A stretch of DNA of 64,000 nt from Nitrospirota bacterium (GTDB lineage Bacteria > Nitrospirota > UBA9217). This document shows positions 1 through 64,000 of this stretch, one piece after another (positions within the stretch are counted from its first letter, which is position 1; each line of letters starts with the position of its first letter). The notes under the pieces are model-generated. The model was not told the origin of the DNA and did not search any database. It saw nothing but the letters and a program-made list of their open reading frames with translations. The stretch spans positions 160,001-224,000 of the forward strand of contig CAVVUN010000002.1 of the NCBI GenBank assembly GCA_963751455.1. The letters run 5' to 3'. A program made the translations under genes and the position numbers.

Positions 1-86
1 CCCGGCACGATCCCGAATACTGCGAACACCAGCCCGCCTGCTGTAGCCCCGATCCTCATTCCTGTTTTAATGGTCTCGTTCTTCAT
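1..86 (-). CDS. Small Gly-rich membrane protein, 5' part only (runs off the window); paralog of 355..666
   Basis: Manual translation MKNETIKTGMRIGATAGGLVFAVFGIVPG, with AGGAG RBS upstream; aligns with the GAGAGLVLFGLFGLLPG motif of the next gene. Not in the ORF track. Confidence 0.75.
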   Translation of the reverse strand, partial: MKNETIKTGMRIGATAGGLVFAVFGIVP

Positions 87-146
87 GGCTATCTCCTTTC
101 TGCCGCAGCTAATGGATTTTGAACCCCGTTTGTTGCTCAATCTATA

Positions 147-319
147 TTAACCTGAAAAAAGCAGTTGGACACGGATAAAATCTGATCAACACGGATTTAT
201 AGGAAGTTACGAACAGTAATGGATTCACCCAAAAGGCGAGATGGCTTTTTGCTCTATCACATTGTTTTGATCCGCTGTTTCCGTGTTCATCCGTGTTCAA
301 ATGCCGTTTTTAGGATTAA
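147..319. repeat. Non-coding imperfect inverted-repeat (MITE-like) element with TTAA ends
   Basis: Left arm TTAACCTGAAAAAAGCAGTTGGACACGGAT versus right arm reverse complement TTAATCCTAAAAACGGCATTTGAACACGGAT; internal ACACGGAT/ATCCGTGT repeats. Confidence 0.65.
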
Positions 320-354
320 GGTAAGTCACGTGCCGAATTGCGCGGTTGACCGGT

Positions 355-666
355 TCACTTTGAATGAGTCTCCGCAACAACGGGGTGAACCATCAGGCCC
401 ATTGCCTGACCGATTAACCAGCCGATTGACGATGAAGCCGTGGTGATCATGATGCCCGATACCATCACACCGAGAAGCATGGAGCCCAGGACGATCATGC
501 GTGAAAGGAGTCCCGGCTCAAGAGGAAGACCGAACAGCATGCCCGCCGCGCTCACTCCCATGGCGCCTCCGATGAGGCTTCCGGGCAGCAATCCGAAAAG
601 TCCGAACAGAACCAGTCCTGCACCCGCTCCTGCGTAAGCACCCTGTTTTGATTTTGAGATCTTCAT
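355..666 (-). CDS. Small Gly-rich membrane protein of unknown function
   Basis: 103 aa, hydrophobic and GxxxG-rich; AGGAGG RBS. Confidence 0.8.
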   Translation of the reverse strand: MKISKSKQGAYAGAGAGLVLFGLFGLLPGSLIGGAMGVSAAGMLFGLPLEPGLLSRMIVLGSMLLGVMVSGIMITTASSSIGWLIGQAMGLMVHPVVAETHSK

Positions 667-705
667 TTTCGTTTCCTCCTTTTCGCGTCGTCTTGCCTAT
701 GTAAT

Positions 706-721
706 TGCATCAGTCATGCCA
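706..721 (-). promoter_or_regulatory. Sigma-54 (-24/-12) promoter for the small membrane protein gene(s)
   Basis: Minus strand TGGCATGACTGATGCA has exact GG-N10-GC spacing, about 40 bp upstream of the ATG at 666. Confidence 0.65.
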
Positions 722-833
722 AAGAGTAACATGCTGATTTTGCTGGAATCAGGGGAAGAAGGTCTTTTGCAGAAGTGAGAACGAAGGGGCTCTTTTTTTA
801 GAGATGCAAAACAATTATGTAAGGGTAATGAAT

Positions 834-940
834 CCCGCGACTTGCAATCCCCCGGCTCCTGCCGGGGGTAATGCGCCGTAGTCCGCGGGAGGTCGCGTTA
901 TTAAAGGGAGCCTCCGGCTCCTGCCGGAGGGGGCTCCACT
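834..940. repeat. Pair of GC-rich hairpins, like IS200/IS605-type ends or REP
   Basis: CCCCCGGCTCCTGCCGGGGG (849-868) and GGAGCCTCCGGCTCCTGCCGGAGGGGGCTCC (907-937) share the core CCGGCTCCTGCCGG. Confidence 0.6.
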
Positions 941-957
941 ATAAAATCCTTAAGGCG

Positions 958-1115
958 TTTTATCCGCAGATGGCGGAGATTTCGCAGAAAAGCTTGCTGG
1001 AGAGTGAACAAAAACCAACTATTATTTCCACAGATTATACCGATTTCGCAGAATAAACGAATCTGGTCTCATGTTCTTTTTTATATCTGCGGCCATCCGT
1101 GTAATCTGCGGACAG
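958..1115. repeat. Intergenic imperfect inverted repeat of CCGCAGAT/ATCTGCGG units
   Basis: TATCCGCAGAT..GATTTCGCAGAA units, followed by ATCTGCGGCCATCCGTGTAATCTGCGGA in the opposite orientation. Confidence 0.5.
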
Positions 1116-1174
1116 TAAAATCCTTTGTCCTTCTGATTATTGACTAATCCCAGTCGCCGTGCTATAAGCAACGA

Positions 1175-2131
1175 GTGGACGGAAAACAGAAAATAAAACT
1201 CGCAATAAGCGCATGCCTGCTCGGTCAACCCGTAAGGTATGACGGGGAACACAAGCTCGACCACTATCTGCGTGACACGCTTGGGCGATTCGTGGAATGG
1301 GTCCCGGTCTGTCCCGAAGTCGAGTCAGGCCTTCCGGTTCCGCGCGAGGCAATGCGTCTCGAAGGCGATCCGGACTCGCCCCGGCTGTTGACACGAAACA
1401 CCCTGATCGATCACACAGATCGCATGAAGCGATGGTCAGGGACCAAGCTTGCGGAACTCGGCAAGAAGGACCTCTGCGGCTTTGTTTTCAAGGCCCGGTC
1501 GCCAAGCTCCGGTATGGAGCGCGTGAAAGTCTATTCGTCATCCGGAAAGTCCTTCAAGATGGGTTCGGGTTTGTTCGCGAAGGCATTCATGGACCGTTTC
1601 CCCTTCATCCCAACAGAAGACGAGGGCCGCCTGCAGGACCCGGGCATACGCGAGAATTTTATCGAACGCGTCTTCGTCTATTGCCGATGGCAGGAATTGA
1701 GACGGAGAAGGGGGAAAATCCGTGAACTCGTTGCATTCCATACGGAACACAAGTACCTGATCATGTCTCACAGCCTGAAACATCTGCGGGAGCTGGGCGC
1801 CCTGGTTTCGAATCCGAAAAGATATAGTCCGGGATTCCTTTTTCAGGACTATTTTCACGTTTTGATGGAGGCACTTCGGCTTCAGGCAACAGTGAAGAAA
1901 CATGCAAATGTACTGCAGCATATTGCCCGGTATTTCAAGCAGACCCTTTCAACCGACGAAAAACTGGAATTGCAGGACGTTATAACGCAATACCGGACAG
2001 AACTTGTGCCCCTTATCGTGCCGCTTACGCTCGTGAAACACTACGTCAGGAAATACGACGAGCCCTACCTCAAGCGGCAGTATTATCTCAATCCGCATCC
2101 TCTGGAGCTTATGCTCAGGAATCACGTCTAG
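1175..2131 (+). CDS. DUF523/DUF1722 (YbbK-YbgA fusion; 2-thiouracil desulfurase-like) protein
   Basis: ISACLLGQPVRYDG, VCPEVESGLPVPRE, KARSPSSG and a C-terminal YLNPHPLELMLRNHV. Confidence 0.9.
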   Translation: MDGKQKIKLAISACLLGQPVRYDGEHKLDHYLRDTLGRFVEWVPVCPEVESGLPVPREAMRLEGDPDSPRLLTRNTLIDHTDRMKRWSGTKLAELGKKDLCGFVFKARSPSSGMERVKVYSSSGKSFKMGSGLFAKAFMDRFPFIPTEDEGRLQDPGIRENFIERVFVYCRWQELRRRRGKIRELVAFHTEHKYLIMSHSLKHLRELGALVSNPKRYSPGFLFQDYFHVLMEALRLQATVKKHANVLQHIARYFKQTLSTDEKLELQDVITQYRTELVPLIVPLTLVKHYVRKYDEPYLKRQYYLNPHPLELMLRNHV

Positions 2132-2165
2132 ACCGCATTTCCCCGTGTTGTGCGACTATTATCGT

Positions 2166-2194
2166 TTGACATACGTACATAGTTATAGTAAAAT
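2166..2194 (+). promoter_or_regulatory. Sigma-70-type promoter at the start of the glycan island
   Basis: TTGACA-N17-TAAAAT. Confidence 0.65.
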
Positions 2195-2299
2195 TCTCAT
2201 GGTAAATCAGAGACTTTGAAACACATCACCAAAAGAAGCCGGGCAGCACAGTGAACGAAAATGCGGCGGCTCAGGGATGATATTTCAATAGCGAAAAGC

Positions 2300-3466
2300 A
2301 TGATAGAACTAACCGTACTCATGCCGTGTTTGAACGAAGCGGAAACTCTGGGGGCTTGTATAAACAGTGCCCGGAAACTTCTGGCCGACAACAATATCGA
2401 CGGTGAGATTCTTGTTTCCGATAACGGTTCCAGCGACGGGAGCCTGAGGATTGCGCAGGAGTTGGGCGCTCGCGTAGTGCATTGCGGCACCCGGGGATAC
2501 GGCGCGGCGCTCCAGCTGGGGCTTGAACAGGCCAACGGCAAGTATGTTCTGATGGGCGACAGCGACGACAGCTACCATTTTGACGAGGCCCTTCCCATGA
2601 TCGAGTTGCTTCGCCAGGGACGGGACGTCTGCATCGGCACCCGCCTGAAGGGCACGATCATGCCGGGAGCCATGCCCCTCATGAACCGGCATCTCGGGAA
2701 CCCGGTTCTTACCGCCATAGGAAAGAAGTTCTTTAAAATCGACGTGACGGATTTTCACTGCGGTATGCGCGCCTTTCGCAGGGACAAGGTCCTGGGACTT
2801 AACCTCGTTACCTCGGGGATGGAATGGGCCTCGGAAATGATCATTAAGTCCAGGTTGGCTGATTTGACGATTTCCGAGGTGCCCGTAACGCTCTACAAGG
2901 ACGGCCGAAGCCGGGAGTCGCATCTCAGACGCTGGAAGGACGGATGGAGGCATCTCCGCTTCATGCTGCTTCATGCCCCTGCCTGGCTTTTCATTTTTCC
3001 GGGCGCTGTTATGTTTCTAATCGGGTTCCTCGGCGAGATCCTGCTCGCCAGGGGACCGGTGTCGATCGACGGCGTAACCCTGGACGTCCACTCCCTTCTC
3101 GTCATGGCGTTCCTGGAGATACTGGGTGTGCAGGTCATTTTTACCGGCATCTTCGCAACGCTCTACAGCCATATCGTGGGGATAATTCCGTATAACGAGC
3201 GATTTCACCGATGGATGAAATTGTTTACCCTCGAGGACCTTTTGATCGCATCGGCAGTCCTCGGACTTCTCGGTCTTGGAGGGTTTTTCTTCACATTCTG
3301 GAAATGGTACCAGGTCGACTTCCTGGCCCTGAATTATCAGAAGACCATGCGGTACCTGATCCCATCGCTGACGTTGATAACCATAGCGATCCAGGGGTTT
3401 TTTAACGCCTTCATGATGTCCCTGCTGTTTTTGAAAACCAAAACGTTTTCGCCGTTGCAGTTATGA
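2300..3466 (+). CDS. GT2 glycosyltransferase, polyprenol-phosphate glycosyltransferase (DPM-synthase-like) with C-terminal TM helices
   Basis: VLMPCLNEAETL, DNGSSDGS, MGDSDDSY, DFHCGMRAF; hydrophobic C-terminus. Start placed at ATG 2300. Confidence 0.9.
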   Translation: MIELTVLMPCLNEAETLGACINSARKLLADNNIDGEILVSDNGSSDGSLRIAQELGARVVHCGTRGYGAALQLGLEQANGKYVLMGDSDDSYHFDEALPMIELLRQGRDVCIGTRLKGTIMPGAMPLMNRHLGNPVLTAIGKKFFKIDVTDFHCGMRAFRRDKVLGLNLVTSGMEWASEMIIKSRLADLTISEVPVTLYKDGRSRESHLRRWKDGWRHLRFMLLHAPAWLFIFPGAVMFLIGFLGEILLARGPVSIDGVTLDVHSLLVMAFLEILGVQVIFTGIFATLYSHIVGIIPYNERFHRWMKLFTLEDLLIASAVLGLLGLGGFFFTFWKWYQVDFLALNYQKTMRYLIPSLTLITIAIQGFFNAFMMSLLFLKTKTFSPLQL

Positions 3467-4395
3467 GTGAACCGGTCACGGTCGTAATTCCGACGCTGAA
3501 CGCGGAATTTCATATTCTCCGGCTGATCAAAGCCCTGAAGGAGCAGACCCTCCCGTGCGAGATACTCATCATCGATTCTTCCTCATCGGATCGAACGGCT
3601 GCGGCTGCCGAATCCGCCGGTGCGAAAACAGTGATTATCAGGCAGGAGGATTTTGATCACGGGGGTACGAGGAGCCTGGCCGCGCAATATGCGCAGGGAG
3701 ACATTATCGTTTATCTCACGCAGGACGCTGTGCCGGCAGACAGGCATGCCCTCGAGAAACTTATTGAGCCCTTCAGAAACCCACAGGTGGGCGCAGCATA
3801 CGGACGACAATTGCCCAATCCTGACGCCTCGCCTTTCGCTGCCCATATGAGGCTGTTCAAATATCCTGCTGAGGCACGCCTGAAAAGCATACAGGACAGG
3901 GATAAATACGGCATCGAGACCCCGTTCCTCTCGGACTCTTTTTCGGCGTACCGCAAAGAGGCGTTGTTGAAGATCGGGTTGTTCAAGCAGGGGATTATTT
4001 TTGCCGAAGACGTTTATGCAGGGGCCAGGCTCATTCTGGCCGGCTACCAGATCGCCTATACGCCCGAGGCCGCGGTATATCATTCGCATGACCATACAAT
4101 GGTCGAGGAGTGCAAGCGCTATTTCGACACGGCCGTGTTTTACAAATCCGAAGCATGGATAGGAGAGGCTTTCGGCGGGAACAACGGCGAAGCCTGGCGC
4201 TACATCAAATCCGAATTTACATATCTGCTGAAACAGAGGGATTGGCTGAGGCTTATCGAATTTTTTCCGAGGACCGCACTGCGGGTGATCGGCTTTGGAC
4301 TGGGAAACTCGTACCAAATTTTGCCAGGGGCCGTGTGCAAGCGCTTGAGCGCCAATCCGGGGTGGTGGGAGAGGCGCAAGCCGCAGAGCGCATGA
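3463..4395 (+). CDS. GT2 glycosyltransferase, rhamnosyltransferase-like
   Basis: VVIPTLNA, DSSSSDRT, FDHGGTR, LTQDAVP, AYGRQLP, FAED, VYHSH. Confidence 0.88.
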   Translation: MSEPVTVVIPTLNAEFHILRLIKALKEQTLPCEILIIDSSSSDRTAAAAESAGAKTVIIRQEDFDHGGTRSLAAQYAQGDIIVYLTQDAVPADRHALEKLIEPFRNPQVGAAYGRQLPNPDASPFAAHMRLFKYPAEARLKSIQDRDKYGIETPFLSDSFSAYRKEALLKIGLFKQGIIFAEDVYAGARLILAGYQIAYTPEAAVYHSHDHTMVEECKRYFDTAVFYKSEAWIGEAFGGNNGEAWRYIKSEFTYLLKQRDWLRLIEFFPRTALRVIGFGLGNSYQILPGAVCKRLSANPGWWERRKPQSA

Positions 4396-4557
4396 GCCCC
4401 GCGGCTTGCTGGGGCTCGCCAACCGCGTTTTCGCAGCCTGCCCTCGCCATATCGCGGCAACAGGTAAGAGCACGTAGCGAGCTAATACGATTTATTTCTT
4501 AACCTTGAAAGAGATAGCTTGATCAAAAAAAATCTGAGTTACTCTAAGGAGGTCAAT

Positions 4558-7500
4558 ATGTCGTTATTCCCGGTGTATGTGCGGAAGTACGCAGGCAAGC
4601 TTTTTCTCTCGGTTTTACCGCTTTCACTATTGATTTTGTCAGGGCTCGCGCCAGGTGTATGCGCGGCAGTGAGCTTCGGAACTGCTGCCGACTTCGGGAC
4701 AGGTCAGGACCCGCGATACGTTGCGACCGGCGACTTCAATGGTGATGGCAAGAAAGATATAGTGGCGGCAAACTATAACAGTAATACAATATCTGTCTTG
4801 CTCGCGAACGGAGATGGAACATACCAACCCGCAGTGAATTACACGGTCGGATCCAACCCAAAGGCCGTGGTAATCGGCGATTTTAACGGCGACGGAAAAC
4901 CCGACCTGGCGGTTGCGAATTCGAATTATGCCAGCAATATAGTATCCATTCTGACCGGCAATGGAGATGGGACGTTTCAGGCTCTACTGAATGTTACCGT
5001 AGAATCTGCGCCTGGGGCGCTGGCGGTGGGCGATTTCAATGGTGATGGCAGGCTTGATCTCGCAGTTGCGAACGGCAGCAACAATATCTCCATCCTTTTG
5101 GGAAACGGGAATGCTACCTTTCAAAGTGCCGTCAATTACTCAGTTGGCAGTAGTCCGTCATCTATCGCAGTTGCTGATTTCGAGGGAGACGGGACGCTTG
5201 ACCTTGCGCTAGCGAACTATAATGACTACACGGTTTCTATCTTAAAGGGCAACGGCAACGGGACCTTCCGTGCGGGGATGAGCTACTCGGTTTCAAACAA
5301 GCCCAGTTCAGTTGCCGCCGTAGATCTTAATCGGGATGGCAGATGTGACCTCGTAGTTTCAAACTATTTCGGTGGAAGTGTTACAGTCTTGCTGGGGATC
5401 GGCGGCGGCGATTTTCAACCATCCACGACCTTTCCAACGGCAGGTTATCCAGGATCTGTAGCAATAGGAGATTTTAACGGAGACGGAATCCCTGATGTGG
5501 CTGTTGCAAGAAATGGTGTCAGCAGTAACAATATCGTAATTTTGCTGGGGAACGGCAGCGGCGATTTTTCCTCTGTAATCAATGTTCAGGCGGACAATAC
5601 CGGCTCTTATGGAATTGCTGCGGATGATATGAACAATGATGGAAAGCCGGATCTTGTGGTCGGTTATTATGCCAATACCAATATCTCGGTTTTGCTCAAC
5701 ATGTCGGATTTCGAGGCATCGGGCGCGTTCAGCCAGGTGGCGACTTACACAACCGGGACTTCTCCTGCGGCAGCTGTTTCCCCTGATCTGAACAATGACG
5801 GAAGAGCAGACCTGGCAGTGGCAAATTCCGGGAGCAATACAGTATCTGTGTTTTCGGGAAATGGCGACGGAAACTTCACCCCGCAGGGTGAATACGTAAC
5901 AGGAAGTGAGCCTCGCGCTCTCGCCACAGGCGAGTTGAACCGGGATGGCAAAATTGATCTTATTACGGCGAATCGCATTGGCGGAACAGTATCCGTTTTA
6001 CTGGGCACAGGAAATGGCAGTTTTGCACAAGGAGTTGATTATGCTGCCGGGTCTCTGCCCACCGATGTTGTCTTGGGCGATTTTAACAGAGATGGGAAAC
6101 CTGACTTGGCGGTTGCGAATTCCGGAAGCGACACAATTTCCATCTTACTCGGAAATGGAGATGGTACTTTCCAACCAGGGATAGCGTATGGTGTAGCTGC
6201 TGGTCCTCTTACTCTTATGGCAAGAGACTTGAACGGCGATGAGAAGTTGGATATAGCTGCAGTAAACCGGGAGAACTCCAGCGTAAGTATATTGCTGAGT
6301 AATGGAGACGGCACATTTCAATCGGTTGTGAACTATGCTGCGGGAGAAGAGCCTTATTGTGTTGCTATGGGCGACTTTAACCATGACGGCAAGATTGACC
6401 TTGCTATTGGTGGAACCTTCAATACATCAATTCTTCTGGGGAACGGCGATGGCACTTTTGCGCCTGCTGTTTTGTCCCCGATCGCAAATCACTCTCTAAT
6501 AACCAATGACTTTAACAGAGACGGGAATATTGATATGGCAGGTGACAGTACCATCCTGATGGGTAACAATGACGGCACCTTCCAGTCGGCAATCACCTAC
6601 CCGGTAGGAGGTAATGCGGGTACTAGTGCGGATTTTAATGGCGACGGCAAGCCAGACCTCGCAGTCGTGAACGATATGAATGGCGGCGCCAGCGGCATGG
6701 CTTCTATTTTGTTGAACCTTGCACCTGACATGACGCCCGACACCTTCTCATTCGTGGATCAGACCAATGTGTCCCCAAGCACGCTGGTCACTTCGAACAG
6801 CATAACGGTCGCCGGCATCAACAGCTTAAGCCCCGTCTCCATAGCGGGGGGCGAATATTCAATTAATGGCGAAGCCTACACATCCGCTGAGGGGTCCGTA
6901 AATAATGGCGATACCGTCACTGTGCGCCAGACGTCGTCGCCTAATTATTCAACGAGGACCGAGGCAATCCTTACCATCGGAGGCGTATCCGGCACATTTA
7001 GCGTTACCACGTATTCGGGTGCTGACCTCATTGTATCGTCTGTGGGTGCGCCCTCAACGGCCGCAGCAGGAGGTACGATCACCATAATAGACACAACACG
7101 AAACAACGGAGCGGGCCCATCGGGCACATCAACTACCGGCTTCTATCTTTCGTCAAATTCGACATACGAAAGTTCTGACGTATTGCTGGGGAGCAGGTCG
7201 ATCGTTTCGTTAGCTGCCGGGTCGAGCAGCTTCGGGAGTACATCAGTAACGATCCCTGCGGGAACTATTGCCGGAAACTATTACATCATAGCCGTGGCTG
7301 ATTCAGGCGGGACAGAATCGGAAACGAATGAAACAAACAACTGGAGGGCCAGCCCGGCAATCTTGATAGGCACTGATCTGACCGTAATGTTTGTGGCTGC
7401 GCCCTCAAAGGCAGCAGCAGGAGCGGCGGTCACTATATCAGACACAACACGAAACAACGGAGCGGGCCCATCGGGCACATCAACTACCGGCTTCTATCTT

Positions 7501-8781
7501 TCTTCAGATTCGACATACGAGAGTTCTGACGTATTGCTGGGGAGCAGGTCGATCGTTTCGTTAGCTACCGGGTCGAGCAGCTTCGGGAGTACATCAGTAA
7601 CGATCCCTGCGGGAACTATTGCCGGAAACTATTACATCATAGCCGTGGCTGATTCAGGCGGGACAGAATCGGAAACGAATGAAACAAACAACTGGAGGGC
7701 CAGCCCGGCAATCTTAATAGGCACTGATCTGACCGTAATGTTTGTGGCTGCGCCCTCAAAGGCAGCAGCAGGAGCGGCGATCATTATATCAGACACAACA
7801 CGAAACAACGGAGCGGGACCATCGGGTACATCTATCACCAGTTTCTATCTTTCGTCGAACTTGACATACGAGAGTTCTGACGTATTGGTGGGGAGCAGGT
7901 CGGTGGGTCCCTTAGCTGCGGGAGCGAGCAGCGTCGGAAATACATCAGTAACGATCCCTGCGGGAACTATTGCCGGAAACTATTACATCATAGCCGTGGC
8001 TGATTCAGGCGGGACAGAATCGGAAACGAATGAAACAAACAACTGGAGGGCCAGCCCGGCAATCTTAATAGGCACTGATCTGACCGTAATGTTTGTGGCT
8101 GCGCCCTCAAAGGCAGCAGCAGGAGCGGCGATCATTATATCAGACACAACACGAAACAACGGAGCGGGACCATCGGGTACATCTATCACCAGTTTCTATC
8201 TTTCGTCGAACTTGACATACGAGAGTTCTGACGTATTGGTGGGGAGCAGGTCGGTGGGTCCCTTAGCTGCGGGAGCGAGCAGCGTCGGAAATACATCAGT
8301 AACGATCCCTGCCGGAACTATTGCCGGAAACTATTACATTATAGCGGCGGCTGATTCAGGCGGGACAGAATCGGAAACGAATGAAACAAACAACTGGAGG
8401 GCCAGCCCGGCAATCTTAATAGGCACTGATCTGACCGTAACGTCTGTGGATGGGCCGTCAACGGCAGCAGCAGGAGAGACAGTTATCATTACAGACACAA
8501 CAGAAAACAGCGGAGCGGGATCATCGGGCACATCAGTAACCAGTTTGTATCTTTCGACGGACTTTCAATACGACGAAGCGGACGTATTACTGGGGAGCAG
8601 AGCGATCGATTCGTTAGCTGCCGGAGCGATCAGCGTTGGCAGTACATCAGTAACGATCCCTGCCGGAACTGTCGCCGGAAACTATTACATCATAGTGGTG
8701 GCTGATTCAGGCGGGACAGAATCGGAAGCAAATGAAATAAACAACTCAAAGGAGTGGTCGTTCACAGTATCCGGCATATGA
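4558..8781 (+). CDS. Large secreted FG-GAP (VCBS) repeat protein with five C-terminal CARDB/Ig-like repeats
   Basis: Signal-peptide-like N-terminus after an AAGGAGG RBS; about 13 GDFNGDGxxDLAVAN motifs; 117-aa DLxV..GxYYIIAxADxxxxxxExNExNN repeats. Confidence 0.92.
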   Translation: MSLFPVYVRKYAGKLFLSVLPLSLLILSGLAPGVCAAVSFGTAADFGTGQDPRYVATGDFNGDGKKDIVAANYNSNTISVLLANGDGTYQPAVNYTVGSNPKAVVIGDFNGDGKPDLAVANSNYASNIVSILTGNGDGTFQALLNVTVESAPGALAVGDFNGDGRLDLAVANGSNNISILLGNGNATFQSAVNYSVGSSPSSIAVADFEGDGTLDLALANYNDYTVSILKGNGNGTFRAGMSYSVSNKPSSVAAVDLNRDGRCDLVVSNYFGGSVTVLLGIGGGDFQPSTTFPTAGYPGSVAIGDFNGDGIPDVAVARNGVSSNNIVILLGNGSGDFSSVINVQADNTGSYGIAADDMNNDGKPDLVVGYYANTNISVLLNMSDFEASGAFSQVATYTTGTSPAAAVSPDLNNDGRADLAVANSGSNTVSVFSGNGDGNFTPQGEYVTGSEPRALATGELNRDGKIDLITANRIGGTVSVLLGTGNGSFAQGVDYAAGSLPTDVVLGDFNRDGKPDLAVANSGSDTISILLGNGDGTFQPGIAYGVAAGPLTLMARDLNGDEKLDIAAVNRENSSVSILLSNGDGTFQSVVNYAAGEEPYCVAMGDFNHDGKIDLAIGGTFNTSILLGNGDGTFAPAVLSPIANHSLITNDFNRDGNIDMAGDSTILMGNNDGTFQSAITYPVGGNAGTSADFNGDGKPDLAVVNDMNGGASGMASILLNLAPDMTPDTFSFVDQTNVSPSTLVTSNSITVAGINSLSPVSIAGGEYSINGEAYTSAEGSVNNGDTVTVRQTSSPNYSTRTEAILTIGGVSGTFSVTTYSGADLIVSSVGAPSTAAAGGTITIIDTTRNNGAGPSGTSTTGFYLSSNSTYESSDVLLGSRSIVSLAAGSSSFGSTSVTIPAGTIAGNYYIIAVADSGGTESETNETNNWRASPAILIGTDLTVMFVAAPSKAAAGAAVTISDTTRNNGAGPSGTSTTGFYLSSDSTYESSDVLLGSRSIVSLATGSSSFGSTSVTIPAGTIAGNYYIIAVADSGGTESETNETNNWRASPAILIGTDLTVMFVAAPSKAAAGAAIIISDTTRNNGAGPSGTSITSFYLSSNLTYESSDVLVGSRSVGPLAAGASSVGNTSVTIPAGTIAGNYYIIAVADSGGTESETNETNNWRASPAILIGTDLTVMFVAAPSKAAAGAAIIISDTTRNNGAGPSGTSITSFYLSSNLTYESSDVLVGSRSVGPLAAGASSVGNTSVTIPAGTIAGNYYIIAAADSGGTESETNETNNWRASPAILIGTDLTVTSVDGPSTAAAGETVIITDTTENSGAGSSGTSVTSLYLSTDFQYDEADVLLGSRAIDSLAAGAISVGSTSVTIPAGTVAGNYYIIVVADSGGTESEANEINNSKEWSFTVSGI
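7018..8772 (+). repeat. Five tandem 351-bp intragenic repeats (CARDB units)
   Basis: Units start at 7018, 7369, 7720, 8071 and 8422; units 3 and 4 are nearly identical. Confidence 0.95.
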
Positions 8782-8930
8782 TCCTGGGGACATCCCCGGT
8801 ACTTGTCCTTGCTTCAGGATGCTTAATGGTGCCGCGGACGGCGATACGATCATCACCCAGGCAAATGAGTTCATAGAGGACCTTGTCCTCGCCGTCCTGT
8901 ATCGCTGGTTATTTCAGGCGGCCATGACAT
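8781..8930 (+). pseudogene. Degenerate coding relic directly after the FG-GAP gene stop codon
   Basis: Frame-broken reading ILGTSPV / LLQDA / NGAADGDTIITQANEFIEDLVL / RPVSLVISGGHD. Confidence 0.5.
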
Positions 8931-9039
8931 GCAAAACATTTAGAACAGATTGATCAAGCTGACACCGGAGCTGGGTGAGGGCTAAAAAACGCCACTCAAA
9001 AACCACTCAGCGGCTTAACGATTGATCCATGGAGAAACA

Positions 9040-9642
9040 GTGACAAAAAACATCGTATGGCATGAGACGTTTGTGGACCGGCAGGACCGGAACCGCATCA
9101 ACAAGCATAAGAGCGGTGTGGTGTGGTTCACCGGGTGCCCGGCGTCTGGAAAATCCACAATTGCCCATCACATGGAGAAAGAGCTCTTTGACCGCGGCAT
9201 CCGCTGCTACGTTCTAGACGGCGATAACGTGCGGCACGGCATCAATTCCAACCTCGGGTTCAGCCGGGACGACCGGCGGGAGAACCTGCGCAGAATCGGC
9301 GAGCTTTCGAAGCTCTTTGTGGATGCCGGCATTGTCGTGCTCGCGGCTTTTGTCTCCCCTTACCGTGAGGACAGGGAATTTATCAGGCAGACCGTGGGTC
9401 CCGAGTTCTTTTTCGAGGCATACGTAAAGTGCTCGATTGAAACCTGCGAGAAGCGCGACCCAAAGGGACACTACAAGAAGGCAAAAGCCGGGCTCATCAA
9501 GGATTACACTGGCGTCTCGGCGCCTTATGAAGAACCCGAGAACCCCGAGATCGTTCTCGATACCGAGGAGATTGACGTGGAAACTTCGGTCCGAACGGTC
9601 CTGGAGTTTCTGGAAAGAAAGAAGTTTATATTGCTGATGTGA
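9040..9642 (+). CDS. cysC: Adenylyl-sulfate (APS) kinase
   Basis: WFTGCPASGKST, LDGDNVRHG, CEKRDPKGHYKKA, YTGVSAPYEEP. GTG start after GGAG. Confidence 0.95.
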   Translation: MTKNIVWHETFVDRQDRNRINKHKSGVVWFTGCPASGKSTIAHHMEKELFDRGIRCYVLDGDNVRHGINSNLGFSRDDRRENLRRIGELSKLFVDAGIVVLAAFVSPYREDREFIRQTVGPEFFFEAYVKCSIETCEKRDPKGHYKKAKAGLIKDYTGVSAPYEEPENPEIVLDTEEIDVETSVRTVLEFLERKKFILLM

Positions 9643-9807
9643 AGCTTGCCTGCGCAACGCATAGAGCATAGAGCATAGTGTTGGTTGAGTGCGGTGAAAG
9701 TTGGCTAAATCGAGAATAGATGAGTAATCAAGTGGTTGACCAACTCAACGAATCGAATACTTAAACAGCTCAACTTTTTTACTTTAAACAAGCAGGAGGA
9801 GAAGCTT

Positions 9808-10596
9808 ATGTTGAAGAGATTAAAGATGTCATGCGGAATTTGCGAAAGATATTTTTTGAGCGTCTTAGCTTTCCTTTGTATGTTTATAACGGCAAGCCTC
9901 TTCCAGGCCAGTGTCTCTTACGGTGCCGACAAGCTAGTGGTTAAGGATTCGGGGGGAACGAATCAAAAATTCGTGGTAACGGACAGTGGGACTGTCAGTG
10001 TAGGAACTTCCTCCACAATTTATCCTTTATTTATCACTTCCGATATTGCCGGCAATGTTCCAGGAGGGGTCGGGATGTTTATGCTTACTGGTAATGCAAA
10101 TAAGGAAAGAATTGAATTAAGGTCCCCCGGAGAAGCTGGTTTGAGAGGAGCGGCTGTTCAAGGAAAAGGGTATGGCGGCACCATAGAATCGCCGACGGCC
10201 ACACAACAAGATGCGATCCTGATGATTTTAGGAGGCAGCGGTCATGATGGCAATCAAATAATCGTTCCAAATAAGGCGGGTATCTTCATGATGTCCGGCG
10301 AAAATTGGAATACAACTTCTAATGGGACCTACATGCGTTTTGATACAACTTCCAATGGGTCTACTACAAAAACCGAAAAAATGCGTGTAACAGGTGACGG
10401 CAGTGTCGGTATCGGGACGACTGCGCCAACTGCTCTTTTCGATGTAAACAGCAATGGCATAAGGATCAGAAATTCGAGGACGCCTGCGAGCGCCGGCGAA
10501 TCATGCAATCAGGGAGACATGGCCTGGGATGCCGGATATGTCTATGTGTGTGTGGCTCAAAATTCGTGGAAACGGGCCAATTTGGCCGCTTGGTAA
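9808..10596 (+). CDS. Secreted fibre-like protein sharing a domain with the collagen-like protein at 37621
   Basis: AGGAGG RBS; signal-like N-terminus; GxVGIGT motifs; C-terminal CNQGDMAWDAGYVYVC..WKR. Confidence 0.75.
   Translation: MLKRLKMSCGICERYFLSVLAFLCMFITASLFQASVSYGADKLVVKDSGGTNQKFVVTDSGTVSVGTSSTIYPLFITSDIAGNVPGGVGMFMLTGNANKERIELRSPGEAGLRGAAVQGKGYGGTIESPTATQQDAILMILGGSGHDGNQIIVPNKAGIFMMSGENWNTTSNGTYMRFDTTSNGSTTKTEKMRVTGDGSVGIGTTAPTALFDVNSNGIRIRNSRTPASAGESCNQGDMAWDAGYVYVCVAQNSWKRANLAAW
10057..10412 (+). repeat. Dispersed ~355-bp repeat, copy 1 (copy 2 at 39622..39977)
   Basis: Manual alignment gives about 22 mismatches and no indels. Confidence 0.92.
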
Positions 10597-10720
10597 TCCA
10601 TAGAGAGATGAGCAACTGGTTGAGTCGTTGAGTAACAGTGGGAATCACGACGCGATGGAGCATCTGGTGAATGGTTAAGTTGTCAACTACTCAACAACAA
10701 AAGCCTGAACAGTCTGAATT

Positions 10721-11536
10721 ATGAGAAACATACAAATCTTTATTGCTTTTTTGAAAAAGCTTTATGAGAGCCGCTACATGATACGGATGATGGCGATCCG
10801 TGACTTGAAAGCGGTTTATGTGGGCAGTCTTTTCGGTTTTTTCTGGGCAGTCATAAATCCTCTTGTCCAGCTTGCCATATACGGCATCGTTTTCGGTGTG
10901 CTGTTCAATTCGAGGCCGGACCCGGTATACGGGACGGACAGCTACTTCCTGTTCCTGCTCTGCGGACTCGTACCGTGGCAGTTTTTCGCTCAGACCGTCA
11001 GCGCGTCGACCAGGGTGCTTGTCTCAAACAGCAACCTGATCAAAAAGGCAGTTGGGTTCAATTCGGAGATACTTCCAGTCATAACAGTCCTTAGCAATAT
11101 CATCAGCCATCTCATCGGTTTCGCTCTCCTGCTTGTGATCGTTGTTATTTTCTCGGGAAAGATTTCGCCCGTCACGCCCATCATACTTCTCTATTTGTTT
11201 TTTGTTATTGTATTTGCCGTCGGTATCGGCTGGATTCTTTCGAGTCTCAATGTCTATTTAAGGGACATGCAGCAGGTAGTGGGTCTCTTGACGCTGGCCT
11301 GGATGTTCTTCACGCCCATTTTCTATCCCGCAAGCTTAATCCCCGCGAAATTGGCGCCAGTCGTCAGATTAAACCCTCTGTATCACATGGTCGAGGGATA
11401 TCGGCATGCGATCCTGGCCGGTAGGGTACTGCCTGCAGCTGACATTGCATACATGGCTGTTGTTTCCCTTCTGACCTTCGCCTTCGGCGGGCTGCTTTTC
11501 AGGAGGCTCAAACCGGGGTTTGCGGAAGTGTTGTGA
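10721..11536 (+). CDS. wzm: ABC-2 polysaccharide export permease
   Basis: RDLKAVYVGSLFGFFWAVINPL, TPIFYP, LNPLYHMVEGYR; multiple TM segments. Confidence 0.93.
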   Translation: MRNIQIFIAFLKKLYESRYMIRMMAIRDLKAVYVGSLFGFFWAVINPLVQLAIYGIVFGVLFNSRPDPVYGTDSYFLFLLCGLVPWQFFAQTVSASTRVLVSNSNLIKKAVGFNSEILPVITVLSNIISHLIGFALLLVIVVIFSGKISPVTPIILLYLFFVIVFAVGIGWILSSLNVYLRDMQQVVGLLTLAWMFFTPIFYPASLIPAKLAPVVRLNPLYHMVEGYRHAILAGRVLPAADIAYMAVVSLLTFAFGGLLFRRLKPGFAEVL

Positions 11537-11539
11537 GTC

Positions 11540-11645
11540 TGCATAGCGCAAAGCGCATGGAGCAGAACGCAGGGGGAAGATGCAAAGCGCATAAAGCATG
11601 AGCGAAAAGAGCAAAAAGCAACGCTATGCACCATGCCCCATGCAG
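11540..11645. repeat. Intergenic heptamer-repeat palindrome (GCATAGC/GCAAAGC..GCTATGC/CCATGC)
   Basis: GCATAGCGCAAAGCGCATGGAGC...ACGCTATGCACCATGCCCCATGC; same family as 9657-9678 and the in-frame inserts at 47892 and 51506. Confidence 0.7.
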
Positions 11646-11656
11646 GTTAAGAAACC

Positions 11657-13057
11657 ATGAACGATATAGCAATAAGCGTCAAAAACATAAGCAAAAGCTA
11701 CCGCATGTATCCTTCGCCAAAGGAGAAACTGAAGGAGCTGCTACACCCTTTTGGGAAGAAGTACCACAAGGAGTTCTGGGCGCTCCGTGATGTCTCCTTG
11801 GATGTCAAGAAGGGCGAGTGCATCGGCATTATCGGAAGGAACGGCAGCGGCAAGTCCACGCTGCTGCAAATCATCTGCGGGGTACTTCAGTCAACCTCAG
11901 GTGAAGCAAAGGTTAGCGGCAGAATATCGGCTCTCCTGGAACTTGGGGCCGGGTTCAACCGGGAATTTTCGGGCCGGGAAAATGTCCATATGAACGGCGC
12001 GCTGATGGGCCTCCCCAAAGAGGAGATGGATGAAAAGTTCCAGGCAATCGCGGATTTTGCCGACATCGGCCAGTTCATCGAACAGCCGGTAAAGACATAT
12101 TCGAGCGGTATGTATGTGAGACTTGCATTTGCCTGCGCGGTAAATGTTGATCCGGATATTTTGATTGTCGACGAGGCGCTGTCGGTCGGGGACGAGGCTT
12201 TCCAGCGGAAGTGCTATGCTCGCATCACGAATTTTAAGGAACGGGGCAAGACCATACTTTTCGTTTCTCATTCAGCCGCTGCCATCGTTCAGCTGTGCGA
12301 TAGAGCGGTTCTCTTTGAGCGGGGTCAACTTCTCCTCGAAGGGACGCCGAAACTTGTGGTGTCTAAATATCAACAGCTCATCTATGCGCCTGCTGAAAAG
12401 GCTAAGGAGTTGCGCCAAGAAATAATTGCACTTAATAATTCAAGTGCAAAGAGTGTAGATAATGTCCGAGACAACGCCAAAGAACAAGACAAGGCCGCTC
12501 CAAATAGAAACGATAAATCATCTCTACATGCATACTATGATCCTCATCTTAAGTCTCAGAGTACTATTGAATATGAATCACGCGGAGTCCGGATAAAAGA
12601 CCCCCATATCACGACACTTGATGGGAAAAAAGTGAATGCACTCGTGCGCGGAGTAGAGTACATATATACATATTCTCTCCATTTTGAAAAGGCCGCATAC
12701 AATGTCAGGGCTGGGATGATGATAAAGACCATTAGAGGTTTGGAACTCGGTGGTATAGGCAATCCGACCGATAACGGTATTGAGCATATCAAGGAAGGGG
12801 CTGTTCTGCAGGTGAAGATTAGGTTTAGGTGCAGCCTATTGCCGGGAGTATATTTCATGAATGCAGGTATATTTGGCACCGTCAACGGTAACGAGATCTT
12901 TTTACACCGGATAGTGGATGTAATTATGTTCAGAGTCCAGCCGGAAAAGAGCATCTTTGTGTCCGGAACAATAGATTTTTCTTCGACTGAAGTGGCCCCG
13001 CCGATTGAAATGAGAATGCACGATAATGTAGACCAGAAATTATTGAAAAAGACATGA
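11657..13057 (+). CDS. wzt: ABC polysaccharide export ATPase with C-terminal carbohydrate-binding (Wzt_C-like) domain
   Basis: GRNGSGKST, YSSGMYVRLAF, ILIVDEALSVGD; extra C-terminal beta domain with LLPGVYF. Confidence 0.95.
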   Translation: MNDIAISVKNISKSYRMYPSPKEKLKELLHPFGKKYHKEFWALRDVSLDVKKGECIGIIGRNGSGKSTLLQIICGVLQSTSGEAKVSGRISALLELGAGFNREFSGRENVHMNGALMGLPKEEMDEKFQAIADFADIGQFIEQPVKTYSSGMYVRLAFACAVNVDPDILIVDEALSVGDEAFQRKCYARITNFKERGKTILFVSHSAAAIVQLCDRAVLFERGQLLLEGTPKLVVSKYQQLIYAPAEKAKELRQEIIALNNSSAKSVDNVRDNAKEQDKAAPNRNDKSSLHAYYDPHLKSQSTIEYESRGVRIKDPHITTLDGKKVNALVRGVEYIYTYSLHFEKAAYNVRAGMMIKTIRGLELGGIGNPTDNGIEHIKEGAVLQVKIRFRCSLLPGVYFMNAGIFGTVNGNEIFLHRIVDVIMFRVQPEKSIFVSGTIDFSSTEVAPPIEMRMHDNVDQKLLKKT

Positions 13058-13128
13058 TATAGCGGTCGGAGCATGCCCTGGCACGTGTCGCATTGTCGGG
13101 ATAACGGCCAGAAGCCGGGGTAAAGGAG

Positions 13129-13794
13129 ATGATTGAGTTGCAGACGAAGGAAATATACGAACTTGATTTTCAGAAAGGGTGGAAGGAGTTTGATTGGGAT
13201 TTTTTAATGATCAAGCTCCGGGATTACTGGAAGACCTATCGATATCTGGATGAAACTCTTTCATGCGTACGACCGCTCGATGGCAAAAGAGTACTGGATG
13301 TAGGATGCGGAGTGATTTCTGTCATTAATGTAATTAAAGAGTCGAGTGCTGAGTTTTACGGCATAGACACCCTCATGGATGAATACAAGAAGCTCTATGT
13401 GCTGGACGGAACAGTTCACTGGTCTAGCGGCCGTGGGGAAGAGATCCCGTTTGAAGATGGGTGGTTCGACATCGTTTTTTGCACTAATATTATTGACCAC
13501 GCTGATGAGCCCGGGAGGGTGGCTGGAGAATTATTTCGCATTCTAAGGCCTGGAGGCAACCTTGTGTTGACGGTTGATATATTTCAACATGAAGAAGGTC
13601 GCGACCCAGCGCACCCCCATGCCTTCACTTCGGGATATGTTGATAATCTACTTGCCCAGAATGGTTTTGAGGTTATCTTTGATCGTTATTCTCCAATAAG
13701 GGCGCAAGTCTTTCGGTTTGTAAAAGAGAGCCTTGTATATGACGATGTTAAGGAAAGGGTTATAGTAGGCCGTAAGAAGGCGGGTAAGAGTTGA
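13129..13794 (+). CDS. Class I SAM-dependent methyltransferase
   Basis: VLDVGCG, IPFEDGWFDIVF, ILRPGG. Confidence 0.9.
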   Translation: MIELQTKEIYELDFQKGWKEFDWDFLMIKLRDYWKTYRYLDETLSCVRPLDGKRVLDVGCGVISVINVIKESSAEFYGIDTLMDEYKKLYVLDGTVHWSSGRGEEIPFEDGWFDIVFCTNIIDHADEPGRVAGELFRILRPGGNLVLTVDIFQHEEGRDPAHPHAFTSGYVDNLLAQNGFEVIFDRYSPIRAQVFRFVKESLVYDDVKERVIVGRKKAGKS

Positions 13795-14693
13795 TGACAA
13801 AAGCCATATGCATTTTGGGCATGCATAGAAGCGGCACCTCAGTCATTACACGCGCTATTAACCTTTTGGGCGCCTATATAGGTAATGAATCCGATCTCAT
13901 TCCTCCGGAAGATTATAATCCTGTCGGTTTTTGGGAAAGAGGCGATGTTGTAGATTTTCACGAGCGTCTTATGCGTAAGCTCGGGATCGCATGGGATGTG
14001 ATTGTGCCTCTTCCGCAGCGGTGGCACTTATCGGAAGATATAAAGCCATTCAAGGCGGAACTTAAAGAACTGCTGCATAGAAACTTTTCAGGCCATAACC
14101 TTTGGGCATGGAAAGACCCGAGGACATCCGTTCTCTTGGATATCTGGAAAGACGTGCTCGTTGAGCTTGATGTCGAGCTCCGGTGCCTTTACGTTATAAG
14201 AAACCCAATAGATGTAGTTAGGTCATTTGAAAGAAGAAAATGTTTGACAACGGACAGGATTGTGGGGGTTTGGTTCAATTATAACCTTGCCGCGTTGAAC
14301 TCATCTTCTGACCTTTCGCGCACCTTTATCTCATATGACAAATTTATGCATAATTGGGAAGAAGAACTGAGGAGGTGTGCTTACGGGCTTGGCGTTGCAT
14401 GGCCTCAAGACGGTTCAGGGATAGCGAAGAAAATGAAAGAGTTTATCCGCCCGGATCTGCGACATAGCGTTTCTTCACTCGAACTTCTAAAGGCTTTTGG
14501 CATTCCCCAACCTGTTACTGAGCTTTATGCCCTACTGGAAGGCGTGGCCGTCGGAGCTGCAACCCCGGGCAGGTCTTTAGAAATCACGGTTAAGAGACTT
14601 ACAGAAGAGTTTTTAATGTACGCTCGATTTTTCAGGCATGACTATGAAAGAGTGATTTTTCTTTCCGAGAGATTAGAGAAACTTGGGACATGA
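13791..14693 (+). CDS. Sulfotransferase-family (P-loop) protein
   Basis: ILGMHRSGTS, NPVGFWE, WAWKDPRT, RNPIDV. Confidence 0.85.
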   Translation: MMTKAICILGMHRSGTSVITRAINLLGAYIGNESDLIPPEDYNPVGFWERGDVVDFHERLMRKLGIAWDVIVPLPQRWHLSEDIKPFKAELKELLHRNFSGHNLWAWKDPRTSVLLDIWKDVLVELDVELRCLYVIRNPIDVVRSFERRKCLTTDRIVGVWFNYNLAALNSSSDLSRTFISYDKFMHNWEEELRRCAYGLGVAWPQDGSGIAKKMKEFIRPDLRHSVSSLELLKAFGIPQPVTELYALLEGVAVGAATPGRSLEITVKRLTEEFLMYARFFRHDYERVIFLSERLEKLGT

Positions 14694-14829
14694 CATTTAC
14701 TTAAGGATCAAGAAAATGATGCTCGATTTATCTTGTGGAACTAAAGCAAAAAAGAGGTTGGTCTGTCCTGTCATCTAAATAAACTCGCGGGTGTCTTTGA
14801 GAAAACCTGAACCAAGGACTACTATGAGG

Positions 14830-16680
14830 ATGAAAGCTTCCGTCATTATATGCACATATAACCGTATTGGCCTCCTTAAAGAAGCAATCGAATCTATAAG
14901 GACTCAGGATTTTCCCATTAGCCAGTTTGAAATCGTTGTAGTCGACAACAATTCAAAGGATAGCACGGCACGGCTGATAAAAGAAATAGCCAATACATCG
15001 TCGGTAAAGATCAAGTATGTGTTTGAAGGCAGGCAGGGGCTGTCGCACGCGAGGAATGCCGGAATCAGTAAAGCCGAAGGTGAGATTATTGCTTTTACTG
15101 ATGACGACATCGAAGCTGATAAGGCATGGCTGCGCGAGCTCGTATCGGCTTTCGACAGCCCTGACGTATATTGTGCGGGCGGACCTTTAAGACCTGTTTG
15201 GTTAACGGAACGACCGGAATGGCTTACCGAGCGCTGGCAGGGATATTTTGCGGTCAATGAGTTCACAAGCGCCCATGAGAGCGGGGAGTTCAAATGGCCA
15301 AATTATCCCTGGGGCGCAAATACGGCGTATCGCAGGCAAGTTTTCACTGAGTTGGGCCAGTTCTCCACCGACCTCGGTCGGAAGGGCAAGTGTCTTCTTT
15401 CGAACGAAGAGATAAACCTTTGCAGAAAGATCGAGCAAAGCGGCAAAAGAATCCGTTTCGTGCCTGGAGCAGTGATACATCATAAGATCTCTCCGGAAAG
15501 GATGAAAAAACAGTGGCTGTACCACCGGACTTACTGGCAAGGAAGGTCCGACGCATTGCTTTATCAGAACACTTTTATGGACATTTACGCCAATCTTCGG
15601 ACTCATGCATCATTGTCACTGCGGCGTGAGGTGGAGAGACGGGAAAGTGAGTTCGATATCAAGTGCGGCCTACGTGCTGCAAAAGGTTATCTTCACCAAC
15701 TGCTGTTATCAGACATTAAAGGGACAAGCAATTTCAAAAGGGTGAGGGTGCTTGAGACGTTTATCCAGGAATTGATAAGGACAACGGGCCGTCTGGTGGC
15801 GGACAGGGACAATACTTTAACAGGGTTGAGAAGCGCAGTCGAAGCCAGAGATAAAGATGTACGGGACAAAAACCTTCTCCTTGTGGAAAGGGACGAAAAG
15901 CTTAAAGTGCTCGGACCTCTTGACGAAAAACTCAGGCGACTGGAAGAGTCAATCAAGGTCTTCGGGCAGTTTAGGCAGTATGAAGACCATTTGCGGCAAA
16001 AAGACCAAGACATAAAAAACAAGGACGAAGCACTCAAGCGGAAAGACGAGGCATCGAGCGTCGAGAAGCAGAGACTGGACGAAGTCGTAAGGCAAAAAGA
16101 AGATAAGATTACACAATTGGAGGGCATGATAAGAGAGAAAGACGAGGCATTGAGCGTCGAGAGGCAGAGACTTGACGAAGTCGTAAGGCAAAAAGAAGAT
16201 AAGATTACACAATTGGAGGGCATGATAAGAGAGAAAGACGAGGCATTGAGCGTCGAGAGGCAGAGACTTGACGAAGTCGTAAGGCAAAAAGAAGAGCAGA
16301 TCACACAATTGGAGGGAATGATAAGAGAAAAAGACAGCCAGTTCAGACAGAAATGCGAAGAGCTCATAGAAGTTGACAATAATATCAAGGCCAAGTGCAT
16401 AGAAGTCGTCACAAAAGACCAGGAACTGATGAAGGCTTGCGATGAGAGAAGTGCAGAGAAACAGAGACTTGAGGCAGAGTTGAGAAAAAGGGATGAGATG
16501 CTGAAGCATTATGAGAAGGCGATCTCTGATTTCCAAAGGGTGTTTAAAGAAAGGGAAAAACTTGAAACACAAATTGCACAACGCAATAACACTATTGAAG
16601 AAATCCGTAATTCAATGAGCTGGAAGATAACCGCTCCCTTACGGATTGTCTATGGCATATTAAGGCGGCATGGGAAATGA
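14830..16680 (+). CDS. GT2 glycosyltransferase fused to a long coiled coil with a C-terminal SWKITAPLR motif
   Basis: SVIICTYNR, VDNNSKD, FTDDD; about 280 aa of E/K/R/Q-rich coil. Confidence 0.9.
   Translation: MKASVIICTYNRIGLLKEAIESIRTQDFPISQFEIVVVDNNSKDSTARLIKEIANTSSVKIKYVFEGRQGLSHARNAGISKAEGEIIAFTDDDIEADKAWLRELVSAFDSPDVYCAGGPLRPVWLTERPEWLTERWQGYFAVNEFTSAHESGEFKWPNYPWGANTAYRRQVFTELGQFSTDLGRKGKCLLSNEEINLCRKIEQSGKRIRFVPGAVIHHKISPERMKKQWLYHRTYWQGRSDALLYQNTFMDIYANLRTHASLSLRREVERRESEFDIKCGLRAAKGYLHQLLLSDIKGTSNFKRVRVLETFIQELIRTTGRLVADRDNTLTGLRSAVEARDKDVRDKNLLLVERDEKLKVLGPLDEKLRRLEESIKVFGQFRQYEDHLRQKDQDIKNKDEALKRKDEASSVEKQRLDEVVRQKEDKITQLEGMIREKDEALSVERQRLDEVVRQKEDKITQLEGMIREKDEALSVERQRLDEVVRQKEEQITQLEGMIREKDSQFRQKCEELIEVDNNIKAKCIEVVTKDQELMKACDERSAEKQRLEAELRKRDEMLKHYEKAISDFQRVFKEREKLETQIAQRNNTIEEIRNSMSWKITAPLRIVYGILRRHGK
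16042..16335 (+). repeat. Three tandem 96-bp (32-aa) repeats within the coiled coil
   Basis: KDEALSVERQRLDEVVRQKEDKITQLEGMIRE units start at 16042, 16138 and 16234. Confidence 0.95.
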
Positions 16681-16856
16681 AGAGGATTTATTAATATTGA
16701 GATTCATAAAAAGAGAAACATAAAAACGGCAGATTATTTATCATAGAGACGCGGAGACATAGTCGGAAAATTTTGTAACCATCCAGGTGAATGCCTAACT
16801 ACTTTTTCTGTGATAAATGCTAAATTGGATAGAGCTGCTACGACAGGAAGTGAAAA

Positions 16857-18947
16857 GTGAACATACTTTTTTTTAAAAAGTCCATTCCCAGGCCGGATCA
16901 ATTTTCCGGTGACAGAAGATGTTTTGAGATTTTAAGTATGCTGGCAAAGAGGCATAATGTAGATTTCTTCGCTACAGAAGACATTGAAAAGGTCCCTATT
17001 TCTGCAAGGGATCGATATGAAGGAATGCTTAAAGAAATTAATGTGAATGTTATTTATTTAAAGTATTTAAGTATTGGAGAATTATTGTCGAAGAAACAGT
17101 ATGATATCGGTTATTTTGTTTTTTTTACGATTGCCGAGGAACATATGGATACATTCAGAAAGCAGCAGCCCGGATCATTTGTATTTGTTGATTCGGTCGA
17201 TGTTCATTTCTCGAGGGAAAAATTGGCAGTGCAGCTCGGTTTGCTCGATGAAACGGCAGCCATTAAGAATAAAGCGAGAGAATTAAATATTTATAGAAAG
17301 GCCGATGCGGTTATTGTGGTCAGCGACCATGACAAAGAATTGCTTCAAAATGAGAAGAATTTGCCATCCGTTTATATTGTGCCGAACATCGTTCAGGCCA
17401 GGCAAAGGGAAGCAATCGAGAGGGGCAAGGAAATTATTTTCATAGGAGGATACGCATGGCCGCCTAACGTTGATGGAGCGCTATGGTTCGCGAGAGATAT
17501 TTGGCCTCATATTCATAGGGCAGTGCCGGATGCTTTTTTTTCAGTTATCGGGAGCAATCCCACAACAGAAATAAATAATCTTAAAGATGTGCCCGGCATA
17601 AATGTTGTGGGGTATGTACCCGAAACCGCTCCGTTCTTAAACAGAGCCGCAATTTCAATTGCTCCGCTTCGCTATGGGGGGGGGCTGAAAGGCAAAGTGA
17701 ACGAAGCGATGGCGTACGGCGTGCCGGTCGTGACCACTTCGGTGGGCGCACAAGGCTTTAATGCCAAAAACGGCGAACATTTGATAATTGAGGATAAGCC
17801 GATTGCATTTGCGGACGCGTGTATAGATTTGTTAAATAATCCTCAAAAACAAAGAAGTATTGGATTGGCAGGTCAGGAACTGAACAGCAGGATATGCAGT
17901 CCTGAAATAGCAAATATGAAGCTTTCCAGCATGATTGGGGATGTCGAAAAATTGAGGATAAAAGCAATGATGAAAGAAAACCAGCACATCTTTAGAATCC
18001 AAGACGAAATGCTTGGAAAACTGAAACGGCTTGAAACGGAACTTTCTGAAAAAGACAAAACAATATCCGATTTAACAAACAGCAGGAGTTGGAAATTGAC
18101 AGCGCCCCTCAGGGCTGTACATGAACTGTATCAACATAAAAATGACGGGCTTATAAAGCAAATAAAGAATTTTGTAAGGATTCAAACTAATAAGAATGAA
18201 AAAAATCTTAATAAAATAGCTGCTTTGAAAAATAAGCATATAGGAGAAATTGGTTTTATTATAGGCAATGGACCGAGCGTTAGAATAGAGGATTTGGAAA
18301 AGCTTAAGAATACGATAACATTTTGCGCAAATCGCTTTTATCTTGCATATAACAAGATGAAGTTCAGGCCTAAATACACACTAATATGTGATAACCAGGT
18401 CATCAGGGATGACGGAAATGACATAGTTTCGAGGAGTGAAGGGATTAAAATAGTTTTTTATGATGCGAAAGACCCGAATCTTCCGAGAATAAAGGGAAAA
18501 CACATATCAATTATACGCAGAGAACCCCGGCCCATGCCGTTTTCGAAAGACCCTGGAGATTTTGTTCCGAGCGGAGGCTCAGTTGTCATTGCGGCCATGC
18601 AGATGGCTTATTTCATGGGAATAAGAACAATGTATCTTTATGGGATCGACCATACCTTCAAGTACGAGAAGGTCGAATCGCAAGACGTCTGGACTTCAGC
18701 GAAAGGCGATGACAACCATTTCATAAAAAATTACAGGGGTGGAAAGAACTGGTGTCCGCCGGACCTGAAATACATAGAGGACTCCTTTTCCGAGTGCAGG
18801 AAATTTGCCGATAAAAACGGCGTGGTCATAAAGAATGCGACCCGTGGAGGGAAGCTGGAAATATTTGAACGAATCGATTTCGACGAGATCGAAAAATTAA
18901 GCTCTCGAAATGCAGGAACGTTGCCCATAAAAGCGGCATGGTCATAA
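16857..18947 (+). CDS. GT4 glycosyltransferase + SWKLTAPLR linker + DUF115/Maf-like (sialyltransferase-like) domain
   Basis: APLRYGGGLKGKVNEAMAYGVPVVTT; C-terminal IIGNGPS..NRFY..YFMG..YLYGID..KNATRGGKLEIFER. Confidence 0.85.
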   Translation: MNILFFKKSIPRPDQFSGDRRCFEILSMLAKRHNVDFFATEDIEKVPISARDRYEGMLKEINVNVIYLKYLSIGELLSKKQYDIGYFVFFTIAEEHMDTFRKQQPGSFVFVDSVDVHFSREKLAVQLGLLDETAAIKNKARELNIYRKADAVIVVSDHDKELLQNEKNLPSVYIVPNIVQARQREAIERGKEIIFIGGYAWPPNVDGALWFARDIWPHIHRAVPDAFFSVIGSNPTTEINNLKDVPGINVVGYVPETAPFLNRAAISIAPLRYGGGLKGKVNEAMAYGVPVVTTSVGAQGFNAKNGEHLIIEDKPIAFADACIDLLNNPQKQRSIGLAGQELNSRICSPEIANMKLSSMIGDVEKLRIKAMMKENQHIFRIQDEMLGKLKRLETELSEKDKTISDLTNSRSWKLTAPLRAVHELYQHKNDGLIKQIKNFVRIQTNKNEKNLNKIAALKNKHIGEIGFIIGNGPSVRIEDLEKLKNTITFCANRFYLAYNKMKFRPKYTLICDNQVIRDDGNDIVSRSEGIKIVFYDAKDPNLPRIKGKHISIIRREPRPMPFSKDPGDFVPSGGSVVIAAMQMAYFMGIRTMYLYGIDHTFKYEKVESQDVWTSAKGDDNHFIKNYRGGKNWCPPDLKYIEDSFSECRKFADKNGVVIKNATRGGKLEIFERIDFDEIEKLSSRNAGTLPIKAAWS

Positions 18948-19037
18948 AGAATGCGAGCCGCAAAGGGAAACCGAAATATTCGAAAGGATTGATTTCGACG
19001 AGATTAGAAAATAAATCTCTCAATAAGAATAAATACT

Positions 19038-20138
19038 ATGAAGAACTTGAAGAAAAAAGCACGGTTGATCGCTCTGTACTTGCCGCAGTATCACCCTATT
19101 CCCGAAAATGATGAATGGTGGGGCAAGGGCTTTACCGAGTGGGTCTCAGTTGCCAAAGCCAAACCTCTCTTTCGGGGGCATGAGCAGCCAAAAATTCCGA
19201 CTGAATTAGGTTTCTATGATCTCAGAGTCGAAGATTCAAGAATCAAGCAGGCGGAGTTAGCGGAGGAGCACGGGATTGAGGGTTTTTGTTATTGGCATTA
19301 TTGGATGGGTAACGGCAAAAGACTGCTGGAAAGACCCTTCGATGAAGTTTTAAAAACCGGCAAACCCGATTATCCTTTTTGCCTGGCATGGGCAAACCAT
19401 GACTGGAAGGGACGCGCCTTCGGCGCCAAAGACAGGCTATTGTGCAAGCAGGAATATCCCGGGATGGAGGATTACAAAAATCATTTTTATTGCTTATTAA
19501 GGGCCTTCCAGGATGAGCGATATATTACTGTGAACGGCAAGCCTCTTATTTTGATCTATTTTCCGAAAGAAGTCCCTGACTGTAAAAGGCTTACAGACTA
19601 CTGGCGGGAACTTGCATTAAAAGAAGGACTCAAAGGGCTGCATATCGTTTCTGACAATACCTCGAAAAACAGGATCGAACAATACGGGCTCGACGCGGTT
19701 CTGGTGACCCGCCACCGTTATTTGGACCATCTGACGGACTATTGCGGCGGTGACTGGGGTTGGCTGAGAAAATTGCTGATAAAAATAAATTCACCATATA
19801 ATATCCTGAATAAATATCCGTATGAGAAAGCGATGAAATATTATCTGCAGGAAAGTAATTACAGTCTACTCGAATACCCGAATATTGTTCCCAATTGGGA
19901 CACAACTCCGAGACTCGGCAGAGATGCCACAATTGTCTATGGGTCAACACCTGAGCTGTTCAGGAAGCACGTTAATGAAGCCTTGGAGAAAGTAAAGAAA
20001 AAACCATTTGAAGAAAACATAGTTTTCATAAGGGCCTGGAATGAGTGGGCAGAAGGTAATTACATTGAGCCTGATGATAAATGGGGAAGGGCGTATTTGG
20101 AAGTGCTTAGAGATGAAGTATTTGTGAGAGAAGAATAG
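19038..20138 (+). CDS. WbsX / GH99-like domain protein
   Basis: IALYLPQYHPIPENDEWWGKGFTEW, LGFYDLR, AWNEWAEGNYIEPD. Confidence 0.92.
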   Translation: MKNLKKKARLIALYLPQYHPIPENDEWWGKGFTEWVSVAKAKPLFRGHEQPKIPTELGFYDLRVEDSRIKQAELAEEHGIEGFCYWHYWMGNGKRLLERPFDEVLKTGKPDYPFCLAWANHDWKGRAFGAKDRLLCKQEYPGMEDYKNHFYCLLRAFQDERYITVNGKPLILIYFPKEVPDCKRLTDYWRELALKEGLKGLHIVSDNTSKNRIEQYGLDAVLVTRHRYLDHLTDYCGGDWGWLRKLLIKINSPYNILNKYPYEKAMKYYLQESNYSLLEYPNIVPNWDTTPRLGRDATIVYGSTPELFRKHVNEALEKVKKKPFEENIVFIRAWNEWAEGNYIEPDDKWGRAYLEVLRDEVFVREE

Positions 20139-20299
20139 AAACGGTCGGAGAAATAATATATAAACCGGACTGACATTGTATAGGAGGTTGACATGTAAAA
20201 TAATTCTTTTGGCGTGAGATCTCTGTAGATAAGAGCAAAATCAACTTTACGGGATGAAGTGAGTCAGTGTAAACTAAATACATTTTATTGGAGGCTATT

Positions 20300-20887
20300 A
20301 TGATTAACAGTAAAGAATCATGGCATCTGTCGCTCATATTAATTTTGCTTTTATTGTCTGTTTTGATTGGTGTCGGCTGCAAAGCAAAGGAATCAACCGA
20401 GACCAAGCCAGCTGAAGCGCCAACTACAGCGCCAACTACAACTTCAACTGCCAGTGCAGGTAACTTGATCAAGGATGAGAATGATTTCAGCTCGAAACTC
20501 TGGATTAAGAAAGATGCAATAGTGACACCGGCCGCAGTTTCCGCTCCTGAAGGGCAAGGCAAGGCTGACATGATCAAATTCAAGAAAAAAGAAGCGATTA
20601 TTTTTCAGGGCGATAATCTGCTGGTTAAACCAGGTGACACTGCTTCTGGGAGCATGTACTTATGGGCAAAACAGCCGGTTATTTTAAAAATTGGCATTAT
20701 CAGACATTGCGACAATAGCGATTTTGAGGGGACATTCAAGGATATAAGATTAACTGATAAACCGGTTCAATACGAAGTGAGTCATACCTTCGCAAAGCCG
20801 CATGGTTGTGCCAGAATACAGCTCTTTTCGCACAAAAATCAGGAAATATATGCGTGGGGTGCAAAGCTTAACAGAAATGCAAAGTGA
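20300..20887 (+). CDS. Lipoprotein with a Thr/Pro/Ala linker and a putative carbohydrate-binding-like beta domain
   Basis: GGAGG RBS; hydrophobic stretch ending GVGC; PAEAPTTAPTTTST linker. Confidence 0.7.
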   Translation: MINSKESWHLSLILILLLLSVLIGVGCKAKESTETKPAEAPTTAPTTTSTASAGNLIKDENDFSSKLWIKKDAIVTPAAVSAPEGQGKADMIKFKKKEAIIFQGDNLLVKPGDTASGSMYLWAKQPVILKIGIIRHCDNSDFEGTFKDIRLTDKPVQYEVSHTFAKPHGCARIQLFSHKNQEIYAWGAKLNRNAK

Positions 20888-20990
20888 GTCTGCTCATTAA
20901 CTTACAAATCCCTGCAGCTCGCTACGATGTCAGTCCTATACAGGGAAGAGTATGAGAAACGCAGGTCGCTCATATTAATAATTTTCCCAT

Positions 20991-21024
20991 TTGATACCCC
21001 GCAGCTTGTGCTGCGGGGAGGTTC
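20991..21024. repeat. REP-like hairpin
   Basis: TTGATACCCCGCAGCTTGTGCTGCGGGGAGGTTC; a related hairpin GAGCCCCGCGGCTTGCTGGGGCTC lies at 4394-4417. Confidence 0.55.
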
Positions 21025-21085
21025 TTTTGGAGCCTGCTTAGAGAGAGCGGCTGTGGAGCAGTTATCAGAGACTTCATATGCATGA

Positions 21086-22069
21086 TTGCATGCTTATTCA
21101 TTAGTTAAACTAAAAGCTACGATGATTTCGGGATATCAATTAAGAAGAATTTTATTGTATTTCGTTCTGGTTGCGCTCTGTGCTGCCGCCCTCAACAGCG
21201 AGGCTTTCATCGGTGATTTTGTTTATCCTGATGACTATTACAGAGCTTTTATTTACAATCGTACGCAGACGCCGTTAGAGGTTATAGTAGGGAAAGAGGG
21301 CTGGCTCTATAAAGACGCTGACTTGAAGGCCACATATCTGGGAAAGCCTTACTCTGAAGCTGAGTTGATTAAGATCAGGTCGTTTTTTGAAAAATTGAAA
21401 GGGTATGCAAAGGCAAGGGGAATAAAAGTCATGTTCTTCATCTCGCCCACTACCCCCTCCATTTATCCTGAATACTTGCCGGCAACTGTAAAGATAAAGA
21501 AAACGACCCCAGTGGACCAGTTGTACGGCTATTTGGCAACACATTCGATTGTAGATGTGATTTATCCTAAAAAGGTATTGCTGAAAGAGAAAGACAGGCA
21601 TAAACTTTACTACAAAAATGATGCACACTGGACGGAAATGGGGGCTTTTTGGGGAACCCGAAACCTGATGGAACACGCCTCAAAATGGTTTCCGGCAATT
21701 AGCCTGCACCCGCTTACTGATTATAAACTGGTAAGCACAAGGAATTTTGGAGGTACGTTAAGCAAGTTGATTAATATTGAACCGGTGCTTCTTGAGGATG
21801 TTGTCAGTCTTGAGTCAAAATTTGCTTTAAGGGACGCAGCCTCTCTCCCCAAGGCACTGATTATACACGACTCCTATTATTATAACTCACGAAAATATAT
21901 TCGTGAGAATTTCAATGTAATTGACGCAAAGTTCTTCAAGGGAGATCGCGTGTTCAATGAAGACGATATGTCCGAGCTCGTGCATCAGATGGACTCGTCA
22001 AAACCGGATGTCTTGATCCTTTTCTTTTGCGAGCGAGGTTATGACCGACTTCTCGGAAGGCATAGCTAA
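21086..22069 (+). CDS. AlgX/AlgJ-like SGNH O-acetyltransferase-associated protein
   Basis: VGKEGWLY, SIYPEYLP, YYKNDAHWTEMGA, LIIHDSY. Start uncertain. Confidence 0.85.
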   Translation: MHAYSLVKLKATMISGYQLRRILLYFVLVALCAAALNSEAFIGDFVYPDDYYRAFIYNRTQTPLEVIVGKEGWLYKDADLKATYLGKPYSEAELIKIRSFFEKLKGYAKARGIKVMFFISPTTPSIYPEYLPATVKIKKTTPVDQLYGYLATHSIVDVIYPKKVLLKEKDRHKLYYKNDAHWTEMGAFWGTRNLMEHASKWFPAISLHPLTDYKLVSTRNFGGTLSKLINIEPVLLEDVVSLESKFALRDAASLPKALIIHDSYYYNSRKYIRENFNVIDAKFFKGDRVFNEDDMSELVHQMDSSKPDVLILFFCERGYDRLLGRHS

Positions 22070-23050
22070 ATGTTCAATATGACAGCCTATATCGGGATTT
22101 GTCTATTTCTGCTTTCTGCTTGCACTCATAACAGTAAGGCTAATAGTCAAGTTTTTATCGGTGACTTTGTTTATCCGGGCGAATTCTATAGAGGATTTAT
22201 TTATAATCGCATACCTCATGAAAAGCTTCCGCCTGCTGTTATTGGTAAAGATGGATGGTTTTATATACCAAGTGATGTAAATGCCACGTATCGCGGTAAA
22301 TTTTTCTCCGATGCTGAGTTAGCTCAGATGAGGTCTTTTTTCGAGAAATTAAGACGGCATGCCGATTCAAAGGATATCAAGACAATCTTTTTCATGGCGC
22401 CGACTAACCCTTCTATTTATCCGGAATTCTTGACTGAAACGGTAAAGCCTATAGAACTGACGGCGGTTGATCAATTTGTCAATTACTTAGACAATAACGG
22501 GATTATAGATGTTTGTTATCCTAAGGATGAATTGTTAAGCGAGAAATGGAACCACAAGCTTTACTACAAAACGGATCCACATTGGATGGAAATAGGCGCT
22601 TTTTTTGGAATGCAGGAGCTCATGAAGCACGTCTCTAAATGGTTCCCGAGTATTAAACTGCACAAATTTGAAGAGTATAAGATTCTAAAAAAAAGAAGCT
22701 TCGGAGATGTCCTGCCCAAAAGGTCAAACGTAGAGAGTTTCTCTATTGAGGACCGCATTTTTATGAAGTCGCAATTTGTCAAGGATGAGGCATTTTCTCT
22801 TCCTAAAGCCTTGGTTATACATGACTCATATTATTTCCCTGCAGAGAAATTTATTCGGGAAAATTTCAATATTATTTTCAGAATACATCTTCGCTATGAT
22901 GATCCAATTGCATATCACGAAGAAAAAGTAATGACTGAGATCGTGGTCGGGATTGATGCAGAAAAACCTGATATAGTGATTTTTCTGTTTTCAGAGCGCG
23001 GCTATGACCGGCTTTTTAATTGGCGCAATGCAAATAATTACAGTTTATAA
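22070..23050 (+). CDS. AlgX/AlgJ-like protein, tandem paralog (possible lipoprotein)
   Basis: IGKDGWFY, SIYPEFL, YYKTDPHWMEIGA, LVIHDSY; LSAC lipobox. Confidence 0.85.
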   Translation: MFNMTAYIGICLFLLSACTHNSKANSQVFIGDFVYPGEFYRGFIYNRIPHEKLPPAVIGKDGWFYIPSDVNATYRGKFFSDAELAQMRSFFEKLRRHADSKDIKTIFFMAPTNPSIYPEFLTETVKPIELTAVDQFVNYLDNNGIIDVCYPKDELLSEKWNHKLYYKTDPHWMEIGAFFGMQELMKHVSKWFPSIKLHKFEEYKILKKRSFGDVLPKRSNVESFSIEDRIFMKSQFVKDEAFSLPKALVIHDSYYFPAEKFIRENFNIIFRIHLRYDDPIAYHEEKVMTEIVVGIDAEKPDIVIFLFSERGYDRLFNWRNANNYSL

Positions 23051-23645
23051 GATAGGGCTGAAGAATAGCTTCTTCCCGGGTGTTATTCTGCTTATATTCT
23101 TTTTTGTACTAAAGGCAGGTGCCGGAGAAAGTCTCTCCAACTATACTGCCGACATGGTAATTGACGGGGTCAAAACGGAGATAGCCTATCTTGATCGCAT
23201 GATGCTGATAAAAAACCCTCAGGCTGAAGACATCATAAATATCAGCATGCCTGAAGCTAAGAAATTTATCGTGATGTCCACCTCTAATGACACCTACTAT
23301 GAATCGCCCATAAAACCTGATTTCTACGCTCTGGATGTGGTCGTTGAAAAGACAAAAAGGGGCAGTCAGGTCATAGACGGGCACTCCTGCACAAAATACG
23401 AAGGCGTCTTTTACCAAAAAGGCAAGCCTGATGAAAAAAACGAGATGATCGAATGGCAGGCGGACGACTTAGGCGGTCTTGTGATCAAGGTGAAAATGCG
23501 TGATTATCAGGCCGCAAAACAGAATATTGAGGAGTATACAACCATGGAGCTGAAACATATAAAGCCGGGAGAGGCGAAAAAGGAGATGTTTCAGATCCCG
23601 GAATATTATAGGAAAGTTAAGCTGCTGAAGGAGGTCTTAGAATGA
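23004..23645 (+). CDS. Secreted protein, DUF4412-like
   Basis: YTADMV..GSQVIDGHSCTKYE..WQADDLGGLVIK..FQIPEYY. Start uncertain. Confidence 0.7.
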   Translation: MTGFLIGAMQIITVYKIGLKNSFFPGVILLIFFFVLKAGAGESLSNYTADMVIDGVKTEIAYLDRMMLIKNPQAEDIINISMPEAKKFIVMSTSNDTYYESPIKPDFYALDVVVEKTKRGSQVIDGHSCTKYEGVFYQKGKPDEKNEMIEWQADDLGGLVIKVKMRDYQAAKQNIEEYTTMELKHIKPGEAKKEMFQIPEYYRKVKLLKEVLE

Positions 23646-24190
23646 AGAAAACTCTTATGCTTTTCTGCTTATTCTCCTTCATTACAGCAAATGTCTTTGC
23701 CGAAGATTTAACCGGTTATAAGCAGATCATCGAAAAGACGCTCAAATATCCCAGGGAGGCTGTTTACCCGTTGCCCGCAATCCTCCCGGACCCCACGAAA
23801 ACTGAAGAAGAGAACGTCGAATATATGAATGTGGCAAAGGGGCTCGAAAGGATGGGAGAAGTGATGTTATCCCGCAAGGGGGGGCAGGTCGTCCTCAAGC
23901 CCAGCCAAGGGAACGAGGATGTGATCGGAAGAGAAGAGGATATGAATTACAATGTGGTTGGGTTGAACCTTGTAATGGGCAACTGGTCGATTCAGACGGC
24001 TAACCTCGCTAAGAATGATTCAAAATATGTGGTATCCGGGAAAAAAATATTAAAACCCTCGAGGCTTTATGACAAATTAAGTGCTGTTTTTTCCCACGCA
24101 TCTTTGAAGGAATATTCCACGGCCAACATGAACTGGATAGTAGAGAAAGTCGGGGAAAAATACAGGGTGATCGAGCGATACGCGAAATAA
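23642..24190 (+). CDS. Secreted hypothetical protein
   Basis: Signal peptide MKKTLMLFCLFSFITANVFA; overlaps the upstream stop. Confidence 0.7.
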   Translation: MKKTLMLFCLFSFITANVFAEDLTGYKQIIEKTLKYPREAVYPLPAILPDPTKTEEENVEYMNVAKGLERMGEVMLSRKGGQVVLKPSQGNEDVIGREEDMNYNVVGLNLVMGNWSIQTANLAKNDSKYVVSGKKILKPSRLYDKLSAVFSHASLKEYSTANMNWIVEKVGEKYRVIERYAK

Positions 24191-24219
24191 AAGCCCTGCC
24201 GCTTTTGAAGGAACCGCCA

Positions 24220-25707
24220 ATGCTCTTTAATTCATACGAATACATATTTCTTTTTCTTCCGGTCACTTTGCTTGTTTATTTCGCGCTGAATCTGCTCAAG
24301 AAGACCTATCTTTCGAGAGCATGGCTCATAGTCGCTTCGCTTTTTTTTTACAGCTGGTGGGACATACATAACCTGCCGATAATCCTTGCAAGTATTTGTG
24401 TTAATTATTTCATCGGGTTAAGGATCGTCAATGCCTCCGGTCCTAAAACCCGCAATCTCTTTTTTCTCACAGGGCTTTCTTTCAATGTCCTTCTGCTGAT
24501 GTACTATAAGTACACGGATTTTCTTCTCACCAATATCAACGCAGTCTTTGGAAGCCATTTCGAGCTGCTCCATAAGGCATTGCCTCTGGGCATTAGTTTC
24601 TTCACGATCACCCAGATAGCGTATCTTTTTGACGCGAACAGGCAGACGGCGAGGGAGTACAATTTCGCCAATTACGCGCTCTTTGTTTCTTTCTTTCCGC
24701 ATCTATTGGCAGGTCCAATCCTGCACCATAAGGAGATGATGCCGCAGTTCGACCGGTTGAGGAACAAGGTCTTTAATCCTGAGAACCTTTCCAAGGGACT
24801 GGTGCTTCTCTCGATAGGCATTATCAAAAAAGTGCTCATCGCGGACCATCTCGCGGTCTGGGCCGACAACGGGTTCGACGTTTCGAGCTCGCTCACCATG
24901 GTTGAGGCGTGGATAACCTCCCTCTCATATACCTTCCAGATATATTTTGATTTCTCTGGTTATACTGATATGGCTCTTGGCGCGGCACTGCTGTTCAATA
25001 TTCACTTGCCGCTTAATTTCAACTCTCCATACAAGGCAGTCAATATTCAGGACTTCTGGAGAAGGTGGCACATGACCCTGAGCAGGTTCCTGCGTGATTA
25101 CATTTACATACCTCTTGGGGGCAACAGGAGGACGTCCCTGAGGACCAACCTGAACATATTCATTACCTTTGTAATCGGAGGCATCTGGCACGGTGCCGGG
25201 TGGGGCTTTTTGATCTGGGGGATACTGCATGGCGTTGCCTATATGGTGCATCGCTTCTGGCAGGACATGAACATCAAGGTGGGCCGCTTTTTGGCCATTT
25301 TCCTGACTTTTAATTTTGTCAATCTCACCTGGCTGTTTTTCAGGGCCAAGTCCCTGAAAGATGCTGTTAAGGTTTTGAAAGGCATGTTCGGCCTGAACGG
25401 CTCCGGAATCGAAGATTTCTGGAATTCGTTTTTTTCGTTCCTCGTCTCGGGGATGAGTCTGCTCCAGGAGGAAGAAAAATTCCGGGTCGTCAGTACTCTC
25501 CTTGGTTATCTTCAGGGCTCGGTAGACAAGATATTTGTTCTATTGTTGTGCCTTATTGTCTGTCTTTTCGCGAAGAATTCGAACGAAAGGGTCAGGGAGT
25601 TTATTCCCTCGTGGAACACGGCGTTCATGTTTGCACTTGGCACGATTTTCGCTATTTTGGCTATAAAAATAGATGCGCCCGCGAAATTTCTCTATTTTGA
25701 TTTTTAA
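24220..25707 (+). CDS. MBOAT family O-acyltransferase (AlgI/DltB-like)
   Basis: LPLGISFFT, FQIYFDFSGYTDMA, DFWRRWHMTLSRFLRDYIYIPLGGNR, GIWHGA. Confidence 0.95.
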   Translation: MLFNSYEYIFLFLPVTLLVYFALNLLKKTYLSRAWLIVASLFFYSWWDIHNLPIILASICVNYFIGLRIVNASGPKTRNLFFLTGLSFNVLLLMYYKYTDFLLTNINAVFGSHFELLHKALPLGISFFTITQIAYLFDANRQTAREYNFANYALFVSFFPHLLAGPILHHKEMMPQFDRLRNKVFNPENLSKGLVLLSIGIIKKVLIADHLAVWADNGFDVSSSLTMVEAWITSLSYTFQIYFDFSGYTDMALGAALLFNIHLPLNFNSPYKAVNIQDFWRRWHMTLSRFLRDYIYIPLGGNRRTSLRTNLNIFITFVIGGIWHGAGWGFLIWGILHGVAYMVHRFWQDMNIKVGRFLAIFLTFNFVNLTWLFFRAKSLKDAVKVLKGMFGLNGSGIEDFWNSFFSFLVSGMSLLQEEEKFRVVSTLLGYLQGSVDKIFVLLLCLIVCLFAKNSNERVREFIPSWNTAFMFALGTIFAILAIKIDAPAKFLYFDF

Positions 25708-25711
25708 AAAA

Positions 25712-26827
25712 ATGAAATCACGAAGAATATACGCCAGATGGTCTCTCCTGTATTCCGGGTTAATATTGCTGCCTTTTTTCTTTAATCTTGTTATTGACCC
25801 TTATGGCTACTTTCAGGTTGTCGACATCGCTCGTCTTAACAGCAATAAATCCGAAGTGCTCTCCGAGTATTCGACCAAGTATTACTTTGTGAGCCGCGCA
25901 AAGCCTGACGTGCTGATGCTTGGCACATCGAGGATGTTGACCCATGATCCTCACGATGTTCAGAAATACACGGGAGGCAGGGCATATAATCTGGCCTTAT
26001 CGGGTTCCAATATGTACGAGCAATATGAGTATCTGAAATATATGACCGATAACGATCCTATCCGTTACGTGGTGATGGGGCTGGATTTTTTTTCCTTCAA
26101 CCCTGATAACAAAAATAAGCCGGGGTTCGTGAGAAAGCGATTCGATGGTTTCTATTACAGAGATTATGTGGACGGACTTATCGGGATTGAGACTTTGAAG
26201 GCAAGCGTTCTGACACTGAAGAACAGTATGCTTGATTCCTGCACTTCAATGAACTACAAGGAGGGATACACCACATGGTGCAGCAGGGAAAAGGCCGTCA
26301 CGGATGCGGGAGAAGGCGTTATACTCAGGGCGATGAAAAGCTCCCTGAAGACTTTCTCAACTGACAAGGCAGCATACAACTCTGAGAAATTCAGGAAGCC
26401 GGATTCCATTGCAGACAATCTGGCTTATTTTAAAAAAATTGTGGAGCTTTGTTACTCTAAAGGAATAATGCTCAAGGTTTACATCAGCCCGATTTACGAG
26501 GCCCAGTTCGATCTCATTCATGCGATGGGCCTTGGCGATTCGTACGGCGGCTGGAAGAGAGAGATAGCGCGTCTCGTAGATTTTTACGATTTTACGGGAC
26601 GGAACTCCGTTACGGTTAATAAAGACCTCTGGTGGGACAGCTCCCATATCAGAAAGGAGGGCGGCAAAATTATCTTTGCCCGCCTCTTTGAGGACAAAAA
26701 GACGGAACTGCCGCCGGATTTTGGCGTCCATGTTTCATCTGAAAATATTGAGGAGCATATTAGGTCTCTTGCTCTACAGGTTGAAAAGAAGGATTTGTCC
26801 GATATCCTGGAGCTAAACGGGTATTGA
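25712..26827 (+). CDS. MBOAT-associated SGNH-like protein
   Basis: N-terminal TM + IDPYG, LGTSR, YNLALSG, WWDSSH. Confidence 0.75.
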   Translation: MKSRRIYARWSLLYSGLILLPFFFNLVIDPYGYFQVVDIARLNSNKSEVLSEYSTKYYFVSRAKPDVLMLGTSRMLTHDPHDVQKYTGGRAYNLALSGSNMYEQYEYLKYMTDNDPIRYVVMGLDFFSFNPDNKNKPGFVRKRFDGFYYRDYVDGLIGIETLKASVLTLKNSMLDSCTSMNYKEGYTTWCSREKAVTDAGEGVILRAMKSSLKTFSTDKAAYNSEKFRKPDSIADNLAYFKKIVELCYSKGIMLKVYISPIYEAQFDLIHAMGLGDSYGGWKREIARLVDFYDFTGRNSVTVNKDLWWDSSHIRKEGGKIIFARLFEDKKTELPPDFGVHVSSENIEEHIRSLALQVEKKDLSDILELNGY

Positions 26828-26901
26828 TTTTTTCTTCGTTTTCTATATACTAACCGCATGAAAATTTATCGCCACCCTATTTACGTGGAGTTTATCAGAG
26901 C

Positions 26902-27375
26902 ATGTTTACTGCATTCCTTGAAGATGTGACGGTTTGGCAGCCCGTTTTGCAGCATCGTGTGTTGAGAAAGTCTCTTGCGTGGCTTGAAAAAAATGCGGCG
27001 ATTGCCGAGCTCGGCAACCATTTGTTGGGCGAGTCTGACTGGTATGCGAATGTGCATGGTTATACAACCTTGCCCGAGGCTGAGTGTAGATGGGAAAATC
27101 ACACGAAAACTGTCGACATCCAATATCTGGTCGCCGGCAGCGAAGGGATAAGATGGACCGCCTCACGACGACTGGGGACCCCGAACCGCTATACCGAAGA
27201 AAAGGACCGGGAGGAGTTCGATGCATCGTATTGCACGTCCCTTTTGCATCTGCAGCCCGGCATGTTTGCCATATTTCTGCCGGGCGATGCCCACTGTCCG
27301 AAAATCACATTGTCGAAGCCTGAGAACTTACGAAAAGTCGTGGTGAAGATTCCGGTGCGCTTGCTCAAGCAATAA
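26902..27375 (+). CDS. YhcH/YjgK/YiaL (DUF386, NanQ-like) protein
   Basis: WENHTKTVDIQY..G.E, FAIFLPGDAHCP, RKVVVKI. Confidence 0.9.
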   Translation: MFTAFLEDVTVWQPVLQHRVLRKSLAWLEKNAAIAELGNHLLGESDWYANVHGYTTLPEAECRWENHTKTVDIQYLVAGSEGIRWTASRRLGTPNRYTEEKDREEFDASYCTSLLHLQPGMFAIFLPGDAHCPKITLSKPENLRKVVVKIPVRLLKQ

Positions 27376-27426
27376 ATGACCGATCCGTTATCTGCCGATG
27401 AGATTTAAAAGGAGCATTTTATATCC

Positions 27427-28179
27427 ATGAATATAGATTTCACCGGCCAGACCGTTCTTGTTACCGGCGCTACCCGAGGCATTGGAGCTGCAATTTCAAC
27501 TGCCTTTGAAGCAGCCGGCGCATCGTTGCTCCTTACCGGGACAGATCAGAAGCAGATTGACGAATTGAACCGGCGCAACGCCCAACAGGGCAGGCAAAAT
27601 GTTTGCTGGTTGCAGGCTGATTTCTCATCAGCGGCATCAATAGCATCATTTCTTGAACTGATTGCGCAGAGGTCCCCCATACACGTGCTGATCAACAACG
27701 CCGGCACCAACCGTATCAACCTGATCGATGAGATCCGCGCCGAGGACCTTGATATGCTGCTCTCTATTAACCTGCGCGCCCCTCTCCTGTTATGCAAGGC
27801 AGCAAGCCGGATCATGAAAGAGATGCATTATGGCCGTATTGTAAACATTGCCTCGATATGGAGTGTAATTACCAAACCCGGACGAGTGGTCTATTCTGCA
27901 ACCAAATCGGGATTAGCCGGCATGACCAGGTCGGTTGCTGTCGATTTGGCGCCATACGGCATTCTGGTTAATGCCGTGTCGCCGGGATTTGTTAATACTG
28001 AGTTGACGTATTCTTCGCTGCCCGCCGAGGAGAGAGAGAAGATAGCCGGCCAGGTGCCGCTAGGCCGGTTTGCCGACCCTGAAGAAATCGCGCGCATGGT
28101 GTTGTTCCTCTCAAGCAACATGAATTCTTACCTGACGGGGCAGAACATTGTGGTTGATGGAGGGTTTGCGTGCGTTTAA
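27427..28179 (+). CDS. SDR family NAD(P)-dependent oxidoreductase
   Basis: TGATRGIG, NNAG, YSATK, VSPGFVNT, VDGG. Confidence 0.93.
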   Translation: MNIDFTGQTVLVTGATRGIGAAISTAFEAAGASLLLTGTDQKQIDELNRRNAQQGRQNVCWLQADFSSAASIASFLELIAQRSPIHVLINNAGTNRINLIDEIRAEDLDMLLSINLRAPLLLCKAASRIMKEMHYGRIVNIASIWSVITKPGRVVYSATKSGLAGMTRSVAVDLAPYGILVNAVSPGFVNTELTYSSLPAEEREKIAGQVPLGRFADPEEIARMVLFLSSNMNSYLTGQNIVVDGGFACV

Positions 28180-29288
28180 AAAGCTTAAAGGTGCAATCGT
28201 ACAAGCATACTTATGAAGTGCGATTTGAAGAGGATTTCGCCGCAGCTTTGAAGGAACGCCTTATGCCCGGCGATGTGATTACGGTGGATGCCACGGTCTT
28301 GAAGCTGTACCATGAACGACTTGCTCCCGTACTGAAAGCGGCCCGTCACTTTGTTGTAGAACCCTCGGAAGATCAGAAAAGCTATCAGGGGATAGAACCG
28401 CTTATCGACCATCTCATAGAATCCGGATTTCGCAAAAATAACCGTTTGATTGCAATTGGGGGAGGCATTACCCAGGATATTACCGCTTTCACCGCTTCAA
28501 TTCTATTTCGAGGCGTGGACTGGTATTTTTTTCCTACCACCCTCCTTGCGCAATGCGATAGCTGTATCGGCAGCAAGACGTCGATCAATTTCGGGAAAAG
28601 TAAAAATCAACTCGGGAATTTTTATCCGCCAAAAGAGATTGTAATCGATCCTGGTTTTCTTGAAACCTTGTCTCCCCTGGATTTTCGCTCCGGGATGGGA
28701 GAGATGCTGCATTACTATCTGGTTTCCGGCGAGGAAGATTTTCAGCGGATGCTCCGTGAATATGACAGGGCGTTCGAAGACAGGGCAGTGCTGCACGAGC
28801 TCATTTATCACAGCTTGGATTTCAAGCGCAGTTACGTGGAACGTGATGAATTCGATCAAGGCCCTCGCAATGTCTTCAATTATGGTCATTCCTTCGGGCA
28901 CGCGATTGAAACATTGACCGATTATACGGTACCCCACGGCATTGCCGTATCCATCGGCATGGACATGGCAAATTATCTCTCCGTAAAACTGGGATATATC
29001 AGCAATGAACTATATGGCCGAATGCATGCGTTGCTCAGGAAAAACTGGGGTAATATACGGCTGTCCGACATCGCAGTGAATGATTTTATTCAGGCGCTGG
29101 CAAAAGATAAAAAAGCTGTCGGTTCCGAACTCAGGGTAATTCTTACCAGGGGGATCGGACAGATGTTCAAAACGCCGCTTCCTGTAACGCCTGAAGTTGC
29201 CGCCTGGCTTACCGAATACTTTGCGGAGTTCGATCGCCTGGCTCAGAGCAAATCCGCTGGCGAGCGATCCACTTTTCAGATCACGTGA
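28170..29288 (+). CDS. Divergent 3-dehydroquinate-synthase-like sugar-phosphate cyclase
   Basis: IGGGITQD, PTTLLAQCDSCIGSKTSIN, KNQLGNFYPP, NYGHSFGHAIE, PHGIAVSIGM, DKK. Confidence 0.88.
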   Translation: MRLKSLKVQSYKHTYEVRFEEDFAAALKERLMPGDVITVDATVLKLYHERLAPVLKAARHFVVEPSEDQKSYQGIEPLIDHLIESGFRKNNRLIAIGGGITQDITAFTASILFRGVDWYFFPTTLLAQCDSCIGSKTSINFGKSKNQLGNFYPPKEIVIDPGFLETLSPLDFRSGMGEMLHYYLVSGEEDFQRMLREYDRAFEDRAVLHELIYHSLDFKRSYVERDEFDQGPRNVFNYGHSFGHAIETLTDYTVPHGIAVSIGMDMANYLSVKLGYISNELYGRMHALLRKNWGNIRLSDIAVNDFIQALAKDKKAVGSELRVILTRGIGQMFKTPLPVTPEVAAWLTEYFAEFDRLAQSKSAGERSTFQIT

Positions 29289-29327
29289 TTTTCCGCAAAT
29301 TTAACAAGAGGAGGGTTTTTTAATTCT

Positions 29328-30107
29328 ATGCATGATGTGGCCGCTATGATCCCCGTTCTGCTCGGCAGCACGCGTGTGCCTGATAAAAATATTATTCTGG
29401 TGGATGGCAAGGTCTTATGCGCGTATACCATTGAAGCCTGTAAGACTTCCGGGGTTTTCAGTTCCATCCATCTGAATTCGGAAGGCGAGATATTCAGATC
29501 CATTGCCGAACAGGAATCGGTCATGTTTCATAAGCGTCCGCCGGAGCGGGGTGGAAGCGCCTGTCGCCAGAAAACCAAATCCCGCGATTGCGCAGGGAAG
29601 CGCTGTGTAATCAACGAGCATTATTTATATGACTTCATGACCAGCGGCACACAGGCCGAATACGTCTGCCAGGTAAACGCCACTTCGCCCTTGATAAGAC
29701 CGGAAACCATAAAAGCCTTTGTGCAGACATTACAGCAGGGCGATTATGACAGTCTGTTCGCCACGCTCGAGATACGGGCGGAAAGTTTTTTCGGCGGGAA
29801 ACCTGTTTCTTTTTCAAGAAAATATAAGCGTCCTTCAAACGAATTAGAACCGATTTCTGCTTTTTGCTGGGCAATAGCCGGCTGGCGTCGACAGGCGTTT
29901 ATTGATGCCTACGATGCCGATGACCCTGATAAGGATGGCCCCGCGTTTGTCGGAAAACTGGGGCTGTTTCCTATTGATGAGCGGGAAGCCCTGGATATCG
30001 ATCAATGGAGTACCCTCGACGTTGTTGAAAAATTTCTGATCGCCCGGAGAACGAAAGCGGCGCGAACCTGGAACTATATTGACGGCCGCACCATTACACG
30101 GTCATAG
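29328..30107 (+). CDS. NeuA/KdsB-family cytidylyltransferase with a Cys-rich insertion
   Basis: IPVLLGSTRVPDKNI, QVNATSPLI, EALDID. Confidence 0.85.
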   Translation: MHDVAAMIPVLLGSTRVPDKNIILVDGKVLCAYTIEACKTSGVFSSIHLNSEGEIFRSIAEQESVMFHKRPPERGGSACRQKTKSRDCAGKRCVINEHYLYDFMTSGTQAEYVCQVNATSPLIRPETIKAFVQTLQQGDYDSLFATLEIRAESFFGGKPVSFSRKYKRPSNELEPISAFCWAIAGWRRQAFIDAYDADDPDKDGPAFVGKLGLFPIDEREALDIDQWSTLDVVEKFLIARRTKAARTWNYIDGRTITRS

Positions 30108-30257
30108 CAATGCTTTGTCAGACCCGTCTTTTGAGGGCTGCGAGGTGCGGATAGCAGGCATTATCGTAATATCGAGGGGCAGAACAGTGTCCTGATAGAA
30201 AAAAATTGTCAATTTTAGTGCAAAACTAATGGTAGAATATGGCGCAGAAGGTCTGAT

Positions 30258-31064
30258 ATGAAAATATGGATGAACACAAATACCCTCGACGGTTATATTG
30301 ACGATCTGGAAAAGACTGCTGATCCAGCCGATGCGGAGATCGCCCTTCTCGGGAGCAAGAAAATGGATCTTCAGCGGTTTCCCAATCTTAAAGGCATTTT
30401 CCGCGCGGGCGTTGGAAAGGACAATGTGCCGGTCAGTGAAGCAGAGAAACGAGGGATCGCGGTCGGTTTCCCTTCGCAGTCTACGATAGAGATAATCTAT
30501 AATGAAACTGCCGCATTTACCTGCGGATTAATTTTTCGAATGGCGTATTCCAATGTGGGAACGCTCACTCCATGGCTAAAAGTGCCGAGGACGGCCTTTA
30601 GCAACCTGAACCTGCTGGTTATCGGCAAAGGCAACATAGGGGGCAGAGTGATAAAGCTGATGCAGCCTTTTTTAAAGGTGAGGTCTTTTGATCTCTGCGA
30701 AAATGGAGAAAATGAACTAAAGGCGCTTGTACTTGAAGCCGACATAATAACCCTGCATATTCCATTGAACGCCCAGACGAGGAATTTCATCGAGGAGGAA
30801 AAGCTTTCCTGGATGAAAGAAGGCTCCATTCTTATCAACGCGGCCCGCGGTCCTATCGTATCTGAAGATGCTCTGTATAGTGCGATCGAAAGAGGGCGCC
30901 TGCGGGCGGCTTTCGATGTTTATTGGGAGGAGCCCTATGAAGGCAAACTCAAGAAGTTCTATCCCGAAAGGTTCCACATGACACCTCATGTGGCCAGCAC
31001 ATGCGCTACCTTTCTTGAGGAGACAGCAAAGGATCTTCACAACTTTATTGAAAGGATTGGATGA
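30258..31064 (+). CDS. D-isomer-specific 2-hydroxyacid dehydrogenase
   Basis: RAGVGKDNV, IGKGNIG, LHIPL, INAARGPIV, DVYWEEP, TPHVAS. Confidence 0.92.
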   Translation: MKIWMNTNTLDGYIDDLEKTADPADAEIALLGSKKMDLQRFPNLKGIFRAGVGKDNVPVSEAEKRGIAVGFPSQSTIEIIYNETAAFTCGLIFRMAYSNVGTLTPWLKVPRTAFSNLNLLVIGKGNIGGRVIKLMQPFLKVRSFDLCENGENELKALVLEADIITLHIPLNAQTRNFIEEEKLSWMKEGSILINAARGPIVSEDALYSAIERGRLRAAFDVYWEEPYEGKLKKFYPERFHMTPHVASTCATFLEETAKDLHNFIERIG

Positions 31065-31065
31065 T

Positions 31066-32052
31066 ATGACCTACAAGCATACCATAAGCACGGACGATAT
31101 TACGGATATCATGATCCACCCCGAGCCTGTTTTTGGCGATCTGAAAGCGCGGTGGAAAGAGTACCTTTATGAAAAAAGCACCGAGGAAGACTGGACATCT
31201 GTGAAGCGCTGCATTGCGTGTGATGGAGATGACATCAGGCCTTTTTTCCTTATATGGAATTATCGGTATGATCGTTGTCGCAATTGCGCATCGGTATTTC
31301 TCAATCCGCAGCCTGCGGAAGCACTCCATTCAAAGGCATTCTACAAGTCTCCAGTCTCTCAACTTATAAACTCGTCTGCATATCAGAATTATCAGGCGAC
31401 CCGTTTTCAAAAAGTGATAAAACCTCTTCTCTCCGAATTAATAAAAACTGCAAAAAAAGAGCGTCTCCAGGTGCTTGAAGTCTTCGGAAGAAATGCCCAT
31501 GTCAGGGACTATCTCCTCAAAGAGAAAAAGGTGGAGAAATTTCTCAGGTATGCCGCGCCCCTGGATGACGAAACCGGCGGTTCCGTGCGCATTAAAACGC
31601 TCGAGAGCGTCGCTGACGGTTCATCGGATCTGATCTTGCTTTTCATGTGTGTGGAGCAAATGCTGTCACCTCGCGCAATGTTTGAGTCGCTTGCCCGGAA
31701 GCTTGCTCATGGAGGTCTTCTGGTCGTTCTTTCGAGACTCGGGAGCGGATTGGATGTTCAGGTGCTTCGCGGCGATCATCCCTCCATCTTCCCCCTGGAA
31801 CACATTAATCTCTTTTCCGTTGAAGGGTACGAGCACCTCTGCAAAAAAGCGAATCTTGACATCCTTGAGTTGAGCACTCCGGGACTTCTGGATGCCGGCT
31901 ATCTTCAGCGATATTATCAAGAACATCCTGAAGATAATAATTTGTTTTCTTATATATTCAACCATCGTTCAGCTGCGGATATCCAGAAATTTCAGCAGTT
32001 TGTCCAGGAAATGCGCCTTAGTTCGGCACTGAGATTAATCTGCAAAAAATAA
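31066..32052 (+). CDS. Methyltransferase-like protein with an N-terminal CxxC..CxxC Zn ribbon
   Basis: CIAC..CRNC..FLNPQP; PLEHINLFS; STPGLLD. The SAM motif is degenerate (VLEVFGRN). Confidence 0.7.
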   Translation: MTYKHTISTDDITDIMIHPEPVFGDLKARWKEYLYEKSTEEDWTSVKRCIACDGDDIRPFFLIWNYRYDRCRNCASVFLNPQPAEALHSKAFYKSPVSQLINSSAYQNYQATRFQKVIKPLLSELIKTAKKERLQVLEVFGRNAHVRDYLLKEKKVEKFLRYAAPLDDETGGSVRIKTLESVADGSSDLILLFMCVEQMLSPRAMFESLARKLAHGGLLVVLSRLGSGLDVQVLRGDHPSIFPLEHINLFSVEGYEHLCKKANLDILELSTPGLLDAGYLQRYYQEHPEDNNLFSYIFNHRSAADIQKFQQFVQEMRLSSALRLICKK

Positions 32053-32063
32053 AGGAGCGGTAA

Positions 32064-32651
32064 ATGGGAGATGTAAAAATTTCGGCGTATGCTCATACCT
32101 ATTTTGATATGTTGCATAATCATTTAAAATGTCTGGATACCGCCATATTCGACCGTATTGTTCGAGAGATTGAAAGAATAAGGAAAGAAGACCGCGTTGT
32201 TTATATAATCGGCAACGGAGGAAGTGCCTCGATTGCGTCCCATATGGCAAACGACCTGGGTGTCGGCATCAGAAGGACCGGAGTAAAACCTCTTAAAATA
32301 ACCAGCCTGAACGACAATATGAGCGCAATTACAGCACTTGGGAACGATTACGGATATGATTCAATTTTTTTAGAGCAGCTGAGGCCTATTCTCCATCCTA
32401 AAGATCTTTTGATTGCTTTTTCTGTAAGCGGCAACTCTCCAAATATTATTAAGGCTGTCGAATTTGCCAAACAACTGGGTGTAATTGTTGTCGGCTGCAG
32501 CGGTTTCGACGGTGGGAAGCTTAAGAAAATTTGTGATGTTTCCTTCCACGTAGAGAATGAGAAGGGTTACTACGGAGTGCCGGAGGATGCATTCATGATT
32601 CTTGATCATCTGATCTACACATATTACAAATTCGAGCACTACAGGAGCTAG
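32064..32651 (+). CDS. SIS-domain sugar-phosphate isomerase (GmhA-like)
   Basis: IGNGGSASIASH, TALGNDYGYD, SVSGNSPNI, GFDGGKL. Confidence 0.9.
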   Translation: MGDVKISAYAHTYFDMLHNHLKCLDTAIFDRIVREIERIRKEDRVVYIIGNGGSASIASHMANDLGVGIRRTGVKPLKITSLNDNMSAITALGNDYGYDSIFLEQLRPILHPKDLLIAFSVSGNSPNIIKAVEFAKQLGVIVVGCSGFDGGKLKKICDVSFHVENEKGYYGVPEDAFMILDHLIYTYYKFEHYRS

Positions 32652-32653
32652 TT

Positions 32654-33679
32654 ATGTCGCTTCGAGATTCTGTGAGACCAGCCATAAAAATCGGCATTGT
32701 GGGTATGGGAAAGATGGGCAAGATAAGAGCCCGGGAGATTAAGAGTTGCCCATATACAGAACTGCGCGCGGTATCGGATGTCAACCCTAAAATGTTATCT
32801 GAATATGAAGTACCCGCATTCAGTCAGCCCCAGGAGATTCTAAATCAAGATCTCGACGCTCTATTCGTCTGCACGTATAATTCGGCAGCCCCGGATCTGA
32901 TCGTCGGAGCACTTGAAAGGGGCCTGCATGTTTTTTGCGAAAAGCCGCCAGGACGATGTGTCGCGGATGTACTCAGGATCCGGGAAGCGCATGAGAAGCA
33001 CCCGGACTGTAAGGTGAAATTCGGATTCAACCATCGCTATCACTATTCGGTTATCGAAGCCAAGTCCATGATTGACAGCGGTTTGTTCGGCAGGATATTG
33101 TGGCTGCGAGGCGTTTATGGAAAGGCCGGAGGCGTCGAATTTGAAAGCAACTGGCGGAGCGACAAGACGCAGGCGGGGGGCGGCATCCTGCTCGATCAGG
33201 GAATCCACATGCTTGATCTCTTCCGGTATTTTGCGGGAGATTTCGATGAGATCAAGAGCATGATCTCCACATCGTACTGGAACATTCCCGTTGAGGACAA
33301 TGCCTTTGCCGTTATGAGGAATTCAAAGGGGCAGATAGCCTCGATTCACTCCTCGTCAACTCAGTGGAAGCACCGGTTTTCTTTGGAAATCGCCCTTCAG
33401 GAAGGCTATATCAACCTGAACGGAATACTCTCATCGACCCGCAGTTACGGTGAAGAGACTCTCACCGTTGCAAAAAAACAATTTGAAGACACAGCGTCTG
33501 CGTTCGGAAAGCCAAGAGAAGAGATGATATATTTCGACCGTGATGATTCATGGCGATTAGAGGTAGAAGAATTCATCGCCGCTATCCGGGGTGAGAAGCG
33601 CGTTGAGCACGGTACGATTGAGGACGCACTTGCCGTGATGAGACTTGTTGAAGAAATATACAGGAACTCTGGACGCTGA
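32654..33679 (+). CDS. Gfo/Idh/MocA family oxidoreductase
   Basis: GIVGMGKMG, HVFCEKP, GFNHRY, AGGGILLDQGIHMLDL. Confidence 0.93.
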   Translation: MSLRDSVRPAIKIGIVGMGKMGKIRAREIKSCPYTELRAVSDVNPKMLSEYEVPAFSQPQEILNQDLDALFVCTYNSAAPDLIVGALERGLHVFCEKPPGRCVADVLRIREAHEKHPDCKVKFGFNHRYHYSVIEAKSMIDSGLFGRILWLRGVYGKAGGVEFESNWRSDKTQAGGGILLDQGIHMLDLFRYFAGDFDEIKSMISTSYWNIPVEDNAFAVMRNSKGQIASIHSSSTQWKHRFSLEIALQEGYINLNGILSSTRSYGEETLTVAKKQFEDTASAFGKPREEMIYFDRDDSWRLEVEEFIAAIRGEKRVEHGTIEDALAVMRLVEEIYRNSGR

Positions 33680-33695
33680 AGGGATACATCGCGAA

Positions 33696-34368
33696 ATGTC
33701 CGGAATTGTCTCGCTCAGTTATGCACTGTCTAATAATACGGCATATTATGGCGGAAGTCGCCTGAACCTTGAATCCCGCGTGAAAGAAACGGGCAATAAG
33801 TTCACTCGTGAGACGAATTTATGTTTTTCCTCACATTCGGGGACGCACTTGGATTTTCCTTCGCACTTCTATCGGGATGGAAAGAAGGGAAATGATTATC
33901 CGCTTGATTTTTTTATCTTTCATAGGGCGGCCGTCGTTGAGTGCAACCTTCTTGATGCTGATGGGAAGATCGATGGATCTTTAATGAAGGGATTTGCCCT
34001 GGAGCAGGGCCTCGAATTGATTCTTGTGAAAACGCACTTTTGCTCAATTAGAGGTCAGGAGAGAATACTGGAAGGATTCACCTGTCGTGAGTGCGGATTT
34101 CGCACGCGACCTGAGAGCTGGCTTTCCCAAGCTGCGGATGATTGGCTTCGATCTTATTTCGGTTACATCTCAGCGGGACAAAGAGGAAGGGCGAAGGGCG
34201 CACCTGGGCTTCCTTGATGAATCAGGCGGCAGGGAAATACTTCTTCTTGAGGATGCCGACTTGAATGTCGTTTCGCGTGAGACAATGTTCCAAAAAGTTA
34301 TAGTCGCGCCGCTTTTCTTCGAAAAGATGGAGGGGGCGCCCTGTACGGTAATCGCCGAGATTTCCTGA
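33696..34368 (+). pseudogene. Cyclase-family (kynurenine formamidase-like) metallohydrolase split by a +1 frameshift near 34060
   Basis: HSGTHLDFPSHF in frame 1; EYWKDSPVVS..IGFDLISV..LLLED..EGAPCTVIA in frame 2. One extra base in CAGGAGAGAATAC; may be a sequencing error. Confidence 0.8.
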
Positions 34369-34570
34369 TAAGCGTTTGAGATCGCGCTTGAATTGTATTA
34401 TCGTTTTAAACGTCATATCCATATCGCTCATGTGAACAGAACAAGAGGGGAGTGCCGACGGTAGAAGAAGTTCCGTCATTTAAGATTTGCAGAATCCTCG
34501 AAAGATGTTGACCCTAGAGCTTACAATCCCTGAAGCATGCATATTCGATTCCTCCAGGTACGCATAACAG

Positions 34571-35740
34571 ATGAACATTCTTATATTATCGCCATTCCTT
34601 CCTTACCCTATTGATCAGGGTGGAAAAATCCGGATATTCAATATAATCAAGAATCTTTCAAAGAACCACGCGATCACCCTTGCTACTGTAACCCATGGAT
34701 CCCTCTCTGAATACGAAAGCCTGAGCAAATTGTGCGATGAAGTCATAATTGTAAAGAGGCCTCCTAAAAAATGGGGAGACAGGTTTAGCTTTCTCTTAAG
34801 TGCAGAGCCGTACAATTATATTATTTATTATTCTGACGAACTGAAATTGGAGCTGAGAAGACTGCTCAGCCGGAAGTCTTTCGACCTCGTGCAGATCGAA
34901 TTCCCAATGATGTGGCAATATGCCGATATTTTTAAGGGTATGCCCGTCATTCTGGATGCTCATAATATTGAGCATGAGATTATAAGGCAGGTGAAATATG
35001 GTTATAGCAGTCTAATGAGAAAAATTCTCTACGTTATGGAAGAAATAAAAATAAAAAGAAAGGAAAAAAGGGCATGGAGGGAGTGCGCATTGTGTTTCAC
35101 TGTGTCAAAAAAGGAGAGAGACCTCATTGCGGCATATCATGGTCACAATGAGAAAGTTTTTACGATTTCCAACGGTGTTGACCTTGAAACACATACGTTT
35201 CTTCCGAAATCTGAAACAGAAGGCAGATTGCTCTTCCTTGGCGGCATGGACTACCAACCGAACCTTGACTCCGCCTTATATTTGTTGAAAGAAATATTTC
35301 CATCGGTCAGGTCCGGCAATCATGCTGTAAGACTTGATTTCGTTGCACGGGATGTATGGAGGATCAATATTCCGATGCCTGTCGTAGGTGTAGAATTTCA
35401 TGAGAATGTTCCTGATGTCCTGCCATATTTCAGGCGGTCGGATATTCTCTTGGTACCTTTACGCTATGGCGGCGGCACAAGAATAAAGATACTTGAGGCT
35501 ATGGCAGCAGGGCTCCCGGTTGTCACTACATCAAAGGGTTGTGAGGGGATCGAGGCAATGCATGGCGTGCATCTGATGATTGCAGACTCGCCGGATGAAT
35601 TCGCGGCTTATATTAAAAGAGTACTGGAAGATGCGGAACTTAGAAGGACCATCACTCAGCAGGCAAGAAGCCTGGTCGAGGAGCGCTATTCATGGAAAGA
35701 TCTGGTAAATGAAATGACGAAAACATATAGGACTATATAA
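34571..35740 (+). CDS. GT4 glycosyltransferase
   Basis: PYPIDQGGKIR, DAHNIE, VPLRYGGGTRIKILEAMAAGLPVVTT. Confidence 0.92.
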   Translation: MNILILSPFLPYPIDQGGKIRIFNIIKNLSKNHAITLATVTHGSLSEYESLSKLCDEVIIVKRPPKKWGDRFSFLLSAEPYNYIIYYSDELKLELRRLLSRKSFDLVQIEFPMMWQYADIFKGMPVILDAHNIEHEIIRQVKYGYSSLMRKILYVMEEIKIKRKEKRAWRECALCFTVSKKERDLIAAYHGHNEKVFTISNGVDLETHTFLPKSETEGRLLFLGGMDYQPNLDSALYLLKEIFPSVRSGNHAVRLDFVARDVWRINIPMPVVGVEFHENVPDVLPYFRRSDILLVPLRYGGGTRIKILEAMAAGLPVVTTSKGCEGIEAMHGVHLMIADSPDEFAAYIKRVLEDAELRRTITQQARSLVEERYSWKDLVNEMTKTYRTI

Positions 35741-35886
35741 TCATTTTTCCGAGCAGCCTTCTCAACATGTCGCGCATGTGCGATGGTTACGTAAATTTGT
35801 TCTTCGCACTGGACAACCTCCTAGACTTCCGAATAACTCAACTCATAGCCCGCTTCTTGATTTACCTCTACAACTAACCGAGTTAA

Positions 35887-37404
35887 CCTTAACGTTGCAT
35901 AAAAAATCGCTATGCGGCCCGTTGCAATCGGTCGAGATAATGCAACAACCCCTTTTTGACTCGTGGATTGGCGTTCATTGTCAGAGTTAGCTTGCCGCCG
36001 GGCTGTGTCAGGCGGCCGGCACGCTGTATAAGTGTTCTTCGCAGGGTATTGGGCTCCGTGAACTCCCAAAGAGCGGCCCGTTTTTCGGTGGTGCCCCGGT
36101 CGGGTTCATGCGCGACCATGTGAAGTTCCTTCAGGAGATTGTGCGAGATGATCGCCGACATCATGTATAGCTGATTTCCGTGCAATCTTCTCACAGCCAC
36201 GTAATCCATATTGCACTGGGACTTTAGCTCTCCAAGGATGTTTTCCTGAGAACCGCGGCCCTGATGGAAGTTCAGGACTTTCTTCACCGTCGTTGTTTTG
36301 TTTGTAACGATCACCTTGAAGTCAAACCCGTATTCGTGCGGCGTGAACATATCAAGCTGCACCGGCTCTTTTGACTGCTTTTTGGCTTTTTGACGAATAA
36401 AAAGAAAGCGGAACCGGCTGTCCCAGCTTTTCGGCTTCCAGGGTGTGTCGAAATAGGAAACAACGGAATCGTAACGCCTCCAGCGTTTTTTGGCTTCGAT
36501 CATGTGCTTGAGTTCGGAGAACCGCTCAAAGGGGACCGAGATGGTGAACTCAATTCCGTCGCGCTCCAGCGCGCCGACGATTTCATCGCTGAAGAAAGCG
36601 CTGTCCATGCGCACTTCGATGACGATATCCGAACAGGTTGCACGCACCTGTTCGATGCACGCAAGGATGAACGCCCGGGCGCCGTTGGAATCATGTACGT
36701 TACCCGAACGGGGCAGGACGTCAAGGACCATGCCCAACTGAGCGATCATGCAGAAAAGCGGATAATAGCTTCTCTGCCCTTTTTTCTTTTTGTTGAAGCC
36801 TACGGCGGCACCCTCAGCCCATCGGGAGGTCGAGAGCACAGAGCCGTCGAAATCAAGCGTCACGCGACGAAGCTTCAAACCCTGTATGCGGGAGAGCGAC
36901 ATTTCCCGGCAGAACCGACGAAGATTCAAAATGTCCTTTGCGTCGACCGTCATCAATGCCCGGCTGATCGTGGAAACGTCCGGCATTTTTCGGAGGCCCA
37001 GAAGACGAAGCGCCATAAGGTCGTCCTGATAGTATTCGATGTCGCGGAGTTTCCGATAACCCAGCATCAGATGCACGATCAGCACGAGCGTAATGACGTG
37101 ATTGCCGAAGATGGCGCTCGACGGTAGATGATCAAAGCAGCTTTTCAAGCGGGCTTTCAGATTCAGCTTCGTGAAGAATGCCTGAATGATAGCAAGGCCC
37201 GCGTAGGAAGTGAGCTGTTGATCCTCGAACTTCAGTTCCGGTATTTTGTGAACGCGGCTTAGAACCTGTGCTTTACTGGACTTCACTTTCAGTGGCCTCC
37301 TGCTTGAGTGAAATAATGATATCGCAGGAGCACTATATCCAATAATGAAGCCTGTTTCCAGAGGTTTCTGCATATTTTCAAGAAATGTTTATGCAACTAC
37401 AAGG
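35887..37404 (-). mobile_element. IS1380-family insertion sequence with TTAA target duplication
   Basis: IRs CCTTAACGTTGCATAAA and CCTTGTAGTTGCATAAA; TTAA at 35883-35886 and 37405-37408. Confidence 0.88.
35910..37286 (-). CDS. IS1380-family DDE transposase
   Basis: LTSYAGL, TLDFDGS, SYYPL, VRMDSAF, RGSQENILGELK, RRTLIQRAGRL. GTG start after AGGAGG. Confidence 0.9.
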   Translation of the reverse strand: MKSSKAQVLSRVHKIPELKFEDQQLTSYAGLAIIQAFFTKLNLKARLKSCFDHLPSSAIFGNHVITLVLIVHLMLGYRKLRDIEYYQDDLMALRLLGLRKMPDVSTISRALMTVDAKDILNLRRFCREMSLSRIQGLKLRRVTLDFDGSVLSTSRWAEGAAVGFNKKKKGQRSYYPLFCMIAQLGMVLDVLPRSGNVHDSNGARAFILACIEQVRATCSDIVIEVRMDSAFFSDEIVGALERDGIEFTISVPFERFSELKHMIEAKKRWRRYDSVVSYFDTPWKPKSWDSRFRFLFIRQKAKKQSKEPVQLDMFTPHEYGFDFKVIVTNKTTTVKKVLNFHQGRGSQENILGELKSQCNMDYVAVRRLHGNQLYMMSAIISHNLLKELHMVAHEPDRGTTEKRAALWEFTEPNTLRRTLIQRAGRLTQPGGKLTLTMNANPRVKKGLLHYLDRLQRAA

Positions 37405-37514
37405 TTAACAAATCAGTAAAGCAACCTTGACAGATTTTTTCATCCGAATATTATAACTAAGTGTAATTAAAGTTAATTTTATTTAAATCGTGGTAATAAT
37501 ACCCCATTTTTTTC

Positions 37515-37543
37515 TTTACATTACTATTCTAAATCACTATAAT
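37515..37543 (+). promoter_or_regulatory. Sigma-70-type promoter in the AT-rich leader of the collagen-like gene
   Basis: TTTACA-N17-TATAAT. Confidence 0.55.
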
Positions 37544-37620
37544 CGCCAAATAAATTTGATAATACTTTTATTTTTTGTAATGTGACGAACCATATTAAAG
37601 GCTGTTTGAACGGAGGAAAT

Positions 37621-40170
37621 ATGAAAAACAAACGTGCCATAACACTTCTACTGAATATCATCTTTATGTTTACGGTCGGTTCAGCATACGCTGTGCCGGT
37701 TGAGCAGATTCCTTACCAGAAATATGTTCCCGCGAATGGAAGCGCGGCGCCTGGTACAGTCGGCACTTGTGTATTCAAGATTTATGACTCTGAAACTGGA
37801 GGGAATCTCATTTGGCAGGAACCGGCAAGCGGCACGCTGACCTGTTATAACATTCAGGAGATAACAGGTAACGGCGGTAGCAATACCAGCAAATTAAATT
37901 CCGTTCGGTGGTTTCTCGGAAGTAATGTTCCATTTTCGAGCGCCATCATCCCCATGGATTTTCAGAGCACCTACTATGTCGAGTTGACTTTCAACGGTGC
38001 ATCGTTGACGAGAGATTTGCTTGGCGGCGCGCCGTATGCGATTGGCGGTATTCAGTGGCTCGGGGATTATAACGGTTCGACAGTCTATCGGATCAACGAC
38101 GTTGTGGCTTATAATGGAAGCTCATACATAGCCATTCAAAATAATTTCTCGGGACAAGCTGTGAGCAATACTACATATTGGGCGGTTTTTGTAGCTCAGG
38201 GACCAGCTGGGCCGGCAGGAACTGATGGTATGAACGGCATATCAGTTACATCGACATCAGAATCGCCGGGAGCAAATTGTGCTAACGGAGGCGTAAAGTA
38301 CACTTCTCTGAGCGGAGATAATTATGTTTGTAACGGCGCTGCGGGTGCACAAGGACCGCAGGGTTCAGTAGGACCGCAGGGTCCACAAGGTGAACAAGGA
38401 TTGCAGGGAGTGCAGGGACCTCAGGGTATACAGGGACCCCAAGGGCCGCAAGGACCTCAAGGTGATACTGGAGCGACTGGTGCAGCAGGTGCACAGGGAC
38501 CGGCCGGAGCAGATGGGAAGACTGTGCTAAGCGGAGCTATTGACCCGGCAACCGAAGGTGTCGATGGAGATTTCTATATCAATATAGCTTCCAATACACT
38601 CTTTGGTCCGAAAACAGGAGGCGCGTGGGGCACAGGCACATTGTTAGTGGGACCTCAGGGTCCGCAGGGCGCGCAAGGCCTGCAGGGCGCGCAAGGCCTG
38701 CAGGGTATACAGGGTCCGCAAGGCGAACAAGGCCTGCAGGGAACGCAAGGACCTCAAGGCCCGGTCGGCGCAACAGGAGCAACAGGACCTCAAGGACCGC
38801 AAGGGCCTCAAGGTGACGCCGGAGCGACCGGTTCAGCAGGACCTGCCGGTGCAGATGGGAAGACGATGCTGAGCGGCGGTGCTGATCCGACAATCGAAGG
38901 AGCAGATGGCGATTTCTTCATTAATACGGCTTCCAATACTATATTTGGTCCCAAAACAGGAGGTGTATGGGGCGCAGGTATTTCATTAATCGGCCCTGCC
39001 GGAGCGACAGGCGCAACAGGACCGCAGGGACCGGTAGGTTTAACAGGGCCCACAGGTGCGACCGGACCGCAAGGACCTCAAGGTAATACAGGTGCAACCG
39101 GCCCGGAGGGACCGCAAGGCCCACAGGGATCGATTGGTTTAACGGGAGCAACGGGTGCAACCGGCCCACAAGGACCTGCAGGAACAGACGGGAAAACTAC
39201 ACTGAGCGGAATCGTTGATCCGACAACTGATGACGGAGTCAATGGCGATTTCTTCATTAATACAGCTTCCAACACCATCTTCGGCCCGAAGACGGAAAGT
39301 GGATGGGGGGCAGGCACGTTGTTAGTCGGGCCTCAAGGTGCAGCAGGACCTCAAGGACTACAGGGCACAGTAGGGTTGCCAGGTCCGGAGGGACCGCAAG
39401 GACCAGCAGGGCCGGAGGGTTCTCAAGGACCAACGGGCGCAACCGGACCGGAGGGACCGATAGGATTGACAGGAGCGACAGGACCTCAAGGCCCTCAGGG
39501 GCCGGCAGGCACGTCTTCCTGGGCTGATAGCACAGGGATGGTTAGTACCAATAAGAACGTCGGTATAGGCGTATCTTCTCCGGCATATCCGCTGTCCATA
39601 TCCTCAGATATTGCTTCAGCCGTTCCAGGCGGTGTCGGGATGTTTATGCTTACTGGTAATGAAAATAAGGAAAGAATTGAATTAAGATCCCCTGGCGTAG
39701 CTGGTTTGAGAGGAGCGGCTGTTCAAGGAAAAGGGTATGGTGGCACTATAGAAGCGCCGACGGCCACACAAAAAGATGCGATCCTGATGATTTTAGGAGG
39801 CAGCGGTCATGATGGCAATCAAATAATCGTTCCAAATAAGGCGGGTATCTTCATGATGTCGGGTGAAAATTGGAATACAACTTCTAATGGGACCTACATG
39901 CGTTTTGATACAACTTCAAACGCGTCTACTGCAAAAACTGAAAAAATGCGTGTAACCGGAGACGGCAATATCGGTATTAGCACTACTTTGCCTACTCAGA
40001 AACTCGAAGTCAACGGCGGCGTTCGTCTTAACACCACAACACCAAAACCGACCTGCGATTCAAATGCAAGAGGCACATTCTGGGTGCAGCAGGATGCTGT
40101 GAACGATACTGTACACGTCTGCGCGATGGTAAACAGTGTGCTCACCTGGAAGACGGTGACGCTACAATAG
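37621..40170 (+). CDS. Secreted collagen-like (Gly-X-Y) fibre protein with interspersed ~47-aa repeats and a C-terminal fibre-like domain
   Basis: GGAGG RBS; signal peptide ending AYA; CBM5/12-like [14 protein letters not shown]; GPQ/GAT triplets; three DGKTxLSG..GDFxINxASNTxFGPKT units. Confidence 0.9.
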
Positions 40171-40323
40171 TGTAGGCGACGGTCGGAGCGGGTACGATTC
40201 TAACGGTCGCGTCCCCGCTATTGACCGAAAAAAGGCGCACCGGGGCATCGAGCATCTTTCTCCGGGGCGCAAAGATTCCCTCTCCTGATCGGGAGCAGTT
40301 GGGGCTATGGCGAGCTTGGTATG

Positions 40324-40890
40324 TTATTTTTTACTTCTATAAGACCTCCCTTCAAACGTCAGAAAGTGACCATTTAAGCCCAGGCGGTCAAGGATCGCCG
40401 AGGCGGTCACCGAATCGAAGATTTTCCCCCATTGCGACGAGATCAGGTTGGTTGTAACAATCGTGGTCCCGACCTCGGAGCGTTTCGAGATTATCTGGAA
40501 GATGCTGTCCGCCTGCTCCTTGGTCGGGAAGACGTAGCCCATTTCATCCAAGCAAAGCACCTTGACCTTCGCGTAGTAATCGATCAGACTGTAGACGCTT
40601 CTGGCCTTCGCGAGCTTCGCGGTAAGGTCGAAAATGCTGATCGAGACGGCCTGCTGGCCCTTCATGATCGCATCAACGCACAGGGCGTCGGCGACATGGG
40701 TTTTTCCTACGCCTGCCGGACCCATGATGACGATATTGCAGTTTTTCCGGAGCCAGTCGGTTTTCATCAGCTCCATGATCTTATCGCGGGGGATAGCGGG
40801 ATTGAACTTCCAGTCAAAATCCTCCAGACGCTTCACCCGTTTGATGCCCGACATCTTGAGCAGATGCTCGATCCTGCGCTTCTCGCGCAG
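40324..40890 (-). pseudogene. istB: IstB-like AAA+ ATPase, N-terminally truncated
   Basis: LEDFDW, GPAGVGKTH, LCLDEMGY, TTN, AILDRL, GRSYR; the N-terminal helical part is missing. Confidence 0.85.
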
Positions 40891-41738
40891 AAGATGTCTT
40901 CTTTGAGCATCTCAGCCGGCGGCCTCTTTGTCGTGCGATGAAGCCTTGTATTCCTCTCCTGCCGCCAGAGGGCTGCCTGTTTGTTGAGCTCGGGTGTCGT
41001 CTCGCACGGCGTGATCTTCAGGTGATTCTTAATGTCCCGGATGACCCGCTCGACCCGGCCTTTTTCATTCGGTCTTCTTACTGTGCAGGGGTGGACCCCA
41101 AAGCCGTAATGCCGACAGAAGTCCATGAACTGGGCATTAAGCTTGAGATCCGGCGTTCTCTTGATTACCACGCTTGTCAGATTGTCATACCGGCACTTGC
41201 GGGGTACGCCGGCGATCTCGCGGAAAGCCTCGATGTGGCCGTCCAGGAAGAACTCCATGGTGCAGCGGGGATAGAAACGAACGTACACATACCGGGAGTA
41301 AGCGAGGAGAAAGACGAAGCCGTACATCATTCCGGAAGGGATTCTCCAATGCATCCAGTCGACTTGTGCTTCCTCGCCGGGAAGGAACACCAGTTCGTGA
41401 AAGACTTGATACTTCCTCTTTTTCCGGTATTTTTGGGTATGGACAGCGAGAATCGTGTAACGACCCGTATACCCATAGGACTTCAAGCGGTTAAACACCT
41501 GCTGCGCCTGCAGGTAGGGATGCTCCTGGTACCACTGCTCGATCAGACGCTCATAGGGCGCAAGAAGGCTCTGCTTGGCCGGCTTCGGGATGCTCGTCCC
41601 GTTGATTATTCTCGCGACGCGCTTCTTCCCCATGAAAAGCGCCTGCGCAATTTGTCTGATCGATAAGCCTTCCACTGCGCGCAAATGCTTCACCCGGCTT
41701 TCGATGGATTCAGCATCTCTCCCCCGATCGTTTACCAT
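40833..41738 (-). pseudogene. istA: IstA DDE transposase, C-terminally truncated
   Basis: HTH GLSIRQIA, PGEEAQVDW, YDNL, EKGRVER, RLHRTTKRPP; the sequence then jumps into istB. Confidence 0.85.
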
Positions 41739-41778
41739 GGCGGGATTGTTACCATGACGCAGCCAAAAAGGAAATATG

Positions 41779-41996
41779 GGCTTGTATCTCGGTCGAAGGA
41801 ACGACCCAGCTTATTGATTTATCGTCACTATTTTCTCATCTTGGCTTGTATCTCACACAGAATAGCGGGGAACACAAGACGTTTGGTTCGAAAAATCAAT
41901 AACTTGAAAGGGTATCTCGGCTTGTATCTCGCGCAGAACGATCACGCTTTTCTCAACGGCGTCAAGGGCTTTTGCGAACATCTCGGCTTGTATCTC
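41779..41996. repeat. Four GGCTTGTATCTC direct repeats upstream of istA
   Basis: Copies at 41779, 41843, 41919 and 41985. Confidence 0.85.
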
Positions 41997-42260
41997 ACCT
42001 GGCGCGAATGCCGCCTGCCGCTCTTTTCGCTTCCGGCGCCAGGCCTTCTGATAATCAGGATGCTCTTTTCTCCACGCCTTGACTACCTCGTACCTGCCGA
42101 CCCAATAATCCGGATTCTTTCTGCGAAAACGCTTGTTGCTCTCGCCCTTCCGGATTTTCCGGCACGCCGCCGAGCACGTCTGCTGGCGCGTCCCGACCCT
42201 TCTGTCCGGCGCGAACATCCTGCCGCAACACGCACAACGCTTCTCATCCGCCATCATCAT
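41853..42260 (-). CDS. IS21 passenger protein, Cys-rich and basic, function unknown
   Basis: CACC..CSAAC; NPDYW, HPDYQKAWR; two EIQAE motifs. Confidence 0.7.
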   Translation of the reverse strand: MMMADEKRCACCGRMFAPDRRVGTRQQTCSAACRKIRKGESNKRFRRKNPDYWVGRYEVVKAWRKEHPDYQKAWRRKRKERQAAFAPGEIQAEMFAKALDAVEKSVIVLREIQAEIPFQVIDFSNQTSCVPRYSV

Positions 42261-42422
42261 CGCCCCCCAGAACCTATGATGGCTGCCACTCTATTGACTT
42301 TGACGAAGAAGGAAAGTCTGAAATGAAATCTTGAAAGGAAAAACCAAAGGCAAGATCAAAAGGCAGGACCTACAGCGGAGACAGCATCGTCAGAATCGTC
42401 CCCAAAATCGCCGTCGCTCACA

Positions 42423-43093
42423 ACATACTGACCAAGCCCATGGAGCGCCGGTTCCGGAACGCTCACGGACTGCGTCGGTATTTTCTATTTCTCGTATTCC
42501 GCCTTACAAGGATATTCGAGTTGTATATTTTTAACAAATTCGAGAGGGTTTTCGTACTTTCCGAATACGATCGTTCCTATCTGCTGTCCATTGATCCGTC
42601 GCTCAAGGTCGCGTTGCTGCGCCATTCCTACGGCGCGCACCTCACAAATACAAGGTACGAGCGTGAAGATCAAAGCCTTCTTTTCCTCGGCGCAATGGAC
42701 CGGGGACCAAATGTGAAGTCAGCGCTCTATTTCTGGAACAAGATCCTTCCACTTGTCCGGCAAGATGTTCCTGATGTGAAATTCGTTATTGTGGGCAGCA
42801 GGCCGCTCCCCGAAGTGCGGGCGCTTGCGGAAAAAGACGAGCATACAGTTGTTACAGGCTTCGTTGAAGATATCGAGAAATACTATAAGACTGCCACGGT
42901 TTTTGTGGCCCCTCTCCTGACAGGAGGGGGAATTATCGTCAAGACACTGGACGCCCTGGCAGCGGGGACTCCGGTTGTAACTACCTCGATAGGCAACGAA
43001 GGGATCGGAGCAAAGCCGGGTGAGCATCTCCTGGTCGGCGATACACCCGCGAGTTTTGCGGCACAGGTCGTGCTTCTGCTTTGCGATGCATGA
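42423..43093 (+). pseudogene. GT4 fragment, truncated paralog of 44398..45579
   Basis: Begins mid-gene (ILTKPMERRFRNA) at the IS21 end and stops early at LLLCDA*. Confidence 0.88.
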
Positions 43094-43146
43094 AACACGT
43101 TGCTTCCGTTTGCCGGTGGAAGTTTTTGTTGAAAAAGGGGCTAAAG

Positions 43147-43165
43147 TGCTGTATATTATACAGCA
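43147..43165. promoter_or_regulatory. Palindromic operator of TA pair 1
   Basis: TGCTGTATA-T-TATACAGCA, just upstream of the antitoxin RBS. Confidence 0.7.
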
Positions 43166-43189
43166 TTATAGATAGAGGAGGTTCCGTAG

Positions 43190-43471
43190 ATGAAGACATT
43201 GGTGTCGGAAAAGAGGACGCAGGTTTATTTCCCGAAGGATGTTTACCGGCGCATTGAGAAAAAGGCGCGAAAAGAGTCCAAATCATCCGCCGCCGTCATC
43301 AGGGAGGCCGTTGAGCGGTATCTTGAAGAGGAACGGGAAATCGATTGGGAGAACGACCCGATATTCAAACTGGCGGGTTTTTTCGAGAGCGGTGACGGCG
43401 ATCTGTCCGTAAACCACGACCATTATCTGTATGGCGCGGAGAAAAAAAAGATCGGAAAACGACATGGATAA
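43190..43471 (+). CDS. Ribbon-helix-helix (CopG-like) antitoxin
   Basis: KRTQVYF..SSAAVIREAVERYL; C-terminal DLSVNHDHYLYG. Confidence 0.85.
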   Translation: MKTLVSEKRTQVYFPKDVYRRIEKKARKESKSSAAVIREAVERYLEEEREIDWENDPIFKLAGFFESGDGDLSVNHDHYLYGAEKKKIGKRHG

Positions 43472-43871
43472 GGTCTTTCTTGATACGAGCGCACTGGCGG
43501 CGTTTTTCGACAGAAAGGACCGTTATAACGTCGAGACCGGCATGCTTTTTGAAAAGATCGCCCTCAAGAAGATCAGGATTGTCATGACTGATTATATCCT
43601 AAACGAATGTATAACGATGATTCTCATGCGGACAAACCATTCCAACGCGGTCAAAGCGGCTGAGTTCATTTTCGACAGCAAGGCCATCGAGCTTGTCTGG
43701 CTCGACGAGCCGATCAAGCGGAAGGCTTGGGAATATTTTAAAAGGCATTCCGATAAGAAGTATTCATTCACCGATTGCACCAGCTTTGTTCTTATGAAGG
43801 AAATGAAGGTGACGAGATACCTGTCTTTTGACGGTCATTTTAAGCAGGCGGGGTTTACCGAGTTTCTTTAG
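43464..43871 (+). CDS. vapC: PIN-domain VapC toxin
   Basis: VFLDTSA, ILNEC, YSFTDCTSFVLM, SFDGHFKQAGF. Confidence 0.92.
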   Translation: MDKVFLDTSALAAFFDRKDRYNVETGMLFEKIALKKIRIVMTDYILNECITMILMRTNHSNAVKAAEFIFDSKAIELVWLDEPIKRKAWEYFKRHSDKKYSFTDCTSFVLMKEMKVTRYLSFDGHFKQAGFTEFL

Positions 43872-43876
43872 TATGA

Positions 43877-44100
43877 ATGCGAATATCCGACAACGGCAAC
43901 TCGGGATCGGGTCAACATCGCCTGCTCAAAAACTCGAGGTCAATGGCGGCGTCCGTCTTAATACAGTCTCGGCAAAGCCGACGCGCGATTCAAGTGCAAG
44001 AGGCACATTCTGGGTCCAGCAGGATGCTGTCAATGATACCATATACGTCTGTGCAATGGTAAACAGTGTCCTTACCTGGAAAACGGTAACGCTGCAGTAG
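43877..44100 (+). pseudogene. Orphan 3' fragment paralogous to the C-terminus of the collagen-like protein
   Basis: MRISDNGN [1-nt deletion] [52 protein letters not shown]. Confidence 0.85.
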
Positions 44101-44152
44101 TTGTAGAGCGACAATCATTAAATAGTTGAGTCGTTGAGTAGTAAGTCAGGAC

Positions 44153-44192
44153 AGCAAGGAGCGACCGTTATGCGGCTTCTCCTTGCTTTTTT
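44153..44192 (+). terminator. Intrinsic terminator
   Basis: AGCAAGGAG...CTCCTTGCT stem followed by a T run. Confidence 0.65.
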
Positions 44193-44228
44193 ATTTGAGC
44201 CATCTTCAACACTTCGTGAACCTTCAAT

Positions 44229-44257
44229 TTGACACTCTTGATCTCGTTCCGTATAAT
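44229..44257 (+). promoter_or_regulatory. Consensus sigma-70 promoter for the GT4 gene
   Basis: TTGACA-N17-TATAAT, exact consensus. Confidence 0.8.
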
Positions 44258-44397
44258 AGAGGCCACTGTTAAACCTTGAGAGCGGTTTCGTGGTTGAGAG
44301 GTTTAGTAGTTGAATAGTTATTCAAAACTCAACAATTTAACAACTAAACGTCACTCTTAGACTTAACGGATATTTCCCTGTTGACCACAGTCGACAA

Positions 44398-45579
44398 ATG
44401 AAAATTCTCCTCATATCTCCCCATCTCCCGGCCCCAACGACGTACCAGGCAGGGGAGAGGCTTGTCTTTGAGGTAATAAAAACGCTCGCTGAGAAGCATG
44501 AACTCCATCTTGTTGTTCGACTTCATAAGGGACAGGAAAAGAACCTGGGGCCGATCAAGCAATACTGTGAAGAAGTGTATCCCGTGCTTTACTCGCGGCC
44601 GGAAAGACGGGATGCGTTTACCGTCCTGAACGTGGTCTGGTCATATTACAAGCTCTGCAAAAAGGCAAATGCTATAGCTGAAAGAGATAACTTCGATGCT
44701 ATCCATGCGGAGTGGACCGAGACGGGTTTTTTCTTGAAGAAAAAGGGCAGGATGGCGATTGTAGCCCACGACATCCTGACCAAACCAATGGAACGCCGGT
44801 TCAGGAACGCACGGGGACTGCGCCGGTATCTTTTATTTCTCGTATTTCGCTTTACTAAGATCTTTGAACTATACGTATTTGGGAAGTTCGATACGGTATT
44901 CGTTCTTTCCGACTACGACCGCAGGTATCTTCGAGCTATTGACCGGTCACTTAAAGTCGCATTGTTACAGCATCCTTACGGCGCGAACGTAACCAATATA
45001 CAGTTCGAGCGGGAAGAAAAAAACCTCCTCTTCCTGGGCGCCATGGACCGTGGGCCGAACGTGGAAGCAGTGCTCTATTTCTGGAACGAGGTTCTCCCCC
45101 TTGTCCGTAAAGAAATTCCTGATGTAAAATTCTTTATTATGGGCAGCAGGCCGCTCCCTGAAGTGCGGGCGCTTGCGGAAAAAGACGAGCATACGGTTGT
45201 TACGGGCTTCGTTGAAGATATCGAGAAATACTATAAGACTGCCACGGTTTTTGTGGCCCCTCTCCTGACAGGAGGGGGAATTATCGTCAAGATACTGGAC
45301 GCCCTGGCAGCGGCAACGCCGGTTGTGACGACTTCGATCGGGAATGAAGGGATCGGAGCAGCGCCGGAAGAACATCTCCTGATCGGCGATACTCCCGAGA
45401 GTTTTGCGGAACAGGTGGTGCGTCTGCTTCAGGATGAACAGATGCGCAAAAGAATTGGTGCAGCAGGCCGGGAATTTGTCGCAGCAAACTACGGACAGGA
45501 CGCTTTGCGAAAAACGCTTGAGGAGTGGTATAAGGGATATTTGAAGGTTAGTGAGGCAAAGCCTCAGACCAATAAATAA
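44398..45579 (+). CDS. GT4 glycosyltransferase
   Basis: MKILLISPHLP, FLGAMDRGPN, APLLTGGGIIVKILDALAAATPVVTT. Confidence 0.92.
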   Translation: MKILLISPHLPAPTTYQAGERLVFEVIKTLAEKHELHLVVRLHKGQEKNLGPIKQYCEEVYPVLYSRPERRDAFTVLNVVWSYYKLCKKANAIAERDNFDAIHAEWTETGFFLKKKGRMAIVAHDILTKPMERRFRNARGLRRYLLFLVFRFTKIFELYVFGKFDTVFVLSDYDRRYLRAIDRSLKVALLQHPYGANVTNIQFEREEKNLLFLGAMDRGPNVEAVLYFWNEVLPLVRKEIPDVKFFIMGSRPLPEVRALAEKDEHTVVTGFVEDIEKYYKTATVFVAPLLTGGGIIVKILDALAAATPVVTTSIGNEGIGAAPEEHLLIGDTPESFAEQVVRLLQDEQMRKRIGAAGREFVAANYGQDALRKTLEEWYKGYLKVSEAKPQTNK

Positions 45580-45647
45580 ACCAACACTCTTGAACCGCGA
45601 AGGCGCGACGAGCGCGAGGAAAACATAAATCAGGGTCTTTTTCCAGT

Positions 45648-45808
45648 TTTAGAAAGCTTTCCGAGCTCGAAATGTACCTGAAGCAGGTCCGTGAATTCTC
45701 TGGTACGACGCTCCAGAGATCGTGATCGCAATTCTCAGAAAACATCTCAATGACGTTGAGCGGTACAGGGACGCAATCCTGGCATATCTGAACAGGCCGG
45801 TATCGTAA
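45648..45808 (+). pseudogene. Internally deleted DUF86/HepT-like toxin relic
   Basis: RKLSELEMYLKQVREFSG joined out of frame to PEIVIAILRKHLNDVERYRDAILAYL*; the central RxxxxH region is absent. Confidence 0.6.
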
Positions 45809-45890
45809 TTCCTTCCTCTAAGGCATGCGTCTTCTCCCGTCATGGTTTTCTTTCGGACGCCATCCTGGTCCTAAAAATATCTTTACTTAT

Positions 45891-45909
45891 TGCTATCATA
45901 ATGCTATCA
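45891..45909. promoter_or_regulatory. FitA-type operator half-sites
   Basis: TGCTATCA twice in direct orientation (45891, 45902) upstream of the antitoxin. Confidence 0.7.
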
Positions 45910-45928
45910 TATAAAAAAGGAGGTTGCT

Positions 45929-46159
45929 GTGGCACAATTGCTGGTTCGAGACCTGGAAAAGAAAACGATTGAGCGCCTCAAAAAGAGAGCAAAACAGCAT
46001 GATCGCTCACTACAGGGCGAAGTAAAATTGATATTGCAGAATGCCGCTAAACTGTCCATGGAGGAAACTCTCGGCGCGGCCGAAAACTGGCAAAAACGCC
46101 TGGCGGGAGGAAAGTTCGGCGACAGCACGGCTCTCATCAGAGAGGACCGGGACCGTTGA
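45929..46159 (+). CDS. FitA-like RHH antitoxin
   Basis: MAQLLVRDL..LKKRAKQHDRSLQGEV..DSTALIREDRDR. Confidence 0.88.
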   Translation: MAQLLVRDLEKKTIERLKKRAKQHDRSLQGEVKLILQNAAKLSMEETLGAAENWQKRLAGGKFGDSTALIREDRDR

Positions 46160-46578
46160 GGCGCTATACCGTTGATGCGAGCGTGGTCGTCAAATGGTTT
46201 TTGCCGGAGATTCATACGCGGGAAGCTTTGCATCTTCTTGCTAAAAATCATGAGCTGTCGGCCCCGGACCTCATTTTTGCGGAAGTCGGAAATACGTTGT
46301 GGAAAAAATGCAGGGCAGAGGAACTGGATGCGGAGGCCGCAGCGGAAATTCTTTTTGATTTTGAGCGCGTGCCGCTGCGGATAATCCCCTCCGAAATGAT
46401 GCTCGATGACGCGTGGATGATAGCAGAACGCTACCGAAGAACCTTCTATGACAGTCTCTATCTTGCCGTCGCTCGTGCTCAAGAATGCCGCATGGTTACC
46501 GCCGACAAAAAATTTTACGAATCGCTCAAGAGCACTCCGCTCGGTAAATCCCTGCTATGGATTGAAGACATGAAATGA
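46156..46578 (+). CDS. vapC: PIN-domain VapC toxin
   Basis: VDASVVVKW, AEVGNTLWK, TFYDSLYLAVA, VTAD. Confidence 0.92.
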   Translation: MRRYTVDASVVVKWFLPEIHTREALHLLAKNHELSAPDLIFAEVGNTLWKKCRAEELDAEAAAEILFDFERVPLRIIPSEMMLDDAWMIAERYRRTFYDSLYLAVARAQECRMVTADKKFYESLKSTPLGKSLLWIEDMK

Positions 46579-46648
46579 CATCACGGACATGCGATGCCGA
46601 TGTCATCAATGCTATGCTTCACCACCTTAAAAGAAAGGGCATGATCGG

Positions 46649-47461
46649 GTGATAAACCGCGCATTGTTGGCTGTAATGGTTCTTGTTTTTCCCGGCGTAA
46701 ATGCCTCCGCGTTTAGCGTCCCGGAGACCTTGATGTATGAACTCTCAGTGGGCGGGGTTGCCATAGGGAATCTGTCGCTGGAAGCAAAGGACGCCGGCCC
46801 GAGGATAGAACTCGTGTCGACCATGTCTACTGATTCATGGGTTTCCGTATTTTACCCTGTGGATGACCATGCCGTGAGTTACCTGAAAAAGACGCGTCAA
46901 AAAGATGTTTCAAAAACCTTTCCGTATATTCCCTCCGCATATCAACTGAAGCTGAACGAAGGACCGCACAAGGCGGACATGGATCTCATTTTTGACCAGA
47001 CGAGAAAGACAATTACCTGCTCTGACTTCATCGAGAACGGGAAGACCTCATTCAAAATTAAAGCTTTTACGCTCGATCCGCTTGCGGCCCTTTACTACTT
47101 CAGACGGGTCCCGCTGACGCCCGGAAAGTCGGTTGTCCTGCACGTCATCAACAATAAGGTCATCCGTAAAATCGAAACGGAGTGTGTCAGGCGGGAAACG
47201 ATAAAGACGCCGTTCGGCACATTTAAAACCGTTCTGGTGAGAGCTGACATGCACTTCGACGGCCCCGGCATCATTTATTATCCCGGCGATGTATATATAT
47301 GGCTCACTGATGATGAAAGAAAGTTGCCTATCGTCATTGAAAAGAAGCTTACTGCTCTTGCTGAGGGGAAATTACCCGACTTTGTGATAGAGAAAATGCC
47401 GGCTTATCTGAAGGAAAAATTGTCCGCCGGTTCGATAAAGGCGACGCTTATTGCGCAGTAG
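46649..47461 (+). CDS. DUF3108-like secreted protein
   Basis: Signal peptide; ETLMYELS.GG..IG, LDPLAALY, ETIKTPFGTF, IWLTDDERKLP. Confidence 0.8.
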   Translation: MINRALLAVMVLVFPGVNASAFSVPETLMYELSVGGVAIGNLSLEAKDAGPRIELVSTMSTDSWVSVFYPVDDHAVSYLKKTRQKDVSKTFPYIPSAYQLKLNEGPHKADMDLIFDQTRKTITCSDFIENGKTSFKIKAFTLDPLAALYYFRRVPLTPGKSVVLHVINNKVIRKIETECVRRETIKTPFGTFKTVLVRADMHFDGPGIIYYPGDVYIWLTDDERKLPIVIEKKLTALAEGKLPDFVIEKMPAYLKEKLSAGSIKATLIAQ

Positions 47462-47531
47462 CAGACGTAGTTGAGACGTTGAGTCGTTGAGTGGTTGTTA
47501 CGCCGCTTACTACATGTATGGAGGTAAAGTA

Positions 47532-49763
47532 ATGGAAACGGAATTTTTGCCGGCGAATAAAACACCGGGTCTTCATGCAAGGCCGTTTGTTCACCTGCTT
47601 ATCATCATAGCATTAGGTTTTCTTGCTTACTCCAATACGTTCCACGGCCCGATTCAGTGGGACGGGGTGCCGTACATTATCGAAAATCCGGTCATGAAGG
47701 ACGTTGGAAACTTCATTTCGAGCACTCAGGGGTATAATTTCAACCCGCGCCGCTTCATCGGCAATTTAACGTTTGCCCTCAATTACAGCTTCGGAGGGGA
47801 GAGTGCAACCGGCTATCACATTGTAAATTTCATTATTCATGTATCCAGCGCACTGCTGGTCTATTTTCTGATCGTCCTGACCTTTCAGACACCGGCAATG
47901 AGTTGCATAGGGCAAAGCGCAGAGAGCAGAGCGAGAGAAGATACGCCATGCGCCATGCGCTATGCGCCAAGCGCTAATCTTATTGCGCTTTTTTCCGCGC
48001 TCTTGTTCGTTGCTCATCCGCTCCAGACCCAGGCAGTCACTTACATCTATCAAAGGTATACTTCACTGGCGACGCTGTTTTATCTTCTCTGTCTTGTCCT
48101 GTACATCAAGGGAAGGGTCGTAAGTCAGAGGTCCGAAGTAGGAAGTCAGAAGTCGGAAGGTCAGGGCAAGGAAGCAGACGCAAAATTAAGCCTGGCACCT
48201 GTCATCCTGTATGTGTTGGCCGTGCTTTCCGCGGTCCTTGCCATGAAGACGAAAGAAATAGCATTCACTCTTCCTTTGGTCGTGTCCCTGTATGAGTTCA
48301 CGTTTTTCAAGGTATCGCTCCGCAAGAAACTGCTGGTTCTGGTGCCGATAGTGCTCACGCTTATCGTCGTTCCGCTCAGTGTTTTGCAAAGCGACCAAAC
48401 CGTCGGAGAGCTGCTGGCAGATGTCGATTCAAAAACCAGACTCCAGACCGATATGCCGCGCTGGGACTATGTGATGACCGAACTGCGCGTGATTGTAACG
48501 TACATACGGCTCTTGGTCTTTCCGATAAGCCAGAACGCTGATTATGATTATCCGCTCTATCATTCTCTTTTGACGCTTCCCGTTTTTTTATCGTTTTTAT
48601 TTCTCCTTTCGCTGTTCGGATCAGGGATTTATCTGTTGTATGCATCGCGGAGTGGGAAAGTGACGCCGTTCGCGCAGGCGCCTTTTCTGCGCCTTATCGG
48701 TTTCGGCATTATCTGGTTTTTCGTAACGCTGTCGGTCGAGTCAAGCTTCATTCCCATCTCAGACGTGATATTCGAGCACAGGGTTTATCTGCCATCAATC
48801 GGTTTTTTTGTCGTGGCCACGACGGGTCTGCTGATGGCGGCGGAGAGGTTCACTGCGCACAAGATTGTCATACCGGCGTTGTGCCTTGTCATAGCTGCGT
48901 TGTCGTTTGCGACCTATTCTCGAAACAGCACCTGGACGGATATGACAAGGCTATGGTCGGATACGGTCAAAAAGAGTCCCTCGAAAACAAGAGCCCGTTA
49001 TAACCTTGCTCAGGCCTATTACGATCAGGGACGAATGGCCGAAGCGCTCAGGGAATATCAGATTGCGGTCGATGTTCATCTGGATGATCCCGAAGCACGT
49101 TATAATTTGGGGACTGCTTATTTGAAACAGCAGCACAACGAAGAGGCTATTCAAGAATTTCAAAAAGCGCTCGCGCTCAAACCCGACTATGCCCATGCCC
49201 GTAATAATCTGGGGACTGCCTACCTGGACATGGGAAGGATCAATGATGCGGTCAGGGAATTCAAAGCCGCGATTGATACCATGCCTGATTACGCGGACGC
49301 ACATTTTAATCTGGGATCAGCGTATTTTGAGGACGGCCGACTTGACGAAGCTCTAAACGAACTCCGGTCAGCTGCAGCACTGGCACCCTATAACCCGGAG
49401 ACGCTCAGCATGCTGGGGAACGTCTATTGGGGCATGGAACGTCTTGAAGATGCTGTGCGGGAATTTCGGGCGGGATTGAAGCTTGACCCTGGGGTTGTGG
49501 ATATGCGCTTTAATCTGGGGATCGTTTATATGCTTCAAGAAAGAATCGATGAGGCGGTCCAGGAATTTGAAACCGTTGCCCGCTTCAGCCCTGACAACCC
49601 TGCTCTCTATAATAATCTCGGAGCTGCTTATTTCAAGCAGGGGAGGATAGATGACGCAATCCGTACACTCCAAAGAGCGGCTGATCTTAACCCTGATGAT
49701 GCGGAGATCCGTCGAAATCTTGACGGCCTGGTAAAGGCAGTGGGAATGAAGAAAGAGAGATGA
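47532..49763 (+). CDS. TMTC-like multi-TM (GT-C-type) protein with C-terminal TPRs
   Basis: YSNTF, YHIVNFIIH, HPLQTQAVTYIYQR, KTKE, FEHRVYLPS, about 8 TPRs. Confidence 0.88.
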   Translation: METEFLPANKTPGLHARPFVHLLIIIALGFLAYSNTFHGPIQWDGVPYIIENPVMKDVGNFISSTQGYNFNPRRFIGNLTFALNYSFGGESATGYHIVNFIIHVSSALLVYFLIVLTFQTPAMSCIGQSAESRAREDTPCAMRYAPSANLIALFSALLFVAHPLQTQAVTYIYQRYTSLATLFYLLCLVLYIKGRVVSQRSEVGSQKSEGQGKEADAKLSLAPVILYVLAVLSAVLAMKTKEIAFTLPLVVSLYEFTFFKVSLRKKLLVLVPIVLTLIVVPLSVLQSDQTVGELLADVDSKTRLQTDMPRWDYVMTELRVIVTYIRLLVFPISQNADYDYPLYHSLLTLPVFLSFLFLLSLFGSGIYLLYASRSGKVTPFAQAPFLRLIGFGIIWFFVTLSVESSFIPISDVIFEHRVYLPSIGFFVVATTGLLMAAERFTAHKIVIPALCLVIAALSFATYSRNSTWTDMTRLWSDTVKKSPSKTRARYNLAQAYYDQGRMAEALREYQIAVDVHLDDPEARYNLGTAYLKQQHNEEAIQEFQKALALKPDYAHARNNLGTAYLDMGRINDAVREFKAAIDTMPDYADAHFNLGSAYFEDGRLDEALNELRSAAALAPYNPETLSMLGNVYWGMERLEDAVREFRAGLKLDPGVVDMRFNLGIVYMLQERIDEAVQEFETVARFSPDNPALYNNLGAAYFKQGRIDDAIRTLQRAADLNPDDAEIRRNLDGLVKAVGMKKER
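47892..47975 (+). repeat. 84-bp in-frame palindromic heptamer element, copy 1
   Basis: Encodes PAMSCIGQSAESRAREDTPCAMRYAPSA; 81/84 identical to the reverse complement of 51506..51589. Confidence 0.88.
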
Positions 49764-49910
49764 GAGCAAAGGGCGAAGGAGTGCGTCCACTGTCCGAGCG
49801 AATGCGGTGAACGGTCTGCTGATCATCGGTCTGCTTATCCCGCTGATGCTGGTGTAGTGTCTCACAAACGACTGGTGTTATCATAGCGCGGCAGCAGGCC
49901 GCAGTCAAAC

Positions 49911-49978
49911 TTGTAGGGCAAGGCTTTAGCCTTGCTGAAACGCCGGAACAGCAGCAACCCTAAAGGGTCGCCCTACAA
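49911..49978. repeat. GTAG-type REP doublet (REPIN-like) between convergent genes
   Basis: TTGTAGGGCAAGGCTTTAGCCTTGC...GCAACCCTAAAGGGTCGCCCTACAA. Confidence 0.75.
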
Positions 49979-50077
49979 ATTCATCAGCAAATATTTATGC
50001 GAAGATATCAAGTTTTCGATGAGAATCATCATAACACCGTCCATTTAAGAGACACGACACTGGTTCTCCCGCGATAA

Positions 50078-52021
50078 TCACTGACGCCTGTTTACCTGTT
50101 GTAAACGCTCCGCAATCCTGAAATGTTCTTTAGCCTTCTCCGTTAGCCCCCTGGATTGGTATATCAGGCCGAGATTGTAATGCGCTTCCCTGTAATCCGG
50201 CTTCAATGTGATTGCAGCCTGAAATTGGCTGACGGCCTCCTCGACCCTGCCGGTTATGCCGTAGGATGATCCCAGGTTGTTGTGCGTCAGGGCGTCCTTC
50301 GGTTTCAACGCCAGGGCAGTCCGATATTCGTCAATGGCTTTTTCGATCAGGCCTTTTTCCCCGTAAACAACTCCAAGGTTGTAGTGCGCCTCTGCGTAGT
50401 CCGGCGACAGCCGTACGGCCTTCCGGTACTCGACAACAGCCTCGTCGATCATGCCCCTGTCGTCATAGGCAATGCCGAGATTATTATGTCCTCGAGCCTT
50501 ACCCGGGCTTTTAGCGACGACATCCCGGTACAACGTAACGTGATCCTGCCAAACCATGTTTCTCGTATAGCAGGCAGCTGTCAACGCCAGCACGGCAATT
50601 CCTGCGACAGCCGCTGCCGGGGCGTCGATCCTGGGCCATACCGGCCTCAATCCATCCTTGATCATCAGCCCGATCGTGGCTATGGCCACAAAGGCGCCCA
50701 CCGAGGGCAGGTAAAGCCTGTGCTCGAATACGACGTCCACGATCGGTATGACGCTCGATTCGACCGCGAGGGTGATAAAAAACCAGAATATGCCGAATGC
50801 GGCAATCCGGCAGCGCTGATCGGATGCGGTGACTTCGCCTCCTGCCGGGCCGGCTGCGCGGTTCGCCGCATGATTCGCCCTGCGCAGAAAATACACGCCC
50901 GTGCCGGCGATAGCGCATAAAAAAAGAAAGGAAAAAAAGACCGGAGGGTCGAACAGTGAATGATAGATCGGATAATCATAATCGAGGTTCTGGTCCACGG
51001 GCGCAAACAGCAACCTGATATAGGTCGTAATGACGCGCATCTGCGTCATCAGATAATCCCACCTGGGCAGGTCGGTCTGGAGGCGGGACTTTTCACTCAG
51101 GTCGGACAGTATCTGTCCCAGAGGTTCGTGAGTTCCCATGATGCTGACCGGAATGATTGCGAGCGTCAGCAGGATCGGCAGGGTGAAGATGAATTTTCTT
51201 TTGAACCCGGTCTTGAAAAACATGAATTCATAGAGCCCGATGGTGATCGGCAGCGTAAACGCTATTTCCTTCGTTTTCATTGCGAGCACGGCACTGCAGA
51301 CCGCTAAAACATAAAAGCCGGGGGATGTGAAGCGGGGCCGTGATGACGGCGTGAGCCCTGAGAGCCGCGCCTTGGCGTAAGCCGCCACGGAAAGCAGATA
51401 AAACAATGCGGCGAGCGAGGTGAGCCTCTGATAAATATAGGTAACTGCCTGGGTCTCAATGGGATGGACCGCGAACAGCAGGCCGGAGAAAAAGGCGATG
51501 AGATCAGCGCTTGGCGCAAAGCGCATGGCGCATGGCGTATCTTCTCGCGCTCTGCTCTGTGCGCTTTGCCCTATGCAACTCATTGCCGGCGTTCGAAAGG
51601 TAAGGAGCACCAGTGTGTAAACGAGCAGGGCGTTGATCAGATGGATCGCGAGGTTTACGATATGATATCCTGTTACATCAAAGCCGCCAAAGCGATAATT
51701 GAGGGCAAACGTGAGATACGTGATAAAACGCCGGGAATGATACTCATAGCCCTTTGCGCTCGAGAAAAAATTATCGAGCGAAGTTATGACGGGGTTATCT
51801 TGTATGAAATGTTCGTCATCAAACTGAAAAGGAACATTGAACGTATTGGAGTATGCCGCGAGACCCGCAAAAACGATAACAAGCAGATAAACAGCTTGTC
51901 TGTTGAGACCGGCTCGGATTAACTCCGTGAGTGAAGAGGCGGCTCCATTCTCTGAGGGAGTCAGTTTCCTGCCGGCACTCCCCTCTTTTTTGTTCTGAGA
52001 AAGCATTGTATCAAACCACAA
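50078..52021 (-). CDS. Second TMTC-like multi-TM TPR protein
   Basis: YSNTFNVPFQFDD, HPIETQAVTYIYQR, KTKE, FEHRLYLPS, about 4 TPRs. Start uncertain. Confidence 0.88.
   Translation of the reverse strand: MWFDTMLSQNKKEGSAGRKLTPSENGAASSLTELIRAGLNRQAVYLLVIVFAGLAAYSNTFNVPFQFDDEHFIQDNPVITSLDNFFSSAKGYEYHSRRFITYLTFALNYRFGGFDVTGYHIVNLAIHLINALLVYTLVLLTFRTPAMSCIGQSAQSRAREDTPCAMRFAPSADLIAFFSGLLFAVHPIETQAVTYIYQRLTSLAALFYLLSVAAYAKARLSGLTPSSRPRFTSPGFYVLAVCSAVLAMKTKEIAFTLPITIGLYEFMFFKTGFKRKFIFTLPILLTLAIIPVSIMGTHEPLGQILSDLSEKSRLQTDLPRWDYLMTQMRVITTYIRLLFAPVDQNLDYDYPIYHSLFDPPVFFSFLFLCAIAGTGVYFLRRANHAANRAAGPAGGEVTASDQRCRIAAFGIFWFFITLAVESSVIPIVDVVFEHRLYLPSVGAFVAIATIGLMIKDGLRPVWPRIDAPAAAVAGIAVLALTAACYTRNMVWQDHVTLYRDVVAKSPGKARGHNNLGIAYDDRGMIDEAVVEYRKAVRLSPDYAEAHYNLGVVYGEKGLIEKAIDEYRTALALKPKDALTHNNLGSSYGITGRVEEAVSQFQAAITLKPDYREAHYNLGLIYQSRGLTEKAKEHFRIAERLQQVNRRQ
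51506..51589 (-). repeat. 84-bp in-frame palindromic heptamer element, copy 2
   Basis: Encodes PAMSCIGQSAQSRAREDTPCAMRFAPSA. Confidence 0.88.
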
Positions 52022-52254
52022 TAGTTTCTTTCCTCATTGCGCGGTTTCTGCCTTCGAAGCGACTTATAATAGTAATAATGAGGGGATATTGTCAATATGT
52101 TAATCATGGGACCCTGAGTGGTCGCTGCTTCTAAGAGAGAAAACTGCGCGGTAAACGCCAGCCATGCCTTGTCGTTGCTTTTCGCCCGGATAGACTGTAT
52201 AATAATGAACATCCGGAAAAAAATATATTTATCAGGCAGTCTATAAGGAACTTC

Positions 52255-53731
52255 ATGCTCGAACGTTTGCAGAAAGCTAATATCAGCCGCCGGTGTGACG
52301 TCGCGTCGCGCGGCGGAAGAACTCATTGCCGAAGGCAGGGTGAGGGTAAACGGCAAAGTGGTGACCGAACTCGGCAGCAAGGCCGATGCGGCCCGGGACC
52401 ATATCAAGGTCGACGGCAAACTGATCAATCCTCACCAGCCTCCGACGTACATCATGTTGAACAAACCTGCCGGCTTTGTTACAACCATGTCCGACCCGGA
52501 AAAACGGCCGACCGTTCAGGATCTTCTCAAAGGCGTCAAGGCCCGGGTCTATCCGGTCGGGCGGCTCGACTACAATACCGAAGGCCTCTTGATCCTGACG
52601 AACGACGGCGATTTCGCCCACCTGATCACACATCCGAAGCACGAATTCCCGAAGACCTATCTCGCGAAGGTCAAGGGAGTGCTTGAGGAACGGCAGATCG
52701 AGATGCTCGAAAAGGGTGTGTTCCTCCAGGATGGAAAGACCGCGCCGGCGAAGGTCAGGAAGATCCGCAAGGAGGAAGCGAACTCCTGGGTGGAGATCAC
52801 GATCCACGAGGGACGGAAGCGGCAGGTGCGCCGTATGTTCGACCACGTGGGGCGTTCCGTGATCAAGCTCAAACGGACCAAGACCGGAAGCGTATCGCTC
52901 GGAGATCTTCCTGAAGGAAGATTCCGGCACCTGACTCTTGATGAGGTTAACGCACTGCGTGAAACAGCGATGAAGACCGACGAAAAGGGACAACAGGTCA
53001 GAGTGTATAAGCCTGCGGTCAAGGTACAGAGAACAGTCGAACACGCGGAACCAAGGGCGATGGACGCAGCACGCGAGAGGCCGGAATTCAGAGCTAGCCA
53101 AACCGAGCATAAGGGAACGAGAGCAGGCGCCGGTCCCCGGGCAATGGGCGGCAGGCAATCACAATACGGCGGACAGAGGACCGGTGAGAGCCGCGTGCGG
53201 CGCCCGGGCGTAAGAGTTATGCAGGATACCCGGGAAGGTTTGAGGAAGAACCAGCGTTCGCATGCAGGCGAGGCTGGACGACCAGGACCCGGCTACTCAA
53301 GGCCAAGTGAACGTAAGGATGTCTTTCCTGCCCGGACTGTCAGCCGCGCGAGGCCGGAGGCCGGAAGACCACGTCCGGAGGGAAACCGGGGCGCATGGCC
53401 TGCACGTACAACCAGGCCCGAAGAACGCGGTGTACGGTCGAGAAGCGCGAACTCTCAAGGTGAAAGGGGTTACGGCGCAGCGGCAAAGCCGCCGGCAAGA
53501 AGACCGGCGCCGGGAGCAGGCTCGTGGAAATCAGAAAGCAGAAGCAAGCCCGCGGCACGGTTCAGCAGCAGGGGGCCCCGGGAAGGGACGAGCTTCGAGG
53601 GCCGAAGGCCAAGTTCCGGGCCGCGTCCGAACAAAAGTACTTTTACCGGAGGCAAACGGCCTGCGCGGGGAGCGAGGCCGGATTCCCGGCGCCGCGGGCA
53701 GGGTGCGGGCAAAAGAGGACCACGGCGCTAG
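52255..53731 (+). CDS. rluB: RluB/RsuA-family rRNA pseudouridine synthase with a long Arg/Gly/Pro-rich tail; apparent +1 frameshift at codon 7
   Basis: Removing one A from CAGAAAGCTA restores MLERLQKLISAAGVTSRRAAEE; VGRLDYNTEGLL, EGRKRQVRRM. Confidence 0.85.
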
Positions 53732-53752
53732 AAAACCATCAGTGAGGTAAGC

Positions 53753-54052
53753 GTGAGCGGCCGAAAGTCGGACAATCTCAGGGCACGGGTAATCATCCAC
53801 GGCATTGTCCAGGGCGTTTACTTTCGCGCCAGCACCAGGGAAAAGGCCGTGCAGCTCGGCGTGGGCGGCTGGGTCAAAAATCTTTCGGATGGAAGCGTCG
53901 AGGCCTTGTTCGAAGGCGAGAAAAAAAAGGTCGAGGAAATCGTCGCGTGGTGCTACAAGGGACCGCCGGGCGCAAAGGTAACGAACGTTGATCTTACCTG
54001 GGAAACCTACAAGGGAGAATTCAAGCATTTCGATGTTCGCTATGGTTGGTAG
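53753..54052 (+). CDS. acyP: Acylphosphatase
   Basis: GIVQGVYFR, GWVKNLSDGSVE, GPPGAKV. Confidence 0.93.
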   Translation: MSGRKSDNLRARVIIHGIVQGVYFRASTREKAVQLGVGGWVKNLSDGSVEALFEGEKKKVEEIVAWCYKGPPGAKVTNVDLTWETYKGEFKHFDVRYGW

Positions 54053-54770
54053 ATACTTTTCAGGGTGCCTTATCTCCGCACTGGTTTTTTCCTGCTCGCC
54101 CGCGGAGAAGGAAGCAGAGCACCCGAAGCCGGAACCTGCTGCTCCAATCGTTGTCGTGAAACCCAGACACGAGGTCCTGACCGAAGAACAGAAAACCGAA
54201 CTCCGCCTCCATCCGGACCTGGTTCCAAAGCTTGAAATGTCCGCGGGTTCGCAAGCCGAGCCCTTTTTCATCAGTGTAGTGATGCCGTCCGAGAACCTGA
54301 AGGGTGAAAAGGGATTCGAAAAAGAGAAACTGGCAGGTTTCAGCCTGCGCACGAAAAACGCCGAGGAGCTTATCACTTCGTACCGGGCGGGACTTCGTGT
54401 ACGGGGATACCTGATCTTCAGGAGCCACAAGAGCTATGGAACGCTGCCCGACATTGTCACCGTGGTGAAGGGCAACAATTCATACGACATCCTGAAGATC
54501 CAGGGTACAGAAGCATTAAACTACCATCTCGATACTCCCGATATAATCAAATGGCTCAAGGCTCAGCAGCAACTGGGCTCATTCGTTATTACCGGCGCAG
54601 GCCCCGACTGGCTGGAGGCCAAATTTGTCAAGCAGCCGGCAAACATGCGGGCCTTCGCGAGAAAAGCGTCCGCTTTTGCGCCTGATGTACTCGGGCATGG
54701 GCGAATGACCGCCGACAAACTCGCCGAAAAAATGAAACGGATGAACGGATTCTATCTGGAATGGGAGTAG
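54042..54770 (+). CDS. DUF4253-like lipoprotein
   Basis: LVFSC lipobox; GTEALNY, ITGAGPDWLE, FAPDV, FYLEWE. Confidence 0.75.
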   Translation: MVGRYFSGCLISALVFSCSPAEKEAEHPKPEPAAPIVVVKPRHEVLTEEQKTELRLHPDLVPKLEMSAGSQAEPFFISVVMPSENLKGEKGFEKEKLAGFSLRTKNAEELITSYRAGLRVRGYLIFRSHKSYGTLPDIVTVVKGNNSYDILKIQGTEALNYHLDTPDIIKWLKAQQQLGSFVITGAGPDWLEAKFVKQPANMRAFARKASAFAPDVLGHGRMTADKLAEKMKRMNGFYLEWE

Positions 54771-54883
54771 CCCTGATGTGGACTTCTCTCACCTTTTCTC
54801 TGAGTACTCTGTGGTAAAATATTTTGAATTTGACTTTTTAAGAATCTATCAATGGCTGGTATCAAATTTTAAGAGGCAGGATT

Positions 54884-55582
54884 ATGCTCATTCTCGGCAT
54901 TGAGACCTCAACCAGGACCGGAAGCGTGGCGGTTCTTTCCGAAAAAGGCGTTGTTGCGCAATACAGCCTCAACATAGAAGTGACCCACTCCGAGAGGCTC
55001 ATGTCAACGGTTGACCGTGTGCTCAAGGACACGGGGCATGCAATCCGGGATTTCGACGGCTTTGCGGTTGCGATCGGCCCCGGCTCGTTCACGGGTCTCA
55101 GGATAGGCATTTCCACTGTTAAAGGCCTCGCGCTCGCCACAGAAAAACCGATAGCCGCCGTACCTACCCTTCAGGCACTCGCCTGGAACGTGCCCTATGC
55201 AAAGCACCGTGTCTGTCCTGTGCTGGATGCCCGCAAAAACGAAGTGTACGCAGCGCTTTACAAATGGGAAGGCCGAGCGCTTGTCCAAACCATGCCGGAA
55301 TGCACGATTTCCATAATCGATCTGGCCGCAACCCTGCCGGGAAGCCTGGTGTTTACCGGGGAGGCCTCGCTGCTCTACAGAACAGTCATCGAGGGGCAGT
55401 TCGGAGACCGCGCCTGTTTTGCGCCGGTTTCCGCCATTCTTCCATCAGCGGCCGCTGTCGCCGAGCTCGGCAGGGAAATGATCAAGAGCGGCAAGCATAC
55501 CGAAGCCGCCGCCGTGACCCCTTTGTATATACGACGGCCGGAGGCCGAGGTGGCGTGGGAAAAACGGAAAACATCACAATAG
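54884..55582 (+). CDS. tsaB: tRNA threonylcarbamoyladenosine biosynthesis protein TsaB
   Basis: ILGIETST, HSERLM, GPGSFTGLRIG, DARKNEVY, PLYIR. Confidence 0.95.
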   Translation: MLILGIETSTRTGSVAVLSEKGVVAQYSLNIEVTHSERLMSTVDRVLKDTGHAIRDFDGFAVAIGPGSFTGLRIGISTVKGLALATEKPIAAVPTLQALAWNVPYAKHRVCPVLDARKNEVYAALYKWEGRALVQTMPECTISIIDLAATLPGSLVFTGEASLLYRTVIEGQFGDRACFAPVSAILPSAAAVAELGREMIKSGKHTEAAAVTPLYIRRPEAEVAWEKRKTSQ

Positions 55583-56043
55583 AGCGCATGAGGAAGGAAG
55601 ACGTCGACCAAGTGCTTGCTATCGAACATGCTTCGTTCAGCATGCCGTGGTCGAAAAATCTTTTTCTGTCGGAATTCCGCAGCGCAAGCGTCTCGAATCT
55701 TCTTGTAGCGCTCGTGCCTTCGCATACCAGGGTCGTCGCGGGATACATCGTGTACTGGGTGATTGAGGACGAAATGCATATTCTGAATCTTGCGGTGGCG
55801 CCGTCGCACCGCCGTCACGGTATTGCACGGCAGCTGGTTTACGGCGCGCTCAAGCGGGCGTACGCCAAGGGAGCCCGCCGGGCATTTCTCGAAGTGCGCA
55901 TGTCGAATACAGCGGCAAAAAAACTATACTCGAGTATGGGCTTTACCGGCACCTCAATCCGGCGTGATTATTACGACACTCCGGTCGAGGACGCCATTGT
56001 CATGATTCTCGAGTCAGGGGCCTATAAAACAGTTGTAAAATAA
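55555..56043 (+). CDS. rimI: Ribosomal-protein-alanine N-acetyltransferase
   Basis: IEHASFSMPWS, HILNLAV..RRHGIA, LEVRMSN, RRDYY..EDAIVM; follows tsaB. Confidence 0.92.
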   Translation: MGKTENITIERMRKEDVDQVLAIEHASFSMPWSKNLFLSEFRSASVSNLLVALVPSHTRVVAGYIVYWVIEDEMHILNLAVAPSHRRHGIARQLVYGALKRAYAKGARRAFLEVRMSNTAAKKLYSSMGFTGTSIRRDYYDTPVEDAIVMILESGAYKTVVK

Positions 56044-56181
56044 GAGAAAAAGACTTTTTGGCAAGTATTGCCTTTTTTATTGAAATGTGTTAAAGTTTTC
56101 TTAATAAAAATCCGATTGACGTTACGCCTTTTGACGTTGCGCCTTCTCATTGACTTTAATCCCTAAAGGAGGGGTCGATCT

Positions 56182-56418
56182 ATGAATGTGGAGGTAAAGG
56201 AAGAAGTACTTATGGAACGCCTCAGGGTTGAGAATCCTGAGTATCAGAGATGGGAACAGGAGCACCGGAAGCTGGAAAACACGCTGATGTCCTTTGAAGC
56301 ACACCGGTATCTCACCCCTGAGGAGGAACTGGAGCGGAAGAGAATTCAGAAACTGAAACTCGCGGCAAAAGACAGAATGATGGAAATTATCAGGCGGTCA
56401 AAAGTAGGACGGGCCTGA
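56182..56418 (+). CDS. DUF465 (YdcH-like) small coiled-coil protein
   Basis: EHRKLE..LTPEEELERKRIQKLKLAAKDRM; AGGAGG RBS. Confidence 0.85.
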   Translation: MNVEVKEEVLMERLRVENPEYQRWEQEHRKLENTLMSFEAHRYLTPEEELERKRIQKLKLAAKDRMMEIIRRSKVGRA

Positions 56419-56424
56419 AGGCGG

Positions 56425-56468
56425 CAAGGCAAGGTTAAAATATATACCTTGCCTTTTGTGTTTTTGTT
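56425..56468 (+). terminator. Intrinsic terminator
   Basis: AAGGCAAGGT...ACCTTGCCTT stem followed by a T-rich tract. Confidence 0.7.
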
Positions 56469-56708
56469 GAGCAGAAGACCGAAATCCCTCTTTACCAAAA
56501 AGAGTAAAGGGGGCTTTTTTTATTTACACTTAGCTGCAATAATTATCAACTAGTTACAACCCCCATACGGCCTAAATTCGCCCCATATATTTCTTTAAAT
56601 TTCAAATAGTTATATCCATACGTCCAAAGGTGTAGGTACTTTTATCCTTCATACATCTTTAACCATTATTTCCATTGCGGGTTTACCTTCCCCCTTCCTG
56701 CTCCGGCA

Positions 56709-57134
56709 TTACCTATCTAGACCGAAACTTTCCGGCGGTTCTGAGTTTTCTTCCTGCGTTTCCATACTGAGAAGGCCAAATACATTAGGTCCGGGTCGTG
56801 TGAAAATTTCTTTTCGTCTAACGTACCAACCTAGAGCGCCGCTTAATGATGTTCTTTCTTTTTTTGATGTACCTTTGCCAATACCGCTTAAAATTTCAGT
56901 AATGTGCATAGGTTTTCCAATTTCTTTAAGAAAATCATGAGTTTTCGCTATACTGCTTCCTGGCCTCAATGTGCTTTCAGCTAAAGCCCCTCTCATGTCA
57001 TCTCGTGGAACCATTTTCAATGAGTCTTGAAGTGCTTGTATATATGCCTTAGCTTCTCTAATTTTCGCTTCGTATTCCACAATCTCCTGCTCTTTCTTCT
57101 TAATCTTTTCTTCGAATTTTCCCCGAAGTGACAT
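56709..57134 (-). CDS. Coiled-coil plus winged-helix-like hypothetical protein
   Basis: AGGAGG RBS; LKEIGKPMHITEIL..F.RPGPNVFGL. Confidence 0.75.
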   Translation of the reverse strand: MSLRGKFEEKIKKKEQEIVEYEAKIREAKAYIQALQDSLKMVPRDDMRGALAESTLRPGSSIAKTHDFLKEIGKPMHITEILSGIGKGTSKKERTSLSGALGWYVRRKEIFTRPGPNVFGLLSMETQEENSEPPESFGLDR

Positions 57135-57276
57135 GGCATAAACCTCCTAAGTAATTGCTGCAATGGGTGATAATAGCATATGTGGAAATATGGTGTCAAG
57201 GTAAAAAAAGAGTTGCAGAAGGGTATGGTTTGTGTTATGATCGCCCATTCTTCACCACTACAGGAGGATACTGATA

Positions 57277-58104
57277 ATGGACACACCCCTAGATTCAGTA
57301 TTAAATGCGTTAAATGATAGGAAGAAAACAACCGCTTTAGGTGGCGAGTATTGGATGGGAAGAGACATCCAGAGCATCTTAGGTTATGAAACATGGGAGA
57401 ACTTTAACAAGGTTATAAATAAAGCTCAAATGGCATGCGAAAGCACGGGCATTAGCGCTGCCGATCACTTTCGTGAAACCACGAAAGGGATAGTGGCTGG
57501 CAAGGGCGCATTGATGCAAAGAATAGATTTTTTTCTGACGCGGTATGCCTGTTACTTGATTGCAATGAATGGAGATTCAAATAAGCCACAGGTTGGCATG
57601 GCACAAACTTATTTCGCAGTTCAAACGCGGAGGCAAGAAAAACAAGATATGCTCACCGCGCAAGAAAGACGCCTCCAATTGCGGGATCGTGTGAAAAACG
57701 CTAATAAGAATTTAAACAAGGCCGCACAAGGGGTTGGTGTTAAAAGATATGCCCTATTTCACGACGCCGGATATAAAGGATTATATGAAATGGGTCTATC
57801 AAGTATAAAAAGCAAAAAGGGCATCCCTCCACATGAGGAGCTAATGGACCGTGCAGGCAGAGCAGAACTGGCGGCTAATGAGTTTCGGATAACGCAGACA
57901 GAAGGCAAGTTGATGCGAGGTGGTATACATGGCGAACAGCAAGCTATACGCACCCATCATGAAGTTGGGCGAGAAGTAAGATCTGTAATCAAAAAATTAA
58001 GCGGCATTATGCCCGAAGAATTACCTGCCGAGGAATCTATAAAAAATTTAATTAAAACCCGATCAAAAAAGAGGATACAGAACCAAGCCAAAATAGAGGA
58101 GTAA
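57277..58104 (+). CDS. dinD: DNA damage-inducible protein D (BRO-like N-terminus)
   Basis: EYWMGRDIQSILGY..WENF, LTRYACYLIAMNGD, AQTYFAVQTRRQE, ELAANEFRITQT, MPEELP. Confidence 0.92.
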   Translation: MDTPLDSVLNALNDRKKTTALGGEYWMGRDIQSILGYETWENFNKVINKAQMACESTGISAADHFRETTKGIVAGKGALMQRIDFFLTRYACYLIAMNGDSNKPQVGMAQTYFAVQTRRQEKQDMLTAQERRLQLRDRVKNANKNLNKAAQGVGVKRYALFHDAGYKGLYEMGLSSIKSKKGIPPHEELMDRAGRAELAANEFRITQTEGKLMRGGIHGEQQAIRTHHEVGREVRSVIKKLSGIMPEELPAEESIKNLIKTRSKKRIQNQAKIEE

Positions 58105-58513
58105 TCATATCTTTATTAGACCATCTTGCTTTTGCCGTTTCTGCGCAATGCCCTTACAGTCTTTTATTCTTCTTTTCCGCATCATGAAAGCTTGTCCGCT
58201 CAGCGTGGCAAGAAAAAAGTTTTGAAAACGTTTTCAAAATGACCCATTACCCTTTTCTTCTTTTGGTTGACTCCTACGCTGAATTTATGTTAAAAATACT
58301 CACGGTCTCTATACGGCCCGATATTTTAAAACTCATTTGAACATATTCAAGGGGTTAATTAAAATTTTAAATTCTTTTATTGACTCCCTTCCCGTATCTA
58401 TGTTAAAAATATCAAACGATTAGCTCTCAAAATTCCCGTTAACAGCTCTTTGCGAGTCATAAAAGCTCAATAATTTACAGTATGTATCCTTAATTTCCCG
58501 AGGAGTTATAAGT

Positions 58514-60166
58514 TTGAAAAGCGACAGGATAAAAAAAGGCCTGGAGCGGGCGCCGCACAGGTCTCTTTTGTTTGCGACCGGCATTACCCGCTCGGAGCTT
58601 AACAAGCCGATGATCGGCGTGGCGACCAGCTTTACCGATCTCATTCCCGGCCACATCGGCATGCGCGATCTCGAGCGGTTTATTGAAAAGGGCGTGCACG
58701 CAGGCGGAGGCTGGCCTTTCTTCTTCGGTCTCCCGGGGATCTGCGACGGCATTGCAATGGGCCATTCGGGGATGCATTATTCCCTGCCCTCCCGTGAGTT
58801 GATAGCTGATATGGTCGAGTCCGTTTCCATGGCGAATGCCTTTGATGGTCTTGTTCTGCTGACGAACTGCGATAAAATTACGCCCGGCATGCTGATGGGC
58901 GCTGCACGCGTCAATATACCGACCATTGTGGTTACGGCGGGACCCATGCTGTCCGGGCATCTGAACGGCCGGAGACTTTCACTCGTCAACGATACGTTCG
59001 AGGCGGTCGGGAAGTTCAGAAAAGGATTGATCGATGCCCGGGAACTCGAGCAGCTCGAAATGTGCGCCTGTCCCGGGCCCGGTTCCTGCCAGGGTATGTA
59101 TACGGCAAACACAATGGCGTGCGTAACCGAAGCAATCGGGATGAGTCTTCCTTATTGCGCTACTGCCCTCGCCGTCTCCTCGGAAAAGCGGCGGATCTCG
59201 TTCGAAAGCGGGAAGCGGGTTGTCGATCTGGTGAAAAACAATATTACTCCCAGGAAGATCATGACCGCGAAGGCGTTCGAGAACGCCATTCGCGTGGATA
59301 TGGCGCTGGGAGGCTCAACGAACACGGTGCTGCATATTCCGGCGATCGCCTATGAAGCGGAGGTTCGCCTTCCGCTCGACCTGTTTGACGAAATCAGCAG
59401 GAAGACGCCTCATCTTTCGGATATGCTTCCGGGCGGGAAACACTATCTCGAAGATCTCCATTATGCGGGCGGTATTCCGGGAATCCTGAAGAGATTAAAA
59501 GGGAAGCTGAACAACACCATGACCGTTTCGGGGAGCCGCATTCTTGAAATCGAAAAGGGAGCTGAAATTACCGACGAAGAAGTTATCCGCCCTCTCAATA
59601 AGGTCCACCATGTTGAAGGTGGAATCGCGGTTCTCAGAGGGAATATTGCGCCGGACGGATGCGTTGTCAAACAGACCGCGGTGAGTGCAAAGATGATGAA
59701 GTTCGAAGGAAGGGCAATCGTCTTCGATTCCGAAGAAGAGGCAATGAAGGCGATTCTCGGCGGCGTAATCAAGCCCGGACATGTGGTTGTCATCCGGTAC
59801 GAAGGTCCCAAGGGAGGGCCGGGTATGCGGGAGATGCTCTCTCCTACGTCGGCCATTTCCGGAATGGGACTCGGCGATTCCGTCGTCCTGCTGACCGACG
59901 GCAGGTTCTCCGGCGGCACCCGCGGCCCCTGCATCGGACACATTTCTCCGGAAGCGGCCGAGGGCGGACCCATAGCGGCTGTCCGGAACGGGGACCGGAT
60001 AGTTCTCGACATCCCGAACCGTAAACTGGAGATCAGGCTGTCGAAGGCAGAGCTAAAAAAGCGGCTCGCAGCGTGGAAGCCCAGGCAGCCCAAGATCAAG
60101 AACGGCTGGCTCGCTCGGTATGCAAGGATGGTTACGTCAGCAAATACAGGAGCGGTACTAAAGTAA
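58514..60166 (+). CDS. ilvD: Dihydroxy-acid dehydratase
   Basis: [60 protein letters not shown] start. Confidence 0.97.
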
Positions 60167-60254
60167 AAATCCCAAATCCGAAGTCCTAATTTCCGAGCAA
60201 TATAGAATGAACAAAATCCAATTCAGGATTTCGAAATTCGAATTTAGGATTTGC
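60167..60254. repeat. Intergenic heptamer inverted-repeat element (AAATCCN / GATTTCG type)
   Basis: AAATCCCAAATCCGAAGTCCTAATTTCCG...GGATTTCGAAATTCGAATTTAGGATTTG. Confidence 0.65.
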
Positions 60255-60272
60255 ATTAACAGTGGGTGAATT

Positions 60273-62012
60273 ATGTCGAACAAGCAGATTACCGGTGCGG
60301 ATATTTTTCTTGAAAGCCTGAAGAAGGAGAAGGTAGACACCCTCTTTTGTTATCCGGGCGGCGTTGTGCTCAAGATCTTCGATGTCCTGTACGACCAGAA
60401 GGACATACGGATAATCCTGCCGCGGCACGAGCAGGGCGGCGTGCACATGGCCGACGGGTACGCCCGCTCGACCGGGAAGGTCGGGGTTGCGCTCGTCACG
60501 TCAGGCCCCGGCGCCACGAATGTCGTGACGGCGCTTGCTACGGCATACATGGACTCGATCCCGATCGTCGTATTTACCGGCCAGGTGCCGACTGCGCTTA
60601 TCGGCAACGATGCGTTCCAGGAAGCGGATATCGTGGGTATCACCCGTCCGTGCACGAAGTATAATTTTCTTGTCAAGGACGTCAATGATCTCGCCCGCAC
60701 AATCAAAGAGGCTTTCTATATCGCTTCAACGGGAAGGCCGGGACCGGTGCTCATCGACCTGCCCCGCGACGTGGTTACCAGCAAGGCCGAGTTCCATTAT
60801 CCCGACAAGGTGGAAATCAGGAGCTATAACCCGACGGTGACGGGCAATAAATGGCAGATCAAACAGGCGGTCGACGCGATTGCGAAAGCCAAGAAACCGG
60901 TTGCCTATATCGGCGGAGGTGTTATTCTCTCAAACGCGGCAGCGGAGATCCATGAATTCGCCGAGATCACGAAGATCCCGGTGACGCATACGCTGATGGG
61001 CATCGGCGGTTTCCCCGGCACACATCAGCTTTCGCTCGGCATGCTCGGCATGCATGGCACCTACTACGCCAACATGGCGATTCACAATTCCGATCTTATT
61101 GTCGCAATCGGCGCACGGTTCGACGACCGGGTCACCGGAAAGGTTGAAGGGTTCGCCCCCGAGGCGAAGATCATCCACATCGACGTCGATCCCACCTCTA
61201 TCAGGAAGAACGTGCGGGTGGACATCCCTATCGTCGGAGATGTGAAGAATGTGATGACGGATCTTAACAAGGAACTCCGCCACAGCAAGGAACCCTGGGA
61301 TGCTATCCGGAAGAGCTGGCTGAAGCAGATTGAAACCTGGCGTGAAGAGCGGCCGCTCTCCTATGAATATGCAGATGATGTCATTAAGCCCCAGTTCGTC
61401 GTGGAGAAGCTTTACGAGGTGACGAACGGAGACGCTATCATCGTTACCGACGTAGGCCAGCACCAGATGTGGGCCGCCCAATATTACAAGTTCGACAAAC
61501 CGCGGAACTGGTGCACCTCCGGAGGCCTTGGCACCATGGGCTATGGCTTCCCGGCCGCGATCGGCGCCAAAGTGGCCCATCCCGACCGGAACGTATTCAG
61601 CATCTCGGGAGACGGCAGCATCCAGATGAACATCCAGGAGCTCGCGACGACAATAGAAAATAATATTCCGGTCAAGGTCGTCATCCTGAACAACCGCTAC
61701 CTCGGAATGGTGCGGCAGTGGCAGGAACTATTCTACCAGGAGAGGTATTCCTCGGTTGATCTTGGAAGCACGCCGGATTTCGTAAAGCTTGCCGAGGCCT
61801 ACGGCGCAGTCGGTTTGCGGGCGACCAGGCCCTCGGAAGTAGTGTCAGTGCTCAAAGAAGGACTCAAAGCGAAACGGACCGTGTTCATGGATTTCGTAAC
61901 GGCACGGTATGAGAAGGTTTTCCCGATGGTCCCCGCCGGCGCATCGATCAACGAGATGATCTTCGGGGACGAAAGGAAAAAACAGGAAAAGAAGCTGAAA
62001 GCGGTGAAGTGA
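60273..62012 (+). CDS. ilvB: Acetolactate synthase large subunit
   Basis: [49 protein letters not shown]. Confidence 0.97.
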
Positions 62013-62021
62013 AATGGAGTG

Positions 62022-62200
62022 AGCCGACACCCTGCACTCGCGGCTTGGCACTCGTAACCGCTGGGTGCAAGACCGTGTCGGCGTAACAACGAAACGGCAA
62101 CACCCTGCACACCCTATTCTCGCGCAAACGCACTCGAAGACATTGGGTGCCAGACTCGCGATGCCATTCGTAAGCGGCCGGGCGCAGGCACGGTTGCCTT
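62022..62200. other. Structured intergenic element between ilvB and ilvN
   Basis: Stems GCCGACAC/GTGTCGGC, GGCAAC/GTTGCC, CCTGC/GCAGG, GCACTC/GGGTGC. Confidence 0.45.
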
Positions 62201-62220
62201 GGTCCAAAGGTGAATAATCC

Positions 62221-62694
62221 ATGAAACATATTATCTCAGTGCTGGTAGAAAACAAATTCGGCGTGCTTTCACGTGTCTCCGGACTCTTCAGCGGGAGGGG
62301 ATTCAACATCGAGACGATCTCGATCGGACCAACTCTCGATCCGTCCATATCGCAGATGACGATCGTAACCTCCGGCGACGAGCGTATCCTTGAACAGATC
62401 ATCAAGCAGCTTAACAAGCTGATCGATGTGATCAAGGTGACGGATCTGGCTGAAAAGGAGTTCGTCGAACGTGAGATGTGCCTTATCAAGGTTAATGCCC
62501 CGGCAGAGCACAGGGCCGAGGCGCTCAGGATCGCGGACATCTTCCGGGCCCGGGTCGTGGACTCGACGATCAAAACCTATACCTTCCAGCTTACAGGGGA
62601 CGAAAAGAAACTGGCTGCTTTCATCGAGCTGCTCCGGCCGATCGGGATCAAGGAAATCGTACGGACCGGCAAAGTGGCCATTACCAGGGAATAA
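62221..62694 (+). CDS. ilvN: Acetolactate synthase small regulatory subunit
   Basis: [44 protein letters not shown]. Confidence 0.97.
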
Positions 62695-62776
62695 TTTCAA
62701 TAAACTGATGCGGGTCTACGATGGGAATGAAGAGTTCGTTCCGCGTCCTGGATCACGAATCGAATAAAGGTGAAAC

Positions 62777-63427
62777 ATGATTAGAAACGGATTTAAAAAA
62801 ATAGCTCTCGTGATAGCGCTGGGATTTGCAGTATCCGGATGCGCCCACCGGGGACCGATTCTGGTTGATTTCTCGTATAAGCGGTCGAACGCGCTGCATG
62901 AGGTGGCAAAGGCGACCGTAGGAGTCAGCCCTTTTAAAGATGAGCGTGGCAAGGTCTCATCGGTCGTTGGAACAAGGTTCCTCGATATTAATAATGCGAC
63001 AAACGAGCTCGTTGTCCAGGGTACGGTAGCGGAAAAGGTAACATCTGCCCTGAAGACGGCGCTCTCCGACCAGGACATCCCCGAAAAAGATTTTGCATCA
63101 TGGGACCTCACGGAGCAGGGCATTCCGGCGGACAAGGCGGACGTCCTGATCAGCGGAGAGATCAAATCGTTCTGGATCGAGTCGACCTCGACCCTCGCAA
63201 ATACGGTTGCCAAGGCGACTGTGGAACTCAGGGTTTCGATTGCCGATATTAAACAGAAGAAAATTATTCGCGTTTTGAACGTGAGCAGCAAGATCGAGCG
63301 GCAGAATGTAACGTACACGAATCCGTTCATAGCGGGTGTTCTTTCCGAAGCCCTCACGGGGGCGATAGACCAGGTATTTGGCGATCAGGAATTAAAGAGC
63401 AGGTTGCAGCAGCCCGGCAGTCAATAA
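62777..63427 (+). CDS. Lipoprotein (YajG-like) inserted in the ilv operon
   Basis: VSGC lipobox; VSPFKDERG; ISGEIKSFW. Confidence 0.75.
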   Translation: MIRNGFKKIALVIALGFAVSGCAHRGPILVDFSYKRSNALHEVAKATVGVSPFKDERGKVSSVVGTRFLDINNATNELVVQGTVAEKVTSALKTALSDQDIPEKDFASWDLTEQGIPADKADVLISGEIKSFWIESTSTLANTVAKATVELRVSIADIKQKKIIRVLNVSSKIERQNVTYTNPFIAGVLSEALTGAIDQVFGDQELKSRLQQPGSQ

Positions 63428-63526
63428 GCCAGGACCGCGGAATGCCGCATAAAACGGGCGCCCTATGGCTCGCGAGGAGGCGCTTCCCGGCACCGCTGAA
63501 AATATTTACTATCATTGAAAGGGGAC

Positions 63527-64000
63527 ATGATGAAAGTTTACTACGATAAGGATGCCGATGCAAATCTGCTGAAAGGCAAGAAGGTTGCCGTGATAGGCTA
63601 CGGAAGCCAGGGCTTCGCCCATTCAAACAACCTCAAGGAAAGCGGCGTCGACGTAATGGTCGGCCTCAGAAAGGGCAGCAAATCCTGGGAGAAGGCGGCC
63701 GGGGCCGGGCTCAAAGTCGTTGAACCCGGGGAAGCGGCTAAAACGGCGGATATCATCATGATCCTGGTCCCTGACGAACTGCAGGGCGGCATGTACAAGA
63801 AGGACATAGAGGGCAACATTAAAAAAGGCGCGTATCTGGCATTTGCGCACGGCTTCAATATCCATTTCGGCCAGATTGTTGCCCGCGAAGACGTGAACGT
63901 GTTCATGGCGGCCCCCAAGAGCCCCGGTCACCTCGTGCGCTCGCAGTATGTAAAGGGTGAAGGCGTGCCCGGATTGATCGCGATTCACCAGAACCCGTCG
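63527..64000 (+). CDS. ilvC: Ketol-acid reductoisomerase, 5' part (runs off the window)
   Basis: Manual translation [59 protein letters not shown]. Confidence 0.96.

What the first reader, a model, noticed from the sequence alone, without database searches (positions are those of the whole stretch)
26902..34368. Sugar-phosphate cyclase + cytidylyltransferase cassette inside a surface-glycan locus: candidate pathway to an undescribed nucleotide-activated cyclitol or carba-sugar
Seen: nine co-oriented genes encoding a YhcH/NanQ-like protein, an SDR, a DHQ-synthase-like cyclase, a NeuA-like cytidylyltransferase, a 2-hydroxyacid dehydrogenase, a Zn-ribbon methyltransferase-like protein, a GmhA-like SIS isomerase, a Gfo/Idh/MocA oxidoreductase and a cyclase-family hydrolase. 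They lie among GTs and Wzm/Wzt, and I see no NeuB/KdsA-type synthase and no other aro gene in the window. Established: DHQS-superfamily enzymes cyclise C6/C7 sugar phosphates to carbocycles, GmhA acts on sedoheptulose-7-P, and NeuA/KdsB enzymes CMP-activate ulosonates. Inference: the cassette makes a carbocyclic or otherwise unusual acidic sugar, adjusts it with three oxidoreductases, cytidylylates it and supplies it to a glycan transferase. I do not recognise this gene set as a characterised pathway.
Basis: partly seen in the sequence, partly recalled or inferred. Interest (0 to 1): 0.85.

Follow-up and report, generated by a model that had tools for sequence, protein, structure and literature searches.

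The report
Repurposed AroB in a CMP-sugar pathway
These nine genes are one copy of a widespread, untested gene set that likely builds a new sialic-acid-like surface sugar by oxidising a seven-carbon sugar phosphate, and its copy of the ring-forming enzyme AroB likely removes the phosphate without closing a ring, since related gene sets carry a plain phosphatase in its place.

Summary
The nine co-oriented genes are real; the ninth (cyclase-family hydrolase) is frameshifted. The 'cyclase' belongs to TIGR04425, an uncharacterised AroB paralogue; the genome has a separate canonical aroB. It keeps the DHQS carboxylate and phosphate residues that the sedoheptulose-7-P cyclase ValA lacks, so its substrate is probably a 2-ulosonate 7-phosphate. 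The cassette recurs across many phyla. Key result: among 30 loci found through the Gfo gene alone, 13 carry the AroB-like gene (with its SDR), 10 carry a phosphatase instead, 2 both, 5 neither; one pair swaps at the same position with 46-61% identical neighbours. A sialyltransferase-fold (Maf/CstII) domain lies 8 kb upstream. Best reading (0.55): SIS, Gfo, lactonase and 2-hydroxyacid dehydrogenase oxidise heptose-7-P to a heptulosonate-7-P without any NeuB/KdsA; the AroB-like enzyme eliminates phosphate without cyclising and the SDR reduces the methyl ketone, giving CMP-7-deoxy-heptulosonate for the surface glycan. No step has been assayed; ten literature searches found no characterisation.

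The parts
26902..27375 (+). YhcH/NanQ-like cupin; predicted anomerase or ring-opening helper for the ulosonate
   Evidence: TIGR00022 80.6 bits (cut-off 45.5); NanQ NF040884 90 bits, below 160; in 10 of 37 long related loci, a Cupin_2 protein or domain in others
27427..28179 (+). SDR reductase, partner of the AroB-like enzyme; predicted to reduce the C6 ketone
   Evidence: present in 14 of 15 Gfo-anchored loci with the AroB-like gene and 1 of 15 without
28170..29288 (+). AroB paralogue (TIGR04425); predicted non-cyclising ulosonate-7-phosphate phospholyase
   Evidence: TIGR04425 450 bits > 400, TIGR01357 274 < 305; DHQS fold; 31% identical to the genome's aroB; carboxylate, phosphate and metal residues kept
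29328..30107 (+). NeuA-like cytidylyltransferase; predicted CMP-ulosonate synthetase
   Evidence: PF02348; PDB relatives are CMP-Neu5Ac synthetases; far below PseF cut-off; one of only two PF02348 genes in the genome
30258..31064 (+). D-2-hydroxyacid dehydrogenase; predicted to oxidise aldonate-phosphate C2 to the 2-oxo acid
   Evidence: PF02826/PF00389; in 28 of 30 Gfo-anchored loci
31066..32052 (+). Zn-ribbon methyltransferase-like protein with a degenerate SAM motif; accessory, possibly inactive
   Evidence: PF13489 weak; CxxC pairs kept, glycine-rich motif lost
32064..32651 (+). GmhA-like SIS isomerase (H..D / ED..H signature); predicted sedoheptulose-7-P to heptose-7-P
   Evidence: TIGR00441 101 bits, below 209; same signature in a Jannaschia plasmid SIS beside GHMP kinase, nucleotidyltransferase and HAD-IIIA; 28 of 30 Gfo-anchored loci
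32654..33679 (+). Gfo/Idh/MocA oxidoreductase; predicted aldose-phosphate 1-dehydrogenase
   Evidence: PDB relatives equally distant (inositol, glucose-fructose, 3-keto types); 6-phosphogluconolactonase inside 6 of 73 such loci
33696..34368 (+). Cyclase-family (KynB-like) metal hydrolase, frameshifted near 34063; predicted lactonase, dispensable
   Evidence: PF04199; two-frame alignment with 13 intact homologues; in 7 of 30 Gfo-anchored loci
16857..18947 (+).
   Evidence: PF01973; profile hits CstII sialyltransferase at E 1e-7; model matches Maf 5mu5 and CstII 1ro7; same family beside the cassette in 11 of 37 long loci
10721..13057 (+). Wzm/Wzt ABC exporter of the surrounding glycan locus (context)
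   Evidence: PF01061, PF00005, PF14524

Best explanation
The cassette likely makes a CMP-activated 7-deoxy-hept-2-ulosonic acid, a short sialic-acid-like sugar, by a route that would need no NeuB or KdsA synthase, and the AroB paralogue likely acts in it as a non-cyclising phospholyase. Predicted order: SIS turns sedoheptulose-7-P into heptose-7-P; Gfo oxidises C1 to the lactone; the lactone opens (cyclase-family hydrolase, 6-phosphogluconolactonase in other loci, or spontaneously); the 2-hydroxyacid dehydrogenase oxidises C2, giving a hept-2-ulosonate 7-phosphate; the AroB-like enzyme oxidises C5, eliminates phosphate and re-reduces as DHQS does, but the enol is protonated to a C6 methyl ketone instead of attacking C2; the SDR reduces C6; YhcH supplies the right anomer; the NeuA-like enzyme adds CMP; the Maf/CstII-like domain at 16857-18947 puts the sugar on the Wzm/Wzt-exported glycan. 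Shown: genes, families, residues, co-occurrence and the phosphatase swap. Inferred: every reaction, the chain length and the 3-OH.
For: (a) Phosphatase swap: of 30 loci found through the Gfo gene, AroB-like only 13, IMPase/HAD phosphatase only 10, both 2, neither 5; Fisher p 0.008, kin not independent. Phosphatase loci fall at four separate places on the Gfo tree. L239 and L223 share gene order and 46-61% identity in six genes, then carry IMPase versus SDR plus AroB-like. Five phosphatase genomes and three plasmid records have no TIGR04425 member. So the Gfo/2HAD/SIS core likely makes a phospho-sugar that the same CMP-transferase families accept after either way of dephosphorylation. (b) Carboxylate site kept: window K219, R233, N237 and K136 are invariant in all 146 classified homologues, K314 in all but two truncated ones, as in bacterial DHQS; ValA has M, D and H at three of these positions (read by eye). 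Residue roles are recalled. (c) 6-phosphogluconolactonase in 6 of 73 and transaldolase in 5 of 73 Gfo loci fit lactone-phosphate chemistry and sedoheptulose-7-P supply. (d) A SIS with the same signature sits in an NDP-heptose gene set. (e) Sialyltransferase-fold acceptor enzyme needs an anomeric carbon (established chemistry). (f) Sister copies (C9 of this genome; 34 of 80 viral loci) pair with SDR, an aldolase or NeuB-like synthase, a ThDP enzyme and CDP-keto-sugar genes; such ThDP enzymes use open hydroxylated 2-oxo acids as donors (PMC9306805), which dehydroquinate is not.
Against: No reaction was tested. Nothing in the active site marks loss of the aldol step; every residue DHQS uses is kept, and the released enol pyranose is recalled to cyclise spontaneously. 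No residue separates enzymes from Gfo-type, phage CT-type and ThDP-type loci, and these contexts interleave on the tree, so a 3-hydroxy substrate is not shown. In phage CT-type loci SIS is present in 38 of 39 but Gfo in only 1 of 39, so a SIS there cannot be feeding Gfo (it is a different subfamily). An HpcH aldolase occurs in 17 of 30 Gfo loci and is unexplained by this route. Gfo's nearest solved relatives do not pick C1 over C3 oxidation. The M. marinum caryophyllose cluster as described in PMC9306805 has an aldolase and no mention of an AroB-like gene.
Confidence: 0.55

Rival explanations
1. Acyclic product but another feed: the AroB-like enzyme and SDR deoxygenate a 3-deoxy-ulosonate phosphate (DAHP or an epimer, from the shikimate pathway or an HpcH aldolase; possibly another chain length), and SIS, Gfo and 2HAD supply the aldehyde or epimerise the product. 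The result would be a CMP-3,7-dideoxy-heptulosonate.
For: Same active site in ThDP-type loci, where an aldolase or NeuB-like synthase makes a 3-deoxy acid, and in phage loci lacking Gfo/2HAD. HpcH in 17 of 30 Gfo loci. CMP-transferases and sialyltransferases normally use 3-deoxy donors (established).
Against: The window and its genome have no HpcH. The Gfo/2HAD/SIS core persists with a plain phosphatase, where DAHP alone would need none of them. Embedded 6-phosphogluconolactonases point to aldose-phosphate oxidation.
Confidence: 0.22
2. True cyclase: the enzyme closes a carbocycle (a hydroxy-dehydroquinate), the SDR reduces it to a hydroxy-quinate, and the NeuA-like enzyme cytidylylates its tertiary alcohol or carboxylate for transfer to the glycan.
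For: All DHQS catalytic positions are kept and the fold is DHQS; NCBI names the family 'cyclizing' (a hypothetical equivalog). Class III or DegT aminotransferases accompany many copies, as in aminocyclitol pathways (recalled). Carbocyclic LPS sugars of unknown origin exist (caryose, PMC9092360; bradyrhizose, PMC4743980; passages read).
Against: The same CMP-transferase and transferase families serve phosphatase variants that cannot form a ring. Transfer from a tertiary carbocyclic carbon by a CstII-fold enzyme has no precedent that I know. ThDP-type copies need an open 2-oxo acid. No kinase is present to make a cyclitol phosphate for CDP-type activation.
Confidence: 0.15
3. The AroB-like gene is a spare dehydroquinate synthase and the CMP-transferase activates a standard Kdo/Neu/Leg/Pse made elsewhere.
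For: 31% identity to the genome's AroB with the same catalytic set; the genome has KdsB-type and weak class I synthase matches elsewhere.
Against: A canonical aroB passing TIGR01357 sits with aroK/aroC-like ORFs on C15. The family forms its own clade, is patchy (3 of 301 genomes in the phylum), and tracks the SDR and sugar genes. The genome's only NeuB-like gene belongs to the ThDP cassette on C9.
Confidence: 0.04

Closest known systems
NCBIfam TIGR04425, 'AroB-related putative sugar phosphate phospholyase (cyclizing)'
   Same: The window protein passes the cut-off (450 > 400); so does the second copy on C9 (402).
   Different: The family is a hypothetical equivalog with no tested function found (0 papers for the accession); the evidence here argues against 'cyclizing'.
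3-Dehydroquinate synthase AroB (EC 4.2.3.4; TIGR01357)
   Same: Fold, NAD/Zn site and ulosonate-7-phosphate binding residues.
   Different: Below the AroB cut-off (274 < 305); family-wide G-to-Q and mostly E-to-D changes, K-to-H in this subclade; glycan context with an SDR instead of aroK/aroC.
EEVS (ValA), DDGS and DOIS (BtrC) sugar-phosphate cyclases
   Same: Same superfamily; secondary-pathway paralogues of AroB.
   Different: More distant than AroB (E 6e-30, 2e-20, 2e-28 versus 2e-52); ValA lacks three residues kept here; substrate here is predicted to carry a carboxylate.
CMP-Kdo / CMP-Neu5Ac pathways (KdsD, KdsA, KdsC, KdsB; NeuB, NeuA) with Maf/CstII transferases
   Same: SIS isomerase, dephosphorylation step, PF02348 CMP-transferase and sialyltransferase-fold acceptor enzyme.
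   Different: No PEP-condensing synthase; two dehydrogenases and a lactonase stand in its place; phosphate is removed by a phosphatase in some loci and by AroB-like plus SDR in others.
Caryophyllose-type acyl-branched sugar pathways (YerE/ErwE/MMAR_2332; PMC9306805)
   Same: Sister AroB-like copies sit with a ThDP enzyme, SDR, aldolase or NeuB-like synthase and CDP-keto-deoxy-glucose genes; a methyl-terminated C7 2-oxo acid is the donor implied by caryophyllose's structure (my derivation).
   Different: That is the C9 cassette, not the window's; the paper proposes an aldolase on a deoxy-aldehyde and does not mention an AroB-like enzyme.

Membership tests
TIGR04425 | HMM score above curated cut-off 400 | tested here: met
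   450.3 bits
TIGR04425 | Occurs beside sugar genes in a genome with a separate aroB (context rule recalled, not read) | tested here: met
AroB / DHQS (TIGR01357) | Score above 305 | tested here: not met
   273.9 bits; the C15 gene scores 404.4
AroB / DHQS (TIGR01357) | Metal, phosphate and carboxylate residues | tested here: met
   two or three second-shell changes; numbering and roles recalled
AroB / DHQS (TIGR01357) | Converts DAHP to dehydroquinate | not testable with these tools
   needs an assay
EEVS / DDGS (sedoheptulose-7-P cyclases) | ValA-type active-site fingerprint | tested here: not met
   window has K219, N237, K314 where ValA has M, D, H; the full 14-site list (Kean 2014) was not available
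GmhA (TIGR00441) | Score above 209 and H..E / QE..H motifs | tested here: not met
   101 bits; H..D / ED..H. The genome's canonical GmhA-like gene is on C8. 'Works like GmhA' is supported by context
CMP-nonulosonate pathway (Neu/Leg/Pse) | Dedicated NeuB/PseI/LegI synthase | tested here: not met
   none in the window; the only NeuB-like gene is in the C9 ThDP cassette; its close relatives score about 120-136 bits against cut-offs of 340-400
CMP-ulosonate pathways in general | PF02348 cytidylyltransferase plus sialyltransferase-fold transferase | tested here: met
CMP-ulosonate pathways in general | CMP attached at the anomeric C2 hydroxyl of a 2-keto acid sugar | not testable with these tools
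   needs an assay
NanQ anomerase (NF040884) | Score above 160 | tested here: not met
   90.3 bits; passes the wider YhcH family TIGR00022

The most novel reading that the evidence does not exclude
The AroB paralogue does cyclise, and the cassette makes the first CMP-activated carbocyclic 'carba-ulosonate' (a hydroxy-quinate), which a sialyltransferase-fold enzyme attaches to a surface glycan as a hydrolysis-proof mimic of the sugar acid that the phosphatase variants make; swapping two genes would then toggle a glycan between sugar and carbocycle.
Probability: 0.12. Interest if true: 0.9.

Novelty: new variant of a known kind. Interest (0 to 1): 0.63.

Why it matters
If the best reading holds, two things are new. 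First, a route to sialic-acid-like sugars by stepwise oxidation of an aldose phosphate, where every known bacterial route I recall uses a PEP or pyruvate condensation. Second, a new reaction for the dehydroquinate-synthase family: phosphate elimination without ring closure, which with an SDR gives a terminal methyl group, the ulosonate counterpart of a 4,6-dehydratase. It would assign a function to TIGR04425, correct its 'cyclizing' name, and predict undescribed sugars on the surfaces of many bacteria and in phage-encoded glycans. The natural phosphatase swap gives a ready control pair from cultured, harmless organisms, so the question is directly testable with purified enzymes and glycan NMR. 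The cassette is not unique to this window; earlier reports in this scan describe other copies.

Tried and rejected
Read check of the frameshift: no run was listed, so it is unresolved. Plasmid and phage record searches with the AroB-like protein returned only 29-36% identity hits, apparently canonical aroB. Looking for a named carrier with a solved glycan: the S. fredii SMH12 plasmid has the phosphatase variant beside capsule-synthesis genes but no SMH12 K-antigen structure appeared in the passages read. Testing whether M. marinum's caryophyllose cluster has an AroB-like gene: not answered by the papers held (Rombouts 2009 not held). My idea that HpcH and the cyclase-family hydrolase exclude each other was dropped: they co-occur in L225, L226, L227, L229, L231, L233. 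A search for active-site residues that separate the three cassette types found none. The ESM Atlas gave only DHQS-family clusters. The promoter/terminator scan was uninformative. Sedoheptulose-7-P as direct substrate (EEVS-like) was rejected on residues. A Dha-type route (C7 oxidation) was rejected because Gfo and 2HAD persist where C7 would be deoxy. Literature searches with nothing on this cassette: 0 papers; 14 listed, one Leptospira locus description; 1, unrelated; 13, none relevant by listing; 0. The library lacks most subscription journals; bioRxiv supplements (for example the Leptospira gene table) could not be seen and may bear on the Leptospira link.


Full report
1. Observation. The nine ORFs are at the stated coordinates on the + strand, tightly packed. 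Family scans confirm YhcH, SDR, DHQS-like, PF02348 cytidylyltransferase, D-2-hydroxyacid dehydrogenase (2HAD), methyltransferase-like, GmhA-like SIS, Gfo/Idh/MocA and PF04199 hydrolase. The last gene is frameshifted near 34063 (13 of 13 intact homologues align over two frames); no reads were listed. The methyltransferase-like protein has lost its glycine-rich SAM motif, as has one of eight aligned homologues. Wzm/Wzt, GT2/GT4 and WbsX genes surround the cassette.

2. The 'cyclase'. It passes TIGR04425 (450 bits, cut-off 400) and fails the AroB model (274, cut-off 305). The genome has four DHQS-domain genes; the one on C15 passes the AroB model (404 bits) and lies beside ORFs that I recognise by their N-termini as aroK and aroC. 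TIGR04425 is patchy: 3 of 301 genomes of the phylum, this one included. A tree of 85 sequences (35 canonical-like rows left out) puts the glycan-associated copies in one clade (support 0.88) beside canonical AroB. The model has the DHQS fold (pLDDT 91.5). Window residues R114, D130, K136, N146, E178, K219, R233, N237, H240, H244 and H256 are invariant in all 146 context-classified homologues, K314 in all but two truncated ones; 14 unclassified rows were not counted. They match bacterial DHQS. ValA, which cyclises sedoheptulose-7-P, has M, D and H at the positions of K219, N237 and K314 (read by eye). The roles of these residues in binding carboxylate and phosphate are recalled; the paper with the full fingerprint was not held and a term search found none. 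Inference: the substrate is a 2-ulosonate 7-phosphate.

3. Three contexts. From 37 genome loci, 80 metagenome loci of which many were canonical aroB, and 80 viral loci: (C) with CMP-transferase, SIS, Gfo and 2HAD, as in the window: in 37 loci of at least 14 kb, SDR 37, CMP-transferase 35, Gfo 34, 2HAD 30, SIS 26, HpcH 14, Maf-like 11, YhcH 10, ThDP 0; (T) with a ThDP enzyme: in 9 such loci SDR 9, ThDP 9, CMP-transferase, SIS, Gfo and 2HAD 0 (I assigned the types from the tree and gene content, so these counts are partly circular); (P) phage loci with CMP-transferase, SIS (38 of 39), SDR (33) or DegT (6), class III aminotransferase (26), Gfo in 1 of 39. Of 80 viral loci, 39 are CT-type, 34 ThDP-type, none both, 7 neither. 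This genome carries one C and one T cassette.

4. The natural swap. Searching plasmids with the SIS protein gave a Leisingera aquaemixtae locus with Gfo (46% identical to the window's), methyltransferase-like, SIS, inositol-monophosphatase, NeuA-like, 2HAD and Maf-like genes but no SDR or AroB-like gene. I then collected loci through the Gfo gene alone: plasmids, viral contigs and four genome samples (3 of 401, 15 of 401, 3 of 300 and 5 of 301 genomes matched, each count including the centre genome). After dropping two loci below the Gfo score threshold and one duplicate contig, 30 remained: AroB-like only 13, IMPase/HAD only 10, both 2 (each with a duplicated 2HAD and CMP-transferase), neither 5 (three short phage loci, one at a contig edge, one with an AroB-like gene about 9 kb away); Fisher p 0.008, or 0.002 for the 21 with full flanks; kin are not independent (phosphatases confirmed). 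The SDR goes with the AroB-like gene (14 of 15 versus 1 of 15); 2HAD 28, SIS 28 and CMP-transferase 27 of 30 are common to both. Phosphatase loci sit at four separate places on the Gfo tree. L239 and L223 share gene order and 46-61% identity over six genes and differ by IMPase versus SDR plus AroB-like after 2HAD. Five phosphatase genomes have only canonical-range AroB scores (220-264 bits) and three plasmid records none. Earlier scan notes reported a similar swap in phages and one gave the same overall reading; they are leads, not support, and I did not check their particular phage pairs.

5. Mechanism. The swap shows that AroB-like plus SDR and a phosphatase are alternative gene sets for one slot. 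The simplest inference is that Gfo, 2HAD and SIS build a phosphorylated 2-keto acid sugar; hydrolysis leaves C7-OH, elimination plus reduction leaves C7-H. Supporting the oxidative build: 6-phosphogluconolactonase in 6 and transaldolase in 5 of 73 Gfo loci; a SIS of the same H..D / ED..H signature in an NDP-heptose gene set of Jannaschia CCS1; recalled precedents for 2HAD enzymes acting on aldonate phosphates (PdxB, KguD). Supporting an open, anomeric product: the Maf-like domain at 16857-18947 matches CstII sialyltransferases by profile (E 1e-7) and Maf/CstII by fold; T-type copies serve ThDP enzymes whose relatives use hydroxylated 2-oxo acid donors (PMC9306805, main text parts 1-2 of 3 read and supplement searched). 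Predicted product: CMP-7-deoxy-hept-2-ulosonate (D-altro-derived if from sedoheptulose). Confidence 0.55 for the whole route, about 0.75-0.8 for an acyclic deoxy-ulosonate of some kind.

6. Against. Nothing was assayed. No residue marks loss of the aldol step, and none separates C, P and T enzymes, which interleave on the tree; position 181 is K in 46 of 46 T, H in 28 of 57 C and 36 of 43 P. So 3-hydroxy versus 3-deoxy is open. The phage SIS (a separate subfamily) persists without Gfo. HpcH in 17 of 30 loci is unexplained; it is absent from this genome. Gfo's solved relatives include both C1 and C3 oxidisers at similar distance. The published caryophyllose scheme does not mention an AroB-like gene. 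Aminotransferases beside many copies fit a methyl ketone and a cyclohexanone equally well. Carbocyclic LPS sugars with unknown biosynthesis exist (PMC9092360, PMC4743980; passages read).

7. Comparison and novelty. Member of TIGR04425; not a member of AroB, EEVS, GmhA, NanQ or the Neu/Leg/Pse pathways by the tests listed; works like a CMP-Kdo pathway in which the synthase is replaced by two oxidations and the phosphatase by a lyase-reductase pair. Ten searches of the held library found no characterisation; most subscription journals are not held. A Leptospira preprint lists the same gene mix upstream of rfb without interpreting it (10.1101/771931, passages read). Other papers seen as passages only: PMC4426668, PMC12395582, PMC12247030, PMC4881576, PMC12409901; PMC4148318 had no matching passage.

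8. Verdict. Real, conserved, uncharacterised. New variant of a known kind (CMP-ulosonate biosynthesis) with two likely new reactions. Interest 0.63.

Noticed in passing
G000:C9:307679-316677 (outside the window; L002): A second TIGR04425 gene (402 bits) with RfbF/RfbG/RfbH-like genes, a divergent NeuB-like synthase, a ThDP enzyme and an SDR: a likely caryophyllose-type long-branched sugar cassette. The same set recurs in bacteria and in 34 of 80 viral loci, with NeuB-like, HpcH-like, DapA-like or HMGL-like aldolases interchanged.
   Followed up: partly
G000:C9:171542-172912 (L003): A fourth DHQS-domain gene of the PRK06203 type (500 bits) that lacks several DHQS substrate residues in the alignment; function not studied.
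   Followed up: no
L212:5914-13316 (Leisingera aquaemixtae plasmid NZ_CP081063); also L213, L214, L227, L234-L236, L238, L239, L242: Phosphatase variant of the cassette (Gfo, SIS, IMPase or HAD, CMP-transferase, 2HAD, transferase): itself an undescribed pathway, predicted to give the 7-hydroxy sugar; in S. fredii SMH12 it lies beside capsule-synthesis genes.
   Followed up: yes
L128-L191 (viral contigs): Phage cassettes with CMP-transferase-cupin, SDR, AroB-like, a distinct SIS subfamily, class III aminotransferase (26 of 39) and sialyltransferase-like genes but no Gfo/2HAD; in six loci a DegT aminotransferase stands where the SDR is, implying a ketone product.
   Followed up: partly
window 21086-26827: AlgI-like MBOAT with two AlgX/AlgJ-like SGNH proteins and a DUF1574-like protein directly upstream of the cassette: a likely glycan O-acylation module.
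   Followed up: no
window 9022-9642 and 13791-14693: APS kinase and an unassigned ORF with a sulfotransferase-like N-terminal motif (seen by eye; no Pfam hit): the glycan may be sulfated.
   Followed up: no
window 35910-37373 and 40324-41738: An IS with a DDE_Tnp_1_4 transposase and IS21-type istA/istB pieces inside the glycan locus.
   Followed up: no
window 37582-40170 and 9736-10596: An 862-aa collagen-repeat protein whose C-terminal part closely resembles the 286-aa ORF at 9736 (seen by eye).
   Followed up: no
bioRxiv 10.1101/771931 (Leptospira Hardjo locus upstream of rfb): The text lists 6-phosphogluconolactonase, phosphoheptose isomerase, KdsB-like, HpcH aldolase and inositol monophosphatase genes, the same gene mix as this cassette family; TIGR04326/TIGR04331 Leptospira-type transferases sit beside several related loci. 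Whether an AroB-like gene is there was not seen.
   Followed up: partly
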